Assembly (NCBI GenBank): GCA_002692065.1
Contig: NZJX01000011.1
Span: 115,555 to 179,554, forward strand
Source: Flavobacteriales bacterium
Lineage (GTDB): Bacteria > Bacteroidota > Bacteroidia > Flavobacteriales > UBA7430
Direction: 5' to 3'
Length of the DNA: 64,000 nt
Part shown: one piece after another, positions 1 through 64,000 of the stretch
How the letters are laid out: every line of letters starts with the position of its first letter
Numbering within the stretch: the first letter of the stretch is position 1
Made by a program: the position numbers and the translations under genes
Notes under the pieces: generated by a model
What the model was told of the DNA's origin: nothing
Seen by the model: the letters and a program-made list of their open reading frames with translations, nothing else
Databases searched by the model: none

Positions 1-2986
1 TTCATCAAACATGGCTTTTGCCTCTATTCTTTGTTTATCATTCACAAACAAAGCTGCAAATGAAATGAAAGAAAGAATAATGTTTTTTTTAAAAAAAATA
101 TCAACAAAAGATTATAGCATCCGATTTATAAACGAATTTTTAGAGGGGACCGAAATTAGTAAAGATAAGGCAAGAAGTAAAGCAAGCTCTATTTTAGATT
201 GTATAATTAATAATTATTCAGCAATGTCTGTCTTTACAATTGACCATTTTATGCACAAAATAATCAGGAATTTCTCAATTGATATAGGGTTAAATTCAAA
301 TTTTGAGGTAAGTATTGATGAGGATAAAATATTAGAAGATGCAGTAAATAAAGTGATTGAATCCGTGGTTTATAACGATGAACTTAAAGATTTATTAACA
401 AAATTTGCTAAAGCAAAAATGAAAGCCGAAAAAAGTTGGAGAATAGAAAAAGATATCTACGATTTGGGAAAAAACTTACTCACTGAGGAAGGGCAAGTAG
501 AATTAGAAAAAATTAATAAAATTAAAATTAAAAACTATATTAAAATAGAGGGGCGAGTTAAATTATTTATAAAAAATTATGATTATGAATTAAAAAAAAT
601 TGGCAAAAAATTTAATCAATTATGCACAAGCTTAAATGTAAAATTCAGAGACTTTATAGGAGGTGAAATTGGTATTCCTAAATATTTTAAAAAGTTATCA
701 GAAAACGCTTATGAAAACTATATACCTTCTGAAAGAATAAATAAACTTATATGGACAAGAAGCTGGTCAAATAAGAACTGTAACATTGATGAGGCTAACA
801 ATATAGATATAATTAAAAACTCTTTAACAGACGAGTTAATTAATTTAAAAAATCTTTTAACAAAATATCCTAAATATATTAAGCTGAAAAATATTCTTTT
901 TAATTTGAATAATTTTTCAATTTTAAATGAATTATCAAAAAGACTATCTGAGATAAAAACTAATAATAATATTTTACCTATTTACGAATTTAATAGCCTA
1001 ATAAACAATATTCTTCAAGCAGATTCAACAAACTATATATATGAAAAAACAGGGATTAGATTCTCTCATTATTTTATTGATGAATTTCAAGACACATCTT
1101 TGCTTCAATGGAGTAATTTACTCCCACTTATTGAAAACTCATTATCCGAGATCCAAAATATCCAACCAACTGCATTGATTGTTGGAGACCCAAAACAAGC
1201 AATTTATAGGTGGCGAGGAGGTAATGTTGAACAATTCTTGAGCTTATTTTATAATTTAAGACTGAAAAAAACATTTTCAATAATGGAAAAAAAACTAAGT
1301 TATAACTATCGTTCAAATAAGGAATTAGTAAACTTTAATAATAATTTTTTTTCTTTTATTTCTAATCAACTTGGGAAAGAAAATTATAAAAATATGTATA
1401 ACAAGCTGAAAACAAAACCTGTTAAAACCAAATTGGGTTATTTTTCTTTGAATAAGGTTTCAAAAGATTTAGAAGACAGTTATGAATTAAATAAATTAAA
1501 AGAGATTGTCGCTGAGCTAATAAATGATAATTTTAACTATGGTGACATATGTATTCTTACAAGAACAAAAAAAGAGAGTTATAAAATATCCGACTTTTTA
1601 ATCGATAATAATATTCCTGTAATTTCAAGTGAGGGGCTAAATATTTCTAATAACATAGAAGTAAAGTTTTGTATAAATTTTATAAATTTTTTGATAAATC
1701 CCAACGATTACAATCTTCGATTCAATATTTTAAGATTTAAAAAACTATTTAATAAATACTCAAATGATAAAATTTCATATTTATGCACTTGCGAATTAAA
1801 TGAATTTAATATTTTTTTGAATAAACTTTTTAAAAATTACAATTATTATAACTTGGTTAGCTTAAACTTATTTCCAACTATTTTAAATATAATAAAGTCT
1901 TTCAGAATTGATATAAATAATATATATGTAAACTCCTTAGTTAACGAGGTTATGAATTATTTGAAAAAAAACTTCAACAATAAAATCAATTTTATTGATT
2001 TTTGGAATGATAATAAGGAAAAAATAAAACTAGATTTACCTGAGAACCATAACAGTGTAAATATTATGACTATACACAAATCAAAAGGTTTGCAATTTCC
2101 TGTTGTTTTAATTCCATTCACAAATTGGACATATAATGTACCCAGAAGAGAGTATAAATGGGTTGAAACAAACGAAAAAGAGTTAAATTACTTGAATAAA
2201 ATTTTAATTCCAATTAATAAATCCTTTACAAAATCAACATCAGAACTTAAAAATATATATTTGAAACATAAGGAGGAACTTACTTTAGACAATATAAATA
2301 TCTTGTATGTTGCTATGACTAGGTCATCAGAAAGAACTTACATTTTTGCAAGAGACAGTAAAAGAAATAATATAGGAAAATTATTTTTAGATTTTCTAAA
2401 AACTAATGACCCAAAATGGAATGAAAATAAATCATTATTTGAATATGGCTTGAAAGAAAAGTTTAAATCAAATAAAAAAATTGAAAGCATTGAGGAGTCC
2501 AATAATTTTAAACTGAATGACGTAAAATTCAAGAGAGAAAATTATGGGGTTAAAAATGAAGTTGAATTCAACAACCTTGTGCATGGAAGCAATTTACATA
2601 AAATTTTAGGATTAATTTATGATGAAGAGGACATAGATGATGCAATAAATAAAAATATTAATTCTGCAAAAGAAAAAGGACTTTTCAAAGATCTTTTAAC
2701 AAAAATCATCAATAATGATAGATTAAAAAAATTTTATGATAAAAAATTAAATGTTAAAAATGAATGTAAAATTTTACTCAAAAATGGATCATCAATTATT
2801 CCTGATAAGTTTATAATTTATGAAAACCACTCAATTTTAATTGATTTTAAAACTGGAAAAGAAACAACCAAAGATATAATACAAATAAAAAATTATAAGA
2901 AAACATTAATTGAAATGGGGTATAGGTCTATTAATTGTTTAGTTGTTTACATTTCTATGAACAAAATTTCAATACTAGAACTATAA
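1..2986 (+). CDS. AddA/UvrD-like ATP-dependent helicase-nuclease, 5' end truncated by the window edge
   Basis: The frame is open to nt 1. Motifs present: SF1 helicase motif Ia (SFTNKAANEM), FIDEFQDTS (DExx-like), GDPKQAIYRWRGG, TIHKSKGLQFPVV, YVAMTRS. The C-terminus has a PD-(D/E)XK-like motif (ILIDFKTGKE). The Walker A motif is missing, presumably upstream. Confidence 0.8.
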   Translation, partial: SSNMAFASILCLSFTNKAANEMKERIMFFLKKISTKDYSIRFINEFLEGTEISKDKARSKASSILDCIINNYSAMSVFTIDHFMHKIIRNFSIDIGLNSNFEVSIDEDKILEDAVNKVIESVVYNDELKDLLTKFAKAKMKAEKSWRIEKDIYDLGKNLLTEEGQVELEKINKIKIKNYIKIEGRVKLFIKNYDYELKKIGKKFNQLCTSLNVKFRDFIGGEIGIPKYFKKLSENAYENYIPSERINKLIWTRSWSNKNCNIDEANNIDIIKNSLTDELINLKNLLTKYPKYIKLKNILFNLNNFSILNELSKRLSEIKTNNNILPIYEFNSLINNILQADSTNYIYEKTGIRFSHYFIDEFQDTSLLQWSNLLPLIENSLSEIQNIQPTALIVGDPKQAIYRWRGGNVEQFLSLFYNLRLKKTFSIMEKKLSYNYRSNKELVNFNNNFFSFISNQLGKENYKNMYNKLKTKPVKTKLGYFSLNKVSKDLEDSYELNKLKEIVAELINDNFNYGDICILTRTKKESYKISDFLIDNNIPVISSEGLNISNNIEVKFCINFINFLINPNDYNLRFNILRFKKLFNKYSNDKISYLCTCELNEFNIFLNKLFKNYNYYNLVSLNLFPTILNIIKSFRIDINNIYVNSLVNEVMNYLKKNFNNKINFIDFWNDNKEKIKLDLPENHNSVNIMTIHKSKGLQFPVVLIPFTNWTYNVPRREYKWVETNEKELNYLNKILIPINKSFTKSTSELKNIYLKHKEELTLDNINILYVAMTRSSERTYIFARDSKRNNIGKLFLDFLKTNDPKWNENKSLFEYGLKEKFKSNKKIESIEESNNFKLNDVKFKRENYGVKNEVEFNNLVHGSNLHKILGLIYDEEDIDDAINKNINSAKEKGLFKDLLTKIINNDRLKKFYDKKLNVKNECKILLKNGSSIIPDKFIIYENHSILIDFKTGKETTKDIIQIKNYKKTLIEMGYRSINCLVVYISMNKISILEL

Positions 2987-2988
2987 AA

Positions 2989-5739
2989 ATGGAAAAATTT
3001 TTGGAAATTGTTGCTAAAGAAATTTATAATTCGAATCAAAATCTAGATGAGATTTTTATTGTTTTCCCAAACAAGAGGTCATCAGTTTATTTTCAAAGAG
3101 AATTATCTAATATAATAAAAACTCCTTTGTGGCTTCCAAAGTTATTTAGTATAGAGGATTTTTTAATTGAAATTTCTAACTATAAATTGATTGATGATAC
3201 TTTACTTAAATATGAGTTTTTCAAAATATTTAACTCGAAATCAAAAAAAAACACTTTTAAATCTTTCGACAATTACATAAAATGGAGTAATATAATTATA
3301 AATGATTTTAATGATATTTATAAAAATATTAGCTCACCAAAAAAATTATTTAATTATCTAGAAAACCTATCTAGTTTTGAAGAGTCAGAAAAAGACAATT
3401 CTATTAAAAGCACTTTAACTAATTTACTAAAAGAACTTCCAAGTGTTTTTCCTGAATTTCATAAATACTTATTAAATGAAAAAAAATGCACCTCAGGTAT
3501 GTTGTATTCGTTAGCATATGAAAATCTTGAGTCATGGGTTATAAAAAATAATATAAAATCTAAATCTATCTATTATGTTGGGTTCAATGCAATGAGTTAT
3601 TTTGAAACTAAAATTTTTAGATGGTTTATTAAAAAGAATTATTGTATAGCTTTATGGGACTCTGACGATTATTTTGTAAATATTAAAAATTTTGAAGCTG
3701 GGAAATTTTTAAAATCTCATAAAGATTGGTTTAATAAAAATCATATTGATTTTCAATTTGAAAATTCTGATTTTGAAAAATTTAAAGAAATATTAATAAC
3801 CCCAGCAAGAAATGAAGTAAACCAAATTCAAATTGCTGCAGAAATATTAAATGATAATTTAAATAAATTTTCGCCATCAGAGATAGCTCTAATTTTACCA
3901 GACGAATCTTTATTAGCTCCTCTACTTAGTTTTCTTCCAGAAAGGGCAAAAAATATTAATATAAGTTTCAGTAAAAAACTTTCTGATAGTATTTACTTTA
4001 CCTTCTTAAATTTTTTATTTGAATTTTATCTTTCCCATAGAGATTTAAATTACTCGTATATTAATAAATCTGACATAATTAAACTTTTATCTATTAATAT
4101 CTTCAACAATACTCATCTTTTTACTAAGATGTTAAATCTCAGAGAAGAAATCTCTAAAATCGATAATAAATATATTTCCGGAAAAACTTTATTAAAAAAT
4201 ACTGACCCTAGGATTAAAAACTTGATACTAAAAATCTTGTCTTATGATGTAAAGAATGTCGTTAACCTATTAAAAGTTTTATTGGATATTATAAAACAAA
4301 TTATCAATTTCGTTGATGATAAATCAAAAGTATATGAATTGATTTTATTTAAAAAAGTTTTCACCAAATTTCTGGAACTAGAATACACTTTTAACTTTTC
4401 AAAAACAACTACTTCAATTAAAATTATGTTTAACTCTAGCTGTAAAAAAACATATTTAGCGCCTAACAAATATAACTCTAGCTCCAGCAATGTCCTAGGG
4501 TTTCTTGAAACCAGGAATTTAGATTTTGAGAACGTAATAATCCTATCATTAAATGAAGGGGTTGTTCCAAAAAAAATCATCAACCACTCCATACTACCCT
4601 ATGATATTCGAAATAATTTTAATATGAATATGGAGCTTGAGTATGACTCAATCTACTCATATCATTTTTATAGACTAATTAAAAGAAGTAAAAAAGTTAA
4701 TTTATTATATAATGAAGGGTTGGGCGGATTTATGGGGGGAGAAAAAAGTAGGTTTATCTATCAAATAAAAGAACTATTTACAAAAAAAAATTTAGGTAAA
4801 ATTAAATTATACAAGCAAAATTTCAAAATCCCCAAAAAGACTACAGAAAATATAAGTATTGAAAAAGATAATTATGTTATTTCTAAAATTCAAAATATAA
4901 TAAGTGATAAAGGGTTTTCTGCAAGTTCTTTGAATTTATATAAAAAATGTCCAATTAGATTTTATTATGAGAAAATTTTAAAGATTCCCGAAACAAAATA
5001 TAATAATGGGGAAATCACTCCTGACATTTTTGGAACTGCAATTCACAATGCTTTACATGATTTTTTAGAACCATTCAAAAAAAAGAAATTACAAGCAAAA
5101 AACTTTGATGAAATTTATCCTAAAATTGAACAAAAAATAAAAAATATTTATAAAGAGACTCTTATGAAAGACACGTCTAAAATTGGGAAGAATATACTTA
5201 CGGAGTCAATTTCTATAAACTTAATTAAAAGATATTTTGACTTTGAAAAGAAAAATGCAATAAATAACAACATAGAAATATATGATTTAGAAAAAGAACT
5301 TTTTCACAATATAAAATATGGCAAAACTAATATAAAACTTGTTGGAAAAATCGATAGGATTCAAAGTCTTAACGGTCAAACTCAAATTTTAGATTACAAA
5401 ACTGGTTCTGTAAAAGCATCTGATCTTAAAATATCTGATATTGAGCTTTTAGTTTTTGACCCTAAATATCAGACCGCCTTTCAATTATTTTTTTATTATT
5501 ACCTATATAAGAAAAATAATTTAGCTAAAGAAGGTCTTTCCTCAGGTGTTGTTAGCTTGAGGAACTTAAAGAGCGGGTTCCAACCTATTATTATAGATGG
5601 GCAAAAAATTATTAATGAAAATTTAATAGATGAATTTGAGAAACACTTGATTAATCTAATTTTAGAAATTAAAGATACTAAATATCCTTTTACTCATATA
5701 AATAAAAAAGAAGAATGCATTTTCTGCGATAACATCTAA
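2989..5739 (+). CDS. AddB-like PD-(D/E)XK nuclease family protein (partner of the upstream helicase)
   Basis: Lies directly downstream of the AddA-like gene. The ATG at 2989 sits 3 nt after the upstream stop and is preferred over the overlapping start at 2935. C-terminal nuclease motif GKIDRI...ILDYKTGS. Cys in KKCPIRFYY plus a terminal CIFC. The N-terminal helicase-like motifs are degenerate. Confidence 0.7.
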   Translation: MEKFLEIVAKEIYNSNQNLDEIFIVFPNKRSSVYFQRELSNIIKTPLWLPKLFSIEDFLIEISNYKLIDDTLLKYEFFKIFNSKSKKNTFKSFDNYIKWSNIIINDFNDIYKNISSPKKLFNYLENLSSFEESEKDNSIKSTLTNLLKELPSVFPEFHKYLLNEKKCTSGMLYSLAYENLESWVIKNNIKSKSIYYVGFNAMSYFETKIFRWFIKKNYCIALWDSDDYFVNIKNFEAGKFLKSHKDWFNKNHIDFQFENSDFEKFKEILITPARNEVNQIQIAAEILNDNLNKFSPSEIALILPDESLLAPLLSFLPERAKNINISFSKKLSDSIYFTFLNFLFEFYLSHRDLNYSYINKSDIIKLLSINIFNNTHLFTKMLNLREEISKIDNKYISGKTLLKNTDPRIKNLILKILSYDVKNVVNLLKVLLDIIKQIINFVDDKSKVYELILFKKVFTKFLELEYTFNFSKTTTSIKIMFNSSCKKTYLAPNKYNSSSSNVLGFLETRNLDFENVIILSLNEGVVPKKIINHSILPYDIRNNFNMNMELEYDSIYSYHFYRLIKRSKKVNLLYNEGLGGFMGGEKSRFIYQIKELFTKKNLGKIKLYKQNFKIPKKTTENISIEKDNYVISKIQNIISDKGFSASSLNLYKKCPIRFYYEKILKIPETKYNNGEITPDIFGTAIHNALHDFLEPFKKKKLQAKNFDEIYPKIEQKIKNIYKETLMKDTSKIGKNILTESISINLIKRYFDFEKKNAINNNIEIYDLEKELFHNIKYGKTNIKLVGKIDRIQSLNGQTQILDYKTGSVKASDLKISDIELLVFDPKYQTAFQLFFYYYLYKKNNLAKEGLSSGVVSLRNLKSGFQPIIIDGQKIINENLIDEFEKHLINLILEIKDTKYPFTHINKKEECIFCDNI

Positions 5740-7425
5740 TCAATTATTTTGGTTTAAGTCTAGGATCTCCAGTTTAATGCTTTTTACATCTCTCCAAAAA
5801 TTTTCTTTAATTTTATAGCAAATATCTATACTTTTTGACGGATTTATTGATTTTAATAATTTTGCCTTTTTAAAAATTATTCCTTTGAAAAATAGAATTG
5901 GGTCATTTTGTTGAAATAAAGTTAAACTTACATGCTCCTTATTTACTCCAATATATTTCAAGTCTTGTACAAATACATTTTTGGATTTAAAAACTGGCTC
6001 AGGATTCTGAGGCCCATATGGTTCAAATTGAGACAAAATTTTCACAAATGAGGTGGTAATTTGCCCAAAATGTATTTCTGACTCAGATAGGAATAAATTA
6101 TTATTTAAAGTGTCATTATTTATGTATAATTGACTTTCAAATAACTCAACGAAATTTAAAAACTTATTCCCTTCAATTACTAATCCAGCAGCAAATTCGT
6201 GACCACCAAACTGCGAAATTAGCTCTTCGCATTTTTTTAATACTTTATAGATATTAACCCCTTTTAAAGATCGAGCAGAGCCGAAATATTTGTTGTTGTA
6301 CTTGGTGAAAACAATAGTTGGCTTTGAAAACTCTTCCAATAGTCTTGATGCTATTATGCCAATTAAACCTTTATTCCAATTTTCTTTAAAAATAATAATT
6401 GACTTTTTATTGTGGTCTATTAACATTCTTGCTTCTGTTAAAGTTTTATCTTGTTCTATCTTTCTTTTATTATTTAAACTTTCAAGAAATTCAAGTTTAT
6501 TTTTAAAATCATCTGTGTTTCTAGTTAAAATTAAGTCAATAGCTATTTTTGCGTGAGCCATTCTACCTGCAGAATTAATTTTCGGAGCAATTTGAAACAA
6601 AATATCGGATGAAGTTATTTTTTTACCACGATTTTTGGCCATAAAATAGCTAAAAACTGATTTGCCATTATTAATAATATCTAAACCTAATTTTGCTAGA
6701 ACTCTATTTTCTTTTTCAATGGGAACAATATCTGAAATCGTAGCAATTGATACATAATCTAAATAAGATGCAGCTATTTTTTCATCTAAATTATTACTTA
6801 AGACAAATCCATGAATCAATTTGAACCCAACTGCGCATGCACAAAGCTCAGAAAACGGATAATTTGATGTCCTTATTTTATTATTTAATAATGCAACCGC
6901 TTTAGGTAAGCTTTGAGATGGCTCATGGTGATCACAAATTATGACTTCAATGTTTCTTTTATATGCATATTCTATTACTTTGTGTGAAGATGTTCCACAG
7001 TCAATGGTAATAATTAAATTTACATTTTTCTTAATAGCATCATCAATACCCAAGAAAGACATGCCATAACCTTCTTTTTCTCTATCATTTACATAATAAT
7101 CACAATTTACCTTCTGATTTAGAAAAAAATCATATAGCATTGAAACCGAAGTTGTTCCATCAACATCATAATCACCATAAATTCTAATTTTTTTATTTTC
7201 TTTAATTATATTGTTAATTTTATCTATTGCTTTTTTCATATCAGTCATAAGAAATGGGTCATGAAGCATACTTAATTGAGGTCTAAAAAACTCTTTAGCC
7301 TCTGAATAAGTTTCAATTCCCCTATTTATTAGTAATTGACAGAGAACATCTGATATCTTTAAGTTTTTTTTTAATTTTTTTAATTTTTCTTTACTAATTT
7401 GTTGTTGAAAATTTAAGTTCTTCAT
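5740..7425 (-). CDS. recJ: Single-stranded-DNA-specific exonuclease RecJ
   Basis: DHH family motifs: YGDYDVDGTTS, ITIDCGT, ICDHHEP. DHHA1-like GGHEFAAG. Typical length (561 aa). Confidence 0.9.
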   Translation of the reverse strand: MKNLNFQQQISKEKLKKLKKNLKISDVLCQLLINRGIETYSEAKEFFRPQLSMLHDPFLMTDMKKAIDKINNIIKENKKIRIYGDYDVDGTTSVSMLYDFFLNQKVNCDYYVNDREKEGYGMSFLGIDDAIKKNVNLIITIDCGTSSHKVIEYAYKRNIEVIICDHHEPSQSLPKAVALLNNKIRTSNYPFSELCACAVGFKLIHGFVLSNNLDEKIAASYLDYVSIATISDIVPIEKENRVLAKLGLDIINNGKSVFSYFMAKNRGKKITSSDILFQIAPKINSAGRMAHAKIAIDLILTRNTDDFKNKLEFLESLNNKRKIEQDKTLTEARMLIDHNKKSIIIFKENWNKGLIGIIASRLLEEFSKPTIVFTKYNNKYFGSARSLKGVNIYKVLKKCEELISQFGGHEFAAGLVIEGNKFLNFVELFESQLYINNDTLNNNLFLSESEIHFGQITTSFVKILSQFEPYGPQNPEPVFKSKNVFVQDLKYIGVNKEHVSLTLFQQNDPILFFKGIIFKKAKLLKSINPSKSIDICYKIKENFWRDVKSIKLEILDLNQNN

Positions 7426-7435
7426 AAATAGAATA

Positions 7436-8107
7436 TTATTTATATGATTTTATAACTATTACAAATTCTCCTTTTGGTTTATTTATTGAAAAGTGATTTC
7501 TTAATTCTTCAATATTTCCTCTTATGCTTTCATGATATTTTTTTGAAATTTCTCTACTTATTGAAATTTCTCTATCATTTTGTAAATACAACTTCATTAA
7601 ATCTAAAGTTTTAATCAACCTATGTGGTGACTCAAATAAAATTATTGTAAAGGGTGTTTCAGTCCAACTTTTAATACGTGAAATTTTTCCTTTTTTTAGC
7701 GGCAAGAACCCTTCGAAAACAAATCTTTCACATGGAAACCCAGATTCTATCAATGCGGGTATGATAGAGGTTGGGCCAGGTAAACACTCGATTTTAATTT
7801 TATTTTTTAAGCACTCCCTGAAAAGTAAAAACCCAGGATCAGAAATCCCTGGAGTTCCCGCATCTGAAATTAAAGCTATTCTAATACCTGATTTTAATTT
7901 TTCAATAATACTTTTGAGTTTTTTATGTTCATTATAATTTTGATACGAAGAGAGTTTATTTTTTATTTTGTATTGATTTAAAAGCTTTAAGGTTACTCTG
8001 GTGTCTTCAGCTAAAATTAAGTCTACATTATTTAAAACTTCTATACCCCTGAGCGTTATATCTTTTAAGTTTCCAATTGGTGATGGGATTATATATAATT
8101 TTGACAT
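7436..8107 (-). CDS. rsmI: 16S rRNA (cytidine1402-2'-O)-methyltransferase
   Basis: N-terminus LYIIPSPIGNLKDITLRGIEVLNNVDLILAEDTR and SDAGTPGISDPG are typical RsmI/tetrapyrrole-methylase-fold signatures. Confidence 0.9.
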   Translation of the reverse strand: MSKLYIIPSPIGNLKDITLRGIEVLNNVDLILAEDTRVTLKLLNQYKIKNKLSSYQNYNEHKKLKSIIEKLKSGIRIALISDAGTPGISDPGFLLFRECLKNKIKIECLPGPTSIIPALIESGFPCERFVFEGFLPLKKGKISRIKSWTETPFTIILFESPHRLIKTLDLMKLYLQNDREISISREISKKYHESIRGNIEELRNHFSINKPKGEFVIVIKSYK

Positions 8108-8180
8108 GTTTTTTTAAACAATTTAATAAATTATAATTTTAAAGAAATCGATTTTATTAGTTTTGTTATAAATTTTTTTT

Positions 8181-8756
8181 ATGTTTAAAGAAAATTCAAA
8201 TTTGTCATCAATTAGAAAAGGTCAGATCGAAGTCATCTGCGGATCAATGTTCTCTGGAAAGACAGAGGAATTAATAAGGCGTTTAAAAAGAGCTAAGTTC
8301 GCCAAACTTAAAATCAAAACATTTAATCCCCATGTTGATAACAGGTACGGTAAAAGTAAATTAATCTCTCACAACTCGACTGAGATCAAATCGTTAACTA
8401 TTAAAAAATCTCACGAGATACTTGATTTATACGATAATGTTGATATTGTAGGAATTGATGAAGCGCAGTTTTTAGATGACGAACTTCCTAACATTTGTAA
8501 CGCCCTTGCTGACAGAGGTGTTAGAGTTATTGTAGCAGGTTTAGATATGGATTATTTAGGTAAACCTTTCGGCGTAATACCCAAAATAATGGCAATTGCA
8601 GAATTTGTAACTAAAGTTCATGCTGTATGTGTTGGTTGTGGGGATATTGCCCTAAATTCACATAGAACAAGCTTATCCAAAAATTTAGTTGAAATTGGAA
8701 GTGAAAAAAATTATCAAGCACTTTGCAGGATGTGTTTTATCAAAAAGAATAAATAA
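8181..8756 (+). CDS. tdk: Thymidine kinase
   Basis: P-loop GSMFSGKTEELIRR, GIDEAQF, and a C-terminal zinc ribbon (CVGCG...CRMC). Confidence 0.92.
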   Translation: MFKENSNLSSIRKGQIEVICGSMFSGKTEELIRRLKRAKFAKLKIKTFNPHVDNRYGKSKLISHNSTEIKSLTIKKSHEILDLYDNVDIVGIDEAQFLDDELPNICNALADRGVRVIVAGLDMDYLGKPFGVIPKIMAIAEFVTKVHAVCVGCGDIALNSHRTSLSKNLVEIGSEKNYQALCRMCFIKKNK

Positions 8757-11200
8757 TGCTTTTTTTTCAAATTAGTTTAAGAAATCTTACTGAGTTATGC
8801 AACGGGAGGTTTAATGGAAATAACATTGACTTCTCAGTTAATAGCATTATTTTTGACAGTAGAGCCTCAAATTTATCAAAAAAAGCAATTTTTGTTGCCT
8901 TGAACGGAGAAAACCATGACGGCCACGATTATATAGAACACTTGTATAATTTCGGATTAAGATGTTTTATGGTGAATACCAGTTATCAAATAATAAATAA
9001 AAAAGCAAATTATATTGTTGTTAAAGACACTCTCGACGCGTTTCAGCTATTTGCAAAACAGCACAGGTTAAAATATAATATTCCTATAATAGGGGTAACT
9101 GGAAGTTATGGAAAGACTATTGTTAAAAATTGGCTTTCAGAGTGTTTAAGCAAAAAATTTAAGGTTGTTAATAGTCCGAAAAGTTATAATTCTCAGATAG
9201 GAGTTCCCCTTTCGTTACTTAAAATTGATGACCATGACGAAATTGGAGTATTTGAGGCTGGTATATCCAGATATAATGAAATGCGGGCAATTGGGAAAAT
9301 TATATTACCAACAATAGGAATTTTTACAAATATAGGAAATGAGCATTCTGAAAATTTTTTTTCTATTAAAGAGAAGGTTCAAGAAAAGCTTTTGTTGTTT
9401 AATAAAAAAACCTCTGTTTTATACTGTAAAGATTACAAGGAAATTGATGATCAAATTAAATTAAAAAACTTTAAAGAACTTATTTCTTGGTCAACCTATG
9501 ATAGGTCAGCAAATTTTTTTGTTCAGATAAAGACCATTTTAAATAAGACTGACGTTATAATTGATAATAACGAATCTAGTTTTAAATTTAAAACCTCTCT
9601 TACTAAGAAACCTGATATAGAAAATTGCATTCATGTAATATGCTCTCTTTTATTTTTAAAACTAAAAGAAAGTTATATTACTAATGCTGTCAAAAGATTA
9701 ACAACTTATCAACAGGGCCTTAAAATGAAAGGCGGAAATAATCAAAACATTATTATCAATGATAACAACCCTTTAAGTATTGACTCAGTTAAAATAGGGG
9801 TTGAGTTTTTAAAAAAACAAAATGTCAATAAGCAATCAATTTTAATTTTATCAAAGCCAAAAAAAAACAAATACCATCCTGATTCTTTTTTTAAAAGACT
9901 TGCTCTTATAGCCAAAGAATATAAATTAGATTTATTCATAGGAATTGGTGCCTTTTTTAAATCTATTGAAAATTACATTCCAAATTCCGTTTACTTCGTA
10001 AGTCAAAAATCTTTTATTAGAAGATTTCAAAATATAATATCTAATTCAGGTATTCTTATTTGCGACGAGAATATTACTTCATTAAAGACACTCTCTAATG
10101 TATTTGAAAAAAAAATACATGAAACTTGTTTAGAAATAAGTCTAAACTCTTTAACTAAAAACTTTCATTATTACAAAAATAAACTGTCTGATGAGACCAA
10201 AATTATGGTAATGGTTAAATCTTTTTCATATGGATACAGCTCCTATGAAGTAGCCAAACAACTTGAATATAACGGAGTTGACTACTTTGCAGTTGCATAT
10301 ACAGATGAAGGAGTTGTGCTCAGAAAAAAAGGTATCAAATCTAGAATATTAGTTTTAAACTCAAGGGGTGAAAATCTAAATAAGATGATTGAATTCTCAT
10401 TAGAGCCTAATATTTATGATTTTGATCAGCTATGTAAAATTCTTGAACAGTTAAAAGTGAAAAATATAAAGGGCTTTCCTGTCCATATTGAAATTGACAC
10501 AGGCATGAATCGTTTGGGCTTTAAGGAGTATGAACTTGAAAAGCTTATTAATGCTATTAAATTAGAAAAACAAATAAAAATAATCTCTGTATTTAGTCAT
10601 TTAACAAATAGTAGCAGAAAAAAATGTAGTTATACAAAAAAACAAATCACTAGTTTTTCTAGAATTTGTGAATTAATTTCTAACGCACTTAATTATAGTT
10701 TTCAAAAACATATACTAAACTCTGCGGGAATTGAAAACTATAATTATGCAGCGTTTGATATGGTTAGGCTAGGTATTGGACTATATGGTTTTGGCAGTAA
10801 GTCTCTTGAAAATATAAGTTCTTTTAAGTCTATTATATCTCAAATCAAATATGTTAAAAAACATGAGTTTATTGGATATAACAAAAACTTCAAAGCTGAA
10901 AATCCAATGAAAATTGGAATAGTTCCAGTTGGTTATGCTGATGGCTTAAGTAGAAAATTAAGTATTAATAATGGGTGCTTATATTTAAATGGAAAAAAAG
11001 CTAAACTTGTAGGCGATATATGTATGGATATGTGCATGATTGATCTGTCTAAACATAAATATATCAATATTGGTGATGAGGTAATTATCTGGAATAAACA
11101 AAAACACATCAGTGATATAGCAAAAAAATCTGAAACCATTTGTTATGAGGTTCTGACAAATTTATCTCCAAGAATAAAAAGAGTTTTTATTGAAGATTAA
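8756..11200 (+). CDS. Bifunctional MurF-like UDP-MurNAc-tripeptide--D-Ala-D-Ala ligase / alanine racemase fusion
   Basis: N-terminal Mur ligase domain (GVTGSYGKT P-loop). C-terminal alanine racemase (VKSFSYGY with the PLP lysine, MVRLGIGLYG, GYADG). This fusion architecture is common in Bacteroidota. The start overlaps the tdk stop (TAATG). Confidence 0.85.
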   Translation: MLFFQISLRNLTELCNGRFNGNNIDFSVNSIIFDSRASNLSKKAIFVALNGENHDGHDYIEHLYNFGLRCFMVNTSYQIINKKANYIVVKDTLDAFQLFAKQHRLKYNIPIIGVTGSYGKTIVKNWLSECLSKKFKVVNSPKSYNSQIGVPLSLLKIDDHDEIGVFEAGISRYNEMRAIGKIILPTIGIFTNIGNEHSENFFSIKEKVQEKLLLFNKKTSVLYCKDYKEIDDQIKLKNFKELISWSTYDRSANFFVQIKTILNKTDVIIDNNESSFKFKTSLTKKPDIENCIHVICSLLFLKLKESYITNAVKRLTTYQQGLKMKGGNNQNIIINDNNPLSIDSVKIGVEFLKKQNVNKQSILILSKPKKNKYHPDSFFKRLALIAKEYKLDLFIGIGAFFKSIENYIPNSVYFVSQKSFIRRFQNIISNSGILICDENITSLKTLSNVFEKKIHETCLEISLNSLTKNFHYYKNKLSDETKIMVMVKSFSYGYSSYEVAKQLEYNGVDYFAVAYTDEGVVLRKKGIKSRILVLNSRGENLNKMIEFSLEPNIYDFDQLCKILEQLKVKNIKGFPVHIEIDTGMNRLGFKEYELEKLINAIKLEKQIKIISVFSHLTNSSRKKCSYTKKQITSFSRICELISNALNYSFQKHILNSAGIENYNYAAFDMVRLGIGLYGFGSKSLENISSFKSIISQIKYVKKHEFIGYNKNFKAENPMKIGIVPVGYADGLSRKLSINNGCLYLNGKKAKLVGDICMDMCMIDLSKHKYINIGDEVIIWNKQKHISDIAKKSETICYEVLTNLSPRIKRVFIED

Positions 11201-12434
11201 TTTCTTTTTGTAAATTAATAAATATTGAATACATTATTGAAAAATACAACACCCCCACCTGTCTCTCAAAAACACTCTCGGTGAGAAATCCAAAAAAAGA
11301 AATAGATAAAAAAATAAAAGCAATATCATTAGGCTGAACTTTAAATAATGGATATATAACTAGATATAAAATCAAGCTGAAACCAATAAACCCAAGCTCA
11401 GCAAATGATTGCATAAATTGATTATGGTAATTAAAATTTCTCTTATAAATCAACTCCATTTCAGATCCATTCCAGAGTTTTACTTGATTGCTTTTTAATC
11501 TTGATTTTAAAACATTATCAGCCATATCTACCCCAAGACCTAAAATAAAATTTGATTTGATAATACTAGCGCCTATGTTCCATATATACGCCCTTGGGTT
11601 TGTGCTTCTTTGATTTTTTTGTATGAGAAAGGATTTAGCCTCTACAGCCAAGTCTTTAAACCTATTTTTTGAGTATTTATTTGAAAATATTATCAGTAAA
11701 GAAAATAGTGTAAATGAAAAAAAAGTTGCTAGAGGTCTTATTCTTTGATTTTCTAAAAACCGATTAATTAGAATAATTGTATATGTTACAATCATTATTA
11801 TAATAAAGATTCTTGACAAGAGTAATAGTATAGAGAGAATAATTAATGTTAAATAGAAATACCAAGCTTTATTTTTTTTATAAGAGTTATTATATATTTT
11901 TCTTTCGATTAAAAAGAAACTTGTCAAATATATCCATGATTTATAAAATGCCTGATTGGTCATTAGATGTGTGAGATCTTTATAAAAAAAACTGCCTGCA
12001 TGGTTAAACAGAATATTATCAATTAATGAACCGAGCAAGTCTATAGTGGCTGAAATTAAAACTATTATTAGAAAAAAGTTTATTACATAATTCAATTTCT
12101 CCTTTGACAAAAACCCCTTATACATTGTAAATATTGGAATCAATAGTAATGGTAGTTTTAAAATAAAATCTTTTAACACAAATTTATAATTTAGCGAACA
12201 TGCCCCTCTTATCACTAGTGTCAAAAAAAATAAATTTAATACCACTATAATGCTTAAATAATTATATTTTATTTTAAACCCATTTTGATATAAATGAATT
12301 ATAAAAATCGACCCTAAATATAAAATACTAGTGAATGTTAAACCTTTAATTGTATCTGATATAAATATTGATACAAAAGCCAATATAAGCGCTGTTATTC
12401 TGTGGTGGTCTAAATTAGCACTTACTCTAATCAT
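11187..12434 (-). CDS. O-antigen ligase / Wzy_C family polytopic membrane protein
   Basis: About 10 or more hydrophobic segments. Periplasmic-loop motif YHNQFMQSFAELGFIGF is typical of O-antigen ligase-like proteins. Confidence 0.6.
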   Translation of the reverse strand: MIRVSANLDHHRITALILAFVSIFISDTIKGLTFTSILYLGSIFIIHLYQNGFKIKYNYLSIIVVLNLFFLTLVIRGACSLNYKFVLKDFILKLPLLLIPIFTMYKGFLSKEKLNYVINFFLIIVLISATIDLLGSLIDNILFNHAGSFFYKDLTHLMTNQAFYKSWIYLTSFFLIERKIYNNSYKKNKAWYFYLTLIILSILLLLSRIFIIIMIVTYTIILINRFLENQRIRPLATFFSFTLFSLLIIFSNKYSKNRFKDLAVEAKSFLIQKNQRSTNPRAYIWNIGASIIKSNFILGLGVDMADNVLKSRLKSNQVKLWNGSEMELIYKRNFNYHNQFMQSFAELGFIGFSLILYLVIYPLFKVQPNDIAFIFLSISFFGFLTESVFERQVGVLYFSIMYSIFINLQKEINLQ

Positions 12435-14076
12435 TTATCGATAAAATTGAATAATATTTTGCAGTATCAGATAAAACTGAAATAGACTCTAATACGGCTT
12501 CATCATAATTTAACGATGACTTAATGGCCCCCTCTCTGTAATGGCTCCTTACTAAAAGCTCCTGAGAAATATATTTTAAAATTTCATCTTTATGTTTATA
12601 TATATCATTTTTCTTTAAATCATTTAATAATTTTTCAACGTCACTCAATGGGTCTTGCAGCTTTGAGTATTCTTTTTTAGACACTTCCACTAAATCCGAA
12701 AAAGATTGCTCTGTCTGTGTTTTATACTTTAAGTCTTTATCTGAAACAAAATCAACAAAGTTCTCATAATTTATATAATCATCTTTTTGATCAAAATCTA
12801 TGGGAAATGTATCATTCAATAAAAAATATTCTGTGGCATAATCAAAAATTAGTTGATTAGAAATTAATGAAATTAAAATTTCAGGAGCTTCTGTAATTTT
12901 AATACGAATATCTGGGTCTATCCCCCCTCCGTCGTAGACTTTTCTTCCATTTAGAGTATAAAACTCATTTTTTAATGAGTCTGGAGTTTTTCCAACACTA
13001 CCATTTTTGTTTTTATTTGAATAGTCTAATGCTTGTATGCATCTTCCACTTGGGGTATAATATTTTGCAACTGTAACTTTTAATTGAGAATTGTAACTTA
13101 ATTTTCTAGTCTGCTGCACAAGACCCTTTCCAAAACTTTTCTGACCAATTATTACAGCCCTATCAATATCTTGGAGAGTGCCTGAAACTATTTCTGAGGC
13201 TGAGGCTGATGATTGATTAATTAAAATAACCAATGGTATTTCTTTATCTACGGGTTCTTGTCTTGTTTTATATGATTTATCCCAGTCATCTATTTTTCCT
13301 TTTGTTGAAACGACTTCTAAACCTTTAGCCATAAATAAATTACAAATATTAATTGATTCGTTTAGTAGCCCGCCAGGATTACCTCTCAAATCTAAAATTA
13401 AACCTTGTAAGTTATTTTGTTTCTTTAAACTTAAAATCGCTCTTTTCACCTCATTGGCGCAGTTTCTAGTAAAGCTTCTTAGCTTTATGTACCCTATATT
13501 GTCTGAGACAACACCCTTGTATGGAATAGAATTAACTTTTATTTTATCTCTAGTTAGTTTTTTTGTTAGATATTCACTATTACCCCTTCTTTCTATTAAT
13601 ACTTCTACGCCTATTCCTGGCTGCCCTTTCAAAATAGAGCTAACCTCCTCTGTTGACTTTCCCTTAACTGAATTTCCATCTATTTCAATTAATTTGTCTC
13701 CCGCAACTAAACCCGATATATCAGCTGGGAAGCCTTTATATGGCTCAACAATTATAACGTAGTCATCTTTTTTTCTAATTACAGCCCCTATTCCTCCATA
13801 TTGTCCTGTTGTTTGAAATTTAAAATCTTCAATATCTGACTCTGGAATATATGTGGTATACGGGTCTAACTCTTTTAACATTGAGTTAATAGCCGTCTCT
13901 ACCATTTTTGCGGGCTGAACTTTATCCACATAAAAAATATTAACTTCTTTGAATAAAGTATTGAAAATATCAAGATTTTTACTGACTTCAAAATATTCTG
14001 TGTCATTTGAAAATGAAATTAGAATGCTTGAGCATAAAGCTAAAGGAAGTAGAAATAAAAAAAACTGTTTCTTCAT
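12427..14076 (-). CDS. ctp: S41 carboxy-terminal processing peptidase
   Basis: PDZ region, RGNPGGLL and SASASEI catalytic motifs. The ATG at 14076 (MKKQFFLFLLPLALC, a signal peptide) is preferred over the track start at 14109, which would overlap yidD. Confidence 0.85.
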   Translation of the reverse strand: MKKQFFLFLLPLALCSSILISFSNDTEYFEVSKNLDIFNTLFKEVNIFYVDKVQPAKMVETAINSMLKELDPYTTYIPESDIEDFKFQTTGQYGGIGAVIRKKDDYVIIVEPYKGFPADISGLVAGDKLIEIDGNSVKGKSTEEVSSILKGQPGIGVEVLIERRGNSEYLTKKLTRDKIKVNSIPYKGVVSDNIGYIKLRSFTRNCANEVKRAILSLKKQNNLQGLILDLRGNPGGLLNESINICNLFMAKGLEVVSTKGKIDDWDKSYKTRQEPVDKEIPLVILINQSSASASEIVSGTLQDIDRAVIIGQKSFGKGLVQQTRKLSYNSQLKVTVAKYYTPSGRCIQALDYSNKNKNGSVGKTPDSLKNEFYTLNGRKVYDGGGIDPDIRIKITEAPEILISLISNQLIFDYATEYFLLNDTFPIDFDQKDDYINYENFVDFVSDKDLKYKTQTEQSFSDLVEVSKKEYSKLQDPLSDVEKLLNDLKKNDIYKHKDEILKYISQELLVRSHYREGAIKSSLNYDEAVLESISVLSDTAKYYSILSIND

Positions 14077-14086
14077 AATTTTATTT

Positions 14087-14299
14087 TTAAGGTAATGGGT
14101 CGTAGCCACTTCCGCCCCATGGGTGGCAATTAAGGACTCTTTTAAATATAAACGTTAATGCTTTAAAAAAATTATACTTTTTAAGTGCCGCTATTGAGTA
14201 ACTTGAACATGTTGGTGTAAACCTACATGTAGGAGAAAATAAAGGAGATATTAGCCTTTGATAAAACTTTATAAAAAGAATAAAAAAATAATTAATCAT
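14087..14299 (-). CDS. yidD: Membrane protein insertion efficiency factor YidD
   Basis: 70 aa, with the [11 protein letters not shown] and [10 protein letters not shown] motifs. Adjacent to rnpA, as in many bacteria. Confidence 0.85.
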
Positions 14300-14669
14300 T
14301 TAATTGATGAATTAAAATATTAAAGATTGCTTTTAATGAAACTATTGTTTCAATATATGGTTTTCTTTTTGAATTATAAATTAATACTGCTTGTAATTTC
14401 GTGTTAGTATTATTGTATATAAAATTTTTAAAAGTTCTGTATGCTTCTTTTATTTTTCTTTTGATTAAATTTCTATCTACAGCTCTTGGAAAGTTTTTTT
14501 TAGGTACACTTATTCCTAATCTCAGAGGAAAGCGCTGATTAACCTTTTGATTGGTTTTTTTCCAAATTAATATGAATTCTTCGTAATATATTTTCTTTCC
14601 ATTTTTTAAAATTTCCGAAAAAAAAACCTTATTGTTTAACCTCTCTTCCTTACAAAATGTATTTCTCAT
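14292..14669 (-). CDS. rnpA: Ribonuclease P protein component
   Basis: 125 aa basic protein with an RNase P-like core ([19 protein letters not shown]). Conserved rnpA-yidD synteny. Confidence 0.75.
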
Positions 14670-14688
14670 AATAACTTTTTACAAAAAA

Positions 14689-15438
14689 TTACTTTTTTTT
14701 ATTTACTTTATTCAAATACTGCTCTAAAGCCATAGACATTGAGGGGGCTGTCTTGGTTGGGGCTTCTATATTAACTTTTAAGCCTACTTCTTTTGCTGCT
14801 TTGATAGTTGTTTTTCCAAAAGCGGCAATTCTTGTGTTATTCTGAATGAAATTCGGAAAATTTTTTTTAAGCGATTTTATTCCTGATGGGCTAAAAAATA
14901 CTAATAAATCATAAAAAACATTTTCAAGGTCGGATAAGTCGCTGCAAACTGTTTTAAATAAAATTGCTCTTTTATAATTTATATCATTTTTATCTAGTTC
15001 ATTTGGTATTGTTTCTTTCAATAAATCAGAAGAAGGGAGTAAAAACTTTTCATTTTTATGTCTATTTATTAAATCGATCAAATCAGAAAAGTCATGACTT
15101 CCATAATATATTTTTCTTTTTCTGTATGTTATATATTTTTGTAGATATAGAGCTATTGCTTCAGATAAACAAAAATATTTCATTGTCGAGGGCACTTCAA
15201 ATCTCATTTCTTCAGCAACTCTAAAATAGTGATTTACAGCGTTTCTGCTAGTTAATATGACGGCGGAGTGATCAGTAAAACCAACTTTTTGCTGCCTAAC
15301 TTGAGAGGCTGAAAGGTTCTCTAAATGAATAAAGGGCCTAAAGCTAATACTAACTTTTTTTTTTCTTGCTAACTCAAAATATGGAGAAGCGCTATTAACC
15401 GGTTGGGGTTGGGAAATTAAAATAGATTTTACTTTCAA
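14689..15438 (-). CDS. Uroporphyrinogen-III synthase-like (HemD family) protein
   Basis: 249 aa. The N-terminus ILISQPQP...SPYFELARKKKV...FRPFI is typical of the Bacteroidota HemD-like family. Sits next to a DUF4271-like gene, as in other Flavobacteriia. Confidence 0.65.
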   Translation of the reverse strand: MKVKSILISQPQPVNSASPYFELARKKKVSISFRPFIHLENLSASQVRQQKVGFTDHSAVILTSRNAVNHYFRVAEEMRFEVPSTMKYFCLSEAIALYLQKYITYRKRKIYYGSHDFSDLIDLINRHKNEKFLLPSSDLLKETIPNELDKNDINYKRAILFKTVCSDLSDLENVFYDLLVFFSPSGIKSLKKNFPNFIQNNTRIAAFGKTTIKAAKEVGLKVNIEAPTKTAPSMSMALEQYLNKVNKKK

Positions 15439-15474
15439 AACTAATTTGTTTGATTATAGCCTTTTTAGGATAAA

Positions 15475-16116
15475 CTAAACACTCAAGTTAATTCTTATCC
15501 ACAAAAAAGGCATTAATTCAAGAAGGCAAAAATACAAAATAATATAAAATATTCCTAAACTATAATTTCTTGAAAAATATAATCCTGTAAATACCTTGGA
15601 AATTAAATAACTGATAAACGAAAACTTAAATAAAAAAGTTAAATTATCAATATTTAGCTTATTATTTAAAAAATATATTATTGTAAGAAAAACAATTGGA
15701 GTAAAAAAATAATTGAAAAAAGATAATTCATAATTAACAAAACGCTTAAATATATTTTTACTCTCAAATAAAACACCCAAAATGAAGGCTATAAACCACC
15801 TAATTATGGCTATGAAAACTATTGTAAATAAAACCTTATAACTCCCCTCTAGTATGTTTTTTGAAAAATAATTCAAATACGCCTTTAATATATAAAATAA
15901 AATGTATGCAGTTTGAATTGTGGTTAATACAGGAAAAATTATGTTTTTTTTGTACCCCTCTTGGGCTCTTAAATATTCATTACTATAAATTAGTTTTAAA
16001 TACGACAATACTAATTTTCTATTATCATAGTATAAAAAAAGATATATCATTAAAATAAAAAAAAACATAACTAACTCCAAACTTGACTGTGGTTCTTTTC
16101 TTAAGATTTCTTTCAT
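15475..16116 (-). CDS. Polytopic membrane protein, DUF4271-like
   Basis: About 6 TM segments, and a conserved position beside the HemD-like gene in Flavobacteriia. The family assignment is from memory and was not searched. Confidence 0.45.
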   Translation of the reverse strand: MKEILRKEPQSSLELVMFFFILMIYLFLYYDNRKLVLSYLKLIYSNEYLRAQEGYKKNIIFPVLTTIQTAYILFYILKAYLNYFSKNILEGSYKVLFTIVFIAIIRWFIAFILGVLFESKNIFKRFVNYELSFFNYFFTPIVFLTIIYFLNNKLNIDNLTFLFKFSFISYLISKVFTGLYFSRNYSLGIFYIILYFCLLELMPFLWIRINLSV

Positions 16117-16207
16117 TTAAATATTTTTATGCCCAATCAATATAAATTAGAAGATTCTTTGTTAATATAAATTAACAATAATAACTTTGTAAAAATATTA
16201 AATTTTA

Positions 16208-17386
16208 ATGTATATGGATTTATTTGAATCTCCTGATTATTATAATATAGAATCATTATTTTCTGAAGAACACATTATTGTAAGAAACTCGACAAGGGAT
16301 TGGGTAAAAAGAAATGTTTCTCCTATTATAGAAAATGCATGTCAAAGTTCTAAATTTCCTAAACAAATTATTTCTGGGCTAGGTGAAATTGGAGCTTTTG
16401 GGCCATATATTCCTGAAAAATATGGTGGAGCAGGCCTTGATCAAATCTCATATGGCTTAATAATGCAAGAATTAGAAAGAGGAGACTCGGGAATTAGGTC
16501 AACCGCTTCGGTTCAATCCTCATTGGTAATGTTCCCAATTTTCGAATATGGAAGCGAAGAACAGAAATTAAAATATCTACCAAGACTTGCCTCTGGCGAA
16601 ATTGTTGGGTGCTTCGGTCTAACTGAGCCTGAATTTGGCTCAAATCCCGCTGGAATGCAATCTAATTTTACTGATAAAGGGGATTATTATCTTTTGAACG
16701 GTTCTAAAATGTGGATTTCTAATGCTCCATTTGCTGATATTGCAATAGTTTGGGCTAAAAATGAACAAGGAAGAATTGAAGGTTTAATAGTAGAAAGGGG
16801 CATGGAAGGGTTCTCAACTCCGAAAACTGAAAATAAATGGTCTTTAAGGGCTTCTGATACGGGAGAGCTAGTTTTCGATAATGTAAAAGTTCCAAAAGAA
16901 AACCTTTTACCTAACAAAAGTGGTTTAGGTGCTCCTCTTGGTTGTTTAGATTCTGCTAGATATGGGATAGCATGGGGAGGAATTGGAGTTGCAATGGACT
17001 GCTACTTCACAGCTCTTAAATACTCAAAAGAACGGGTTCAATTTGACAAACCTATAGCTGGCTTTCAGCTTCAGCAAAAGAAGCTTGCTGAAATGATCAC
17101 CGAGATCACCAAAGCGCAGCTACTAACTTTAAGGTTGGGTCAACTTAAAAACGAAAAGCGAGCTACTTCAGCTCAAATATCTATGGCAAAAAGGAATAAT
17201 GTTGAAATTGCTATTAAGATTGCTAGAGATGCAAGACAAATTTTAGGGGGAATGGGAATAACTGGAGAATACCCAGTTATGAGGCATATTATGAATTTAG
17301 AATCAGTTGTTACTTATGAAGGAACTCATGATGTCCACCTTTTAATTACTGGTCTTGATATAACAGGGCTTAATGCCTTCAAATAA
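16208..17386 (+). CDS. Acyl-CoA dehydrogenase, glutaryl-CoA dehydrogenase-like
   Basis: GLTEPEFGSNPAGM, WISNAPFADIAIVWA, and the C-terminal YEGTHDVHLL motif characteristic of the ACAD/GCDH family. Confidence 0.85.
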   Translation: MYMDLFESPDYYNIESLFSEEHIIVRNSTRDWVKRNVSPIIENACQSSKFPKQIISGLGEIGAFGPYIPEKYGGAGLDQISYGLIMQELERGDSGIRSTASVQSSLVMFPIFEYGSEEQKLKYLPRLASGEIVGCFGLTEPEFGSNPAGMQSNFTDKGDYYLLNGSKMWISNAPFADIAIVWAKNEQGRIEGLIVERGMEGFSTPKTENKWSLRASDTGELVFDNVKVPKENLLPNKSGLGAPLGCLDSARYGIAWGGIGVAMDCYFTALKYSKERVQFDKPIAGFQLQQKKLAEMITEITKAQLLTLRLGQLKNEKRATSAQISMAKRNNVEIAIKIARDARQILGGMGITGEYPVMRHIMNLESVVTYEGTHDVHLLITGLDITGLNAFK

Positions 17387-17387
17387 A

Positions 17388-19166
17388 TTAATTCATAAAA
17401 TTAACAAGCTCTTTTTTTACTTTATTTACTTTAAATTTTAAATCTCTAAGAGTTTCTTTTATTTCTCCATGTGATCTAATTTTTTTACATATAGAAAAAT
17501 AAAACTTGATCTTTGGTTCTGTTCCTGAAGGCCTGATTGAAACCTTCAATCCTTCTTCTGTTAAAAATTGAAGCATATCTGTTTTAGGAAACCCCTTATA
17601 ACTTAGATAATCTCTTTTTTCTGAAATTTTTTTATTCAAAATTTTTCCAGGAAATTTCGTTCTAAAACCTTGCATCAAATTTTTAATCTCTTGATTTCCT
17701 TTTTTTCCTTTTTTAACAAATGACATCATATCCTCATAAAACACACCATAATTTAAATATATTTCATGGAGAAATTTTATAATACTGGTTTTATTTTCGT
17801 TTAACCAAGCGTACATTTCTGAGATAATTACTGAGGCTGTTACTGCATCTTTATCAAGGACATAATTGCCCATTAAATACCCGTAGCTCTCCTCTGCAGC
17901 GAATAAAAATTTCTTTTTATTTTTATTTTCTAAAATAACATTTGCCATATACTTAAAACCAGTTAAAGTTTCATGTGTTATAATATCATATCTTGACGCC
18001 ATCTCTTTTAACAAGTCCGAAGTAACCACTGACTTTATTATGTAATTATTTGCCTCAAGCCTATTTTGATCTTTAAGATTCAATAGTAAATAATTTAATA
18101 TCAATGCGCCTGTTTGATTTCCATTTAGCAATATATACCCCTCTTCGTTATCTTCTTTTACCGCGACACCAACTCTATCTGAGTCTGGGTCTGTTCCAAA
18201 AACTAAATCAATATTGTTTTTTTTAGCTAATTTAATTGCTAAATTCAGTGCTTCAGGCTCTTCAGGGTTTGGAGAGATGACTGTGGGAAAGTCTCCACTT
18301 ATTAAATCTTGTTCTTTAGTCGTTAAAATGTTATTAAAGCCAAGGTATTTCAAAGCTTTTGGTATTACCTTAACCCCAGTCCCGTGAAGACCTGTATATA
18401 CGATTTTAAGCTGTTTTGATGATGTGTTTTTTGAAAATGAATATTTGAGCTCTTTTATTTTAGTAAAAAAATCTTGATCAATATTTGGAATTGAAACTTT
18501 TACCAACTTTGCTTGTTTAACTGGATCTTGAGTTGTTGTATTATTAAATTTTCTATTTAAACTCTGTTTTAATTGAAAGTTGAATTTTTTTAAAAACTCA
18601 AATACTTGAAGAAAGCTTATTTGATTTATTATATCTATGAGTATAGTGTCTTTTGGCGATGTAATTTGATTGCCCGGCTTATCAAAAACTTTTAACCCAT
18701 TATACTCTTTTGGATTATGAGATGCAGTAAATACCAAACCTAAATCACACTTTTTTTCTATAACTAAAAATGACAACATTGGAGTGGGCTTTAATTCTTC
18801 AAAAATCTCTACTTCAATGTTATTCAAATAAAAAACTTTAGCCGCTAGTTTTGCAAAAAATTCTGATTTATTTCTAGAATCATATGCAATTGCTATACAA
18901 GGGCGCTCCTTCTTTTTTAGATTTAAATTTCCTAATAAGAATCTAACTATACCTAAGCAAGCTCTTGAGACAGTATATTTATTTATTCTATTTGAACCAA
19001 CACCCATTACACCCCTCATTCCACCTGTACCAAAGTCTAAATTTCTATAAAAAGAATCCTCCAGCTCTTCAGGGTTGTTTATTAAAGATTTGATTTTTCT
19101 TTGATCCGACTTATCCTCTATGTTGTCTAACCAAAATTCTGCTTTTTTAATTAATTGACTGATCAT
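17388..19166 (-). CDS. Phospho-sugar mutase (phosphoglucomutase/phosphomannomutase family)
   Basis: Active-site loop TASHNPKEYNGLKV, metal loop GTDPDSDRVG, sugar-binding EESYGY. Confidence 0.85.
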   Translation of the reverse strand: MISQLIKKAEFWLDNIEDKSDQRKIKSLINNPEELEDSFYRNLDFGTGGMRGVMGVGSNRINKYTVSRACLGIVRFLLGNLNLKKKERPCIAIAYDSRNKSEFFAKLAAKVFYLNNIEVEIFEELKPTPMLSFLVIEKKCDLGLVFTASHNPKEYNGLKVFDKPGNQITSPKDTILIDIINQISFLQVFEFLKKFNFQLKQSLNRKFNNTTTQDPVKQAKLVKVSIPNIDQDFFTKIKELKYSFSKNTSSKQLKIVYTGLHGTGVKVIPKALKYLGFNNILTTKEQDLISGDFPTVISPNPEEPEALNLAIKLAKKNNIDLVFGTDPDSDRVGVAVKEDNEEGYILLNGNQTGALILNYLLLNLKDQNRLEANNYIIKSVVTSDLLKEMASRYDIITHETLTGFKYMANVILENKNKKKFLFAAEESYGYLMGNYVLDKDAVTASVIISEMYAWLNENKTSIIKFLHEIYLNYGVFYEDMMSFVKKGKKGNQEIKNLMQGFRTKFPGKILNKKISEKRDYLSYKGFPKTDMLQFLTEEGLKVSIRPSGTEPKIKFYFSICKKIRSHGEIKETLRDLKFKVNKVKKELVNFMN

Positions 19167-20004
19167 AAGGTTTCTTTTTAAAAAAAATATTTAAAACAAC
19201 ACCAAGTAATAGTAAAAATATACCAAATAATGCTTGGATAGAAAATTTTTCGTCAAATATAAAATATCCAAATATCAAAGCAAAAATTGCTCCGATATAT
19301 TTAAATATCATAATACTTCCTGAAGGTTGTGACTGTATACCTTTTGTCATATAAATTTGAGCAATTTGAGAAAAAAAACCAACACAAATTAAATAGAAAA
19401 ACTCCTCCTTAGTGGGAAATTTCCAATTGAAAAATGATAATATTGACATTATTGGTGTTGATATTAAGGGAAAATAAAAAACTGTTACTAAATGATGATC
19501 TGTGTTTTTTAATTTTACTATACAGAAATAAGCTAATCCGGAAAAAACTGAAGAAATAATTCCAACCATCACATAATTAATTGGAATTTGATTTGATTCA
19601 TCAAACCCTTTTATAAACACAACGCCAATGAATGAAACAAAGAAAAAAAGCCATTGTTGGGGGGTTATTTTATCTTTTAAAAAAATAGACGTAAAAATAA
19701 TTGTAAATATTGGAGATAAATATTGTATTATGACAGCTATTGCAAGTGGAGTTTTATGTAAAGTAATGAAAAATAGAGTTAATGCGATTGTTCCGAATAC
19801 ACCCCTTAAAATTAAAATTTTTTTATTCCTACCAAAAGGCTTTATATTTTTATGCCTTAATAAAACTATCATGTATATTAATGAAAATATTGATCTAAAA
19901 AAAACTAGCTCAAAAACAGGAATTCTATTTAGCTCTTTAACTAAAACATTCATTAATGAAAACATTAATGCAGCAAATATCATATACCACGGTCCCTTGT
20001 TCAT
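19147..20004 (-). CDS. EamA/DMT family transporter
   Basis: Ten predicted TM helices in two repeated halves, typical length 285 aa. Confidence 0.75.
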   Translation of the reverse strand: MNKGPWYMIFAALMFSLMNVLVKELNRIPVFELVFFRSIFSLIYMIVLLRHKNIKPFGRNKKILILRGVFGTIALTLFFITLHKTPLAIAVIIQYLSPIFTIIFTSIFLKDKITPQQWLFFFVSFIGVVFIKGFDESNQIPINYVMVGIISSVFSGLAYFCIVKLKNTDHHLVTVFYFPLISTPIMSILSFFNWKFPTKEEFFYLICVGFFSQIAQIYMTKGIQSQPSGSIMIFKYIGAIFALIFGYFIFDEKFSIQALFGIFLLLLGVVLNIFFKKKPYDQSIN

Positions 20005-20076
20005 ATTAAGTAAACTATAAGATATTAATTAACATTAATGTTTATTTCGAAAAACAAAATTATTATCTTCGTTAAA

Positions 20077-20664
20077 ATGATTAAAACAAACAGAAACTAT
20101 CAGTCTCATCATTCTGCTATAATTGAAGATGGCTGTCAGATTGGAAGTGGCACTAAAATTTGGCATTTTTCTCACATAATGAAAAGCTGTATTATAGGAG
20201 ATAACTGTTCTCTTGGCCAAAATGTGGTTGTTTCTCCAAAAGTAATTATTGGCAATAATGTTAAAATTCAAAATAATGTATCTATTTTTACTGGCGTGAT
20301 CTGCGAAGATAATGTTTTTTTAGGTCCCTCTTGTGTCTTTACTAATATAAAAAACCCTAGGTCAGAGATAAACAGAAAAGATTCGTTTGTGTCTACAATA
20401 GTTTCTTCTGGAGCATCAATTGGGGCGAACGCAACTATTATTTGTGGAATTACTATTGGTAGATATTCTATGATAGGTGCTGGTGCTGTTGTCACAAAAA
20501 GCGTTTCTCCTTATGCTCTTGTTCAAGGAAACCCGGCTAAACAAGTGGGTTGGGTAAGTGAGTGTGGTGAAAGGTTAAATTTTAAAAACTCTCTAATTTC
20601 AACATGTGAGGTTTCAGGTGAAAAATACATTTTGAATAATAATAATATAAAAAAAATACAATGA
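20077..20664 (+). CDS. Left-handed beta-helix N-acetyltransferase (WbpD/WlbB-like sugar N-acetyltransferase)
   Basis: Hexapeptide repeats throughout. Motifs KIWHFSHI and GNPAKQVGWVSECG resemble UDP-2-acetamido-3-amino-dideoxy-glucuronate N-acetyltransferases. The internal ATG at 20077 is preferred over 20038. Coupled (ATGA) to a Gfo/Idh/MocA gene. Confidence 0.7.
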   Translation: MIKTNRNYQSHHSAIIEDGCQIGSGTKIWHFSHIMKSCIIGDNCSLGQNVVVSPKVIIGNNVKIQNNVSIFTGVICEDNVFLGPSCVFTNIKNPRSEINRKDSFVSTIVSSGASIGANATIICGITIGRYSMIGAGAVVTKSVSPYALVQGNPAKQVGWVSECGERLNFKNSLISTCEVSGEKYILNNNNIKKIQ

Positions 20665-21620
20665 GGTTTGCTCTGATGGGTTTAGCTGGATATGTTGCTA
20701 AAAAGCATGTTTTTTCAATAAAGAAAACTAACAACTTTTTAGTAGCTGCAATGGATCCAAATGACAATGTTGGATTTATTGACAGTTATTTTGATAATGT
20801 TACTTTTTTTACAAAGTTTGAAAGATTTGACAGGTTTATTGAAAAACTAAATAATGCTAACGATGGAATAGATTATATTTCTGTATGCACCCCTAATTAT
20901 TTACACGACTCTCATATTAGATCTGCTTTAAAATGGAACTCTAATGCTATATGTGAAAAACCGCTTGTTTTGAGCCCATGGAATTTAGATTCTATAAGCA
21001 GGCTGGAAAAAACTTTTAATAAATCAGTTTATCCTATACTTCAATTAAGGCTTCATCCGAGTATAATAAAACTAAAAGAAAAAATCACAAACTGTTCTAG
21101 AGCAAAAATTTATGATGTTGAATTAACTTATATTACCCCACGAGGTCCTTGGTATTATTCATCTTGGAAAGGGCAAAGTTCTATGTCTGGCGGAATTGCC
21201 ACAAATATAGGAATTCACTTTTTTGATATTTTAATTTGGATCTTTGGTTCTGTTAAAAAAAGTATTCTCCATATCAAATCACATGACAGGTGTTCCGGTT
21301 TTCTTCAACTTGAAAAAGCAAACATTCGTTGGTTTCTATCTATTGACAAGTTTACCCTTCCAAAAGAGACTGAAAATTCCAAAGCGTACAGGTGTATAAA
21401 AATAGACAATGAAGTTTTTGAATTCTCTGACGGTTTTGAAAATTTACACCTAGACTCATATAAAAATATTCTTTCAAATAATGGCTTTACCCTCGATGAC
21501 GCTAGGCCCTCGATAGAAATAACTCACAAAATTCAATCAAGCAATGCAATTGGCTTAAAGGGGGAATATCACCCTTTTTCTAAACTAATATTTAACAATC
21601 ATCCATTTAAACATATATGA
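20661..21620 (+). CDS. Gfo/Idh/MocA family oxidoreductase (WbpB-like)
   Basis: N-terminal Rossmann region, VCTPNYLHDSH and CEKP motifs. ATGA overlaps with both neighbours. Confidence 0.75.
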   Translation: MRFALMGLAGYVAKKHVFSIKKTNNFLVAAMDPNDNVGFIDSYFDNVTFFTKFERFDRFIEKLNNANDGIDYISVCTPNYLHDSHIRSALKWNSNAICEKPLVLSPWNLDSISRLEKTFNKSVYPILQLRLHPSIIKLKEKITNCSRAKIYDVELTYITPRGPWYYSSWKGQSSMSGGIATNIGIHFFDILIWIFGSVKKSILHIKSHDRCSGFLQLEKANIRWFLSIDKFTLPKETENSKAYRCIKIDNEVFEFSDGFENLHLDSYKNILSNNGFTLDDARPSIEITHKIQSSNAIGLKGEYHPFSKLIFNNHPFKHI

Positions 21621-24394
21621 TTACCGAGAACTCTAATAAAAAACTCTTTCTTTTTGACGCCTTTGCTCTGATTTACAGGTCCTATTTTGCGTTTATTAAA
21701 AACCCACGAGTTACATCAAAAGGGTTAGACACCTCAGCTATTTTTGGTTTAATTAATACTATATTAGAAATTAAATCTAAAGAAAAACCAACACATTGGT
21801 GTTTTTGTTTTGATTCTTCTGAGCCAACAGAAAGGCACATAGAATATTCACAATATAAAGCTCAGAGAGACGCTATGCCTGAGGGTATTTCTGAGGCTAT
21901 TCCTTATATTTTTAAGATATTGGAAGCTATGAACATCCCTGTTTTGTCTATGCCGGGTTATGAGGCAGACGACATTATTGGCACTGTAGCAAAAAAAGCG
22001 GCAAAAGAGAATTATATGGTTTACATGATGACTCCAGATAAGGACTTTGCTCAACTTGTTTCTAAAAATATAAATATATATAAACCCGCATATAAAGGAG
22101 GTGGTCCTCAAATATTGGGAGTTTTAGAGGTTAAGAAAAAATTTGAAATTAAACAAATATCACAGGTAATAGATTACCTAGGAATGACTGGTGACGCCTC
22201 AGATAATATCCCTGGAATTCCTGGCGTTGGTGATAAGACTGCAAAAAAACTTATTCAAGAATTTGGTGGAGTTGAAGGGGTTTATGGTAATATTGAAAAA
22301 ATATCCGGCAAGCTTAAAGAAAAAGTTTTAAATAATAAAAAACTTTGTCTACTATCAAAAAAACTAGTTACCATAAATGTTAACGTTCCTATAAATTATA
22401 ATATAGACAAATTTCGCCTAAAAAATTTTAATACTGAAAAATTAAAAATAATTCTTAAAACTCTTGAATTTAATGCTCTTTTATCAAAATTAACTCCTAA
22501 GCCATTAGATTCTTTAAATAATGAACAAAAGACAATTTATAATTCTGAAAATAAAATTGATACGCTAAATTTGTTTTCTTCTCATAATGTTTCTTTACCT
22601 AAGCTCGAAAAAAAAGTAAAAAACTCTTCATTATTTAAATCTATTACTGATGTTGATGAATTGACTAAAATTGTCTCTAAAATAAAAATCTCTTGTGTTT
22701 TTTCTTTTAAAATTTTTTACAGTAATGAAATTATTGCTGGAATTTCGATTTGTTATAACGGAAATTATTCATATTACGTTCCTTTGAATGCTAAATATGA
22801 TAAAGCTTCTTCATTAATAGGTTTAATTAAAAGTGTTTTTGAAGATTCAAATGTTCTTAAGGTGGGGCATAACCTTAAACATCAAATTAATATATTAAAG
22901 CGTGTTGAAGTTTTTGTAAAAGGACCTTTATTTGACACTATGATTGCTAGCCATTTGATTAATTCTGAATCAAATAATAATTTAAAGATTCTTTCTGAGT
23001 CTATTGTAGACTATCAAATTGAAAATATTAACTATGAATATGCTATAATTCAGTTAATTAAAGGGGCTCCAACTAATAGCCAACTTTTAGACTATTCCTG
23101 TGAAATGTCTCTTTTACCTTACAAGCTTATGATTCATTTTAAAAAAGAATTAACTGATAATGATTTAAATTATTTATTTTACAAAGTTGAAATGAATTTA
23201 ATTTATGTCTTGGCAAGTATGGAAAAAACTGGGGTTAAAATTGACGTTGAATACTTAGATGATTTCTCAAAAAAACTTTATAAACTTATTAAAAAATCTG
23301 AAAATGAAATTTTTAAATTAGCAAAAGAAAAATTTAATTTGTCTTCTCCAAAACAACTTGGGGTGGTTTTATTTGAAAAAATGAAAATAATTCCTAATGC
23401 AAAAAAAACAAAAAGTGGACAATATTCAACATCGGAGATTTCTCTTTCTAAGCTTTCAAAAAACCACCCAATAATAAATTTAATTTTAAACCACCGTTCA
23501 CTGGAAAAACTAAGGTCTACATATGTTGAGTCTCTTCCTTCACTAATAAATAAAAATACAGGAAAGATTCACACAACCTTCAATCAATCAGTCACTTCTA
23601 CCGGCCGTCTTTCTTCAACCAAACCTAACTTACAAAATATTCCTATTAAAACCCTTCTTGGTAAAGAGGTGAGGAAATCCTTTATCGCTAGCGATAAAAA
23701 TAATGTTTTAATTTCTGCAGATTACTCTCAAATTGAACTCAGAATTATTGCTGAAATGAGTGGTGATGACAATATGATTAATGCATTTAGAAAAAATGCT
23801 GATATACACACCTCTACTGCAGCAAAAATATTTAATGTACCTATTGAAAGCGTTTCAAAAGAAATGAGATCAAATGCAAAAGTTGTAAATTTTGGCATCA
23901 TTTATGGGGTTTCTGCTTTTGGTTTAAGTCAACAAACAAATCTATCTAGAAAAGAGGCGGCTGAAATTATAAAAGCCTACTTTCAATCTTTTCCTAAACT
24001 TAAAAATTTTATGGAAAATCAAATTTCTTTTGCTGTAAAATATGGATTTGTGAAAACATTATTGAATAGAAGGCGGAATTTAATCAGTATTAATTCTTCA
24101 AACTCTTTTGTTAGAAGTCATGCGGAAAGAAATGCTATCAACTCTCCTATTCAAGGTAGCGCTGCTGATATAATTAAGATAGCAATGGTTAATATTTATA
24201 AACAAATTTTGTCTAAAAATTTATCTTCTAAATTAATTATTCAGGTTCACGACGAATTAATATTTGATAGCCCAATTGAAGAGGTTTCTATTATTAAAAG
24301 TATTATAAAAAAAGAAATGGAGAGCGCAGTAAAAACTAATGTTCCTTTAACTGTTGAAATAGGAGTTGCTAAGAATTGGTTAGGGGCTCATTAA
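21617..24394 (+). CDS. polA: DNA polymerase I
   Basis: 5'-3' exonuclease N-terminus (LFLFDAFALIYRSYFA, GYEADD). Pol A motifs DYSQIELRI, RSNAKVVNFGIIYG, QVHDEL. Confidence 0.95.
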   Translation: MITENSNKKLFLFDAFALIYRSYFAFIKNPRVTSKGLDTSAIFGLINTILEIKSKEKPTHWCFCFDSSEPTERHIEYSQYKAQRDAMPEGISEAIPYIFKILEAMNIPVLSMPGYEADDIIGTVAKKAAKENYMVYMMTPDKDFAQLVSKNINIYKPAYKGGGPQILGVLEVKKKFEIKQISQVIDYLGMTGDASDNIPGIPGVGDKTAKKLIQEFGGVEGVYGNIEKISGKLKEKVLNNKKLCLLSKKLVTINVNVPINYNIDKFRLKNFNTEKLKIILKTLEFNALLSKLTPKPLDSLNNEQKTIYNSENKIDTLNLFSSHNVSLPKLEKKVKNSSLFKSITDVDELTKIVSKIKISCVFSFKIFYSNEIIAGISICYNGNYSYYVPLNAKYDKASSLIGLIKSVFEDSNVLKVGHNLKHQINILKRVEVFVKGPLFDTMIASHLINSESNNNLKILSESIVDYQIENINYEYAIIQLIKGAPTNSQLLDYSCEMSLLPYKLMIHFKKELTDNDLNYLFYKVEMNLIYVLASMEKTGVKIDVEYLDDFSKKLYKLIKKSENEIFKLAKEKFNLSSPKQLGVVLFEKMKIIPNAKKTKSGQYSTSEISLSKLSKNHPIINLILNHRSLEKLRSTYVESLPSLINKNTGKIHTTFNQSVTSTGRLSSTKPNLQNIPIKTLLGKEVRKSFIASDKNNVLISADYSQIELRIIAEMSGDDNMINAFRKNADIHTSTAAKIFNVPIESVSKEMRSNAKVVNFGIIYGVSAFGLSQQTNLSRKEAAEIIKAYFQSFPKLKNFMENQISFAVKYGFVKTLLNRRRNLISINSSNSFVRSHAERNAINSPIQGSAADIIKIAMVNIYKQILSKNLSSKLIIQVHDELIFDSPIEEVSIIKSIIKKEMESAVKTNVPLTVEIGVAKNWLGAH

Positions 24395-25759
24395 ATTTAT
24401 TTTATTGAAACCTAAATAACCTTGATCTAAATCTGTTAATTTTTTGTACCCCAATTTTTTTAAGATAGATATTGCTATAACTGACCTATAACCTGCTTGG
24501 CAATGAATAATATACTGTTTTTTTTTATCTAACATTTTATAATTATCATATATACAACTTAAAGGTAAGTTTTTTGCATCATTAATTTTACTAAAATTAT
24601 ATTCGTCTTTCTCTCTAACATCAATGATACTATTAAAACTATTATTTTTTTTACTTAATAATTCCTTTGCTGATATTTGATTAATTAACGATATTTCTTC
24701 TCCACAATTTTGCCATTCTTCTAGACCACCATCTAAAAAACCAACTACATTATCAAATCCTACTCTTGATAATCTAATTAAGGCTTCTTTTTTATTTTCA
24801 TTATTACAAATTAATAAAATTTTAGTTTTTGGATTTTTTAAAATTTGCCCTACCCATGGGGCAAATCTTCCGTTTAATCCAATAAAAATTGAACCTAAAA
24901 TATGTCCTTCTATAAAATTTTTTTGATGTCTAACATCTAATACTAATGCTCCACTTTTTTTTTCTTTTTTAAACCTATCAATACTTAAATTAAATGGTTT
25001 TTTGGTTATTTCTGATATTTTAGAAATATTATTTGATTTATTAAGTTTTACATTTTTTATAAAATATTTTGGTTGTGCTGAAATATCTTTAGTTACTATT
25101 TTTATAAATTCATCTTTAGATATACTTAAATTAAGTGCAAAATTTTTAATTTTTTGATTTTTTAATGTATCAAATGTTTTATTACTTATGTTTTTTCCAC
25201 ATGTTGATCCTGCTCCATGAGCTGGATATATTATTATATCATCATTTAATGGTAAAATTTTATTTTTTATTGAATCATATAACATTGATGCTAACTGTTT
25301 TAATGAGAAATTTGAGCTCACAGCTAGATCTGGTCTTCCTACACTGTTAATAAATAATGTGTCACCTGTAAAAATAGAATGTTGTTTATTATTTTTATCA
25401 AATAATAAATAACAAGAAGATTCCATTGTATGTCCTGGGGTATGTAATAATTTAATTTTTACACCTCCAAATTTTATCTCATCATTATCATTTAGTTTAA
25501 CAAAATCAAAGTTTGTTTTTGCATTAGGTCCAAATATTATTTTTGATTTGGTTAATTTTGATAATTCAAGATGGCCTGAGACAAAATCAGCATGAAAATG
25601 AGTTTCTAAAATATATTTAATTTTTAAATTATTCTTCTTAGCGTAATTTATATATTTAAATGGTTCTCTCAAAGGGTCTATTAAAACAGCCTCATTTCCT
25701 GATGATATTATATAAGAAGCTTCAGATAAACAATTTGTGTAGATTTGTTTAATTATCAT
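24380..25759 (-). CDS. MBL-fold hydrolase (persulfide dioxygenase-like) fused to two rhodanese domains
   Basis: ETHFHADFVSGH metal motif and HTPGHT. Two C-terminal rhodanese modules, the second with active-site loop HCQAGYRS. Confidence 0.8.
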   Translation of the reverse strand: MIIKQIYTNCLSEASYIISSGNEAVLIDPLREPFKYINYAKKNNLKIKYILETHFHADFVSGHLELSKLTKSKIIFGPNAKTNFDFVKLNDNDEIKFGGVKIKLLHTPGHTMESSCYLLFDKNNKQHSIFTGDTLFINSVGRPDLAVSSNFSLKQLASMLYDSIKNKILPLNDDIIIYPAHGAGSTCGKNISNKTFDTLKNQKIKNFALNLSISKDEFIKIVTKDISAQPKYFIKNVKLNKSNNISKISEITKKPFNLSIDRFKKEKKSGALVLDVRHQKNFIEGHILGSIFIGLNGRFAPWVGQILKNPKTKILLICNNENKKEALIRLSRVGFDNVVGFLDGGLEEWQNCGEEISLINQISAKELLSKKNNSFNSIIDVREKDEYNFSKINDAKNLPLSCIYDNYKMLDKKKQYIIHCQAGYRSVIAISILKKLGYKKLTDLDQGYLGFNKINLMSP

Positions 25760-25761
25760 TA

Positions 25762-27096
25762 TTACATGTTACTTTTTAAAAATAACATTAATTCGCTTTT
25801 ACCTCTAGGTTTACTAACTATTTTCATGTTTTTGTCTAAAATAAAATAAGTTGGTGTTTTATTTATTTTGTAATCCTTACAAACAGGAGAGTCATAATTT
25901 TTAAATTGTGATACATTAATCCAGTTAAATTTCTTCTCATTTAATACTTTATTCCATTTTTCTCTATTAACATCTAGGGCTACACCTATTACTTCAAGAC
26001 CTTTAGTTTTATATTCATTATAAACTGGAACAAATCCTGGTAAATCTCTCATACAATGAGGACAATGTGTTGCCCAAAACATTACAATAGTATAAATATT
26101 TTGTTTACAAGTATTTTTTAGATTGATTAATGATCCTAAATTGTTTTTTATTGTAAAATCAGGAGGAATATTACCTATTTGTAAATTTTTAAATAGTTTA
26201 GCTTTTTGTTTTAATAAATCATTTATTTGAATTTCCCCACATGCTTCTCCATAAAAGTATTCCTCCATAATATATGTAGCAACATCCTCTAATCCTGAAC
26301 CATAAAACCCGTCCAATAAATTATATAATGCGAATTCAAAAACTTTTTCATTTGATTTTGCTTTATTCATAATTTCATCAACAGCGTTATAATAACCAGA
26401 TTCCGTGTGACCACTATGTTTAATTATATAATCTTGAAATCTTTTTGAATAAACTTTTGATCTTATAAATGACTCATTATTGAAATCTAAATCTGAGAAA
26501 TATTTAAATTTATCACCAGGGAAATTCGGACTAGTAGCTAATTGAGTTTTTGAAAAATAAGTATTAGGATTTTTACTAACTAGAGTAGTTGTAAAGTTAG
26601 ATAAATCTTTTTCTAACTGAGAAATTTTATTAGACAATTCATTAACCTTAATATCATTTCCTTCTTTTCTAGCTTGACCTCTTTGTCTTTTAAAGTTTTT
26701 TATTTGATTTTGAATTACATTATCTTTTGATTTAAACTCTCTTAATGCTAAGTTTTCATTGGAAATTAAAATTTTAACCCCGTCCTCTAATTTTGGTTTA
26801 TTAAATTCTAGTGATAATTTCTGTTCAACTGAATTTAAGATTATGTCAAGAGTATTTTTGTCATTAATTAAACCTATTTTATAATAACCAATAGGGTATT
26901 TTTTAAATTTAAAAAAAAATGAGCTTTGAGAATTAACTCTAGTACTATCTATTATGTAAGCGTAATTTCCTTCTGTTCTATATAAATTAACTTGTTTACC
27001 TACTTGTCTGGGAATATTAAATTTTCCATAAATTGATTGGGAATAAGTGTTTATGATAAAACTTAAAGTAAAAATAATTATTAATTTTTTTTTCAT
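25762..27096 (-). CDS. Secreted TlpA/AhpC-TSA family thioredoxin-fold protein
   Basis: Signal peptide. C-terminal thioredoxin fold with FWATHCPHC (CxxC). Confidence 0.75.
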   Translation of the reverse strand: MKKKLIIIFTLSFIINTYSQSIYGKFNIPRQVGKQVNLYRTEGNYAYIIDSTRVNSQSSFFFKFKKYPIGYYKIGLINDKNTLDIILNSVEQKLSLEFNKPKLEDGVKILISNENLALREFKSKDNVIQNQIKNFKRQRGQARKEGNDIKVNELSNKISQLEKDLSNFTTTLVSKNPNTYFSKTQLATSPNFPGDKFKYFSDLDFNNESFIRSKVYSKRFQDYIIKHSGHTESGYYNAVDEIMNKAKSNEKVFEFALYNLLDGFYGSGLEDVATYIMEEYFYGEACGEIQINDLLKQKAKLFKNLQIGNIPPDFTIKNNLGSLINLKNTCKQNIYTIVMFWATHCPHCMRDLPGFVPVYNEYKTKGLEVIGVALDVNREKWNKVLNEKKFNWINVSQFKNYDSPVCKDYKINKTPTYFILDKNMKIVSKPRGKSELMLFLKSNM

Positions 27097-27182
27097 ACGA
27101 TTTATTAATTTTATTCAAAAATAGTTAAAAAAAAATTTATTTAAATAAAAAGAAATTAATAATTAATAATTAATAAAAATTT

Positions 27183-27255
27183 AAAAAAGATTATTAAAAT
27201 TAATTAATTATGTATTATTTAAATGTTAATAAAAAAGATTATTAAAATTAATTAA
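27183..27255. repeat. Perfect 25-nt direct repeat (AAAAAAGATTATTAAAATTAATTAA) at 27183-27207 and 27231-27255
   Basis: Read directly from the sequence. Lies inside a 382-nt, almost G/C-free divergent intergenic spacer. Confidence 0.9.
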
Positions 27256-27331
27256 CATTATAAATAACAATTTTATTCATATTATATAAGTATTTAATAA
27301 GTTATTAACATGATAAATTATTTTATATTTT

Positions 27332-27376
27332 TTTATAAATAAATATATAAATTGTTTATAATTTATAAATAAATAT
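27332..27376. repeat. 15-nt direct repeat TTTATAAATAAATAT at 27332-27346 and 27362-27376
   Basis: Read directly from the sequence, in the same AT-only spacer. Confidence 0.8.
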
Positions 27377-27478
27377 TTTGATTAATTATTATTTTTTTTT
27401 TGATAATAAATTAAATAAGAATTTAAAACAATTTATAAGTAAATAATAAAATAATAATCAACACTAAAAAGTTAATAA

Positions 27479-27907
27479 ATGAATATAATTATTGCCTCTG
27501 ATCATGCTGGATATAATTTAAAAGAAAATATTAAAAAAAATATATCAAAGTTTAACCTAAACATCAAAGATGTAGGTTGTTATTCTAATGATAGTGTAGA
27601 TTATCCAGTATATGCTCATAAACTTATTAAAGAATTCACTTTAAATAAATACAATTTTGGAATTCTCATTTGTGGAACAGGAAATGGAATAGCTATGACA
27701 GCCAATAAATATAAAGATATAAGAGCGGCGGTTTGCTGGAATAATGAAATAGCAAAATTAGTTAAAAAACATAATAATGCAAACATATTATGTTTACCAG
27801 CAAGGTTTATATCATTAGAAATGGCTAATAAAATTATTAATAATTTTATAAACAGTGATTTTGAGGGAGGAAGACATTTAAAAAGAATTAAAAAAATTAA
27901 TAAATAA
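27479..27907 (+). CDS. rpiB: Ribose-5-phosphate isomerase B
   Basis: IIIASDHAGYNLK, CGTGNGIAMTANK; 142 aa. Confidence 0.9.
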   Translation: MNIIIASDHAGYNLKENIKKNISKFNLNIKDVGCYSNDSVDYPVYAHKLIKEFTLNKYNFGILICGTGNGIAMTANKYKDIRAAVCWNNEIAKLVKKHNNANILCLPARFISLEMANKIINNFINSDFEGGRHLKRIKKINK

Positions 27908-27941
27908 CCAAATCCTAAAAATAGATATTAATAAATAAAAA

Positions 27942-29813
27942 TTAACAATCTCTACCAAGTTTTATTTTTATTTTATTTTTTGCTGCAGTTAAAGAAATTA
28001 ATTTTTTTAAATATGTATTATTTTCAACATCACTGGATAATTTTTCTTTAGTTTTATTTATTAAATCCTCTAATCTAAGTTGCATAAGTCTTAAAAGAGA
28101 TTCTTGAACTAATGAAGAGAGTTTATCAACTTCTAATGGAACCCAAATATTTTTTTTACCCCAATTAGAAAGAGTGTGTTTTTCAAAGATTAACTCTACA
28201 ACCTTTTTACATATATTTGGATCACTATGATTAATAAAGAAATTAAGGAGATTTTTTTTTATAGAATGGTGTAGTAATATTTCATTAAATATTTTTTTTA
28301 GTAGTTTGTTTTTTATCCAAGATTCATTTTTTTCTATTTTTTCAGACAAAGAATTTTTAATATATTCTATTATATTTATTTCTGTATTTTTACCAGAGGA
28401 AAATACTATTATATTTTCATTAGAATACTTTATCATATACTTAATTAATTGAGATTCATATATATCTTTATTTAATAAAATTTTTTCAGAGGAAATAACC
28501 TTAAGTCGATTATTAGGTTTAATAATACTATTAATATTAGAATTAATTAGTGATTCACTTATTTCTAATTTTTTTGATAAATCCTGAGAATAAACAGCTC
28601 GAGTAATGGGATCAGAAATTAAAGATATAGATAAAGAAAGCTCTTTAATTAAATTAGATCTTTTTATAGGATCTCTTTTATCTTTATCAGATATAATATT
28701 TAATCTAAAATCAATAAAATCCTTTTCATTTTCTGATAAGAAGGATTGGAGCATAAACGCACCGTGATTTTTTGCAAAGGAATCAGGGTCTTCTCCTTTA
28801 GGAAAATTTACAACTTTTAAGTTTAATCCATTTTTTAAAATTAAATTAACCCCTCTTAATGAAGCTTTTATTCCAGCCTCATCTCCATCAAAAAGTAAAG
28901 TAATATTATTAGTAAACCTTGAAATAAGTTTAATTTGGCCTTCAGTCAAAGCTGTTCCAGAAGAAGCAACTGTATTTTTAATTCCATTCTGGTGTAGAGA
29001 TAAAACATCTGTATAACCTTCTACAATAAAACAGTTATTATGTTTGATAATTTCAGACTTAGATTGGTATATTCCATATAAAATTTTACTTTTTATATAT
29101 ATTTCGTTTTCAGATGAGTTAATATATTTTGCTAAATTTTTATCTTGCTTTAATATTCTTCCACCAAAACCTAAAACTCTTCCGCTTAGAGAGTGAATTG
29201 GAAAAATTATACGATTTACAAACCTTTCTATAATTTTATTATTTTTCTTAAAACACAGACCAGAGTTTAAGATTAATTTTTTAGAATATTTTAAGTTTTC
29301 TGCATAATTATAAAAATTTTCTTTTTTATTAAAACAGAAACCAATATCAAATTTATCAATAATCTCATAATTAAATCCTCGAGAATAAAGATAACTTAAA
29401 GCAAGAAGTTTACCTTCTTTTGAATTTAGTAAAGATTTTTTATAAAATTTAGAGGCGAGATTATTAATAATATATAACCCCTCTTTTTCTTCTAATTTTT
29501 TTTTCTGATCAGAAGAGAGTTCTAATTTTTCAATTATTATATTATACTTTTGGGCTAAATACTCAAGGGCTTGAGGGTATGAAAGTTTTTCATGCTCCAT
29601 AATAAAATTAACAGGATTACCTCCTTTACCACAACCAAAACACTTAAAAATATTTTTTGAGGGTGAGACAGTAAAAGAGGGGGTTTTTTCGTCATGGAAC
29701 GGGCACTTTCCAATTAAATTTGCTCCTCTTTTTTTGAGAGAAATAAAATCCTGAACAACCTCTTCAATTTTGGATGCCTCGAATATATTATCTATTGTTA
29801 ATTTAGGAATCAA
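27942..29813 (-). CDS. dnaG: DNA primase
   Basis: Zinc finger CPFHDEKTPSFTVSPSKNIFKCFGCGKGGN and a TOPRIM domain (VEGYTDV, DGDEAG). Confidence 0.92.
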   Translation of the reverse strand: MIPKLTIDNIFEASKIEEVVQDFISLKKRGANLIGKCPFHDEKTPSFTVSPSKNIFKCFGCGKGGNPVNFIMEHEKLSYPQALEYLAQKYNIIIEKLELSSDQKKKLEEKEGLYIINNLASKFYKKSLLNSKEGKLLALSYLYSRGFNYEIIDKFDIGFCFNKKENFYNYAENLKYSKKLILNSGLCFKKNNKIIERFVNRIIFPIHSLSGRVLGFGGRILKQDKNLAKYINSSENEIYIKSKILYGIYQSKSEIIKHNNCFIVEGYTDVLSLHQNGIKNTVASSGTALTEGQIKLISRFTNNITLLFDGDEAGIKASLRGVNLILKNGLNLKVVNFPKGEDPDSFAKNHGAFMLQSFLSENEKDFIDFRLNIISDKDKRDPIKRSNLIKELSLSISLISDPITRAVYSQDLSKKLEISESLINSNINSIIKPNNRLKVISSEKILLNKDIYESQLIKYMIKYSNENIIVFSSGKNTEINIIEYIKNSLSEKIEKNESWIKNKLLKKIFNEILLHHSIKKNLLNFFINHSDPNICKKVVELIFEKHTLSNWGKKNIWVPLEVDKLSSLVQESLLRLMQLRLEDLINKTKEKLSSDVENNTYLKKLISLTAAKNKIKIKLGRDC

Positions 29814-29843
29814 AAGTTAAATTTATTTTTCTCAAAAATAAAT

Positions 29844-30818
29844 TTATTTTTCTCTTTCTACAACAAAGTTTAATAAAGAAATTAAATCTTGTTTGCTTGA
29901 ACATTCAGGAAGAGACTTAATCAATGTTAAAGCTTTATTTTTATATTGTATCATTTTAGATTTAGCGTAATCAATACCTCCTTTACTTTCAATAAAAGAA
30001 ATAATATCACTAATAACTTTTGGAGATTTTTCTTTTTTTTTAAACAAAAATAAAATTTCTTTTTTTTCTTTTTTAGAGCAATTTTGTAGTGAGTAAATTA
30101 AGGGTAAAGTGATTTTTTTTTCTTTGATATCATTAGATGCTGGCTTTCCTATAATACTTGTTTTACCAAAATCCAAAAGGTCATCTTTTATTTGAAACGC
30201 AATACCGCAGTATTCTCCAATTTCCCAGAACAGATTAATTGTTTTTTTATCTGTGGTAGATGAACTTGCGCCAACCGAGCAACAAGACGCTATTAATGAA
30301 GCAGTTTTTTTTCTTATAATTTCAAAATAACTTTTTTCATCTAAGTTATATTTTCTTGATTTTTCAATTTGCAAAAGCTCTCCCTCACTCATCTGTTCCA
30401 CAGCTTTTGATGTGATTTCTAAAAGATCATAATCTTTGTTTTTTACTGATATAAGTAGCCCTTTGGAAAGTAAAAAGTCACCAACCAAAACAGAAATTTT
30501 ATTTTTCCAAATATAATTTATAGAAAAAAACCCTCTACGTTGTTTTGCCTCATCAACAACATCATCATGAACTAAGGTGGCTGTATGAAGAAGTTCAATA
30601 AGAACCGCGCCACGAATTGTTTTATCATTAATTTTTCCGCAAATATTTGAACAAATAAAAATAAATAAGGGGCGTATTTGTTTACCTTTATTTCTAAAGA
30701 TATAATAGGTAATAGTGTCTAAAAGAGGAACTTTACTTAATAATGAGGTTTTAAATTTTTTTTCAAATAATTGAATATCTGACAAATAAGGTTTTTTAAT
30801 TTTATTTAAATATAACAT
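29844..30818 (-). CDS. Polyprenyl diphosphate synthase (IspB-like)
   Basis: First Asp-rich motif LVHDDVVD and second motif FQIKDDLLD. Confidence 0.88.
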   Translation of the reverse strand: MLYLNKIKKPYLSDIQLFEKKFKTSLLSKVPLLDTITYYIFRNKGKQIRPLFIFICSNICGKINDKTIRGAVLIELLHTATLVHDDVVDEAKQRRGFFSINYIWKNKISVLVGDFLLSKGLLISVKNKDYDLLEITSKAVEQMSEGELLQIEKSRKYNLDEKSYFEIIRKKTASLIASCCSVGASSSTTDKKTINLFWEIGEYCGIAFQIKDDLLDFGKTSIIGKPASNDIKEKKITLPLIYSLQNCSKKEKKEILFLFKKKEKSPKVISDIISFIESKGGIDYAKSKMIQYKNKALTLIKSLPECSSKQDLISLLNFVVEREK

Positions 30819-30861
30819 GTCACAAAGTTAGAAATAAAACCAATCTTAATCTAAAAAAAAT

Positions 30862-31914
30862 TCATGCTTTATTAGCAAGTTGACCACAAGCAGCATCAAT
30901 ATCCTCACCCCTACTTTTTCTAACATTAACAATAAACCCTTTTTTTTCAAGATAAAGTTTAAATTGATTTGTTTTTTCCACAGAAGTTTTATTATAATCT
31001 AGCCCCTCCACATTGTTGTACTCAATTATATTTATTTTACACTTTAAATCTTTTGCAAATACAATAAGTTCTTTTGCATCATCAATAGAATCATTAAAAT
31101 CTTTAAATATAATGTACTCTAGCGTAATTATTCGGTTGGTTTTTTTATTAAAATATTGTAAAGAACTCTTTAGAGACTCTAAGTTGTTAGAGCTGTTAAT
31201 GGGCATTATTTGACTTCTTTTTTCATTATTAGCTGCATGAAGAGATAAGGCTAAGTTAAACTTCACACTATCATCTGCAAGTTTGTGTATCATTTTTACA
31301 ATTCCAGAAGTTGAAACTGTTATCCTTTTTGGAGAAATAGCTAACCCCTCTTTAGAGGTTATAAATTGGATTGAACGAATTACATTTTTATAGTTTAAAA
31401 GAGGCTCCCCCATACCCATATAAACAATATTTGTTAGGGGTTTTTTCAATTTTTTTTCAGATATTTTTTTAATATGATAAACTTGATCATAAATTTCTTC
31501 AGCTGAAATGTTTCTCAATCTTTTTAGTTTTCCTGTAGCACAAAAAGCACAAGAAAGGCTACACCCAACTTGTGATGAAATACAAGCGGTAATTCTTTTT
31601 TTTGAAGGAATCAAAACCCCCTCACAAATAAAGCCATCGCTTAGTTTAAAACCAAGTTTTATTGTTTGGTCAGTGCTAATTTGCTTTGAGCTAATAATTG
31701 TTTTAGAAAAATAAAATAAATTGTCAAGCTTAGATCTCAAAGAAACAGGGATGTTGTTCATTTTGTCAAAATCATCAACATTATTTTTCCAAACCCAGTT
31801 AAAAACCTGACTGGCTCTAAATTTTTTTTCTTTGATGTTTATAAAAAAAGACTCCAACTCATCTTTAGTGAATGTTCTAATATTTAATTTATTCATTAGG
31901 TTTAAATTAAACAA
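30862..31914 (-). CDS. rlmN: 23S rRNA/tRNA (adenine-C2)-methyltransferase, radical SAM
   Basis: CSLSCAFCATG radical-SAM cluster motif, GMGEPL, C-terminal DIDAACGQL. Confidence 0.9.
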   Translation of the reverse strand: MFNLNLMNKLNIRTFTKDELESFFINIKEKKFRASQVFNWVWKNNVDDFDKMNNIPVSLRSKLDNLFYFSKTIISSKQISTDQTIKLGFKLSDGFICEGVLIPSKKRITACISSQVGCSLSCAFCATGKLKRLRNISAEEIYDQVYHIKKISEKKLKKPLTNIVYMGMGEPLLNYKNVIRSIQFITSKEGLAISPKRITVSTSGIVKMIHKLADDSVKFNLALSLHAANNEKRSQIMPINSSNNLESLKSSLQYFNKKTNRIITLEYIIFKDFNDSIDDAKELIVFAKDLKCKINIIEYNNVEGLDYNKTSVEKTNQFKLYLEKKGFIVNVRKSRGEDIDAACGQLANKA

Positions 31915-32558
31915 TTAGCAATTTTTAAATCTTCAGGAAATGTTATTTTTATATTTTCTTTCTCTCCTTCAGTTAAGAAAATACTAACCCCTGATTTTTG
32001 AACAATAGAAGCATCGTCAGTAAAGTCATCAATTTGAATGTTATTATAAGCTTCAAAAATAGTTTCAGACTTAAAGCATTGAGGAGTTTGAATCATAAAA
32101 ACTTCATTCCGGTTCAAGGGTAAATTTTTTTTGGAATTAAATAATCTTACGGAATCACGACAAGGCAAAGCAGGGACAACAGCATCATGAGTTTTAGCTA
32201 GAGTATAAATTTTGTTAATTAATTTTGTAGAAACTAAAGGTCTAACACCGTCGTGTATAGCAATGATAGACCCCTTTTTACATAAAGCCAATCCCTTTTT
32301 AACAGACTGAGGCCTTGTATTTCCACCTATACAAATTTTATGAGGAACAGAAAAACTGTATTTAAAGCACAAATCATTCCATAATGTTGTGTGGACTAAC
32401 CTCAAAACTAAAATTATTTCAAGGTGTTTAACTTGTGAAAACTTTTCAATTGTATGAAATAAAACAGGCCTTCCTTTAAGATCCATAAATTGTTTGGGAA
32501 AACCGTTTCCCATCCTACTTCCTTCCCCAGAAGCTAAAATTATAGCATAATTTCGCAT
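31902..32558 (-). CDS. ispD: 2-C-methyl-D-erythritol 4-phosphate cytidylyltransferase
   Basis: AIILASGEGSRMG...PKQF N-terminal signature, 218 aa. Confidence 0.88.
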   Translation of the reverse strand: MRNYAIILASGEGSRMGNGFPKQFMDLKGRPVLFHTIEKFSQVKHLEIILVLRLVHTTLWNDLCFKYSFSVPHKICIGGNTRPQSVKKGLALCKKGSIIAIHDGVRPLVSTKLINKIYTLAKTHDAVVPALPCRDSVRLFNSKKNLPLNRNEVFMIQTPQCFKSETIFEAYNNIQIDDFTDDASIVQKSGVSIFLTEGEKENIKITFPEDLKIANCLI

Positions 32559-32564
32559 TTTAAT

Positions 32565-33626
32565 TTATTTTATAAACATAGCATCTCCATAGGAAAAAAA
32601 ACGATATTTTTCTTTTATAGCCTCTTTATAAGCTTTTTTTAATAGGTCAAAACCACAGAAAGCAGAGGTTTGCATCATTAAAGTGGATTTAGGGGTGTGA
32701 AAGTTTGTTACCATACAGTTAGGAATTTTAAAATTATAAGGAGGGAAAATAAATTTATTTGTCCATCCTTCAAAAGGTATAAGTGTTCCATATGTTGATA
32801 CAGAACTTTCAACCGTTCTCATGGTTGTTGTCCCAACTACACAAACTCTTTTATTGTCTTTTATTCCAGTATTAATTATATCACACGCTTTTGGAGATAT
32901 TATAATTTTTTCAGATTCCATTTTGTGTTTAGACAAGTCCTCCACTTCAACTGGACGAAAGGTTCCAAGCCCAACATGTAAAGTGACTTCAGCCATAGAA
33001 ACCCCTTTAATTTCAAGTCGTTTTAATAAATGTTTGCTAAAATGCATTCCGGCGGTAGGAGCTGCAACGGCACCAATATTTTTTGCATATACAGTTTGAT
33101 ACCTTTCATCATCTTCCTTATCAGGAACCCGATTAATGTATTTTGGAAGAGGAGTTTCTCCAAGTTCATTTAATTTATCTCTAAATCTAGCATATGATCC
33201 ATCAAACAAAAAGCGAAGCGTTCTGCCTCTCGAAGTGGTATTATCTATTACTTCAGCAACTAAGGAGTCATCGTCTCCAAAATATAACTTATTACCAATT
33301 CTAATTTTTCTTGCAGGGTCAACTAAAACATCCCAAAGTCGATTTTCTTTATTTAGCTCTCTTAGCAAAAAAACTTCAATTTTTGCCCCAGTCTTTTCTT
33401 TGTTCCCATACATCCTTGCAGGAAAAACTTTGGTGTTATTTAATATAATAACATCATCATCATTAAAGTAATCTATTAAATCTTTAAATAACTTATGTTC
33501 AATTTTTCCAGACTTTTTATCCACAACCATCAGCCTTGATTCGTCTCTATTTTCACTTGGCCGATCAGCAAGAAGATCATTAGGTAGATCAAAATCAAAG
33601 TGAGAAAGTTTCATTTTATTTATCAT
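32565..33626 (-). CDS. queA: S-adenosylmethionine:tRNA ribosyltransferase-isomerase
   Basis: [45 protein letters not shown]. Confidence 0.92.
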
Positions 33627-33697
33627 ATTCAGAATATTTAATTTTTCAAAGGTAGCAATAAATTTAAATTTTAAGAAAGAAAAAAATTATGAAAAAA

Positions 33698-34378
33698 TCA
33701 AACCCTGTCAAAGGAAAAACTTTTATTAATATTATAATTTCCAATCTTTGTTCTAGTTAATTTATACAGCCAAGCTCCAGAGTTTAGAGCAAAACCTATA
33801 TCACTTGCAAGAGATCGAATATAAGTTCCTTTGGAACAAGACACAACAAAAGAAATAAAGGGTAAATTAATATTAGTTACTTTGATAGAGTAGATTTTTA
33901 TCTCCCTAGGGTTAATTTGAGCGCTTTTACCAGATCGGGCTATGTTATAGAGCCTTTCTCCAGACTTTCTGATTGCTGAATATATAGGGGGGCGCTGTAA
34001 TCTTTGCCCATCAAAAGAATTAATAGTTTTTTCTATGAAACTATGAGTCAGGTGAGCGGTACTATAAAACCTGTTTTCAGCTAATTCTCCGTCATAACAT
34101 GGTGTTGTTGCTCCGACTTTTATTGTTGCAACATACTCTTTATCTAAACCTTGAACACTTGCTAGTATTTTAGTTTTTTTTCCAGTGCATATAATCATTA
34201 ACCCAGAAGCAAGAGGGTCTAGTGTTCCTGAATGTCCAACTTTTACATTTCTGCCAAACCTGCCTTTAAGTTTTTTTTTTAATAAGGAGCATAAATATGA
34301 ACTACTAAAAAATAAAGGTTTATTAACTAATAATAAATTATCAACAGATTTAGTCATTGGTTTATTTTCAATATTCAT
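33698..34378 (-). CDS. truB: tRNA pseudouridine(55) synthase
   Basis: Catalytic motif GHSGTLDPLASGL. Confidence 0.88.
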   Translation of the reverse strand: MNIENKPMTKSVDNLLLVNKPLFFSSSYLCSLLKKKLKGRFGRNVKVGHSGTLDPLASGLMIICTGKKTKILASVQGLDKEYVATIKVGATTPCYDGELAENRFYSTAHLTHSFIEKTINSFDGQRLQRPPIYSAIRKSGERLYNIARSGKSAQINPREIKIYSIKVTNINLPFISFVVSCSKGTYIRSLASDIGFALNSGAWLYKLTRTKIGNYNINKSFSFDRV

Positions 34379-34383
34379 CTATT

Positions 34384-35664
34384 TCAAATTATTTCTTTAA
34401 TAGTTTTGTTGAAAGAATCAATAGTTTTTTTAAGAAGCTTCAAATTATGGGAATAGGAGATGAATAAAGATTCAAATGCAGAGGGTGCAAAATAAACACC
34501 TCTAGAAATTAAACCATGAAATAGTTTTTTGAAAAGAACATTATCTGCAACACAAGAATCTGTATAATTTTCAACCTTTGAAATGTTAAGGTGAACACTT
34601 AACATTGATCCAACTTGATTTATACATGATAAAATTTTATGTTTTTTTAAAATAGTTTGGAGTTCGGTTTTTAAATATTCGGCTTTACTATTTAATTCAT
34701 CATAAATAAATTGGTTTTTACTTAAGTAATTAATTAAGGTAAAACCACATGTCATTGCAAGAGGATTTCCAGACAGCGTTCCAGCTTGATAAACAGGGCC
34801 CATAGGAGCCAAAAGCGACATTATTTTATCACCACCACCAAATGCGCCAACAGGCAGCCCTCCGCCAATAATTTTACCATAACAAACCAGGTCAGGCGAG
34901 ACAGAATATATTTTTGAAGCTCCGCCAAAAGAAATACGAAATCCAGTCATGACCTCATCAAAAATCAAAACAATATTATTTGAATCGCACAAAGAGCGCA
35001 ACTCTTTTAGAAAACCCTTTTTGGGTGGCACGCACCCCATATTGCCAGCAATGGGTTCAAGTATAATTGCTGCAATTTTGTTTTTATTTTCAGTAATTTT
35101 ATTTTTAACGTCTTCAATATTATTATATTCAGCAATAATGGTGTCTTTTGCTGTTCCTTTTGTAACGCCAGGAGAGTTAGGGGCCCCTATTGTGCTGAGA
35201 CCGGAGCCAGCTTTTATTAAAAATTGATCCGAATGACCATGATAACAGCCTTCAAATTTTATAAATTTTTCTTTTCCAGTATACGCTCTAGCTAGTCTAA
35301 TTGCGCTCATACACGCCTCAGTCCCTGAATTCACCATTCTAATCTTTTCAACAAAGGGAATTTTGGAGCAAATTAATTTTGCAAGAGACGTCTCGATCAA
35401 AGAAGGCGCACCGAAGGATGTAGAGAAATTACTTGCACGCTTTAATGCGCGAATAACAGGGGGGAAAGAGTGCCCCAATATCATAGGTCCCCATGACCCA
35501 ATGTAATCTATATATTTTTTATTTTCAACATCAGTTATTATAGCACCCTTTGCTTTTTTAAAAAAAATAGGACAACCACCAACAGAGCTAAAAGATCTTA
35601 CAGGGGAGTTTACCCCACCTGGTATGAATAATTTGGCGTTTTTAAAAGAGGCTTTATTTGTCAT
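34384..35664 (-). CDS. hemL: Glutamate-1-semialdehyde 2,1-aminomutase
   Basis: GGVNSPVRSF, DEVMTGFR, class III aminotransferase length. Confidence 0.92.
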   Translation of the reverse strand: MTNKASFKNAKLFIPGGVNSPVRSFSSVGGCPIFFKKAKGAIITDVENKKYIDYIGSWGPMILGHSFPPVIRALKRASNFSTSFGAPSLIETSLAKLICSKIPFVEKIRMVNSGTEACMSAIRLARAYTGKEKFIKFEGCYHGHSDQFLIKAGSGLSTIGAPNSPGVTKGTAKDTIIAEYNNIEDVKNKITENKNKIAAIILEPIAGNMGCVPPKKGFLKELRSLCDSNNIVLIFDEVMTGFRISFGGASKIYSVSPDLVCYGKIIGGGLPVGAFGGGDKIMSLLAPMGPVYQAGTLSGNPLAMTCGFTLINYLSKNQFIYDELNSKAEYLKTELQTILKKHKILSCINQVGSMLSVHLNISKVENYTDSCVADNVLFKKLFHGLISRGVYFAPSAFESLFISYSHNLKLLKKTIDSFNKTIKEII

Positions 35665-36659
35665 AAGTAAAACTTTTTTTCAGAAATTAACTTTGCAATT
35701 TTTTTTGAAAAATATGTTGAAATAAGGGTTGCTCCTGCTCTTTTAAATGCAATACAAGATTCAATTATTACATCATCTAAGTTCAGCCAACCTTTTATAT
35801 GTGCTGAATAAATCATAGAATACTCACCTGAGACTTGATACACAGCAACAGGGACATTATATTCTTTTGATATCATATTTAAAATATCCAGATAAGGCAT
35901 TCCCGGTTTGATCATTATAATGTCTGCTCCTTCTAAAATATCTTGTTTAGCTTCAAGCATTGCTATTTTTGAGTTTGAAGGGTTAATTTGATAAGATCGT
36001 TTGTCCATATTTGAGGTTGGTGAGGAGTCTAATGCGTCTCTAAAAGGTCCATAGAAAGAAGATGCATATTTAGCAGAATATGACATTATCCCAGTTTTAA
36101 AATATTTATTTTTTTCTAAGATTGTTCTAATAGACTTTACCCTTCCATCCATCATGTCTGAGGGAGCTACAAAATCTACCCCTGAATCAACGTGCGATAA
36201 AGCCATTTCTGATAAAACATCAATAGTGATATCATTGTCAATTTGATTGTCTTTTACAATTCCATCTTGGCCAAAAATAGAATAAGGGTCAAGAGCAACA
36301 TCACTCATTAAAATTATGTTAGGAAACACAGACTTGATTTTTTTTATACTTCTTTGCATTAGACCTTTTGGGTTACATGCCTCTAAACCGGAATTATCTT
36401 TTAGGGATTCAGGTATTTTAGCAAAAAGTAAAAAACAGTTTAATCCAAGCGATGTGCATTCAAAGATTTCTTTTAACAATAAATCTATACTGAAACAGAA
36501 ATAATTAGGCATACTTTTAATTGCTACTTTTTTGTTTAATCCTTCTGTGACAAAAATAGGAGTAATTAAATCATTAACCCCAACAGTGTTTTCTTGTATA
36601 AGTGCTCTAATTTCTTTGTTTTTTCTGAGCCGACTAAGTCTTGATTTAGGAAAATTCAT
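35661..36659 (-). CDS. hemB: Porphobilinogen synthase
   Basis: RLRKNKEIRALIQE N-terminus, MIKPG, YQVSGEY. ATGA-type overlap with hemL. Confidence 0.92.
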   Translation of the reverse strand: MNFPKSRLSRLRKNKEIRALIQENTVGVNDLITPIFVTEGLNKKVAIKSMPNYFCFSIDLLLKEIFECTSLGLNCFLLFAKIPESLKDNSGLEACNPKGLMQRSIKKIKSVFPNIILMSDVALDPYSIFGQDGIVKDNQIDNDITIDVLSEMALSHVDSGVDFVAPSDMMDGRVKSIRTILEKNKYFKTGIMSYSAKYASSFYGPFRDALDSSPTSNMDKRSYQINPSNSKIAMLEAKQDILEGADIIMIKPGMPYLDILNMISKEYNVPVAVYQVSGEYSMIYSAHIKGWLNLDDVIIESCIAFKRAGATLISTYFSKKIAKLISEKKFYL

Positions 36660-36674
36660 AATTTTTTTTGATTC

Positions 36675-37277
36675 TTATCCATTAATTGCTTCAACATTTT
36701 TAACATCATCGCCAATCATATTCTTTAATAGTGTCTCTATTCCGTTTTTAAGCGTTATTACTGACGAAGGGCAACCGCTACAGGCTCCTTGAAGCAAAAC
36801 AGAAACAGTCCCTTCAGAAAAAGAAATAAACTTTATATTTCCGCCATCGCTTTCAACAGCAGGCTTAACATAGTCGTCAAGTATTTCAATTATTTTTTTT
36901 TCAGTAGCATTAAGGTTTGTTTCTTTTGTTTTAATAGAAGTTTTTTTTGGAAGAATATCAGGCTCTTCTGATTTTGTGGAATTTAAATATTCAGTTAAAA
37001 TTATTTTAATTTCTTCTTTAATATTGTCAATATATTCCTCCCAGAGAAAAGAATTATGTTTTGTGATAGAAACAAAATTTTTCGCAATAAAAACTTCTTT
37101 TACTATAGGCAACAAAAATAATTTTTTTGCAATAAAATTATTTTTACCTTCATTGGCATTTAAGAACTCAATGGGGGATGAAAACAAAATTTGTTTATTG
37201 CAGACGAATTTCATTACGCCAGGATTTGGTGTTGATTCAGAATAAATGGTTATATGTAAAGTATTATTGTTTAACAT
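36675..37277 (-). CDS. NifU/Nfu-type Fe-S cluster scaffold/carrier protein
   Basis: Nfu N-terminal domain plus NifU C-terminal domain with the GACSGCPSS CxxC motif. Confidence 0.8.
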   Translation of the reverse strand: MLNNNTLHITIYSESTPNPGVMKFVCNKQILFSSPIEFLNANEGKNNFIAKKLFLLPIVKEVFIAKNFVSITKHNSFLWEEYIDNIKEEIKIILTEYLNSTKSEEPDILPKKTSIKTKETNLNATEKKIIEILDDYVKPAVESDGGNIKFISFSEGTVSVLLQGACSGCPSSVITLKNGIETLLKNMIGDDVKNVEAING

Positions 37278-37306
37278 AAATTACAAAATTATAAAATATT
37301 ACTATT

Positions 37307-37825
37307 ATGGCACTAATTAAATCATTAAAAGATAGGTCTCCTAAAATTTCAAAAAATGTTTATTTGTCAGACACCTCAGTAATTATTGGAGACGTGTTTA
37401 TTGGAGAGAAATCAAGCATATGGTTTAACTCTATTCTAAGGGGAGACGTGAACTCTATTTATATTGGTAAGAAAGTAAACATTCAAGACGGAGCCGTTAT
37501 CCATGGCACATACAAAAAATATCATACTATTATCAAAGATAGAGTTTCAGTAGGGCACAACGCAATCATTCATGGTAGTATAATTGAAAGTGACGTCTTA
37601 ATTGGAATGGGAAGCATAATTCTTGATAATTGTTTAATAAATCCGAATAGTATAATTGCTGCAGGGTCAGTTTTAAGGGAAAACACCATAGTCAAAGAAC
37701 ACGAAATTTATGCTGGAAATCCAGCTGTTAAAGTCAAAGAAGTTAGTATCCATCAAGTTAAAGAACTAATTAACAAAACAACAAACAACTATATAAAATA
37801 TTCAAGTTGGTTTATGAAGACTTAA
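37307..37825 (+). CDS. Gamma-class carbonic anhydrase family (hexapeptide repeat, YrdA/PaaY-like) protein
   Basis: Left-handed beta-helix repeats with the IWFNSILRGD...IQDGAVIHG...GHNAIIHG His pattern. Confidence 0.8.
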   Translation: MALIKSLKDRSPKISKNVYLSDTSVIIGDVFIGEKSSIWFNSILRGDVNSIYIGKKVNIQDGAVIHGTYKKYHTIIKDRVSVGHNAIIHGSIIESDVLIGMGSIILDNCLINPNSIIAAGSVLRENTIVKEHEIYAGNPAVKVKEVSIHQVKELINKTTNNYIKYSSWFMKT

Positions 37826-38334
37826 AGATTGAATTCTTTTTTAATTTGAACAGACCATTTATTAATTCGCTCTTCAGTTAACTCATATTGATTGTCTTCA
37901 TCAATTGCTAGGCCAAGAAAAACCCCACTTTCTTTTTCAGCTTTTGAAGATGTGTGTTCATATCCATCAGTAGGCCATTTTCCGATAATTTTTCCTCCGT
38001 TATTTATTACAACTTCACCAAGAATTCCCACACCATCAATGAAGTAATCGCAATACACAAACTGGTCTCCTAAGCCAAATAGAGCAACAGTCTTATTTGT
38101 AAAGCTTATTGACTGAAAGTCATTAAAAAAACTATCCCAATCGCTCTGAAGTTGACCGTCATGCCATGTGGACAAACCTAGTATAATTTTATCAAATTGC
38201 TCAAAGTCAGTTTTTTTTGCATCATACATGTCATATAGAGTGACTAAATCATTGCCAATCAATTTTTGAATTTTTTTGGCTATTTCTTCTGTATTTCCTG
38301 TATCTGAACCAAAAAACAAACCTATTTTTTTCAT
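37822..38334 (-). CDS. fldA: Long-chain flavodoxin
   Basis: FMN loop GLFFGSDTGNTE, LGLSTW, 170 aa. Confidence 0.88.
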   Translation of the reverse strand: MKKIGLFFGSDTGNTEEIAKKIQKLIGNDLVTLYDMYDAKKTDFEQFDKIILGLSTWHDGQLQSDWDSFFNDFQSISFTNKTVALFGLGDQFVYCDYFIDGVGILGEVVINNGGKIIGKWPTDGYEHTSSKAEKESGVFLGLAIDEDNQYELTEERINKWSVQIKKEFNL

Positions 38335-38345
38335 CTTAAATTTTT

Positions 38346-38357
38346 AATGCAAAAATA
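38346..38357 (-). promoter_or_regulatory. Bacteroidota -7 promoter box for fldA (minus-strand reading TATTTTTGCATT)
   Basis: Matches the TAnnTTTG consensus, 15 nt upstream of the ATG at 38334. The same extended core occurs at 45563-45576 and 45621-45634. Confidence 0.5.
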
Positions 38358-38416
38358 ACTATTAAATTTGTATAAATTATTATTAAATATCGAAAAATAA
38401 TTTTATTTTTAATTTG

Positions 38417-38424
38417 TATATTTG
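38417..38424 (+). promoter_or_regulatory. Candidate -7 box TATATTTG upstream of the 38448 CDS
   Basis: TAnnTTTG match 23 nt before the ATG. Confidence 0.4.
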
Positions 38425-38447
38425 TAAATCTAATTAAAAGATTAAAA

Positions 38448-39179
38448 ATGAAAAAAAGCATATTAATTTTACTTTCCTTTTTTAGCTTAACCGTATTTTC
38501 TCAAACAACAGAACTTAGTAGTTATCAGAAAAAAACAATGAACACTGAGAGATTTGCGCGTGCAGTTAACACTGGTGCAAACCACACGTTATTAATTTTA
38601 GGTTCAGCCTGGAAAACATCTCCTGAGTTAGGAGACGAAATAGCTGTTTATGATTCCAATGGAAATATGGTTGGTTCTGTAGCCTGGGTCCCAGAACAAG
38701 AGGGTCATGCAGGAATTGCAATATGGGGAGATGACGAAACAACGCCTGAGAAGGAAGGAATGGTTAAAGGCGAAAAGTTTACAATTTTACTATTTGATAA
38801 GTCAGAAGATGAAATGTTTGAAGTCAAAATTGAAGAGTTTAAAACAGGAGAAGATATTTACGTGAAAGATGGCGTAACTGTTGTAGGGCAAGCTTCTATT
38901 ATTAAATCTCTCTCGCAAAAATTAGAATTGTTTCAAAACGCACCAAACCCTGTTCAAGAAAACACATCTATAAGCTTCTATATGCCTACTAAAGGAAAGG
39001 TGAAACTTTATTTGTCTAACTCATTAGGTCAAGAAGTTATGGTTCTTGCTGACACCACTTATGATAAGGGAACTCACAGTGTTCAAATGAGTGCCAAGTC
39101 TCTCTCAGCAGGAATTTATTTTTATAAAATTGAGGCAAATAATGTTACTCTAACAAAACAAATGACTCTTGTCAAATAA
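38448..39179 (+). CDS. Small secreted protein of unknown function with a canonical T9SS type-A C-terminal sorting domain
   Basis: Signal peptide MKKSILILLSFFSLTVFSQ. The last ~80 aa (NAPNPVQENTSISFYMP...LSAGIYFYKIEANNVTLTKQMTLVK) match the Por_Secre_tail pattern. I do not recognise the N-terminal ~150 aa. Confidence 0.6.
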   Translation: MKKSILILLSFFSLTVFSQTTELSSYQKKTMNTERFARAVNTGANHTLLILGSAWKTSPELGDEIAVYDSNGNMVGSVAWVPEQEGHAGIAIWGDDETTPEKEGMVKGEKFTILLFDKSEDEMFEVKIEEFKTGEDIYVKDGVTVVGQASIIKSLSQKLELFQNAPNPVQENTSISFYMPTKGKVKLYLSNSLGQEVMVLADTTYDKGTHSVQMSAKSLSAGIYFYKIEANNVTLTKQMTLVK

Positions 39180-39873
39180 ATTTATAAAACTGGCCGCTTC
39201 TTGCGGCTTTTTTTTTAATAAATACCTTATAAATCTTCTATTTATTTTTTTTACATGTAATTTATTCTCACAAGAAAATATTAAATTTCAAGCAACATTT
39301 AATAGCGAAGCCCTTAAATTAAATAAAAATTACAATTTAAATAAATATCATTTTAACATAAAGAAACTTAAGTTTTATGTTTCAAATATAAGTTATTATA
39401 ACAGAAAAAAACACCAAATATTCAGAGATGAAAAAGTTTATTTAGTTGATTTTAATAATCCTAAATCTTTAAAAATCAAGTCTCTAATAAACAAAAAGGT
39501 TCATTTACATTCTTTTGATTTAGGATTAGACAGTATTATAAATGTCAGCGGCTCGATGGGTGGCGCCTTAGACCCAATAGAGGGGATGTATTGGGCTTGG
39601 CAAAGTGGATATATTAATTTTAAGGTGGAGTGGGAAAGTAATATGTGCACAAATGATAATAATCAATTTATTTTTCATTTGGGGGGGTACAAAAAGCCGT
39701 ATTATAATAAAAGAACAGTTTTAGTCAAAAAAAGACACATAAATAAGTTAACATTTAACCTTAATAAGTTCCTTAAAAAAATAAGTTGTGGTAGACAAAC
39801 AATTATGAGTCCAAGCTTAAGAGGGGAAAATATTTCAAATTTAATTGTTAAATCATTTGAATTTAAAAAATGA
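39169..39873 (+). CDS. MbnP-like periplasmic/secreted protein (putative copper-binding partner of the downstream di-haem enzyme)
   Basis: Hydrophobic N-terminus. GALDPIEGMYWAWQSGYINFKVEW resembles the conserved M-W-W-x-GY-F-K-E core I recall for the MbnP family. ATGA-coupled to an MbnH/MauG-like di-haem peroxidase. The only canonical start is the TTG at 39169. Confidence 0.45.
   Translation: MSNKFIKLAASCGFFFNKYLINLLFIFFTCNLFSQENIKFQATFNSEALKLNKNYNLNKYHFNIKKLKFYVSNISYYNRKKHQIFRDEKVYLVDFNNPKSLKIKSLINKKVHLHSFDLGLDSIINVSGSMGGALDPIEGMYWAWQSGYINFKVEWESNMCTNDNNQFIFHLGGYKKPYYNKRTVLVKKRHINKLTFNLNKFLKKISCGRQTIMSPSLRGENISNLIVKSFEFKK
39192..39216 (+). terminator. Rho-independent terminator (GCCGC-TTCTT-GCGGC followed by T9)
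   Basis: A GC-rich 5-6 bp stem plus a 9-T run, 13 nt after the stop of the 38448 CDS. It stands out in this AT-rich DNA. Confidence 0.7.
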
Positions 39874-40853
39874 AAGTGTTGTTAAAATTAGGTTTATTTT
39901 ATGGAATAATTTATTTATTTATTGAGGAAAGCTATTTAAATTACCCAGAGTATTTTCCCAAAACTAAGTATGATTTTTCAAAAAATAATTTATCAAAAAC
40001 AAAAATTGAATTGGGAAGAATGTTGTTTTATGACCCTATATTATCAATAGATAGTACAATTTCGTGTGAAAGTTGCCATAGTCCATATAATGCTTTTTCA
40101 CACACGGATCATAGATTAAGCCACGGTATAAACGATAAAATTGGAAAAAGAAATGCTCCCCCATTATTTAATTTAGCCTGGAAATCTTCTTTCATGAGAG
40201 ACGGAGCCGTTAATCATTTAGATATGCAGTCATTAGTTCCGATAACTGATAGTTTAGAAATGGGAAACTCTTTAGGCAATCTACTTTATAAATTAAAAAA
40301 AAACCAAAAATATATTAATATGTTTTATGAAGCATTTGGCGACTCCACAATTAATTTAGATAGGGTATTAAAATCAATTTCACAGTTTGAGTTAACTTTA
40401 ATTTCGAAAAACTCAAAATATGACAGATTTAGACTAGGAGAAGATCACTTTTCAGATCAGGAAACCAGAGGGTATGAATTATTCAAAAAAAATTGTAGTA
40501 ATTGCCATGAGGAGCCAATGTTTACAAATTATAAGTTTGAAAATAATTCTTTGGAGATTAATCAAGTTTTATTAGACTCAGGAAGGTTTAGTATTACTAA
40601 AAACAGTAACGATTTTATGTCTTTTGAAGTTCCTTCACTTAGGAATTTATCTTATACTTACCCATATATGCACGACGGCAGGTTTTCAAATTTATTTGAA
40701 GTCTTGAAACATTATTCAGGGCCAAAATTTAATTATGTAAGTTTAACTGAAAAAGAAATAATAGACATAATATCTTTTTTATTAACTTTAAATGATAAGG
40801 AGTTTATATTAAACCCTGAAAATAAATTTCCTGTAAATAAACTTTTAAAATAA
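39870..40853 (+). CDS. Di-haem cytochrome c peroxidase family enzyme (MbnH/MauG-like)
   Basis: Two CxxCH haem motifs (SCESCHSP and CSNCHEEP). LGRMLFYDPILS and PSLRNLSYTYPYMHDG are typical of the CCP/MauG family. Confidence 0.8.
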   Translation: MKVLLKLGLFYGIIYLFIEESYLNYPEYFPKTKYDFSKNNLSKTKIELGRMLFYDPILSIDSTISCESCHSPYNAFSHTDHRLSHGINDKIGKRNAPPLFNLAWKSSFMRDGAVNHLDMQSLVPITDSLEMGNSLGNLLYKLKKNQKYINMFYEAFGDSTINLDRVLKSISQFELTLISKNSKYDRFRLGEDHFSDQETRGYELFKKNCSNCHEEPMFTNYKFENNSLEINQVLLDSGRFSITKNSNDFMSFEVPSLRNLSYTYPYMHDGRFSNLFEVLKHYSGPKFNYVSLTEKEIIDIISFLLTLNDKEFILNPENKFPVNKLLK

Positions 40854-42199
40854 TGAAAAAAATAACCTACATACTCTTACTAAACATCATAAATTGTTTT
40901 TCTCAACCAGAAATCTATTCTTGGCTTCAAAATACAGAAACAACCGGAAATTATTATATTGCCGGTTCTCCAGTATTAGTTCCAAATAATATTTTGGTTA
41001 ATTGTCAAAAGGTTCAGTTTTCCAATGATTATGTTTATGTGACAGCAACAGGGGTTCCTTCTTACCCAACAGGTCCTTTTCTTGACGGCAACCCGTCAAA
41101 CGCACAAAACCAAGCAGTGATTTTTAAAATTACTAGAAACCCACAGCAAAACTTGGATGATTTAACCTACACTACACCAGGAAATATAGGGGTTTTTATT
41201 AACGGAGTTGCGCTATTTGATTATAGAGATGGGGTTGCTTGGAACTCAAACACCAACCAACTGTGTGGCGGCCCTGGTAATCCACCATGTCCGGGTGGAT
41301 TTCTTGCAGAAATGGATTGGAATAGAGATGCAATTCTTGCAGAAATGGAAGGGTTTGATTGCGCAAAAGGACATCCAGCTATGGGAAACTATCATCACCA
41401 TCAAAATCCATCAGCGTTTAAACTAGATAGGTTTCTTGTTTCACATGTTTGTGATTTGTATGATTCAGAGGGGCTGTATGTAATCGATTCAACTGCTCAT
41501 TCCCCACTTTTGGGCTATGCTTTTGATGGTTTTCCTATTTATGGGGCATATGGATATCAAAATAATGACGGGTCTGGAGGTGTTGTTCGAATAGAATCAG
41601 GTTATAATTTAAGAAGTATAACAGAAAGAACTCACCATGCTGACGGAACAGATGTTGAGGATGGGCCAAGTATATCAGAATATTTTCTGGGGTATTTTAG
41701 AGAAGATTATGAATTTATAGACCAGGACGAAGATAAATATTTAGATGAGCATAATGGAAGACTCTGTGTAACGCCAGAGTATCCTGAAGGAACATATGCA
41801 TATTTTTGTACAGTAGATGAAAATTGGAATTCTAAATATCCATATGCTGTTGGGCCAACATTTTATGGCGAATATTCAAATAGTATGACAAATAATATTT
41901 TAGAACAAACAACCACCTATTATCAAACAAATTTAAATAATGAAAGTTTAACTGTGGGTTTTAACGCTTTCATCAACAAATCCTCAGAGTTAATAATTGT
42001 TCAATGCTTGGGATTGGTTAAAGAAAATACAAAGGTTAATGTTATAGATTTAAATGGAAAAATTTTAAAAAGCACACAGATTTTTCCTGGACAAACATTA
42101 GCAAGTATAGATTCACGAGCACTTTACAATGGATTATATATCATAGAAATAATTCAAAATAATAAAAGGCTTATCAAAAAATTAGCGATAAGTAGGTAG
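40853..42199 (+). CDS. YHYH-family protein with a T9SS-like C-terminal domain
   Basis: Signal peptide. FDCAKGHPAMGNYHHHQNP (YHYH-type motif) and LDEHNGRLCVTPEYPEGTYAYF (second family motif). C-terminal VNVIDLNGKIL...LYNGLYIIEI...KKLAISR. The start overlaps the upstream stop (TAATG). Confidence 0.65.
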   Translation: MKKITYILLLNIINCFSQPEIYSWLQNTETTGNYYIAGSPVLVPNNILVNCQKVQFSNDYVYVTATGVPSYPTGPFLDGNPSNAQNQAVIFKITRNPQQNLDDLTYTTPGNIGVFINGVALFDYRDGVAWNSNTNQLCGGPGNPPCPGGFLAEMDWNRDAILAEMEGFDCAKGHPAMGNYHHHQNPSAFKLDRFLVSHVCDLYDSEGLYVIDSTAHSPLLGYAFDGFPIYGAYGYQNNDGSGGVVRIESGYNLRSITERTHHADGTDVEDGPSISEYFLGYFREDYEFIDQDEDKYLDEHNGRLCVTPEYPEGTYAYFCTVDENWNSKYPYAVGPTFYGEYSNSMTNNILEQTTTYYQTNLNNESLTVGFNAFINKSSELIIVQCLGLVKENTKVNVIDLNGKILKSTQIFPGQTLASIDSRALYNGLYIIEIIQNNKRLIKKLAISR

Positions 42200-42206
42200 C
42201 CTACTT
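42190..42206. terminator. Short hairpin AAGTAGG-TAG-CCTACTT spanning the stops of two convergent genes
   Basis: 7-bp stem with a 3-nt loop, T-rich on the plus side. A possible weak bidirectional terminator. Confidence 0.3.
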
Positions 42207-43490
42207 TATTTTCTTTTTTGATGAACCATCATTATAAATAATAAAATGGATACCCCTATAATCTTTTATATTTAAAATTTCTTTTCCCAACACATCAATT
42301 ATTTTGTTAATAGAAAGATTTTTCTGATGGGTTTCGTTTAAGTTTAAATAGTAGCTATTGTTAGAGAGTTCTATAATTTCATTTGGCGGCTGGCTTGGCC
42401 AGCTATATCCACTTGTTGCAAGATATATTCTTCCATCCGGACTTACGCAAATATCACGCAATCTTCCCCACATATTATTAAAATATTCAGTTTGATTAAT
42501 AACACTTAGCCCGTCATCAGAGAAGTCAAACTTAACAAGCATTTTATTTTTTAACACAGTCATAAGTAGAGTATTTTGAAACTCAGGAATAGAAGGATGA
42601 TCATACCAAATAATATCAGAAGGAGCAATTGTTGGAGTCCAATTTACAAGGGGTTCTACTACATCATTTGCATTACAAAAGTTTGTTTCGTTGGGCGCAT
42701 CACAGAAGCCATGTACACTTGGCCACCCATAATTTCTGTTAGGCATAAGAATATTTAATTCATCATCATTTTGAGGCCCATGTTCAGAGCTATATACTAT
42801 TCCATTTGGAGCAAGCTCTAAACCTTGAGCATTTCTATGACCCCAAGAATAAACATAACTTGATGTGTCAGGATTATCCGAAGGGATACCTCCAAAATTG
42901 TCCTCTGAAACATCAACTCTTAAAATTTTTCCAGTAAGTTCAGATAAATTTTGAGATGAAGATTGATCTTGGGCATCGCCAGTTGAGATTAAAATGGTGT
43001 TGTCATCAAGAGCAAGAATCCTACACCCAACATGAGTGGTCCACCCATTAATGTTGTCAATAAGAATCTCTTCATTTTTGAGCTTGTCAAGAGTTTCATC
43101 GTAATTATATGAAACAAGGCGTTCTTTGATTTGGCCAGAACTAGTTGTGTATGTGTATACTAAAAATAGAATCTTATTGGAAGTAAAGCTTGGATGAAAT
43201 TCAAACCCAAGTAATCCTGCTTCACTATTTGTATAAGATGAGTAGGTTAAATCTTGAATGTCAAGAATAACTTTTTTTTCACCAGATTCAACATTTACTC
43301 TACTAACAATTCCAGGCCTTTCAGTCATCCAAATATATCCATCTGGGCCCCATTTAATCTCCCATGGAATGCTAAGGTTGTTAATTACCTCTCTGACATT
43401 TAGGGTCGTATTGCCGACATTAACAGTTTGAGAAACAACATAAAGATTCATTGAGAAAAAGCATAAAAATAATCTGAATGGAATTTGCAT
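42201..43490 (-). CDS. PQQ-dependent (soluble glucose/sorbosone dehydrogenase-type) beta-propeller dehydrogenase with a T9SS-like tail
   Basis: GLLGFEFHPSF, GKILRV...GIPSDNP, WGHRNAQGL...EHGPQNDDELNIL..NYGWP. Signal peptide. Short C-terminal IIDVLGKEIL...IIYNDG motif. Confidence 0.8.
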   Translation of the reverse strand: MQIPFRLFLCFFSMNLYVVSQTVNVGNTTLNVREVINNLSIPWEIKWGPDGYIWMTERPGIVSRVNVESGEKKVILDIQDLTYSSYTNSEAGLLGFEFHPSFTSNKILFLVYTYTTSSGQIKERLVSYNYDETLDKLKNEEILIDNINGWTTHVGCRILALDDNTILISTGDAQDQSSSQNLSELTGKILRVDVSEDNFGGIPSDNPDTSSYVYSWGHRNAQGLELAPNGIVYSSEHGPQNDDELNILMPNRNYGWPSVHGFCDAPNETNFCNANDVVEPLVNWTPTIAPSDIIWYDHPSIPEFQNTLLMTVLKNKMLVKFDFSDDGLSVINQTEYFNNMWGRLRDICVSPDGRIYLATSGYSWPSQPPNEIIELSNNSYYLNLNETHQKNLSINKIIDVLGKEILNIKDYRGIHFIIYNDGSSKKKIK

Positions 43491-43496
43491 AATTTT

Positions 43497-45551
43497 TTAT
43501 TTTGTGATTTTAATTTTTTTTGTTTTAGTTTCAATAATGTAAGTGCCTGATTCTAAATTCTCATAGCTAGAATAAACCTTTCTCCCTAATAAATCATATA
43601 TATTTAAAATTTGATTGCCATCGAAGGTTAACTCATCAATTGATACTGAACAATTGTCTGGAGAGACAATCACTTCAAGAGACTCCTCAGATTCGCATGA
43701 GGAAACAACCCAATCAACTTTCCAATTATAGAAAAAATAATAAAATCCATTTCCATACTCACTATCGTTAATGGAAATTATATTTTCAATAACATAAGGA
43801 TAATTGAAAGAGCTACCCCAACCCTCAGATCTACTTCTTTTAAGCATTGGGTTGGCAAAACCAAAATTTACTAGATTAGAATCGGTATTTGTGCCTATTT
43901 TATAGTTTTGTCCCTCATCAATATTCCAGTTAAGATTTAATGTGGCATCAGAGTTAATAAATACAGTTGTATCATGAATTATTTGGTTACTTTCATTTTT
44001 TAATTCAATGGTTCTGTTTCCTGAATACAAATTGTCAGTAAACACATCAATTGACTTTAGTATAAAGTCATCATTTGCATCAAATGTCATAAATCCATTA
44101 TACTCTTCACCGCTATATTCGGAATTTCCAGAATGATACTGTTCCCCAACATTGTCAGTTGAGAAGTTTTCAACAATTTGTTTGGCAAAAAGGTGTAATT
44201 CTTCTTCTAAAGATGGAACATAAAAGGGGGTTCCAACAAAAATTAATTCATCGTTTTCATTGTACCAAGTTACATTTTCTTCATTAAGCTCAATATAAAA
44301 AGGCTCACCAAGGCAAGCACTAGTTGGGTCGTAAAAAGAACTTAGAGTAGGAGGATCAGCATAAACTTTAAAAACGTTTGTTGGGGTAGACTCAACTATT
44401 TGATCACAGTTAGGATTTTCTACAGTAACACTGTAACTACCCTGTTCTGAAACACTAATACTTTGTGTTGTTTCGCCATTACTCCACAAATAACTATTAC
44501 CATAATTTGCAGTTAATTCGACACTTTCTCCTTCGCAAATTTCAATACTTCCTTGAATATCAATAGATGAAGTTCCATTGTTTTGTAGTGCTAAATTAAA
44601 CGGAATTGCCGAGTAATTATTATCAGAGTTTTCTTCCAAAAAATAATTGTTAGGATCAGCTATTCCTACAATCCAATACTCGCCATTACATATATTAGGG
44701 TCCAAATTAATCCACTGCTCTTCAAGCCATTCACCATAAAGATCGAGCCAACCTGAAGATATTCCTTGAACAACTTCTGAGCAACCGTAATTTCCCCCCC
44801 CTAGACCAAAGTTCGGAAAATCAACATTGTATAAAACTTCACCCTGTTGATATTGTGTGTTGTCGTCGCGGCAATGCCCTGTGTAATCGTCATTTGAGTA
44901 GGCGTCAATCGTATTATCAGGGCTACAGGTACCATAATCCATTAAGCAAAAACCAAGTTTTGCGCCATCAGACACAATTGGCCAGTTTCTTGGGTCTGGT
45001 TCATTTTCGTCCTTTATTCTTAGGGTAAAAACACCCCAATCATTTGTATGGTTATGCCCATGTGTAGGATGGTATGTCATACTCCCTGCTTGACGGTCGT
45101 AATGACTCATAGAGCCATCGCTATTTCTATGATAAATTCTTTGCCAAAGAATTTGTTCAGGATGACTTCCATCTGAACAGTAAAACTCTTCTTCAGAGGA
45201 GGGATCATATATTGATATTGTGTCGGTTATTCCGTCTTGATAACTACATATAAAAGTTCTGTATCCATCTGGTCCTGCACCTCTTACAGTAAGTGGTCCA
45301 TGACCAACATTAGGAGTGGAAACGCTGATACGTAATCGTCCGTTATTTTCCCCCTCTCCTGTTTGAGAATATTCAGTTGGCCCATTAGTTACGTTTTCAA
45401 GTCCAAACCAGGACACTTGAATATCAGGTAAAAGATCACAGTCGGTATCATTTGGATTTGCACATTGACAATCAGTAGCATCGTAGATAGTACATTGAGC
45501 AATTAAGTTAAAATTAAATATAAAAAGAAAGATGGATGTAATTTTGTACAT
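43497..45551 (-). CDS. Lysyl oxidase-like copper amine oxidase with Ig-like modules and a T9SS-like C-terminal domain
   Basis: Aligns by eye to the animal LOX catalytic domain. YHPTHGHNH matches WHSCHQHYH (Cu His triad; His164/166/168 at nt 45048-45062). GAKLGFCLMDYGTC matches GHKASFCLEDTSC (LTQ Lys198). QGISSGWLDLYGEWLEEQWINL matches [22 protein letters not shown] (LTQ Tyr272). Confidence 0.75.
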   Translation of the reverse strand: MYKITSIFLFIFNFNLIAQCTIYDATDCQCANPNDTDCDLLPDIQVSWFGLENVTNGPTEYSQTGEGENNGRLRISVSTPNVGHGPLTVRGAGPDGYRTFICSYQDGITDTISIYDPSSEEEFYCSDGSHPEQILWQRIYHRNSDGSMSHYDRQAGSMTYHPTHGHNHTNDWGVFTLRIKDENEPDPRNWPIVSDGAKLGFCLMDYGTCSPDNTIDAYSNDDYTGHCRDDNTQYQQGEVLYNVDFPNFGLGGGNYGCSEVVQGISSGWLDLYGEWLEEQWINLDPNICNGEYWIVGIADPNNYFLEENSDNNYSAIPFNLALQNNGTSSIDIQGSIEICEGESVELTANYGNSYLWSNGETTQSISVSEQGSYSVTVENPNCDQIVESTPTNVFKVYADPPTLSSFYDPTSACLGEPFYIELNEENVTWYNENDELIFVGTPFYVPSLEEELHLFAKQIVENFSTDNVGEQYHSGNSEYSGEEYNGFMTFDANDDFILKSIDVFTDNLYSGNRTIELKNESNQIIHDTTVFINSDATLNLNWNIDEGQNYKIGTNTDSNLVNFGFANPMLKRSRSEGWGSSFNYPYVIENIISINDSEYGNGFYYFFYNWKVDWVVSSCESEESLEVIVSPDNCSVSIDELTFDGNQILNIYDLLGRKVYSSYENLESGTYIIETKTKKIKITK

Positions 45552-45562
45552 AATAAATATAT

Positions 45563-45576
45563 TTTATGCAAAAATA
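45563..45576 (-). promoter_or_regulatory. -7 promoter box (minus-strand TATTTTTGCATAAA) for the LOX-like gene
   Basis: TAnnTTTG match 17 nt upstream of the ATG at 45551. It is the exact inverted copy of 45621-45634. Confidence 0.5.
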
Positions 45577-45620
45577 CGCAATAAGAATTTATAAATGACA
45601 AATAATATATTTTTTAATAT

Positions 45621-45634
45621 TATTTTTGCATAAA
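45621..45634 (+). promoter_or_regulatory. -7 promoter box TATTTTTGCATAAA for the deiminase-like gene
   Basis: TAnnTTTG match 19 nt upstream of the ATG at 45648. Confidence 0.5.
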
Positions 45635-45647
45635 TAAATCTTAATTT

Positions 45648-47633
45648 ATGAAGAGAGTAACTTTATTATTTTACGTTATAAATACCTGTTTATTTGCACA
45701 AACCCATTTACCCAAAGGGTTTCTTTCCAAGGAAAAGTTGATGATGGATAAATATTTAGAGTCATTCAATAATAAACTAACACCACCTCCTGCCTTTCCA
45801 GTGAGAACTATGGCAGAGTGGGAAGAAATAAAAGCATTAACATTAAGTTGGAATTCATACCCTGGAATATTAACTGAAATAATAAAACAAGCGGTTAGTG
45901 AAGTGGAAGTAATAATTTTTTGTGAAGATTCTAATTCAGTAAAAAACACCTTGTATTCCCAAAACATTGACTTAGAAAATGTAAATTTTATCCAAGAACC
46001 TACAAATTCAATATGGATAAGGGATTACGGACAACACACTGTTTACAAAGATGATGTTGGACAACAATATCTAGTAGATTGGATATACAACAGGCCCAGA
46101 CCGCTTGATGATGCTAGCCCTAATTTAGTTTCAAATTATTTTAATTATGATTTGTTTGCAACAAATTCAGGTGAGAATTTATTAGTAAATACAGGGGGTA
46201 ACTTTATGACAGATGGAATGGGTACGGCCTTTGCCTCTGAGTTAATTGTTGAAGAAAATGACGGTAGTGGGCCATATAATTCAGTGAATTATCCCAACCA
46301 TGATGAAAACGAAATAGATTCAATTATGAATTTATTTATGGGAATCAATAATTATATCAAAATGGAAACACTTCCATATGATGGGATTCATCATATTGAT
46401 ATGCATATGAAAATCATCAACGAAGAAACAATTTTAGTTTCAGAGTATCCACCCGGAGAATCAGATGGCCCTCAAATTGAGGAAAATATTAATTATATTT
46501 TAGATAATTATTTCACTCCTTATGGTAATCAATATAAAATAGTCAGAATACCATCCCCTCCTAGCACCAGTGGAAATTACCCAGCAGATGGAGGATATTA
46601 CAGAACGTATACAAATTCAGTTTTTATTAATAAAAAAATTTTAGTTCCATTTTATAGAGAAGAGTTTGATACCATTGCACAAAGAATTTATGAAGAAATA
46701 TTACCTGGCTACGAGGTTGTAGGAATTGACTGCGATGACTCTAACGATAATATAATCGCTGCAAGCGGAGCAATTCACTGTATAACAAAGGCAGTTGGGG
46801 TTGATTCTCCGCTTTTAATAAATCATGCACCTAAAAGAGATATGGGATATAAGTCTATAATTAATTTTCAAGCTAAAACAAATCATTTTTCAGGAATAGA
46901 TTTCGTACAATTACATTACAAAAAAGAAAGTGATCTAAATTATACGATTAAAAACATGGTTCATTTAAATGATGATGTTTTTTCTCTCGATGTTTTTGGT
47001 TTGCCTGCAAATGAAAAAATATCTTATTTTTTCAAGGCGAGAGCTAATTCAGGAAAAGAAATCAATAGACCAATTGTCGCTCCAATTGGAGGATTTGAGT
47101 TTACAATGTTTTCTGACCTTCCAAATAGTCAGATAATTTATTTAAAAGAAGGGTGGAACTTAATTTCCTCGTATATTTATAAAAATGATGATATTCAAAA
47201 TATCTTTGCAGACGTGTCTTCAAATATTTCTATTATAAAAAATAATTTAGGAGAAGTCTATTTACCAGATTTTTCTTTCAACTCTATTCAAAGTTACGAT
47301 CTTTTAGATGCATATTATGTTAAGATGAAAGCAGAAGATTCCTTATTAATAAGTGGAGCCATATTTTTGCCTGAAGAGTGGCCCCTGATTCTTCCCGAAG
47401 GCTGGTCATTAGTATCTTATTTAAGGTATGAACCTAATCTAGTTAATTTAGTTTTTAATAACTTGACTGAATCAGACAATTTAATTATTGTTAAAGATTA
47501 TTTTGGGCAAATGTATTTACCTCAATTTAATTTTAATGCAATAGGAGAAATGGAGCCTGGACAAGGTTATCAAATTAAAATTTCGCATCCGGACACTTTA
47601 CAATACCTACCCTTTAACCAATATTATGAATAA
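45648..47633 (+). CDS. Secreted Porphyromonas-type peptidyl-arginine deiminase / agmatine deiminase family protein with a C-terminal tandem-repeat extension
   Basis: Signal peptide. SIWIRDYGQ, NTGGNFMTDGMGT, GIHHIDMHM and GAIHCITK (catalytic Cys378, nt 46779-46781) match the PAD_porph/AguA pattern. Two ~75-aa repeats occupy aa 497-570 and 578-652. Confidence 0.8.
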   Translation: MKRVTLLFYVINTCLFAQTHLPKGFLSKEKLMMDKYLESFNNKLTPPPAFPVRTMAEWEEIKALTLSWNSYPGILTEIIKQAVSEVEVIIFCEDSNSVKNTLYSQNIDLENVNFIQEPTNSIWIRDYGQHTVYKDDVGQQYLVDWIYNRPRPLDDASPNLVSNYFNYDLFATNSGENLLVNTGGNFMTDGMGTAFASELIVEENDGSGPYNSVNYPNHDENEIDSIMNLFMGINNYIKMETLPYDGIHHIDMHMKIINEETILVSEYPPGESDGPQIEENINYILDNYFTPYGNQYKIVRIPSPPSTSGNYPADGGYYRTYTNSVFINKKILVPFYREEFDTIAQRIYEEILPGYEVVGIDCDDSNDNIIAASGAIHCITKAVGVDSPLLINHAPKRDMGYKSIINFQAKTNHFSGIDFVQLHYKKESDLNYTIKNMVHLNDDVFSLDVFGLPANEKISYFFKARANSGKEINRPIVAPIGGFEFTMFSDLPNSQIIYLKEGWNLISSYIYKNDDIQNIFADVSSNISIIKNNLGEVYLPDFSFNSIQSYDLLDAYYVKMKAEDSLLISGAIFLPEEWPLILPEGWSLVSYLRYEPNLVNLVFNNLTESDNLIIVKDYFGQMYLPQFNFNAIGEMEPGQGYQIKISHPDTLQYLPFNQYYE

Positions 47634-47666
47634 CAATCGTTTAAATAATTATTTAAAAAAGCTAAA

Positions 47667-49991
47667 ATGGAAAATTTAAAATTTAATAAAAATAACAATA
47701 AATTTGCAATTAATTGGGCAAAGCTAATTATTAAAAATAGATTTTTAGTTTTAATTTTAACGCTTCTTATCACAGGATTTTTGGCAATAAACACAAAAAT
47801 GGAGTTTGAAGGAGACTATCATGCTTTTTTTAAAGGAACTAATCCAGAATTACTTGCCTTTGATGCCTTGCAAGAAAAATATACAAAAGATGATTTAATT
47901 CTAATAGCTCTTGCCCCAAAAAACAAGAATATATTTACCATAGAAAATCTAAATGCTGTAGAGTTTTTGACTAACAAATCTTGGAATGTTCCATTCTCGT
48001 CTAGAGTAAATTCTCTTACAAATTATCAACATACTAGAGCTGTTGGTGATGACCTATATGTTGAGGACCTTTGTTATAATGCTATTGGAAAAAATGAAGA
48101 TGAAATTAATCAAATAAAAAAAATTGCGTTAAAAGAGACACAGCTTGTTGACAGAGTAATTAACAAAGAAGGGACAGTGACAGCAATTTCAATAACATTA
48201 AAAATGCCTGATGGCAACGAAACACAAGATGTTGTGGATTTGATGGAGTATTACGATAATATGATCTTAAATTTCAAAAAAGAATTCCCAAATTTTGACG
48301 TCTACACTACTGGTAATATGCCATTAAGTTATTCTTTTTATCAACATTCTGTTAAAGATTTAGGTCTAGTCGCAGTGATGGTTTTGGTTGTAATGATAGT
48401 AACAGGTATATTGACCAGAAATATTTTCGCATTAATTTCAACTTTCTTTGTTTATTTGTTTTCTTTACTTTCAACTACGGGTTTTATAGGCTTGATGGGT
48501 ATAAAGTTAACAGGCCCCTCTGCAATTTTTCCTACAGTTATTTTAACATTAGCAGTAGCTGACAGTATTCATATCCTAGTAACTTATCTCCAAAAATTAA
48601 GAACAGAAGATTATGCTAAGAATGATGCACTTATTGAAAGTATGAGGTTAAATTTTATGCCTGTTTTCATCACAAGTTTGACAACAACAATTGGGTTTTT
48701 AACTTTAAATTTTTCAGAGGTCCCTCCATTTAATGATTTGGGCAATATTGTTGCCTTTGGAATGACAATGGCGTTCTTATTCTCTACTACATTATTACCA
48801 GCTTTAATGAGTATTTTTCCATATTGGAAGAAAGATAACACAAAAGAAAGACAAATTAGTGCTTGGTATACAAATTTTGCAAACTGGGTTGTAGCCCACC
48901 CTAAAAAGCTAACTGTCATCTCAATTTTTATAATAGCTGTTTTGGGATACATTTCTTCGTTTAACATAATTAATGACGAATATGTTGAGTACTTTGATGA
49001 ATCAGTTGAGTTTAGAGTTCATAGTGATTACGTAAATGATAATCTTACAGGGTTTTACAACATAGAATTTTCCATATCTAGTGGTGAGAGTGGAGGAATT
49101 AGCAACCCTTCTTATTTAAGAAAACTTGATGATTTCAAAAAATGGTTTGAAAAACAACCACATGTTGTCCATGTTAGAAGTTACAGTGAAGTTACAACAA
49201 GATTAAATAAATCTATGCATGGTGATGATGAATCATTCTTAAAAATACCAGAAACACGAGAAGAAGCTGCCCAATATTTACTTTTATACGAACTATCTTT
49301 ACCATTTGGGTTAGACTTAAATAATCAAATCAATGTTGACAAGTCAGAAACAAGATTTACAGCAATTTTGGAAAACACTTCTTCACGAGAAATTATTAAA
49401 TTATCTAATGAAGCTGAAAAATGGTTAAAAAATAATACTGAAAATCACATGCACGCTATTGCTGCAGGAATACCTTTAATGTTTGCAAATTTGGGGTTTC
49501 GACAAGCAAATGCAATGTTTAAGGGGAATATCTTGGCTCTATTAATTATCTCATTTATTTTAATTATAGCTTTAAGAAGTTTAAGGTTAGGCCTGCTAAG
49601 TATTATACCAAACGTAACACCCATTTTAGTTGGTTTTGGTTTTTGGGCAATATATAAGGGAACGATAAATGTAGGAATGGTTGTTGTTTTTGGAATGACT
49701 ATGGGGATTATTGTTGATGATACTGTTCACTTTATGAGTAAATTTTTGAGAGCAAAAAGAGAATATGGATATGATACAAAAAAAGCCGTCATTTACAGTT
49801 TTGAAACTGTAGGTAGGGCGCTTGTAATAACAACGGTAGTGCTCCTCATAGGTTTTGGGATTTTGGCAACATCAGCATTTGCAATTAATAGTCATATGGC
49901 AAGAATAACACTGGTCATCATTCTCTCTGCGTTAATAATTGATTTTATACTGCTACCTTCACTCTTAATACTAATTTCTAAAGAAAAATAA
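47667..49991 (+). CDS. RND-superfamily exporter of the COG1033/MMPL/HpnN type (two 6-TM sterol-sensing-like bundles)
   Basis: 774 aa. Repeated TM bundles, each followed by a large periplasmic loop. TLAVADSIHIL and GIIVDDTVHFM are the duplicated signature motifs. Confidence 0.8.
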   Translation: MENLKFNKNNNKFAINWAKLIIKNRFLVLILTLLITGFLAINTKMEFEGDYHAFFKGTNPELLAFDALQEKYTKDDLILIALAPKNKNIFTIENLNAVEFLTNKSWNVPFSSRVNSLTNYQHTRAVGDDLYVEDLCYNAIGKNEDEINQIKKIALKETQLVDRVINKEGTVTAISITLKMPDGNETQDVVDLMEYYDNMILNFKKEFPNFDVYTTGNMPLSYSFYQHSVKDLGLVAVMVLVVMIVTGILTRNIFALISTFFVYLFSLLSTTGFIGLMGIKLTGPSAIFPTVILTLAVADSIHILVTYLQKLRTEDYAKNDALIESMRLNFMPVFITSLTTTIGFLTLNFSEVPPFNDLGNIVAFGMTMAFLFSTTLLPALMSIFPYWKKDNTKERQISAWYTNFANWVVAHPKKLTVISIFIIAVLGYISSFNIINDEYVEYFDESVEFRVHSDYVNDNLTGFYNIEFSISSGESGGISNPSYLRKLDDFKKWFEKQPHVVHVRSYSEVTTRLNKSMHGDDESFLKIPETREEAAQYLLLYELSLPFGLDLNNQINVDKSETRFTAILENTSSREIIKLSNEAEKWLKNNTENHMHAIAAGIPLMFANLGFRQANAMFKGNILALLIISFILIIALRSLRLGLLSIIPNVTPILVGFGFWAIYKGTINVGMVVVFGMTMGIIVDDTVHFMSKFLRAKREYGYDTKKAVIYSFETVGRALVITTVVLLIGFGILATSAFAINSHMARITLVIILSALIIDFILLPSLLILISKEK

Positions 49992-49992
49992 T

Positions 49993-50763
49993 ATGAAAAA
50001 AATCATTGTAATACTTTTATTAATTCAAACGTTAAATTTATTTGCCCAATCTAATGAAAAGTTAGGTTTTGAAATTGCTCAAAAAGCAGTTTTAATGGAC
50101 CAAGGATTTAAAAGTCTATCAACAAAATTAAAAATGACATTAAAAAATAGAAATGGACAAACTAGTGAAAGGTTGTTAGAAAACAAAATATTAGAACAAG
50201 TCGAAGACGGAGATTTTTCATTAATAATATTTAATACCCCTAAAGATGTTAAAGGTACAGCAACTTTGACTTATACTCATAAAATCGGCCCAGATGATCA
50301 GTGGCTGTTTCTTCCAGCAGTTAATAGAGTGAAAAGAATATCCTCAAGCAATAAGTCAGGACCATTTATGGGGAGCGAATTTTCTTTTGAAGATCTTGCT
50401 TCTGCAGAGCTAGAGAAGTATTCCTATAAATTCATTTCGGAAAAAGATGACTTTAAAATCGTTGAAGCCTACCCTGTAGATGAAAAATCAGGATATAGTA
50501 AAAGAATAGTTTATTATAACTCAAAAAAAAATTACAGGGTTGAAAAAGTAGAGTTTTATGACAGAAAAGGTGATCATTTGAAAACACTTCGTTATGAAAA
50601 GTTTAATTTATATAAAGAAAAATTTTGGAGGGCAGATGTGTTTACAATGAAAAACCATCAAACTAACAAAGAAACAGTATTGGAGTTTAGTGATTGGAAT
50701 TTTGATGCAAATTTTTCAAGAGATGACTTTACTCAAGAAGCTCTCAAAAAAGCTGGAAATTAA
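49993..50763 (+). CDS. LolA-like 'outer membrane lipoprotein-sorting' family periplasmic protein
   Basis: Signal peptide. DDQWLFLPAVNRVKRIS and GPFMGSEFSFEDL are, from memory, hallmark motifs of the LolA_like family that pairs with COG1033 exporters. Lies 1 nt after the RND stop. Confidence 0.7.
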   Translation: MKKIIVILLLIQTLNLFAQSNEKLGFEIAQKAVLMDQGFKSLSTKLKMTLKNRNGQTSERLLENKILEQVEDGDFSLIIFNTPKDVKGTATLTYTHKIGPDDQWLFLPAVNRVKRISSSNKSGPFMGSEFSFEDLASAELEKYSYKFISEKDDFKIVEAYPVDEKSGYSKRIVYYNSKKNYRVEKVEFYDRKGDHLKTLRYEKFNLYKEKFWRADVFTMKNHQTNKETVLEFSDWNFDANFSRDDFTQEALKKAGN

Positions 50764-51939
50764 ATGACTAAGTACAAAATAAATTTATTTTTAGCTGTAG
50801 TTTTTCATGTAAAATTAATATCTCAAAATTTTAATTTTGATTCTGACATAAAAATCTCTGAAGAATTTAGGTATTTTTTTAATGAACCTTCTTTTCAGGG
50901 GCAAGAAGATTTTTTTCCATCATATTCCCTTACTCCCAAATTTAATATAAAATTTAAAGAAAATAATATTATTTTCAGAGGGTTTTTTAGACATGATAAA
51001 GATATTAGAAGAACACATGTCGATTTAAGAGAGTTTTATTATCAAACTTCGATTTCACAATATGATTTTTCAATTGGATATCACCAGATTTTTTGGGGTG
51101 TAGCTGAAAGTAATAATTTAGTTGATATTATAAATCAAAACGATGCAGTCGAATCGCCCTTTGGTAATGATAAGCTAGGACAACCATTATCCAAGTTCAC
51201 ATATTCATCAAAAAATACAGGAGTTTTTAGTTTTTTTTTAATGCCATTTCACAGAAAGATAGTTTTTCCTGGAAAGAAGTCAAGATTTAGATTTCCATTA
51301 GTTTTGAACAGGAATTTTATAAAGTATGAAGAAAATAATAAAAAATTAAAAAAAGATTTTGCTTTTAGGTGGAGCCATTATTTTGACATAGTTGATATTG
51401 GATTAAGTTATTTCAACGGTAATGGTCGTGAACCAATTTTTAATCGCAACACTTTTATGGCTTTTTATCCTATGATCAGTCAATTTGGCTTGGACTTACA
51501 ACTAACATTTGAAACATTCTTATTTAAGTTTGAAGGAATTAAAAGAACTGCAGATGTTCAAAGTTTTTACGCTCAAGTTGTCGGCTTAGAATATACACTT
51601 AACAATGTAAATGGTAACGGTTTAGATATTGGAATGATTTCAGAATATTCGTATGATGATAGAGGTGCTTTAGCCGTTAACTCTCTTCAAAATGATGTTT
51701 TTTTTGGTACGCGTTTTAATTGGAATGATTTTAGTGGGACAAGTTTATTAGTAGGATTATTGTCTGATATTAAATATAATTCACAGTCTTTTAGTTGTGA
51801 CTTTTCAAGAAGGTTTAAAGAAGTGTATAAGATAAATTTAGAATTCCAATATTTTTTAAATATTGATTCAAGAGAGCTTCTATTACCATTTTTTATTAAT
51901 GATCATTTCTTTAAAATTGAATTATCACAATTTTTTTAA
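50764..51939 (+). CDS. Putative outer-membrane beta-barrel protein, family unknown
   Basis: N-terminal hydrophobic segment, alternating amphipathic strands, aromatic C-terminus ...KIELSQFF. Its ATG abuts the upstream stop. Confidence 0.4.
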   Translation: MTKYKINLFLAVVFHVKLISQNFNFDSDIKISEEFRYFFNEPSFQGQEDFFPSYSLTPKFNIKFKENNIIFRGFFRHDKDIRRTHVDLREFYYQTSISQYDFSIGYHQIFWGVAESNNLVDIINQNDAVESPFGNDKLGQPLSKFTYSSKNTGVFSFFLMPFHRKIVFPGKKSRFRFPLVLNRNFIKYEENNKKLKKDFAFRWSHYFDIVDIGLSYFNGNGREPIFNRNTFMAFYPMISQFGLDLQLTFETFLFKFEGIKRTADVQSFYAQVVGLEYTLNNVNGNGLDIGMISEYSYDDRGALAVNSLQNDVFFGTRFNWNDFSGTSLLVGLLSDIKYNSQSFSCDFSRRFKEVYKINLEFQYFLNIDSRELLLPFFINDHFFKIELSQFF

Positions 51940-51945
51940 ATTGTG

Positions 51946-52632
51946 TTATTTTTGTCTTTTTTCTAATAAGATTTCAGTAAAATAGTTTAGTATTTTTTCA
52001 ACCTCTGAAACATCTTCCCCCTTTTTTGAAATTTCATTTAAGCTTGGAATGTGTCGGGCAAAATAAACTTGATTGTTGGACATTTCAAATAGGTTTGAGG
52101 CTAAAGCATTTGGATATTTGAAAGTAGGATTGATCTCTTTAATAATTTTGGAGACATAATTGACCAATGAAATATAACTGCTAAAAAATCCTTTTGAATT
52201 TTCATCATCTACCATCTTTGTGTGGTAGGCCTTACCTCCTTCAGAAATAACAATATTATGTAAAGCACTTTCATTAATAAACTCTGTGGAAGGGTTTTCT
52301 TTTTGTGCATGGAGAAAAGAGTGTAATATAATTTTTAATTTTATACTTGGAGCAGAAACATTTTTTGTATTAAATATTATTAGATAATTGACCCACTCCC
52401 AATACCAATTAAATAGGTATAGAAGCAAAATATGTTTATTTTTAAAGTATCTATAGATAGAAGCCTCAGTAGAATGAATTTCTTCAGCAAGTTTTTTAAA
52501 TGTAAAATCTTCAAAACCATTCTTGTCAATCAAAATAATACTGAGTTTGAGTATTTTTTTTCCTAGGGTTGAGTTTTGTGGCTCTTTTAAATATAACCCT
52601 TCGTTAACTGAAATCTTAATAGCAACACTCAT
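51946..52632 (-). CDS. TetR/AcrR family transcriptional regulator
   Basis: N-terminal HTH: FEDFTFKKLAEEIHSTEASIYRYFKNKHILLLYL. Confidence 0.8.
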   Translation of the reverse strand: MSVAIKISVNEGLYLKEPQNSTLGKKILKLSIILIDKNGFEDFTFKKLAEEIHSTEASIYRYFKNKHILLLYLFNWYWEWVNYLIIFNTKNVSAPSIKLKIILHSFLHAQKENPSTEFINESALHNIVISEGGKAYHTKMVDDENSKGFFSSYISLVNYVSKIIKEINPTFKYPNALASNLFEMSNNQVYFARHIPSLNEISKKGEDVSEVEKILNYFTEILLEKRQK

Positions 52633-52666
52633 TAATATTATTTTTTTAATAATGCGAGAAAGTTAC

Positions 52667-52703
52667 AAAAAATAGTTATACTAAAAAAAAAATAGTAATA
52701 CTA
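52667..52703. promoter_or_regulatory. Two copies of AAAAAATAGTwATACTA (52667-52683, 52687-52703), each with a TAGT-N3-ACTA dyad; candidate TetR operator
   Basis: Read directly from the sequence. 20-nt spacing, in the divergent tetR/sulP intergenic region. Confidence 0.35.
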
Positions 52704-52722
52704 TCAATAAATATAATTTTAG

Positions 52723-52730
52723 TATATTTG
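52723..52730 (+). promoter_or_regulatory. Candidate -7 box TATATTTG upstream of the SulP gene
   Basis: TAnnTTTG match 16 nt before the ATG at 52747. Confidence 0.4.
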
Positions 52731-52746
52731 AAAAAATTAAAATATA

Positions 52747-54279
52747 ATGTTATCAAATTTAAAAACTGATCTTCCAGCAAGTATTGTAGTGTTTTTTGTA
52801 GCTCTGCCTTTGTGTTTGGGAATAGCTTTAGCAAGTGGTGCGCCATTATTTTCTGGTTTAATAGCAGGAATAATTGGCGGAATAATTGTTGGCTTTATAA
52901 GTGGATCCTCTATTGGTGTAAGTGGCCCTGCAGCAGGTTTAGCCGCAATTGTTTTAACATCAATTGGTTCATTAGGGGGGTATGAAAACTTTTTATTAGC
53001 TGTTGTTTTAGCTGGTTTGATACAAATTTGTTCAGGTTTTTTAAAAGCTGGAATTGTTGCATACTATGTTCCTTCTTCCGTAATTAGAGGAATGCTTGCA
53101 GGAATAGGTATTATTATCGTAATTAAACAAATTCCACACTTTTTTGGATATATTAGTCCAGTTAATACAGATTTCACATTAGCAAATATTTTCAAATTTA
53201 TTACTCCAGGTTCATTAATTATTGGAATTGTATCATTGATTTTAATACTATTTTGGGATAATATATTATCAAAAAAAGCTAAAATATTTACAATAGTTCA
53301 AGGACCAATTGTTGCGGTAATATTGGGAATTTTATTTTATTTAGTAACTATATCTTCCGACACCTTAAGAATCTCTTCCAAATTATTAGTTTCGATACCT
53401 GTTCCAAAAAATATTTCTTCATTTTTAGGTCAATTCACTGCCCCTAATTTTAGTTTAATTTTTAGTTCAGACATATGGATTGTTGCTTTTACAATAGCTC
53501 TTGTAGCTAGTTTAGAAACTTTGTTGTGCGTAGAAGCTACTGATAAATTAGATCCAAATAAAAATATCACACCTACAAACAGAGAGTTGGTCGCTCAAGG
53601 TGTAGGAAATGTGTTTTCTGGATTGATTGGAGGTCTTCCTATAACGCAAGTAATTGTAAGAAGTTCAGCGAATATACAATCAGGCGGAAAAACTAAACTT
53701 TCTAGTATACTTCACGGTTTCTTTTTGTTAATATCAATAATGACAATTCCTGGATTATTAAATTTAATCCCTTTATCAGTTCTTGCATCAGTTTTATTTA
53801 TTGTTGGTTACAAGCTTGCTAAGCCCCAACTATTTTTAAAAATGTACAATTTAGGTTGGAATCAGTTTTTACCATATATATCAACGGTTTTAGGAATAGT
53901 ATTTATTGATTTATTGTACGGAGTTGGAATAGGAATGATAATAGGATTAGCTGCTACTTTAGTTAATACTTACAGAAATTCTCATGATTTAAAAATCACA
54001 AATCAAAATCAAGCAAATGAAAAAACTGTACTGACTTTGGCTGAAGAGGTTACTTTTTTAAATAAAGGAGCAATATTTAAAGACTTGCAAAATATAAAAG
54101 AAAATACCGTTTTAACAATCGATATCACTAAAACAAAGTATTTAGATTATGATTTGGTAGATGTTTTTGAAAACTTTAAGTCTAATTCAAAGGATAAAGG
54201 TATTACAATTGAAATAAAAACAAAGGAAAAAACTTTTACAGATCCTAAAAATTTTTCCAATATAATATATAAACAATAA
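52747..54279 (+). CDS. SulP family inorganic anion transporter with a C-terminal STAS domain
   Basis: N-terminus DLPASIVVFFVALPLCLGIALASGAP, about 11-12 TM segments, and a C-terminal soluble STAS-like region. Confidence 0.9.
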   Translation: MLSNLKTDLPASIVVFFVALPLCLGIALASGAPLFSGLIAGIIGGIIVGFISGSSIGVSGPAAGLAAIVLTSIGSLGGYENFLLAVVLAGLIQICSGFLKAGIVAYYVPSSVIRGMLAGIGIIIVIKQIPHFFGYISPVNTDFTLANIFKFITPGSLIIGIVSLILILFWDNILSKKAKIFTIVQGPIVAVILGILFYLVTISSDTLRISSKLLVSIPVPKNISSFLGQFTAPNFSLIFSSDIWIVAFTIALVASLETLLCVEATDKLDPNKNITPTNRELVAQGVGNVFSGLIGGLPITQVIVRSSANIQSGGKTKLSSILHGFFLLISIMTIPGLLNLIPLSVLASVLFIVGYKLAKPQLFLKMYNLGWNQFLPYISTVLGIVFIDLLYGVGIGMIIGLAATLVNTYRNSHDLKITNQNQANEKTVLTLAEEVTFLNKGAIFKDLQNIKENTVLTIDITKTKYLDYDLVDVFENFKSNSKDKGITIEIKTKEKTFTDPKNFSNIIYKQ

Positions 54280-54300
54280 TATCAATTAAATTTAAAAATT

Positions 54301-54762
54301 ATGATTACTAAAGACCAAATATTAAAAGCTCAAGAATCTTGGGGGAACGGCGTTGTTAAAATAGGTTCATTAATGGAGGATTTTAATGAATGTGAAATGT
54401 TTGCAATTAATTTTTTAGGTGAACATTACTCATTTGAATCAGGGGACATTTTATTTAAACCAACCAAGTGCGAATCACAACAATTTAGACCGACAATATT
54501 AGAAGCATTATCTTATTTTATTGCAGGAGAAAATAAAGCATGTGCTGAGGATAAAGGTTTTGCATTGAATCCATGGACTAAAGTTAGATTTGAAAATAGT
54601 GGTTTTATAATAGAGGATTCAAGAGCTATAGCAATGGGCAATTATTATTTTACAGATTTAACAGGAGTTGAAACAAAAGTAGAATATACATTTGGGTATA
54701 AACTATCAAATGGAGATTTAAAAATAGATTTACATCACTCCTCTTTACCCTTTAAAGCTTAA
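54301..54762 (+). CDS. NTF2-like small protein, candidate iota-class (COG4337-type) carbonic anhydrase
   Basis: 153 aa with no signal peptide. The N-terminus QILKAQESWGNGVVKIG and the C-terminal DLHHSS motif (nt 54733-54744) resemble the HHHSS signature reported for iota-CAs. Lies 21 nt downstream of the SulP gene. Confidence 0.45.
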   Translation: MITKDQILKAQESWGNGVVKIGSLMEDFNECEMFAINFLGEHYSFESGDILFKPTKCESQQFRPTILEALSYFIAGENKACAEDKGFALNPWTKVRFENSGFIIEDSRAIAMGNYYFTDLTGVETKVEYTFGYKLSNGDLKIDLHHSSLPFKA

Positions 54763-54765
54763 ATT

Positions 54766-55485
54766 TTAAAAATAGGTTTTATACGAGACAAACTTACTCG
54801 AAGATATTACAAATAATTCTATTGGAGTTTTTACCGATATATAAACATCTTTTTCATCGTATATAATTATAAAATCATTTTTTTTAATGGTCATATTATT
54901 TAGTTTAAAACTATTATTTAAACAATAAATTGAGTATACAAGAGTTTCAGGTACACGTAAAATCGTATACTTTGAAATTTTTAATTTGAAAATTTGTATA
55001 TTTTCAGAGTCAAGTTTTATTAGGGAGTTATTCCCAACATAATATTTCCTGTTACCATCAAATTTAAAGTTATTAGATTTGAAGTCTTGGTATTGAGGTG
55101 GAATGGTGATTGATTTAGAAATATTTGGATCAAACCAAATTTGAAATATAGAAGAATGTTTATGTAACTTTTCAGAATGGTAAATGCCTGATCCAGATTT
55201 AATTAATTGAACATCTCCTTTTTTTAATGTTAGCCATTTATTGATTTTTGTATCATAATGATCAATTGATCCACTTAATACAAAGGACATAATTTCAAAC
55301 CCTTTATGAGGGTGAAGACCAATGGTACTTTCGTTATTCGCCTCTGCAAACGCCCAATAAAATAAATTAGAGTATGGTTTAACAGGACCATTGTCTTGAG
55401 GGAAACCAATGGGTTTATTTTCAATTATTTCTCCATTGTTAAACTCTCCATAGGCTTGGCTCTTCTTGGGATAAATTTTGATCAA
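54766..55485 (-). CDS. Pirin family (bicupin) protein
   Basis: HPHKGFEIMSFVLSGSIDHYD matches the pirin metal-binding motif HPHRGFE...G...H.D. Confidence 0.85.
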   Translation of the reverse strand: MIKIYPKKSQAYGEFNNGEIIENKPIGFPQDNGPVKPYSNLFYWAFAEANNESTIGLHPHKGFEIMSFVLSGSIDHYDTKINKWLTLKKGDVQLIKSGSGIYHSEKLHKHSSIFQIWFDPNISKSITIPPQYQDFKSNNFKFDGNRKYYVGNNSLIKLDSENIQIFKLKISKYTILRVPETLVYSIYCLNNSFKLNNMTIKKNDFIIIYDEKDVYISVKTPIELFVISSSKFVSYKTYF

Positions 55486-55494
55486 AGCGAGTAT

Positions 55495-55908
55495 TTAAAT
55501 TTTTATATTCTGAGACCGAATTTTAGTTAGATTACTAATAAAACTTTTATGTTTTTTTGAATTTAAAATTTCTAAAGAAATAAGTTCATTTTCAATTTGA
55601 ATATCAAATTTATTTTTGCTTGACTGGAAGGTAATTTGATTCAACCTTCCAAAAATAGCATATTGATCATTTTTAAATCTAAAAAACATAACTAGGCCTT
55701 TTTTTCTAATCTCAAAATTTGCATAAACAATGGAATTGTAATTACTAATTTCACTTAGTGTTGTTTTTGTGAAAATGTTTTTAATTCTATATCTTAGTGA
55801 CCCAAAAACCCCGTAGCTAAATTTTTCAATTAGATTAAATGATTTCCCGCAAACTTCTTGAATTTCAAAAAATTTAGATTTAGAATCAATACTTGTTTTT
55901 AAAATCAT
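55495..55908 (-). CDS. Hypothetical protein, probably co-transcribed with the pirin gene
   Basis: 137-aa ORF with a 9-nt gap to the pirin gene. No motif recognised. Confidence 0.4.
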   Translation of the reverse strand: MILKTSIDSKSKFFEIQEVCGKSFNLIEKFSYGVFGSLRYRIKNIFTKTTLSEISNYNSIVYANFEIRKKGLVMFFRFKNDQYAIFGRLNQITFQSSKNKFDIQIENELISLEILNSKKHKSFISNLTKIRSQNIKI

Positions 55909-55947
55909 TATGAGAGATTTAAATTTTGATGTTGATAAAAAAGTAAT

Positions 55948-55955
55948 TACTTTTG
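55948..55955 (+). promoter_or_regulatory. Candidate -7 box TACTTTTG upstream of the cupredoxin-FAS1 gene
   Basis: TAnnTTTG match 49 nt upstream of the ATG at 56005. Confidence 0.3.
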
Positions 55956-56004
55956 CAAAACTTTATACAAATGTATAACATTAACTAAAAAAATATATAC
56001 AAAA

Positions 56005-57747
56005 ATGAAAAAATTATTATTATTATTATTTATACCAACAGTTATTTTTGCTCAAACCTCGCACGAGGTTGAGGTTGGAGGATTTTATTATTCACCACAA
56101 GAATTAAATATCAATATTGGTGATACTGTAAATTGGACTAATGTAGGTGGCAACCACAACGTTAATTTTGATGTTAATTCTTTAACCGGAATATCTTTTG
56201 GTAACCCTGTTTATTTAGTAGATCAATCACTTCCTGTTTCAGGTGTAGGTTTCATGGGCTCAATTGTATTTAGCGAAGCAGGAACTTTCAACTATGACTG
56301 TTCTGTAGGATATCATGCTGCTAATGGACAGACAGGAACAGTAGTTGTGCTTGAAACTTCCAATACAGTAGTGGATATTGTAGTAGGTTCAGAAACACAT
56401 ACAACACTTGAAGCAGCTGTAACAGCTGCTGGTTTAGTTGAAACTTTATCTGGTGAAGGCCCCTTTACAATATTTGCCCCAACGGATGATGCATTTGCTG
56501 CATTACCTGAAGGGACGTTAGAAACCTTATTATCTGACCCTACTGGAGATTTAACAAATATTTTATTGAATCATGTATATTCGGGTCAAGCAATGTCTAC
56601 AGATTTGAGTGATGGAATGATGGTCAGCACTCTTTATGGAGACAGCTTAATGGTTACGATTGACTCAACAGGTGTTTATTTTAATAATGCAATGGTTACA
56701 GTCGCAGATCTGAGTGCAGACAACGGAGTTGTTCATGTAATTGATGCAATTTTATTACCATCTCCACCACCTCCATCAAATACAGTTTATGATGTTGTAT
56801 CTAATTCTGATATTCATTCAACACTTAGTCAAGCAATTTCTTTAGCTGGTTTTGTTGATTTCTTGTCAAGTGACCAGTATACATTTACATTGTTTGCTCC
56901 AACAGATGCCGCATTTTCTGTCTTTGGAGAATCAGATTTAGCTGCTATTTTAACCGATTTAGAGTATTTACAATCAGTTTTAAAATACCATTTAGTTGAT
57001 GGTGTTTTATATTCTTCAGACTTATCTGATCAAATGGTTATTTCTTCATATCAAGGAGACTTAGAAGTTACTTTTGTTGATGATATGGTATATATTAATG
57101 AAGCACTAGTTACAGTTGTAGATATTGTTGCAGATAATGGAATTGTCCATGTAATTGATGCTGTGCTAGTTCCTGAAGAAGCACCACTAACTGTAGCAGA
57201 TATCATTAGTTATTCTGAAAATCACTCCACTTTGAAAACAGCTCTTAACGCCTCTGGTTTGAATGAAACTTTAATGAGTGAAGGGCCATTTACTGTATTT
57301 GCCCCAACAGATGACGCTTTTGCACAACTTCCTGATGGCACATTAGACTTGCTATTATCGGATCCTACAGGTCAATTGACAAACATTTTATTAAATCATG
57401 TACATTCTGGTAATGTTCTTTCAACAGATTTAAGTGATCAAATGGTGATTCCAACTTTGAACAACTATCAATTGACAGTAAATATTGATGAGGTTATGAT
57501 GACAGTTATGGTTGATAATGCATTAGTTACAGAGGCGGATTTATTAGCCTCTAATGGAGTTGTTCACGTAGTAAATTCTATTTTACTCCCCCCAGATTTA
57601 GATATAAAAGAATCAAACTTTATTAACAAAGATATTTACCTTTACTCTGTAAATATTTTAGGTGAGAAAATTGATAGAAATCTGTCAAATCAAATAGTTT
57701 TTGATGTCTATTCATCTGGAAGAGTAATTAAAAGATTTAAAAATTAA
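56005..57747 (+). CDS. Secreted cupredoxin (plastocyanin/azurin-like) domain fused to three fasciclin (FAS1) domains and a T9SS-like tail
   Basis: Signal peptide. Cupredoxin ligand pattern GGNHNVNFD (His51) ... YDCSVGYHAANGQ (Cys99, His104, Gln109). Three repeats of FT(I/L/V)FAPTD(D/A)AF...NILLNHV...NG(V/I)VHVID typical of FAS1. C-terminal VNILGEKI...VYSSGRVIKRFKN. Confidence 0.75.
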   Translation: MKKLLLLLFIPTVIFAQTSHEVEVGGFYYSPQELNINIGDTVNWTNVGGNHNVNFDVNSLTGISFGNPVYLVDQSLPVSGVGFMGSIVFSEAGTFNYDCSVGYHAANGQTGTVVVLETSNTVVDIVVGSETHTTLEAAVTAAGLVETLSGEGPFTIFAPTDDAFAALPEGTLETLLSDPTGDLTNILLNHVYSGQAMSTDLSDGMMVSTLYGDSLMVTIDSTGVYFNNAMVTVADLSADNGVVHVIDAILLPSPPPPSNTVYDVVSNSDIHSTLSQAISLAGFVDFLSSDQYTFTLFAPTDAAFSVFGESDLAAILTDLEYLQSVLKYHLVDGVLYSSDLSDQMVISSYQGDLEVTFVDDMVYINEALVTVVDIVADNGIVHVIDAVLVPEEAPLTVADIISYSENHSTLKTALNASGLNETLMSEGPFTVFAPTDDAFAQLPDGTLDLLLSDPTGQLTNILLNHVHSGNVLSTDLSDQMVIPTLNNYQLTVNIDEVMMTVMVDNALVTEADLLASNGVVHVVNSILLPPDLDIKESNFINKDIYLYSVNILGEKIDRNLSNQIVFDVYSSGRVIKRFKN

Positions 57748-57754
57748 AAAAATC

Positions 57755-57782
57755 AAACCCTCCCTTCTGGGGGGGTTTTTTT
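57755..57782 (+). terminator. Rho-independent terminator (AAACCCTCCC-TTCT-GGGGGGGTTT plus T run)
   Basis: G/C-rich stem with one G-U pair, followed by 7 T, 8 nt after the stop at 57747. Confidence 0.7.
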
Positions 57783-57811
57783 ATACTTATATTATAACTT
57801 AATTTTATTTT

Positions 57812-58174
57812 ATGAAACCATCTACAGCAAGTTTAATTAATTCGATAATATTAATTGTTTTTGGATTTTGGGGATATATATCTTCTATTACTCCATCACC
57901 AACAGCATTAATTCCAGTTTTCTTCGGAGCAATTTTATTAATTATTAATCCAAAAGTGAAAAAACAGCAAAAAATTGCCTCTCATTTAGCTGTTATATTT
58001 ACTATTTTAATATTTTTCGGTTTAATTAAACCACTTTTAGGAGCAATAAATAGATCAAATTATCTTAGCACCCTTAGGGTTCTAACTATGATGATATCGT
58101 CATTATTTGCTTTCATATCTTTCGTAAAATCATTTATTGAAGTTAGAAAAACAAGAAATAAAACAGGAAGTTAG
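57812..58174 (+). CDS. Small membrane protein (about 4 TM), unknown function
   Basis: 120-aa ORF made of four hydrophobic segments. Confidence 0.45.
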   Translation: MKPSTASLINSIILIVFGFWGYISSITPSPTALIPVFFGAILLIINPKVKKQQKIASHLAVIFTILIFFGLIKPLLGAINRSNYLSTLRVLTMMISSLFAFISFVKSFIEVRKTRNKTGS

Positions 58175-58191
58175 AAACTTATCTGTACAAG

Positions 58192-58264
58192 TGGTACCAC
58201 CAGGAATCGAACCAGGGACACAAGGATTTTCAGTCCTTTGCTCTACCAACTGAGCTATGGTACC
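58192..58264 (-). tRNA. tRNA-Phe (anticodon GAA)
   Basis: The reverse complement GGTACCATAGCTCAGTTGGTAGAGCAAAGGACTGAAAATCCTTGTGTCCCTGGTTCGATTCCTGGTGGTACCA folds as a cloverleaf. It has a 7-bp acceptor stem, a D arm GCTC/GAGC, an anticodon loop CTGAAAA and a T loop TTCGATT. The T stem has one U-U mismatch, and CCA is not encoded. Confidence 0.9.
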
Positions 58265-58361
58265 TTTATTAAACCATCAAATATAATTACAATGATTCTT
58301 CTATCAAAGAAATCTCCAATTATTTAATTATAATATTGCTTTAAAATTACTATTTTTAACT

Positions 58362-59096
58362 ATGAATATTACATTTGACATTGGAAATACAAGATTTAAG
58401 TATGCTGTTTTTGCAGAAGGAAATATGTTACATAATGAAATTTTAGATTTAAATACCAAGAATCAAATCCAAATTATGGAGACTATTGACAAATATATGA
58501 TAAATACAAATTCCGTGATTGTAAGCAATGTTGGTAAATTTTCAGAACTTAATTATTTGAATATTAAAAATAAAGTCAAAAAATTACTTATTGTTTCTGA
58601 TAAAATTAAATTGCCATTTAAAAATAAATATAATTCTAATAAGTCTATTGGTTCAGACAGAATTGCATTAGCTTCTGGTGCAATAAAGAAGTTTTCTGGT
58701 AATCCAATATTAATAATTGATATAGGAACTTGTATAACTTATGATTATTTAAATGAAAATAATTATTATTTTGGTGGAGCCATTTCCCCTGGGATAAAAA
58801 TAAGGTTATTATCTTTAAATAGATTTACTAATAACCTTCCAAATATTGATTTTAAAGTCCCCCCAAGCTTAATTGGAGATACTACAGAGGGCTCAATCTT
58901 ATCTGGTGTTTTCTATGGAATCTTATCTGAAATAGATGGAAAAATAAATATGTATCAAAATGAAAATTCAAAATTAACAGTTTTATTGACAGGAGGAGAT
59001 TCAAGATACTTTGCTGGGAAATTAAAAAACACCATATTTGTTGAAAAAAATCTTTTACTTGATGGGTTAAATTTTTTAATTGAAATAAATGAATAA
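58362..59096 (+). CDS. coaX: Type III pantothenate kinase
   Basis: ITFDIGNTRFKYAVF, GSDR, and IDIGTCITYD motifs. Confidence 0.9.
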   Translation: MNITFDIGNTRFKYAVFAEGNMLHNEILDLNTKNQIQIMETIDKYMINTNSVIVSNVGKFSELNYLNIKNKVKKLLIVSDKIKLPFKNKYNSNKSIGSDRIALASGAIKKFSGNPILIIDIGTCITYDYLNENNYYFGGAISPGIKIRLLSLNRFTNNLPNIDFKVPPSLIGDTTEGSILSGVFYGILSEIDGKINMYQNENSKLTVLLTGGDSRYFAGKLKNTIFVEKNLLLDGLNFLIEINE

Positions 59097-60390
59097 GATA
59101 TACTACATATTTAAATTATATTTTTTTGTATTTTCACCGTTATTGTTTGCACAACAAAATACAATATCGCCTTATTCATATTTGGGTTTAGGTAAATTTC
59201 AAGACATTGAATTTGCAATTAATTCAAGTTCTGGTGGAGTAGGAGTAGCCTTAAGATCAGAAAATTATTTAAATCCCAGAAATCCAGCCTCCCTAACAAG
59301 TTTAATTAATACAGCTTATGAATTTAGCTTAATTGGAGATTTTGTTAAAATATCGGATAATTTATCAAGTGTAAAATATTTTAATTCTACTTTATCTCAT
59401 TTAGGAATTGGGTTTCCAATTAGTGAAAAAGTTGCAATAATGGCAGGTTCTGCCCCCTATACATTTTATGGTTATGATATAAGTAATAACAGTGAAGTCG
59501 ATTTGGATGGAGTTAATGTGCCTTATCAAATAAATCACTATGGAACAGGGGGGTTATCTAGAGCTTTTGGATCAATTGGAGTAGAATTATTTGAAGGATT
59601 TTCAATTGGGACTTCAGGTAATATGATTTTTGGTACCTTGAGTCAAAATTCAGATTTAACATTTAACGATTCAGATGAAAATTTATTTAATAGCAGGCAA
59701 AGAGTTTTAAGAAGAATTATAAATTTTAATTTTGATTTGGGCCTTCAATTGTATAAAAACTTATATGATAAATTATTTACGGTAGGGGCATTTTACCATA
59801 ATTCAGCATTATCATCAAATTCTTATACAACTAATGAAAAATTGACATACTCTTATGAAATTATAAATAATATAGAGTTTATTAGAGATACTTTCGATTT
59901 GGTCCAAACAAATAATAGTTCATTTAATTTACCTAATTCATTAAATTTAGGTATTTCATTATTAGATTATAATAACTGGTCCATATCTTTAGATTATGAT
60001 TATGCTATGTGGTCACAATTGGAATTATTTGATTTTAGTAATAATTTCAGCGATGCTTATACAATTAAATTTGGAGGATGGTATATTCCTGATATAGAAG
60101 ATATTCATAAGTATTGGAAAATAATAGAATATAGGTTTGGATTTTCATATAATTCAGGATATTTTGGAAACAATACTCAAGGAAATATTAATTTAGCAGA
60201 CCTATTTGAATATACATATACTTTAGGTTTTGGTTTTCCTATTAGAAAGTCAAAAAGCGTTATAAACACTGGGTTTCAATTTGGGAAACTAGCTAACTCT
60301 GACATTGAATTACCAAAAGAAAAATATTTAAGAATAAATTTATCATATACATTTAATGATAAATGGTTTAAAAAGAGAAAAATTGATTAA
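59089..60390 (+). CDS. Putative outer-membrane beta-barrel protein (uncharacterised)
   Basis: Signal peptide ending LLFAQQ, an NTISPYSYLGLG N-terminal motif, and alternating strand pattern. Conserved position between coaX and lptC in Flavobacteriia (from memory). Confidence 0.45.
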   Translation: MNKIYYIFKLYFFVFSPLLFAQQNTISPYSYLGLGKFQDIEFAINSSSGGVGVALRSENYLNPRNPASLTSLINTAYEFSLIGDFVKISDNLSSVKYFNSTLSHLGIGFPISEKVAIMAGSAPYTFYGYDISNNSEVDLDGVNVPYQINHYGTGGLSRAFGSIGVELFEGFSIGTSGNMIFGTLSQNSDLTFNDSDENLFNSRQRVLRRIINFNFDLGLQLYKNLYDKLFTVGAFYHNSALSSNSYTTNEKLTYSYEIINNIEFIRDTFDLVQTNNSSFNLPNSLNLGISLLDYNNWSISLDYDYAMWSQLELFDFSNNFSDAYTIKFGGWYIPDIEDIHKYWKIIEYRFGFSYNSGYFGNNTQGNINLADLFEYTYTLGFGFPIRKSKSVINTGFQFGKLANSDIELPKEKYLRINLSYTFNDKWFKKRKID

Positions 60391-60401
60391 AATTAACTAT
60401 T

Positions 60402-61808
60402 ATGCTTAAAATTAAATACTCATTATTAAATCTGATTTTTCTATGTAGCTTAAATTTAATGAGTCAAGAAATAGATTCTTTAAAATTTGGAAAAAATAAA
60501 GAATTATGTGAAGAAAACTTATCTGTTTACATAGAATTTTATAAGCAAAAGAATTATGAAGATGCTTTTGAGCCATGGAGTTATTTATTCAAAAATGCTC
60601 CAAAAAGAACAAAAAATATTTACACTCAGGGGCCTAGGATAATAAGAGGGATATTATCAACTGAAATTTCAATTCAAAGAATGAAAGAATTACAAGAGTT
60701 GTTGTTTTCTATTTATGATCAAAGAAATATTTATTATCCTGGCCAAGAACCTTATGTACTCGGATTAAAGGGTGTTGATATGTATAAGTATTTAAAAGGA
60801 TCAACCTTAGGCCTTAAACAATCTCATGATGTTCTAAAAAATTCATTTGAACTCAGTCAAAATAAAACAAGCGCTTCTGTATTAAATTACTATTTTTTAG
60901 CTACAACAAAGCTTGTTCAAGCAAAAGAGTTAAAAGTTCAAGATTTAATTGCATTATTCTCTGACCTCTCTAGTGTTATTTCATATAAACAAGCAAAGTT
61001 ATCTGAAGATATTTACAATTTTGAAAATCTTCAAGAATCAGAATTATCTTTGAAGGATAAAAAGAAGCTAGCTAATTTTAAAAAAGAACTATCGAAGTTA
61101 GGAAATGTTAAAAGTAATCTTGAAAAAACCTTAGCACCACATGCTACTTGTGAAAAATTAATAGAATTGTATTCAAAAAATTATGAATCTCAAAAAAATA
61201 ACATTGAATGGATGAAAAGAGCGGCAAAGTTGTTGAGTAAAAAAGAATGTACAGATTCTGATATTTTTTTTTCAATTTCAGAAGTTCTGTATAATTTAGA
61301 ACCATCACCACAGTCTGCTGCTAATATGGGCATTAAATCATTAAAAAGAAAAGATTATGATAAAGCATTGCAATTTTATTTATATGCTTACGAAAATGAA
61401 TCAGATAAGTTAAATAAGGCTTTATATGCATTCAGGTTAGCCCAAACATATGGATTTATTGATCAAAATATAAATGCAAAATCTTATGCAATCAAAGCAT
61501 CAAGATTAAGGTCAGGCTGGGGATCCCCTTTCATTTTAATTGGAGATTTATATGCTAAGACTTCAAGAAAATGTGGAGAATATAAAACAGAGTTTTTAAA
61601 AAGAGTAGGCTATTGGGCCGCAATTGACAAGTACGAATATGCTAAGAAAATAGACCCAAGTACATCAAAAAAGGTAGAAGAAAAAATTTTAAAGTATTAT
61701 AATCAAATTCCTAGTAAAACAGATATCTTTCAAGAAGGATTAATAGACGTTAAGTATTACCAAATAGATTGTTGGTATTCGGAAAAAGTAAAAATCAGAG
61801 TCCCATAA
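60402..61808 (+). CDS. Hypothetical secreted protein with helical-repeat (TPR-like) character
   Basis: Signal peptide. Helical, Lys/Glu-rich sequence with no catalytic motif recognised. Confidence 0.4.
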   Translation: MLKIKYSLLNLIFLCSLNLMSQEIDSLKFGKNKELCEENLSVYIEFYKQKNYEDAFEPWSYLFKNAPKRTKNIYTQGPRIIRGILSTEISIQRMKELQELLFSIYDQRNIYYPGQEPYVLGLKGVDMYKYLKGSTLGLKQSHDVLKNSFELSQNKTSASVLNYYFLATTKLVQAKELKVQDLIALFSDLSSVISYKQAKLSEDIYNFENLQESELSLKDKKKLANFKKELSKLGNVKSNLEKTLAPHATCEKLIELYSKNYESQKNNIEWMKRAAKLLSKKECTDSDIFFSISEVLYNLEPSPQSAANMGIKSLKRKDYDKALQFYLYAYENESDKLNKALYAFRLAQTYGFIDQNINAKSYAIKASRLRSGWGSPFILIGDLYAKTSRKCGEYKTEFLKRVGYWAAIDKYEYAKKIDPSTSKKVEEKILKYYNQIPSKTDIFQEGLIDVKYYQIDCWYSEKVKIRVP

Positions 61809-61810
61809 TT

Positions 61811-62356
61811 TTGAAATTTAACAATTATAATTTAATAACAATATTATTTTTTATATTTTCGTATTCTTGTAAAAATAATTTAACTGAGGTTGAATATTTA
61901 TTGAAAGATAAAAAAAGTCCGGATATTAGTTCTGAGGGAGTGGTTTACACTTATTCTGAGGAGGGAACTATAGTTTTAAGAATTGAAGCACCAAAGGTAG
62001 ATAATTTTCAATCTACATCAAAATATATCGAATTTCCTGAAGGGATAAAGGTTACTTCATATAATTTAAGCGGCACGAAAGAATCTTTATGGAGTGCGGA
62101 TTACGCGATTAAACATTCTGAATCTGGAATTACAGAGGCTAAGGGGAATATTATTCTTGAAAACTTCAAAAATGAAAAATTAGAAACAGACTTTTTAGTT
62201 TGGGATCAAAAAAAAGAAAAAATTTATACCGATAAATTTGTAAGAATAATTCAAACTAATGATACAATAACTGGTCAAGGGTTTCAGTCAAACATTAACT
62301 TTTCTGAATATAAAATATTAAATACCAAAGGTGAAATTTCAATTTATAATAAATGA
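61811..62356 (+). CDS. lptC: LptC-like LPS export periplasmic protein (lipoprotein-type signal)
   Basis: The TTG at 61811, 3 nt after the upstream stop, gives (M)KFNNYNLITILFFIFSYSCK, a lipoprotein-like signal. Size, beta-rich sequence and synteny upstream of the CNNM/CorC and ppiD genes fit LptC in Bacteroidota. Confidence 0.5.
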   Translation: MKFNNYNLITILFFIFSYSCKNNLTEVEYLLKDKKSPDISSEGVVYTYSEEGTIVLRIEAPKVDNFQSTSKYIEFPEGIKVTSYNLSGTKESLWSADYAIKHSESGITEAKGNIILENFKNEKLETDFLVWDQKKEKIYTDKFVRIIQTNDTITGQGFQSNINFSEYKILNTKGEISIYNK

Positions 62357-62552
62357 ATTAGCTGAATAAACTTATTCATTTTTTGTTTCAGGTTATTGAT
62401 TTAATTTTAATATAATAACAAATTTTTAATAGAAAAACTTCATGGAAAAAGATTTTTAATATGAATTTAAGTTTTAAGTTTTGTATATATAATCTTAAAA
62501 AAAAATATAATTAAATTTTTTATAAATTTGATTATCAAAATAAGCAAAATTA

Positions 62553-63830
62553 GTGGACCCCGATAGTATAATCATAATTATAATTTCCTTACTTTTTTCT
62601 GCCTTTTTTTCAGGAATGGAGATAGCTTACGTTACTTCTAATAAGCTACATTTAGAGCTTTTGAAACAAAAAGGAGGGTTTGGAGCAAAATTTGTTACCC
62701 CATTACTTAATAATCCATCAAGATTTATAGCAACAATGCTAGTAGGCAATAATATAGCATTAGTTGTATATGGTATAGAAATGGCTAATCTAATTGAACC
62801 AAAAATTAGAGTTTATACAGATTTAAACTTTTTAGTTATTCTTATACAAACAATTATATCATCTTTAATGGTTTTAATAACTGCAGAATTCCTTCCTAAA
62901 GTATTTTTTGAGGTTAATGCAACCAGATTATTAAAGTTTTTTATTATACCTGTTTGGATTATATATTATTTTTTATATTATCCAACCTCAATCATACTGA
63001 ATATTTCAAACTTTTTTTTGAAAGTATTTTTCTCTTCTACTAATAAAGATACTAAACCAGTGTTTGCAAGAGTTGATCTTCATAAATTTGTAGAAGAATT
63101 AACAAAAGCTAAGTCTAATAGTGAAAATATTGACCCAGAAATTCAAATTTTTCAAAATGCTTTAGATTTTTCTCAGATTAAAGCTAGAGAGTGCATGATT
63201 CCTAGAAACGAAATTAAATCTGTTGATATAGAAGATTCTGTTAAAAATTTATCAGAAAAATTTATTAACACGGGACTTTCTAAAATATTAGTTTACAGGG
63301 GCAATATGGACAAAATAATAGGATATATTCATTCTTTTGAATTATTTAAAAAACCAAAAGATATAAAGTCTATATTACTTCCAATATTGTTAATCCCTGA
63401 AACAAAAACTGTAAACCATATATTAGATTTGTTTATAAAAAAAAGAAAAAGTATTGCCCTTGTAATTGATGAATTTGGGGGAACTGCAGGACTATTAACA
63501 ATAGAGGATGTTGTTGAACAATTATTTGGTGAAATTGAAGATGAACACGATAAAATTGAATTAATTAATAAAAAAATTTCAGATAATGAGTACATTTTTT
63601 CAGGAAGGCATAAAATTGATTTTTTAAACGAAAAGTACAATTTGATATTACCTGATTCTCAAGACTATGAGACTTTAAGTGGCTTAATTGTATATTTTAA
63701 TGAAAATATTCCAAAAATAAACTCAGTTATTGAGATTAATCAATTTCAATTTGAAGTCTTGGAGGTAAAGATGACTAAGATTCAAAAAGTCAAGCTAACT
63801 ATTAGAAAATTACATGATGACAATTTATAG
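62553..63830 (+). CDS. CNNM/CorC/TlyC-family 'hemolysin' membrane protein (DUF21 + CBS pair + CorC_HlyC)
   Basis: GTG start. N-terminal DUF21 TM region (FFSGMEIAYV), a CBS pair (ECMIPRNE..., VIDEFGGTAGLLTIEDVVEQLFGEIEDEHD) and a C-terminal transporter-associated domain. Confidence 0.85.
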   Translation: MDPDSIIIIIISLLFSAFFSGMEIAYVTSNKLHLELLKQKGGFGAKFVTPLLNNPSRFIATMLVGNNIALVVYGIEMANLIEPKIRVYTDLNFLVILIQTIISSLMVLITAEFLPKVFFEVNATRLLKFFIIPVWIIYYFLYYPTSIILNISNFFLKVFFSSTNKDTKPVFARVDLHKFVEELTKAKSNSENIDPEIQIFQNALDFSQIKARECMIPRNEIKSVDIEDSVKNLSEKFINTGLSKILVYRGNMDKIIGYIHSFELFKKPKDIKSILLPILLIPETKTVNHILDLFIKKRKSIALVIDEFGGTAGLLTIEDVVEQLFGEIEDEHDKIELINKKISDNEYIFSGRHKIDFLNEKYNLILPDSQDYETLSGLIVYFNENIPKINSVIEINQFQFEVLEVKMTKIQKVKLTIRKLHDDNL

Positions 63831-63871
63831 AACTTTTGTATATTCGCTATCTTAAATTTAAATAAATTTAT

Positions 63872-64000
63872 ATGGTATCATTAAGTAAATTAAGAAAGAG
63901 ATCTGGCTTAGTAATTGGTGGAATAGGAATTGCAATGTTAGCCTTTTTACTTGGAGATCTCTTAAACTCGGGTAATAGCTTATTTTCTGGGACCTCAACC
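63872..64000 (+). CDS. Peptidylprolyl isomerase PpiD-like, N-terminal fragment running off the window
   Basis: My own translation from the ATG at 63872: MVSLSKLRKRSGLVIGGIGIAMLAFLLGDLLNSGNSLFSGTST. This is the typical PpiD/SurA-N membrane-anchor start and the expected synteny. Confidence 0.6.
   Translation, partial: MVSLSKLRKRSGLVIGGIGIAMLAFLLGDLLNSGNSLFSGTST

Follow-up and report, generated by a model that had tools for sequence, protein, structure and literature searches.

Seven open reading frames follow one another at positions 38448-47633 of the window, the 64,000-nucleotide stretch of a Flavobacteriales genome analyzed here, and the question they raise is whether they encode a single extracellular system. 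The original prediction described a dedicated seven-gene apparatus that modifies amines or proteins and handles copper, and it placed the genes where we find them, flanked on the left by flavodoxin and followed further on by a cupredoxin-fasciclin protein (56005) and tRNA-Phe (58191). The signal peptides that it attributed to all the products were likewise seen, in the form of signal-peptide-like N-termini, in seven of the seven proteins inspected by eye, and its family assignments were all upheld by the HMM searches it had called for. Its estimate of at least four or five T9SS sorting tails proved too high: the Por_Secre_tail model is passed by only two of the seven proteins, an orphan cargo protein and the YHYH protein, the tail of the LOX-like enzyme falls below threshold (18 bits against a cut-off of 23) and the C-termini of the GSDH and PAD proteins do not match the model. 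The seven genes are distributed over three transcription units on alternating strands. The first, on the + strand, comprises the orphan, MbnP, MbnH and YHYH genes, with overlapping stop and start codons; the second, on the - strand, consists of the LOX-like and GSDH genes, separated by 6 nt; and the third, again on the + strand, is the PAD gene.

A comparative survey anchored on YHYH, covering 80 loci, each from another GTDB species and with flanks of up to 10 kb, reveals that conservation is concentrated in the first of these units. The order MbnP, MbnH, YHYH on the same strand was found in 54 of the 80 loci, MbnH followed by YHYH alone in 7 further loci, in which MbnP was undetected or lost at a contig end, and the MbnPH pair beside YHYH in some other arrangement in 3 more. 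Either MbnH or MbnPH hence adjoins YHYH in 64 of 73 informative species (approximately 88%), distributed among the Flavobacteriales, Saprospiraceae, Chitinophagales, Kapaibacteria and Ignavibacteria, and the remaining 9/73 carry YHYH with no MbnPH within 10 kb. Almost every complete locus retains MbnP; in some loci (L016, L030 and L064), MbnH and YHYH occur with no detectable MbnP. The spacing is equally tight, with a median gap of -4 nt between MbnP and MbnH and of 39 nt between MbnH and YHYH (at most 100 nt in 54 of 61 cases); in the window, the three genes overlap. By contrast, a PAD or LOX catalytic domain was found near YHYH in none of the 80 loci, and GSDH in only two. The neighborhood analysis proposed with the original prediction therefore links MbnP, MbnH and YHYH to one another, but not PAD, LOX or GSDH to these three. 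MbnP-MbnH-YHYH is a strongly conserved unit, and probably the sole conserved functional module of the block.

The first member of this module (39169..39873, + strand) encodes an MbnP-family protein (PF20243, 122 bits), predicted to be a kynurenine-dependent copper binder. In the characterized MbnP, for which the role of the WxW motif and of a His and a Met residue has been described, MbnH turns a WxW Trp into kynurenine, and copper binding requires that modification (PMC11951088). The corresponding motif in the window protein is Y141-W142-A-W144, and an alignment with 15 divergent relatives shows WxW and H170 to be invariant and M213 to be nearly so. The protein is nonetheless a distant one, scoring 45 bits against TIGR04052, under the NCBI equivalog cut-off of 140. 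A profile of these MbnP proteins matched no PDB chain at E <= 10, and thus not the characterized MbnP 7L6G, if present in the PDB copy searched. MbnH (39870..40853, + strand) overlaps MbnP by 4 nt, as is typical for the family, and encodes a MauG-like di-haem enzyme (CCP_MauG, 170 bits). Among NCBIfam models it scores best against TIGR04039, that of the MbnH family (188 bits, below the equivalog cut-off of 363), and it reaches 156 bits against TIGR03791, for which the cut-off is 444. Among 64 sequences, the window protein and 63 relatives, both CxxCH motifs (C66 to H70 and C209 to H213) are invariant, and the position of the axial Met ligand of cytochrome c peroxidases, located by alignment to the peroxidase 2C1U, is occupied by Tyr in 63/64, being Tyr282 in the window protein. 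Most relatives have an inter-haem Trp, in place of which the window protein carries Arg110.

The third gene (40853..42199, + strand) encodes a type-1 YHYH protein of 448 aa, made up of a signal peptide, a YHYH metallo-domain (PF14240, 185 bits) and a T9SS type A tail (Por_Secre_tail, 29.5 bits) that its relatives retain. Identity among the sampled Bacteroidota loci is 55-63%, and five residues (D169, H174, H182, H216 and D225) are shared without exception by two YHYH subfamilies that are only ~22% identical, in agreement with the His-triad-plus-Asp site predicted in PMC7824862. The original prediction had listed this protein as being of unknown function and had not singled out the trio. The linkage to MbnPH provides a testable clue to that function.

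Our favored interpretation, to which we would assign a probability of roughly 55%, is that three independent units lie side by side in this lineage only, with MbnP-MbnH-YHYH as the core, and that MbnPH acts as a copper-handling pair serving YHYH. MbnH, with di-haem His/Tyr ligation, would use peroxide to oxidize W142 of MbnP, the first Trp of the WxW motif, to kynurenine, a step known from the Methylosinus proteins and inferred for the window pair. Residue conservation suggests that the kynurenine, together with His170 and Met213, would then provide MbnP in the periplasm with a site that binds Cu(I) at high affinity. Operon conservation alone points to the next step, in which MbnP would most likely supply or buffer metal for the His3/Asp site of YHYH before export, with YHYH folding in the periplasm prior to its secretion by the T9SS. 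Several observations weigh against this interpretation. Two AlphaFold runs on YHYH gave pLDDT values of 36 and 46 and no usable model, and the only published prediction for the domain, derived from phage-tail fusions, is that of a Zn-dependent hydrolase (PMC7824862). In addition, the nine species mentioned above have YHYH without nearby MbnPH, the usual partner of the type-2 YHYH subfamily is DUF6702 instead of MbnPH, both MbnP and MbnH lie under their equivalog cut-offs, MbnP has no PDB match, and the inter-haem Trp of MauG-type enzymes is replaced by Arg in the window MbnH.

The same published prediction underlies a competing interpretation, in which YHYH is a Zn-dependent hydrolase of glycans, sulfated polymers or peptidoglycan-like material, chemically independent of MbnPH and sharing with it only an ECF-sigma regulon for envelope stress or metal. 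The YHYH domain is found fused to Sulfatase+SGSH_C (P0373, P0392) and to an arylsulfotransferase (P0360), as well as to cohesin/dockerin and adhesin repeats, and a T9SS sulfatase adjoins the operon in 8/80 loci, sitting once between MbnH and YHYH. The association with sulfatases and the arylsulfotransferase points to a role in the chemistry of glycans or sulfate esters, and not to copper handling, and the species with YHYH but no neighboring MbnPH point in the same direction. A regulatory module also forms part of our favored interpretation. Upstream of the operon, 25 of the 46 loci with enough sequence carry an ECF sigma factor (Sigma70_r2/r4_2; TIGR02937, 108 bits) and a CpxP/CnrX-like protein (c5). 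The latter is a helical protein with a membrane anchor, two L..xQ motifs and ends rich in His and Pro, and it matches Metal_resist weakly and below threshold (E = 0.0024). Between the two genes, the loci inspected present a transmembrane ORF of ~80-95 aa, and this small single-pass membrane protein is a putative anti-sigma factor. The combination implies induction of the operon by an envelope signal, probably metal, and follows the three-component logic of CnrYXH-type ECF sigma/anti-sigma/periplasmic metal-sensor modules, from which it differs in that the sensor-like protein is only a sub-threshold Metal_resist match. The window genome lacks the module. Only about half of the loci possess it, yet the trio itself persists, which weighs against the independent hydrolase. 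Given an 88% adjacency over several Bacteroidota orders, with fixed order and short gaps, shared regulation alone hardly seems sufficient, and we regard the independent hydrolase as doubtful, albeit deserving of serious consideration.

Somewhat less probable still, and in our opinion unlikely, is the proposal that YHYH is itself the substrate of MbnH, which would install in it a protein-derived cofactor (an oxidized Trp or Tyr, or a cross-link) before T9SS export, with MbnP as an accessory or second substrate. MauG installs a cofactor of this type in methylamine dehydrogenase. The proposal is consistent with the adjacency of MbnH to YHYH, which is as tight as that of MbnP to MbnH, with the three loci in which MbnP was undetected, and with the many Trp, Tyr and His residues that are invariant near the metal motif in an alignment of 10 type-1 YHYH sequences; the MauG family is, furthermore, known to oxidize partner proteins remotely (PMC11951088). 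Against it stand the almost universal retention of MbnP in complete loci and the existence of type-2 and phage YHYH domains that occur without any MbnH, which indicates that the domain in general is independent of this enzyme.

Returning to the three-unit interpretation, the two units beyond the MbnP-MbnH-YHYH core show no conserved linkage to it in the other genomes surveyed. The LOX-like gene (43497..45551, - strand) encodes a member of the bacterial lysyl-oxidase family (PF01186, 24 bits, cut-off 20.4) with a catalytic domain at approximately residues 40-320 (H161/H164/H166/H168, K198 and Y272). The weak Lysyl_oxidase match is genuine: the profile built from related sequences recovers human LOXL2 (5ZE3, E = 6e-10), and the HxHxH motif, LTQ Lys and LTQ Tyr of LOXL2 all align with the window protein. 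In contrast to animal and bacterial lysyl oxidases, the protein adds a C-terminal part of ~360 aa made up of unassigned domains, ahead of its short T9SS-like tail. Its partner (42201..43490, - strand) is an exported soluble glucose/sorbosone (PQQ-type) dehydrogenase (GSDH; PF07995, 245 bits). In a second survey of 84 LOX-anchored loci (80 metagenome loci and 4 contig look-ups), a GSDH gene 3' of the LOX-like one was seen solely in relatives that are at least 69% identical (L087, L095-L098); the pair is confined to a narrow clade. None of the 84 loci carries MbnP, MbnH or a PAD catalytic domain within 10 kb, and YHYH lies near the LOX-like gene in L090 alone, on the opposite strand at a distance of 2.6 kb.

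The deiminase (45648..47633, + strand; PF04371, 125 bits) resembles the peptidyl-arginine deiminase PPAD of Porphyromonas gingivalis, with which it aligns over the catalytic and Ig-like domains (residues 45-490). PPAD (4YT9) is its top PDB match at 141 bits, whereas other PAD_porph-family entries, agmatine deiminases included, reach at most 60 bits, and the equivalents of the active-site and carboxylate-binding residues R152, R154, H236, D238 and C351 are kept. Unlike PPAD, it has no recognizable T9SS tail and ends in ~170 aa of additional C-terminal repeats. An MMPL/LolA-like transporter operon begins 33 nt downstream of the gene, which is absent from related loci in both surveys and is a stand-alone unit. 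The complete seven-gene order was seen only in contigs of the window's own population, that of a marine flavobacterium, where it is constant on 18 contigs that, as one population, carry no comparative weight, and it is already missing in relatives with LOX-like genes 77% (L087) and 69% (L098) identical. Hence, even though all seven products look exported, the family calls are right, LOX and MbnP are both copper proteins and the order is stable within the population, a single surface system combining Lys-to-allysine and Arg-to-citrulline conversion, Trp oxidation and copper handling is highly improbable in view of the three alternating units and the scattering of homologs in both surveys. This interpretation was rejected for its lack of conserved linkage in related genomes, and the predicted copper/redox-cofactor chemistry holds for part of the block.

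The distribution of MbnPH pairs is known to reach well outside the organisms that produce methanobactin (PMC3621798), and the closest precedents for the window pair are the methanobactin-operon and 'orphan' MbnPH pairs exemplified by Methylosinus trichosporium OB3b (TIGR04052/TIGR04039, GenProp0940), with which it shares a WxW MbnP directly 5' of a MauG-like di-haem enzyme and the 4-nt overlap. It differs from them in the T9SS-secreted YHYH gene fixed downstream, in its low equivalog scores and in the replacement of the inter-haem Trp. Methanobactin genes are absent, an MbnT-like TonB-dependent transporter does not belong to the families recurrently conserved beside the operon, and where a regulator is present the ECF sigma trio takes the place of MbnI/MbnR. 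The MauG-preMADH system of tryptophan tryptophylquinone biogenesis shares the Tyr ligand, the coding of the enzyme beside its expected substrate and a side-chain-derived redox or metal cofactor as product, but the window operon has no methylamine dehydrogenase subunits, its enzyme scores far below the TIGR03791 cut-off and its putative target is the MbnP Trp. MopE and CorA, of Methylococcus and Methylomicrobium, are surface or secreted kynurenine-copper proteins with di-haem partners (PMC3621798), and the parallel lies in a MauG-like peroxidase gene beside a copper-binding protein gene and in a surface or extracellular component. In the window, however, the exported part is the separate YHYH protein, of an unrelated sequence family, and MbnP bears no sorting tail.

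The orphan gene that opens the first unit (38448..39179, + strand) encodes a small T9SS cargo, 243 aa long and composed of a signal peptide, an N-terminal domain of ~140 aa that matches no Pfam family and a type A sorting tail (Por_Secre_tail, 44 bits). Its homologs were found upstream of MbnP in 0/80 related loci, and its position at the head of the unit is a feature of this lineage only. Just 3' of its stop codon lies a G+C-rich hairpin (GGCCGC-TTCTT-GCGGCT) followed by 9 T (39192..39218, + strand), which also falls within the 5' part of the MbnP ORF when this is taken to start at the TTG at 39169. No ATG, GTG or TTG start codon is available in the MbnP frame downstream of the hairpin, which, together with its T run, looks like a putative terminator or attenuator.

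Searches with the Pfam and NCBIfam HMMs bear out all seven family assignments made in the original prediction, which had read the seven ORFs within 38448-47633 as a single extracellular amine and copper system. The first ORF, on the + strand at 38448-39179, encodes a cargo protein (here termed the orphan) with a Por_Secre_tail match of 44 bits and no family for the rest of the protein. It is followed on the same strand by genes coding for an MbnP protein (39169-39873; PF20243, 122 bits, cut-off 27), for a CCP_MauG protein (39870-40853; 170 bits) whose top NCBIfam match is the MbnH family TIGR04039 (188 bits), and for a YHYH protein with a T9SS tail (40853-42199; PF14240, 185 bits). The - strand carries genes for a PQQ-type dehydrogenase (GSDH; 42201-43490, 245 bits) and a lysyl-oxidase-like protein (LOX-like; 43497-45551, Lysyl_oxidase, 24 bits, cut-off 20.4), and a Porphyromonas-type deiminase gene (PAD; 45648-47633, PAD_porph, 125 bits) lies again on the + strand. 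The claim that four or five of the products end in T9SS tails proved too generous: only the orphan and YHYH exceed the cut-off of the TIGR04183/PF18962 model (type A tails, 44 and 27-29 bits, respectively), the LOX-like C-terminus reaches 18 bits, below the cut-off of 23, and GSDH and PAD do not match the model. Pfam holds no family for the N-terminal domain of the orphan, the C-terminal repeats of PAD or the middle region of the LOX-like protein, and no relatedness is detectable between the orphan and the PAD C-terminus.

The seven genes form three transcription units, not one. Orphan, MbnP, MbnH and YHYH make up the first, on the + strand, where stops and starts overlap; the LOX-like and GSDH genes, in this order and 6 nt apart, form the second, on the - strand; and PAD, with an MMPL gene 33 nt 3' of it, belongs to the third, on the + strand. 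Housekeeping genes (hemB, hemL, Nfu and flavodoxin) lie to the left of the block. The G+C content of the window is about 29%, and the closest relatives of its proteins come from the Flavobacteriales and other Bacteroidota. A scan for sigma-70 promoters, which does not cover Bacteroidota promoters, was uninformative (46 sites versus 54 expected).

What proves real is an operon, MbnP-MbnH-YHYH, which is conserved and represents a variant form of the already known MbnPH pair. A survey anchored on YHYH, with one genome per GTDB species, yielded 80 loci on 80 contigs with flanks of up to 10 kb per side, the six-frame ORFs of which were searched with the window proteins (phmmer, E <= 1e-5). These loci derive from Flavobacteriales, Crocinitomicaceae, Saprospiraceae, Lewinellaceae, Chitinophagales, Kapaibacteria and Ignavibacteria, plus one MAG labelled Lentimonas. 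MbnP, MbnH and YHYH follow one another on a single strand in 54 of the 80; MbnH and YHYH reach a contig end in four, MbnH precedes YHYH without a detected MbnP in three, MbnPH is adjacent to YHYH in a different arrangement in another three, and nine present YHYH without MbnPH despite upstream sequence of 2.2 kb or more. Leaving out seven uninformative loci, MbnH or MbnPH adjoins YHYH in 64 of the remaining 73 (88%). The spacing is tight: MbnP and MbnH are separated by a median of -4 nt (an ATGA overlap) in 54 related loci, with the same 4-nt overlap in the window, and the median gap between MbnH and YHYH is 39 nt, being 100 nt or less in 54 of 61 cases. The three genes are a conserved and tightly spaced operon. 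On the whole, the original observation is confirmed in part, and its interpretation finds support only in part. The co-localization of three or more of the families in related genomes is found only for MbnP, MbnH and YHYH; neither PAD nor the LOX catalytic domain occurs in any of the 80 loci, and GSDH occurs in just two (L037 and L039, L-numbers designating related loci). The reading we prefer is some direct functional coupling of MbnPH with YHYH, to which we assign a probability of roughly 0.55.

Tandem YHYH duplicates were seen in L004, L049, L073 and L076. In the Owenweeksia locus L001 (6894-8228), two thioredoxin-fold lipoproteins, one of them with a long His-rich stretch (HHHEGHHPEDGD...), are encoded 5' of MbnP; they are not conserved elsewhere and may be copper or redox accessory proteins. 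Our literature search returned no connection of YHYH with MbnPH or with copper, its only relevant item being a jumbo-phage prediction. The MbnP paper of Manesis et al. 2021 reportedly contained a gene-neighbourhood analysis, and the YHYH link may already appear there.

In Methylosinus MbnP, MbnH oxidises the first Trp of a WxW motif to kynurenine, and Cu(I) is bound by His, Met and solvent (PMC11951088). The MbnP/MbnH pair reaches far beyond methanobactin producers, where its role is unclear (PMC3621798), and the published view is that MbnPH outside methanotrophs 'may play diverse roles in copper homeostasis'. The window MbnP scores below the cut-off of the NCBI equivalog TIGR04052 (45 versus 140 bits), and neither single-sequence nor profile searches matched it to any PDB chain, the characterised MbnP 7L6G included, if the PDB copy searched contains it. 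The motifs GMYWxWxSGY (W142, W144) and FHLGG (H170) do not vary among 15 relatives at 31-37% identity, and IMSP (M213) hardly does. By their conservation, W142, H170 and M213 are candidates for the kynurenine Trp and the copper ligands.

For MbnH, the 64 sequences compared, namely the window protein and 63 relatives, all share both CxxCH motifs (C66xxCH70 and C209xxCH213). In an alignment with the Paracoccus peroxidase 2C1U, Y282 falls on the Met of 'VKIMSS', the axial ligand of that peroxidase, and Tyr occupies this position in 63 of the 64 sequences. MauG has His/Tyr ligation, with Tyr replacing Met as distal ligand of the six-coordinate haem, and Y282 fits this type of ligation. The inter-haem position, at which the Trp of MauG is held to mediate haem-to-haem charge resonance, is Trp in 51/64 sequences, Arg in 10/64 and His in 3/64; the window protein is among those with Arg (Arg110) and lacks the conserved Trp of its relatives, which mostly read FMWDG. 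Of the 63 relatives, 12 likewise have Arg or His here, and they are scattered over lineages (L016, L018, L019, L024, L029-L031, L034, L050, L073 and L077). The protein falls below the NCBI equivalog cut-offs (TIGR04039, 188 versus 363 bits; TIGR03791, 156 versus 444 bits), and by PDB sequence it is about equally close to ordinary peroxidases (130 bits) and to MbnH 6E1C (114 bits).

The orthologues of YHYH are unusually conserved, at 55-63% identity across orders, and none in the GTDB species set exceeds 63% identity to the window protein. In this form, which we call type 1, His, Cys, Trp and Tyr residues are invariant at dozens of positions, and the T9SS tail is kept in relatives. A second type, about 325 aa long and by appearance a lipoprotein, shows 65-75% identity among Flavobacteriaceae, Lewinellaceae and Bernardetia; in Lewinella and Neolewinella it is inserted between MbnP and MbnH, and in Bernardetia, Mariniflexile and Cellulophaga its partner is DUF6702, not MbnPH. 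In the three genomes checked for this arrangement (L091-L093, type-2 YHYH at 8001 to about 8990), a DUF6702 gene (PF20420) lies directly next in all three. Types 1 and 2 are only about 22% identical to each other, and D169, H174, H182, H216 and D225 do not vary in an alignment of 139 sequences from both. The YHYH protein combines a conserved His3/Asp site with a T9SS export signal. AlphaFold2 models were unusable (mean pLDDT of 36 with the 10-sequence alignment A1 and of 46 with the 139-sequence alignment A4), and sequence and profile searches of the PDB returned matches to T9SS tails only.

A 'triad of histidines and an aspartate' has been described for YHYH, for which, on the grounds of phage-tail fusions, the function of a Zn-dependent hydrolase was predicted (PMC7824862), and the invariant His and Asp residues identified here agree with that predicted site. 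In one alternative, YHYH is a Zn hydrolase merely co-regulated with MbnPH; set beside the adjacency of the genes in most informative loci, we consider this alternative doubtful. The family as a whole comprises 2,148 clusters at 50% identity (E <= 1e-3), ranging over bacteria, phages and eukaryotes. A scan of 17 multidomain members showed fusion to Sulfatase and SGSH_C domains in two (proteins P0373 and P0392), to an arylsulfotransferase in one (P0360) and to repeats of the cohesin/dockerin, Calx-beta, SprB or Ig kind in the remainder, and to MbnP or MbnH in none. A T9SS sulfatase also adjoins the MbnPH-YHYH operon in 8/80 loci (L019, L020, L029, L030, L042, L052, L069 and L077). The recurring links to sulfatases favour a glycan or sulfate-ester substrate for YHYH and are compatible with each of the readings considered here.

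Clustering of all ORFs of the 80 YHYH-anchored loci revealed two extra families 5' of MbnP: an ECF sigma factor (Sigma70_r2/r4_2; TIGR02937, 108 bits) and a protein of about 155 aa, here termed c5. The latter is membrane-anchored, helical and CpxP/CnrX-like, with two L..xQ motifs and His/Pro-rich segments that include its ends; it presents a weak, sub-threshold match to Metal_resist (E = 0.0024) and none to NCBIfam. Both families are present in 25 of the 46 MbnP-MbnH-YHYH loci with at least 1.5 kb of upstream sequence, and in the loci inspected a single-TM ORF of about 80-95 aa, a putative anti-sigma factor, lies between their genes. The layout of sigma factor, TM protein and c5 recalls the CnrYXH type of metal-sensing ECF module. 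The trio can be seen, for instance, in L002, L012 (2023-3382), L014, L017, L021 and L023. By tblastn, the window lacks homologues of the ECF sigma factor, of c5, of type-2 YHYH and of the T9SS sulfatase, and the window operon is preceded instead by the orphan, a lineage-specific small T9SS cargo gene. Just 3' of the orphan stop, within the MbnP ORF as called from TTG at 39169, there is a strong, G+C-rich hairpin followed by T9 (39192-39218), against the 29% G+C of the genome, and the MbnP frame 3' of it contains no canonical start codon. The hairpin may be an attenuator or processing site setting the ratio of orphan to MbnP expression.

The sequence features needed for the known reaction of MbnH on MbnP are present. 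Under direct coupling, MbnH would build a kynurenine-Cu(I) site in periplasmic MbnP, and MbnP would then most likely supply or buffer metal for YHYH. The periplasm is the site expected for this last step, as T9SS cargo generally folds there ahead of export. A different use of the same oxidase, in which YHYH itself is oxidised by MbnH, could draw on the invariant Trp and Tyr of type-1 YHYH; with MbnP kept in nearly all complete loci, we regard it as distinctly unlikely. The most far-reaching reading, and a rather unlikely one, postulates that type-1 YHYH proteins are a hitherto unrecognised, Bacteroidota-wide class of secreted enzymes that either use copper or bear an MbnH-installed, protein-derived cofactor, and that would be matured in the periplasm by a dedicated kynurenine-copper MbnP and the di-haem oxidase MbnH before T9SS export, under metal-sensing ECF control. 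If true, it would provide the first physiological client for the widespread 'orphan' MbnPH pairs and the first chemistry for the YHYH domain. Given that the operon is fixed in most of the Bacteroidota species sampled, the roles of MbnPH and YHYH are testable in cultured strains, for which Aquimarina addita, Neolewinella persica and N. agarilytica are candidates.

The remainder of the block, outside MbnP-MbnH-YHYH, is a chance neighbourhood. A second survey, anchored on the LOX-like domain, covered 80 metagenome loci and four contig look-ups. GSDH was found 3' of LOX only in the closest relatives (L087, 77% identity; L095-L097, about 75%; L098, 69%), and about 70 more distant LOX loci contain none of the other six families. 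In L087 and L098, which lie on contigs of 214 and 216 kb, the examined flanks hold no MbnP, MbnH, YHYH or PAD catalytic domain. The LOX-like protein recurs without any change on 18 metagenome contigs, several being of marine origin (TARA Oceans among them), and in the six of these that were inspected the gene order is identical wherever they overlap the window; on the results of the YHYH- and the LOX-anchored surveys, the seven-gene order is confined to one population. That all seven genes constitute a single extracellular amine and copper system, as the original prediction had it, agrees with this local order and is very improbable, homologues being scattered elsewhere when examined from the YHYH and from the LOX side alike. 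A neat row of thematically alike exported enzymes in one genome can, as a caution, be a recent juxtaposition and not a system. The sole other proximity of LOX and YHYH was found in L090 (8001-12808), where a distant LOX-like gene (47% identity) lies 2.6 kb from a T9SS YHYH gene on the opposite strand, with no MbnPH, and is probably due to chance.

The LOX-like and GSDH genes are paired in a narrow clade only; proteins built like the LOX-like one, with about 300 aa in addition to the catalytic domain, are widespread among environmental Bacteroidota. The weak PF01186 match of the LOX-like protein is genuine on profile comparison: the profile of its relatives (A2) matches human LOXL2 (5ZE3) with E = 6e-10. 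The aligned motifs (YHPTHGHNH/WHDCHRHYH, GAKLGFCLMD/GHKASFCLED and GWLDLY/GCWDMY, LOX-like/LOXL2) correspond to the metal histidines and to the LTQ-forming Lys and Tyr. A unit of LOX, GSDH and PAD was also considered and rejected, since PAD is on the other strand and missing from every LOX locus. We find no evidence for LOX-like/GSDH and PAD working together or with the MbnPH-YHYH operon, and both the LOX-like and the PPAD-like proteins are credible exported enzymes.

The deiminase matches P. gingivalis PPAD (4YT9) with 141 bits over query residues 45-490, spanning the catalytic and Ig-like domains, versus 60 bits or less for other entries of the PAD_porph family, including agmatine deiminases. 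Its IRDY, IYNRPRPLDD, IHHID and AIHCIT motifs align with those of PPAD, and the alignment indicates that it keeps the active-site Cys, His and Asp and both carboxylate-binding Arg residues. In PPAD, Cys, His and Asp make up the active site, and the Arg pair binds a C-terminal carboxylate. The window deiminase is a close structural-family relative of PPAD and not a typical agmatine deiminase, and it may be of interest in itself that a free-living marine flavobacterium has an enzyme of the PPAD type. The gene stands alone, beside an MMPL transporter operon. The region 3' of it (47667-52632) encodes an MMPL/RND-type transporter, a LolA-like (TP_0789-like) protein and a 391-aa protein without family, followed by a divergent gene for a TetR regulator.

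Follow-up and report, generated by a model that had tools for sequence, protein, structure and literature searches.

A recurrent MbnP-MbnH-YHYH gene triad of Bacteroidota and its possible role in copper supply to a type IX secretion cargo

Three overlapping genes of a Flavobacteriales bacterium encode an MbnP-family protein, a MauG/MbnH-type di-haem cytochrome c enzyme and a YHYH protein that carries a C-terminal type IX secretion system (T9SS) sorting domain. The same three genes recur together in well over a hundred further Bacteroidota loci. Here, we propose that they make up a conserved envelope module in which the MbnP/MbnH pair would supply copper to the YHYH protein in three steps; conserved module and mechanism, taken together as a whole, are given a probability of about 0.5.

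Gene layout and junctions

The window is the whole stretch of DNA analysed, 64,000 nucleotides in length (GCA_002692065.1, NZJX01000011.1:115555-179554), and all positions are counted from its first letter. The genome has a GC content of 28%. The triad and its immediate surroundings are arranged as follows.

38448-39179, + strand: upstream gene for a 243-aa protein with a T9SS sorting domain (Por_Secre_tail, 44 bits)
39169-39873, + strand: ORF1, MbnP-family protein, 234 aa as annotated
39192-39216, + strand: terminator-like GC-rich hairpin GGCCGC-TTCTT-GCGGCT (stem-loop 39192-39208) followed by nine T, scan match
39870-40853, + strand: ORF2, MauG/MbnH-type di-haem cytochrome c enzyme, 327 aa
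40853-42199, + strand: ORF3, YHYH protein with C-terminal T9SS sorting domain, 448 aa
42190-42206, + strand: terminator-like hairpin at the end of ORF3, common to the convergent GSDH gene, scan match

An earlier, sequence-only reading had described the three genes as chained by overlaps, and direct reading of the sequence confirms both junctions (ATGA at 39870-39873, TAATG at 40851-40855). Its further suggestion, that such overlaps usually mark stoichiometric partners, needs correction for the second junction: MbnP and MbnH genes overlap in 93 of 109 related loci (as ATGA in 65 of those 93), whereas the MbnH-YHYH junction is a gap of 21-150 nt in 80 of 95. The latter overlap is a compaction specific to the streamlined lineage of the window, relatives usually being gapped, and is thus no conserved sign of stoichiometry. 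Gene overlaps are not unusual on this scaffold, where 4 of 13 co-directional neighbouring gene pairs overlap and the rest are mostly less than 16 nt apart.

The upstream 243-aa gene and ORF1, as annotated from its TTG, share 11 nt at the stop of the former. The 243-aa gene is kept solely in a close relative (L091), other genomes having different genes at that place; it is a lineage-specific neighbour that may be co-transcribed with the triad. The triad proteins of L091 are 85-95% identical to those of the window, and comparison of the two indicates purifying selection on all three genes (dN/dS 0.22 for ORF1, 0.10 for ORF2 and 0.13 for ORF3).

The annotated start of ORF1 at TTG 39169 is doubtful, because a terminator-like hairpin (39192-39208) falls inside the annotated gene, within its first 16 codons. 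The stem is retained in L091, with a 3-nt indel that leaves the reading frame intact. Homologues of ORF1 begin with an ATG approximately 17 residues downstream of the annotated TTG, and there is no in-frame canonical start codon between 39169 and the signal peptide, which ends near Q35 (39271).

Conservation of the triad

Linkage was found from both sides. Among 80 MbnP/MbnH loci of species genomes, the YHYH gene is directly downstream in 48 and directly upstream in 5, and 6 more have it elsewhere within 2.5 kb. Ten loci lack it, and the 11 uninformative loci were left out, so that YHYH lies within 2.5 kb in 59 of 69 informative loci. Two of the ten loci lacking YHYH (L066, L068) stop just past a multicopper oxidase gene that elsewhere stands between MbnH and YHYH. 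Approached from the YHYH side, MbnPH or MbnH is adjacent or near in 64 of 72 informative metagenome loci. A partner is missing nearby in about 11-14% of informative loci. The flanks of the triad differ among the window, Marifrigoribacter and Saprospiraceae, and both refuting conditions named in the sequence-only reading came out in its favour: ORF1 does share structural similarity with MbnP, and YHYH genes are strongly enriched beside mbnPH-like pairs.

Several further genes near the triad of relatives are related to metals. In some loci a T9SS-tailed multicopper oxidase and a redoxin lie between MbnH and YHYH, and in one (L173) YHYH paralogues occur together with two T9SS-tailed multicopper oxidases. 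Directly upstream of the triad, 48-51 of 103 related loci carry genes for an ECF sigma factor, a small membrane protein (~93 aa) and a Metal_resist protein (PF13801); this CnrH/Y/X-like module is absent from the window. CnrX, which acts as sensor in the periplasm in the Cupriavidus CnrYXH system, is a PF13801 protein, and that system is induced by excess metal. Other T9SS cargo genes that recur beside the triad encode sulfatases, arylsulfotransferase and CotH-LTD proteins, each in 6-7 of ~160 loci.

The MbnP-family protein

The residues of ORF1 that would take part in copper binding are listed below.

39586-39600, + strand: WxW motif M140-Y141-W142-A143-W144, containing the candidate Trp for kynurenine formation and a candidate Met ligand (invariance, MbnP precedent)
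39676-39678, + strand: His170 in FHLGG, candidate copper ligand (invariant in 120 homologues)

The proposed assignment of ORF1 to the MbnP family is upheld by profile and by structure. PF20243 matches residues 37-207 with 122.3 bits against a cut-off of 27, while the score for the NCBIfam equivalog TIGR04052 (MbnP_like_WxW) is 45.4 bits, under its cut-off of 140. The sole significant PDB fold match of the AlphaFold2 model (pLDDT 82.7) is 7L6G, the Methylosinus MbnP (E 2e-6 to 4e-5, probability 1.00, TM 0.50-0.55, identity 12%); a profile search with the ORF1 family did not reach it. To judge from sequence, a very large distance separates the Bacteroidota subfamily from characterised MbnP, and ligand equivalence between ORF1 and 7L6G is for this reason assumed. 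His170 is the presumed counterpart of the His ligand of 7L6G.

The motif MYWAWQSGY, named in the earlier reading, occupies residues 140-148. None of M140, Y141, W142 and W144 varies among 120 homologues, in which Met213 is at least 90% conserved. The protein has two Cys beyond the signal region, Cys 160 and 207, in agreement with the earlier count; Cys 12 and 30 lie within it. In Methylosinus trichosporium MbnP, according to PMC11951088, where the work of Kenney 2019 and Manesis 2021 is summarised, a Trp of the WxW motif becomes Kyn174, and kynurenine formation depends on MbnH and is accompanied by copper binding. The MbnP/MbnH pair is conserved far outside methanobactin producers (PMC3621798).

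The di-haem enzyme

The principal features of ORF2 are the following.

40065-40079, + strand: haem-binding motif 1, C66-x-x-C69-H70 (invariant in 23 family members)
40197-40199, + strand: Arg110 (FMRDG) at the inter-haem Trp position (family alignment)
40494-40508, + strand: haem-binding motif 2, C209-x-x-C212-H213 (invariant in the family alignment)
40713-40715, + strand: Tyr282, predicted to ligate the six-coordinate haem on its distal side as in MauG-type enzymes (invariant)

ORF2 matches CCP_MauG (PF03150) with 170 bits. Its best NCBIfam match is the MbnH model TIGR04039, at 188 bits and under the cut-off of 362.85, with MauG behind at 156 bits, and the top PDB match of the family profile is MbnH 6E1C (183 bits). 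In alignments, the counterpart of Tyr282 is a Tyr in 6E1C (IYSEG) and the Met haem ligand in canonical peroxidases; judged by the end-points of the MauG match, Tyr282 probably corresponds to MauG Tyr294. At the inter-haem position more than 90% of the family have Trp (relatives read FMWDG and peroxidases FWDGR), and Arg110, which is also found in the L091 enzyme, aligns with the Trp of Paracoccus CCP and of 6E1C. Because Arg replaces this Trp and 11 residues are deleted after Tyr282, the chemistry of ORF2 may differ from that of characterised MbnH.

The YHYH protein

ORF3 contains two clusters of conserved residues, followed by the sorting domain.

41372-41401, + strand: H174...Y180-H181-H182-H183 (GHPAMGNYHHHQNP), the YHYH His cluster, part of the predicted metal site (conservation)
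41498-41527, + strand: H216-S-P ... D225, additional candidate metal-site residues (conservation)
41954-42196, + strand: T9SS type-A C-terminal sorting domain, roughly residues 368-448 (HMM and fold)

Both parts of the protein were correctly recognised at the outset. PF14240 (YHYH) scores 185 bits against a cut-off of 25, and residues 389-446 match PF18962 Por_Secre_tail (29.5 bits, cut-off 27) and TIGR04183 (27 bits, cut-off 23). Across 114 diverse YHYH proteins H174, Y180, H181 and H183 are at least 90% conserved, H216, S217 and P218 are near-invariant and D225 is invariant. A metal site formed by a His triad and an Asp has been predicted for YHYH by Iyer et al. 2021 (PMC7824862), and the sole published prediction for the domain is that of a Zn-dependent hydrolase (PMC7824862). 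In Foldseek searches with the AlphaFold2 model (pLDDT 92.6), PDB matches were confined to the sorting domain (the mirolase CTD 8qb1 and the T9SS-bound NucA CTD 8glk), and none was found to the YHYH core fold.

Outside the MbnPH context, YHYH occurs in cyanophage structural proteins and giant viruses, and a distant bacterial YHYH gene adjoins GH95 and sulfatase genes. The domain has no general need for the MbnPH pair, since it is widespread where the pair is absent.

Comparison with characterised systems

The closest characterised counterpart is the MbnP/MbnH pair of M. trichosporium OB3b (7L6G, 6E1C). Shared features are an adjacent gene pair with an overlapping junction, the MbnP fold and WxW motif, and a di-haem enzyme with Tyr at the distal-ligand position, MbnH also being the first PDB hit of the ORF2 family. 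The window proteins differ in the 12% identity of the MbnP fold match, in falling under the TIGRFAM equivalog cut-offs for both ORF1 and ORF2, and in the Arg at the inter-haem position of the enzyme. Methanobactin genes and a TonB-dependent transporter are absent near the window triad, which instead includes YHYH, with its T9SS tail, as a third and conserved gene.

A second likeness is to MopE/SACCP of Methylococcus capsulatus and CorA/CorB of Methylomicrobium album, where the gene for a MauG-like di-haem enzyme lies beside that for a copper-related protein that is secreted or associated with the cell surface (PMC3621798). As T9SS cargo, YHYH fills the role of the surface protein in this analogy; no sequence or fold relation of YHYH to MopE or CorA was detected, and the triad, unlike these systems, also has a separate periplasmic MbnP.

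With regard to regulation, the ECF sigma factor, ~93-aa membrane protein and PF13801 protein that precede the triad in about half of related loci resemble Cupriavidus metallidurans CnrYXH, but the gene order is different and the genes controlled would be MbnP, MbnH and YHYH rather than an RND efflux pump. Finally, the YHYH proteins of jumbo phage and cyanophage tails or baseplates (PF14240; PMC7824862) share the domain with its conserved His cluster and Asp, and ORF3 matches cyanophage YHYH proteins in Foldseek with E down to 1e-19. In the phages YHYH is fused to tail or lectin domains and MbnPH is missing, whereas the Bacteroidota orthologues form a group of stand-alone T9SS cargo proteins with linkage to the pair.

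Proposed mechanism and alternatives

By homology to the Methylosinus pair, the ORF2 enzyme would oxidise a Trp in the WxW motif of periplasmic ORF1 to kynurenine, creating a copper site of His, Met and Kyn. Linkage and topology suggest that the co-expressed YHYH protein would be exported by Sec into the periplasm and then by the T9SS to the cell surface or medium. The periplasm is the only compartment where YHYH can meet MbnP and MbnH, and metal supply is therefore proposed there: copper-loaded MbnP would hand its metal to YHYH, and in some relatives also to the T9SS-tailed multicopper oxidase. YHYH may then act extracellularly as a copper-dependent protein. A CnrH/CnrY/CnrX-like ECF system would adjust expression to the metal status of the envelope, to judge from relatives in which this module, absent from the window, accompanies the triad. 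Counting against the model are the published Zn-hydrolase prediction, the many YHYH domains found away from MbnPH, the remoteness of ORF1 from characterised MbnP, the Arg110 and the deletion in ORF2, and the informative loci with no partner nearby. The sequence-only reading had offered YHYH as a substrate, copper recipient or surface partner, all of them roles that gene linkage may suggest.

The role of substrate is quite unlikely. MbnH would here oxidise an aromatic residue of YHYH in the periplasm (conserved Trp156, Tyr180, Tyr230, Tyr315 or Tyr317, for example) into a protein-derived cofactor or metal site, as MauG acts on methylamine dehydrogenase and SACCP/CorB on MopE/CorA, with MbnP as second substrate or adaptor. 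Tight YHYH-MbnH linkage from both sides, several near-invariant aromatics beside the His cluster and the higher identity of YHYH to the same relatives (~60%, against ~37% for MbnP) speak for it, as does the precedent of MauG-like di-haem enzymes that partner a copper protein associated with the cell surface (PMC3621798). However, the same aromatics are kept in phage, giant-virus and distant bacterial YHYH proteins with no MbnH nearby, and for that reason are more likely structural or catalytic themselves; moreover, MbnP with its invariant WxW is always present and already explains the known substrate of the enzyme.

Detoxification in place of supply is also unlikely. A CnrX-like sensor would turn on the ECF sigma factor at metal excess, Kyn-MbnP would sequester periplasmic copper, the multicopper oxidase, if present, would oxidise Cu(I) and surface YHYH would bind or block metal. 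In favour are the sigma factor, membrane protein and PF13801 genes that immediately precede the triad in roughly half of the related loci, given the CnrX membership of PF13801 and the metal-induced CnrYXH precedent, and a multicopper oxidase with a periplasmic copper-binding protein resembles Pco/Cue logic. Yet the window derives from a Tara sample of the open ocean, a setting in which an excess of copper is improbable, and lacks the sensor module. Methanotroph MopE/CorA genes are copper-repressed (PMC3621798), which fits acquisition. It is rather improbable, lastly, that the genes are co-regulated yet mechanistically independent, YHYH being a Zn-dependent extracellular hydrolase or glycan-acting protein, one of several clustered T9SS cargo genes that share a promoter or regulon with MbnPH. 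The hydrolase prediction of Iyer et al. (PMC7824862), YHYH folds in phage baseplate and structural proteins, the GH95/sulfatase setting of a distant YHYH and the sulfatase, arylsulfotransferase and CotH-LTD genes beside the triad favour independence. But the linkage reaches 86-89% over several Bacteroidota orders and persists while the flanks and even the order of the genes vary (5 loci have YHYH upstream), which would be difficult to account for if no functional tie existed, and the other cargo genes are far rarer beside the triad (each 6-7 of ~160 loci).

Implications

In its most specific form, the copper-supply model would place the YHYH domain in a new class of secreted proteins that depend on copper, perhaps as an oxidative enzyme that attacks polymers outside the cell. 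In Bacteroidota its active site would receive the metal, or even be matured by oxidation, while still in the periplasm and ahead of T9SS export, through a kynurenine-MbnP/MbnH system dedicated to this task; this extension is speculative and unlikely. If true, MbnP/MbnH would serve type IX secretion cargo both as metallochaperone and as maturase. Linkage in the triad provides the first functional lead for the widespread YHYH domain, pointing towards the handling of copper or other metals.

Gene layout and junctions

The source scaffold is a Tara Oceans assembly from a marine Flavobacteriales-type bacterium and is very AT-rich (28% GC). Three co-directional genes on its forward strand make up the triad:

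39169–39873, + strand: ORF1, MbnP-like protein
39870–40853, + strand: ORF2, MbnH-like protein
40853–42199, + strand: ORF3, YHYH protein with a T9SS tail

The start/stop overlaps by which a sequence-only reading had chained the three ORFs are present in the sequence, as ATGA at 39870–39873 and TAATG at 40851–40855. Gene overlaps are ordinary in this genome; of 13 co-directional neighbour pairs on the scaffold, four overlap, and the majority of the other gaps are shorter than 16 nt. In a survey of junction spacing among related loci, with start sites estimated from profile coordinates, MbnP and MbnH overlap in 93 of 109 loci, with the ATGA form in 65, and this frequent overlap fits a tightly coupled pair. 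The MbnH–YHYH junction has a gap of 21–150 nt in 80 of 95 loci and overlap is rare, so that the TAATG of the window is a local compaction. The suggestion that overlap with YHYH marks stoichiometric partners is therefore not borne out, and translational coupling is rejected as proof of partnership by the spacing survey together with genome-wide compactness. The argument for counting YHYH as a partner is one of synteny.

The annotated start of ORF1 (TTG at 39169) is doubtful because the stop of the preceding gene overlaps it, its first 16 codons as annotated contain a terminator-like GC-rich hairpin with a trailing run of nine T (39192–39216), and homologues start with an ATG approximately 17 residues after the annotated start. 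No canonical start codon is found in the window between the hairpin and the signal peptide. L091, a locus closely related to the window, retains the stem of the hairpin and has a 3-nt indel that leaves the frame intact. The upstream gene (38448–39179), whose stop overlaps the annotated ORF1 start, encodes a T9SS-tailed protein of 243 aa; its N-terminal 160 aa or so have no Pfam match and it is highly conserved relative to L091 (dN/dS 0.06).

Synteny of the triad

Linkage of the three genes was scored from both sides. On the MbnP side, species-representative genomes were scanned with an MbnP-like motif, giving at least 583 related loci, of which 80 were kept. YHYH lies directly after MbnH in 48 of these, directly before MbnP in five and within approximately 2.5 kb in six, while 10 have no partner and 11 are uninformative; the genes are thus linked in 59 of 69 informative loci. 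Of the 10 loci counted as having no YHYH, at least L066 and L068 end just past a multicopper oxidase gene, which elsewhere separates MbnH from YHYH. On the YHYH side, the YHYH protein of the window was searched against metagenome contigs and 80 loci were scored: MbnP and MbnH are both upstream in 46, MbnH is adjacent but the contig is cut before MbnP in 12, the order differs in three, the partner is nearby in three, no partner is present in eight and eight are uninformative, giving linkage in 64 of 72. The expected enrichment of YHYH genes beside mbnPH-like pairs in other genomes is therefore seen from both directions, and chance adjacency is rejected on the basis of these counts.

According to their sequence records, the 80 MbnP-side loci come from Flavobacteriales, Saprospiraceae, Chitinophagales, Sphingobacteriales, Crocinitomicaceae and one Ignavibacteriota MAG, and cultured carriers of the triad include Flavobacterium swingsii, F. 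psychrotolerans and F. cyanobacteriorum. The flanking genes vary between lineages. All three genes are under purifying selection, with dN/dS values of 0.22, 0.10 and 0.13 for ORF1, ORF2 and ORF3, respectively. The linkage is specific to the orthologue group of the window's YHYH protein and its near paralogues. Extending it to YHYH proteins in general was rejected: the one informative distant locus, encoding a YHYH protein of 39% identity among GH95 and sulfatase genes, has no MbnP/MbnH pair, and two further contigs were too short to judge.

The MbnP-like protein

ORF1 matches the Pfam MbnP family (PF20243) with 122 bits and the NCBIfam equivalog TIGR04052 with only 45 bits, against a cut-off of 140. 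Searches of the PDB by sequence, whether with the single protein or with profiles built on 20 or 120 homologues, gave no match and did not reach 7L6G, the MbnP structure of Methylosinus trichosporium. An AlphaFold2 model built from 120 homologues (mean pLDDT 82.7) has 7L6G as its sole significant fold match in the PDB (E 2e-6, probability 1.00, TM ~0.5, identity 12%). The initial assignment of ORF1 to MbnP is thus upheld by both HMM and structure prediction. Two details of that reading also hold: the motif MYWAWQSGY occupies residues 140–148, and only two cysteines (160 and 207) lie outside the signal region, which itself contains Cys 12 and 30.

In characterised MbnP, a Trp of a conserved WxW motif is converted to kynurenine-174, which forms the copper site together with His, Met and water (PMC11951088). 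Across 120 homologues of ORF1 there is no variation at M140, Y141, W142, W144, H170 and G172–G173, and almost none at M213. ORF1 has invariant residues of the kinds needed for such a site; the putative equivalence of the copper ligands draws on the fold match and the invariant motif, since sequence and profile searches missed 7L6G.

The MbnH-like di-haem enzyme

ORF2 scores 170 bits against CCP_MauG. Its best NCBIfam match is the MbnH family TIGR04039 (188 bits, with a cut-off of 363), and MauG scores 156 bits. When a profile of 23 members of the ORF2 family is searched against the PDB, the top match is the M. trichosporium MbnH structure 6E1C (183 bits), followed by canonical peroxidases and MauG. 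Both CxxCH motifs are invariant in the family, as is Tyr282, which aligns with a Tyr of MbnH and, in canonical di-haem peroxidases, with the conserved Met. This Met is the haem ligand, and a Tyr ligand in its place (Tyr294 in MauG) is the hallmark of MauG-type enzymes.

The window's enzyme departs from its family at two points. The inter-haem Trp, found as FMWDG or FWDGR in more than 90% of the ORF2 family, in MbnH 6E1C and in canonical di-haem peroxidases, is replaced by Arg110 (40197–40199), and approximately 11 residues are missing after Tyr282. Both changes are shared with the 95%-identical L091 protein. Because Arg110 is kept in L091 and the gene is under purifying selection, the enzyme is maintained, but its chemistry may not be exactly that of MbnH.

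The YHYH protein

The assignment of ORF3 to the YHYH family (PF14240) is confirmed by a Pfam match of 185 bits, and a T9SS sorting domain is also present. Its AlphaFold2 model is of high confidence (pLDDT 92.6); a Foldseek search of the PDB matches only the C-terminal domain, to the T9SS sorting domains 8qb1 and 8glk, and returns no solved relative of the core (approximately residues 20–360). A sequence search of the PDB likewise gave no match. Invariant or nearly invariant positions among 114 diverse YHYH proteins are H174, Y180, H181, H183, H216, D225, Y230, R259, E284–D285, D298, N301, R303, Y315 and Y317. The T9SS tail is present in all 120 of the closest homologues.

PF14240 comprises 2159 clusters at 50% identity, including many giant multidomain proteins as well as cyanophage and giant-virus proteins, and it is widespread among marine diatoms (PMC11992049). 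For jumbo-phage tail proteins, Iyer et al. predicted that the ‘enigmatic’ YHYH domain is a metal-dependent hydrolase, probably Zn-dependent, that combines a His triad with an Asp (PMC7824862); in the literature searched, no other functional statement on YHYH was found. Five related loci (L020, L077, L089, L166 and L172) carry two tandem T9SS-tailed YHYH genes beside a single MbnP/MbnH pair. The second copy at L172 is P0242, a 50%-identity cluster representative that is 47% identical to the YHYH protein of the window.

Neighbouring genes

In 48–51 of the 103 loci with enough upstream sequence, MbnP is directly preceded by three genes, for an ECF sigma factor, for a membrane protein (approximately 93 aa) and for a protein of approximately 160 aa that matches Pfam Metal_resist (PF13801), as at L172:151–1470. 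CnrX, which senses metal in the periplasm for the CnrYXH ECF system, belongs to PF13801. This module suggests metal-responsive control of the triad in relatives; a search across the 64-kb window found no ECF sigma, anti-sigma-like or CnrX-like gene.

In seven loci (L014, L046, L065, L066, L068, L089 and L173) a T9SS-tailed multicopper oxidase is encoded beside the triad, either between MbnH and YHYH or directly after MbnH, and five of these (L014, L046, L065, L089 and L173) also encode an AhpC/TSA redoxin. Examples of the multicopper oxidase gene are:

L014:8836–11122
L046:8772–11141
L065:8879–11235

One locus with more distant YHYH paralogues encodes two T9SS-tailed multicopper oxidases and a redoxin. 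The links to the multicopper oxidase and the CnrX-like sensor point to an envelope role in copper or metal handling.

The other recurrent neighbours are T9SS cargo proteins, namely a protein combining CotH, a lamin-tail domain (LTD) and a T9SS tail (L005:1759–4026, L088:8695–10953 and five other loci) and, downstream of YHYH, T9SS-tailed sulfatases and an arylsulfotransferase (some six or seven loci each). No TonB-dependent transporter recurs as a neighbour among the related loci. In the window, two genes convergent with the triad adjoin one another, an arrangement common only to the window and L091:

42201–43490, − strand: PQQ-type glucose/sorbosone dehydrogenase
43497–45551, − strand: 684-aa protein with a weak Lysyl_oxidase match (24 bits) and an HGHNH motif

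From its sequence, the 684-aa protein is a candidate second copper enzyme.

A possible mechanism and its alternatives

The analysis establishes the protein families, folds, conserved residues, sorting domain, synteny and purifying selection of the triad. By homology, the MbnH-like enzyme would oxidize a Trp of the WxW motif of the MbnP-like protein to kynurenine, creating a copper site. MbnP and MbnH have signal peptides and no sorting domain, and should therefore stay in the periplasm; YHYH crosses the periplasm before T9SS export, and thus any direct contact within the triad would be periplasmic. In our preferred reading, copper-loaded MbnP would metallate YHYH before its export, and would also metallate the multicopper oxidase where one is present.

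There are three alternatives. The MauG-type enzyme might act on YHYH as a second substrate, or the module might sequester copper under metal stress, a role favoured by the CnrX-like sensor. Alternatively, YHYH could be a Zn hydrolase of unrelated function that shares only its regulation with the MbnP/MbnH pair.

Relation to known systems and significance

MbnP/MbnH pairs occur far beyond methanobactin producers (PMC3621798). The Bacteroidota subfamily of the window is distant from the characterized pair, falling below both TIGRFAM cut-offs, and the enzyme of the window, unlike MbnH, lacks one defining feature in the inter-haem Trp; the pair is best described as MbnP/MbnH-like, and not as an equivalog. 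The same logic, in which a MauG-like enzyme is paired with a surface protein, is seen in MopE/SACCP and CorA/CorB, but YHYH is unrelated to either MopE or CorA. A literature search, with the neighbourhood analyses in the primary MbnH/MbnP papers outside its scope, found no paper linking YHYH to MbnP/MbnH or to copper.

Recurring in well over 100 Bacteroidota loci, the triad ties MbnP/MbnH pairs outside methanobactin operons to PF14240, a large uncharacterized family, and it gives a guilt-by-association lead, both solid and testable, on the YHYH domain. The hypothesis is directly testable in the cultured Flavobacterium species that carry the triad, and it raises the little-studied question of how T9SS-secreted proteins acquire their metal cofactors.
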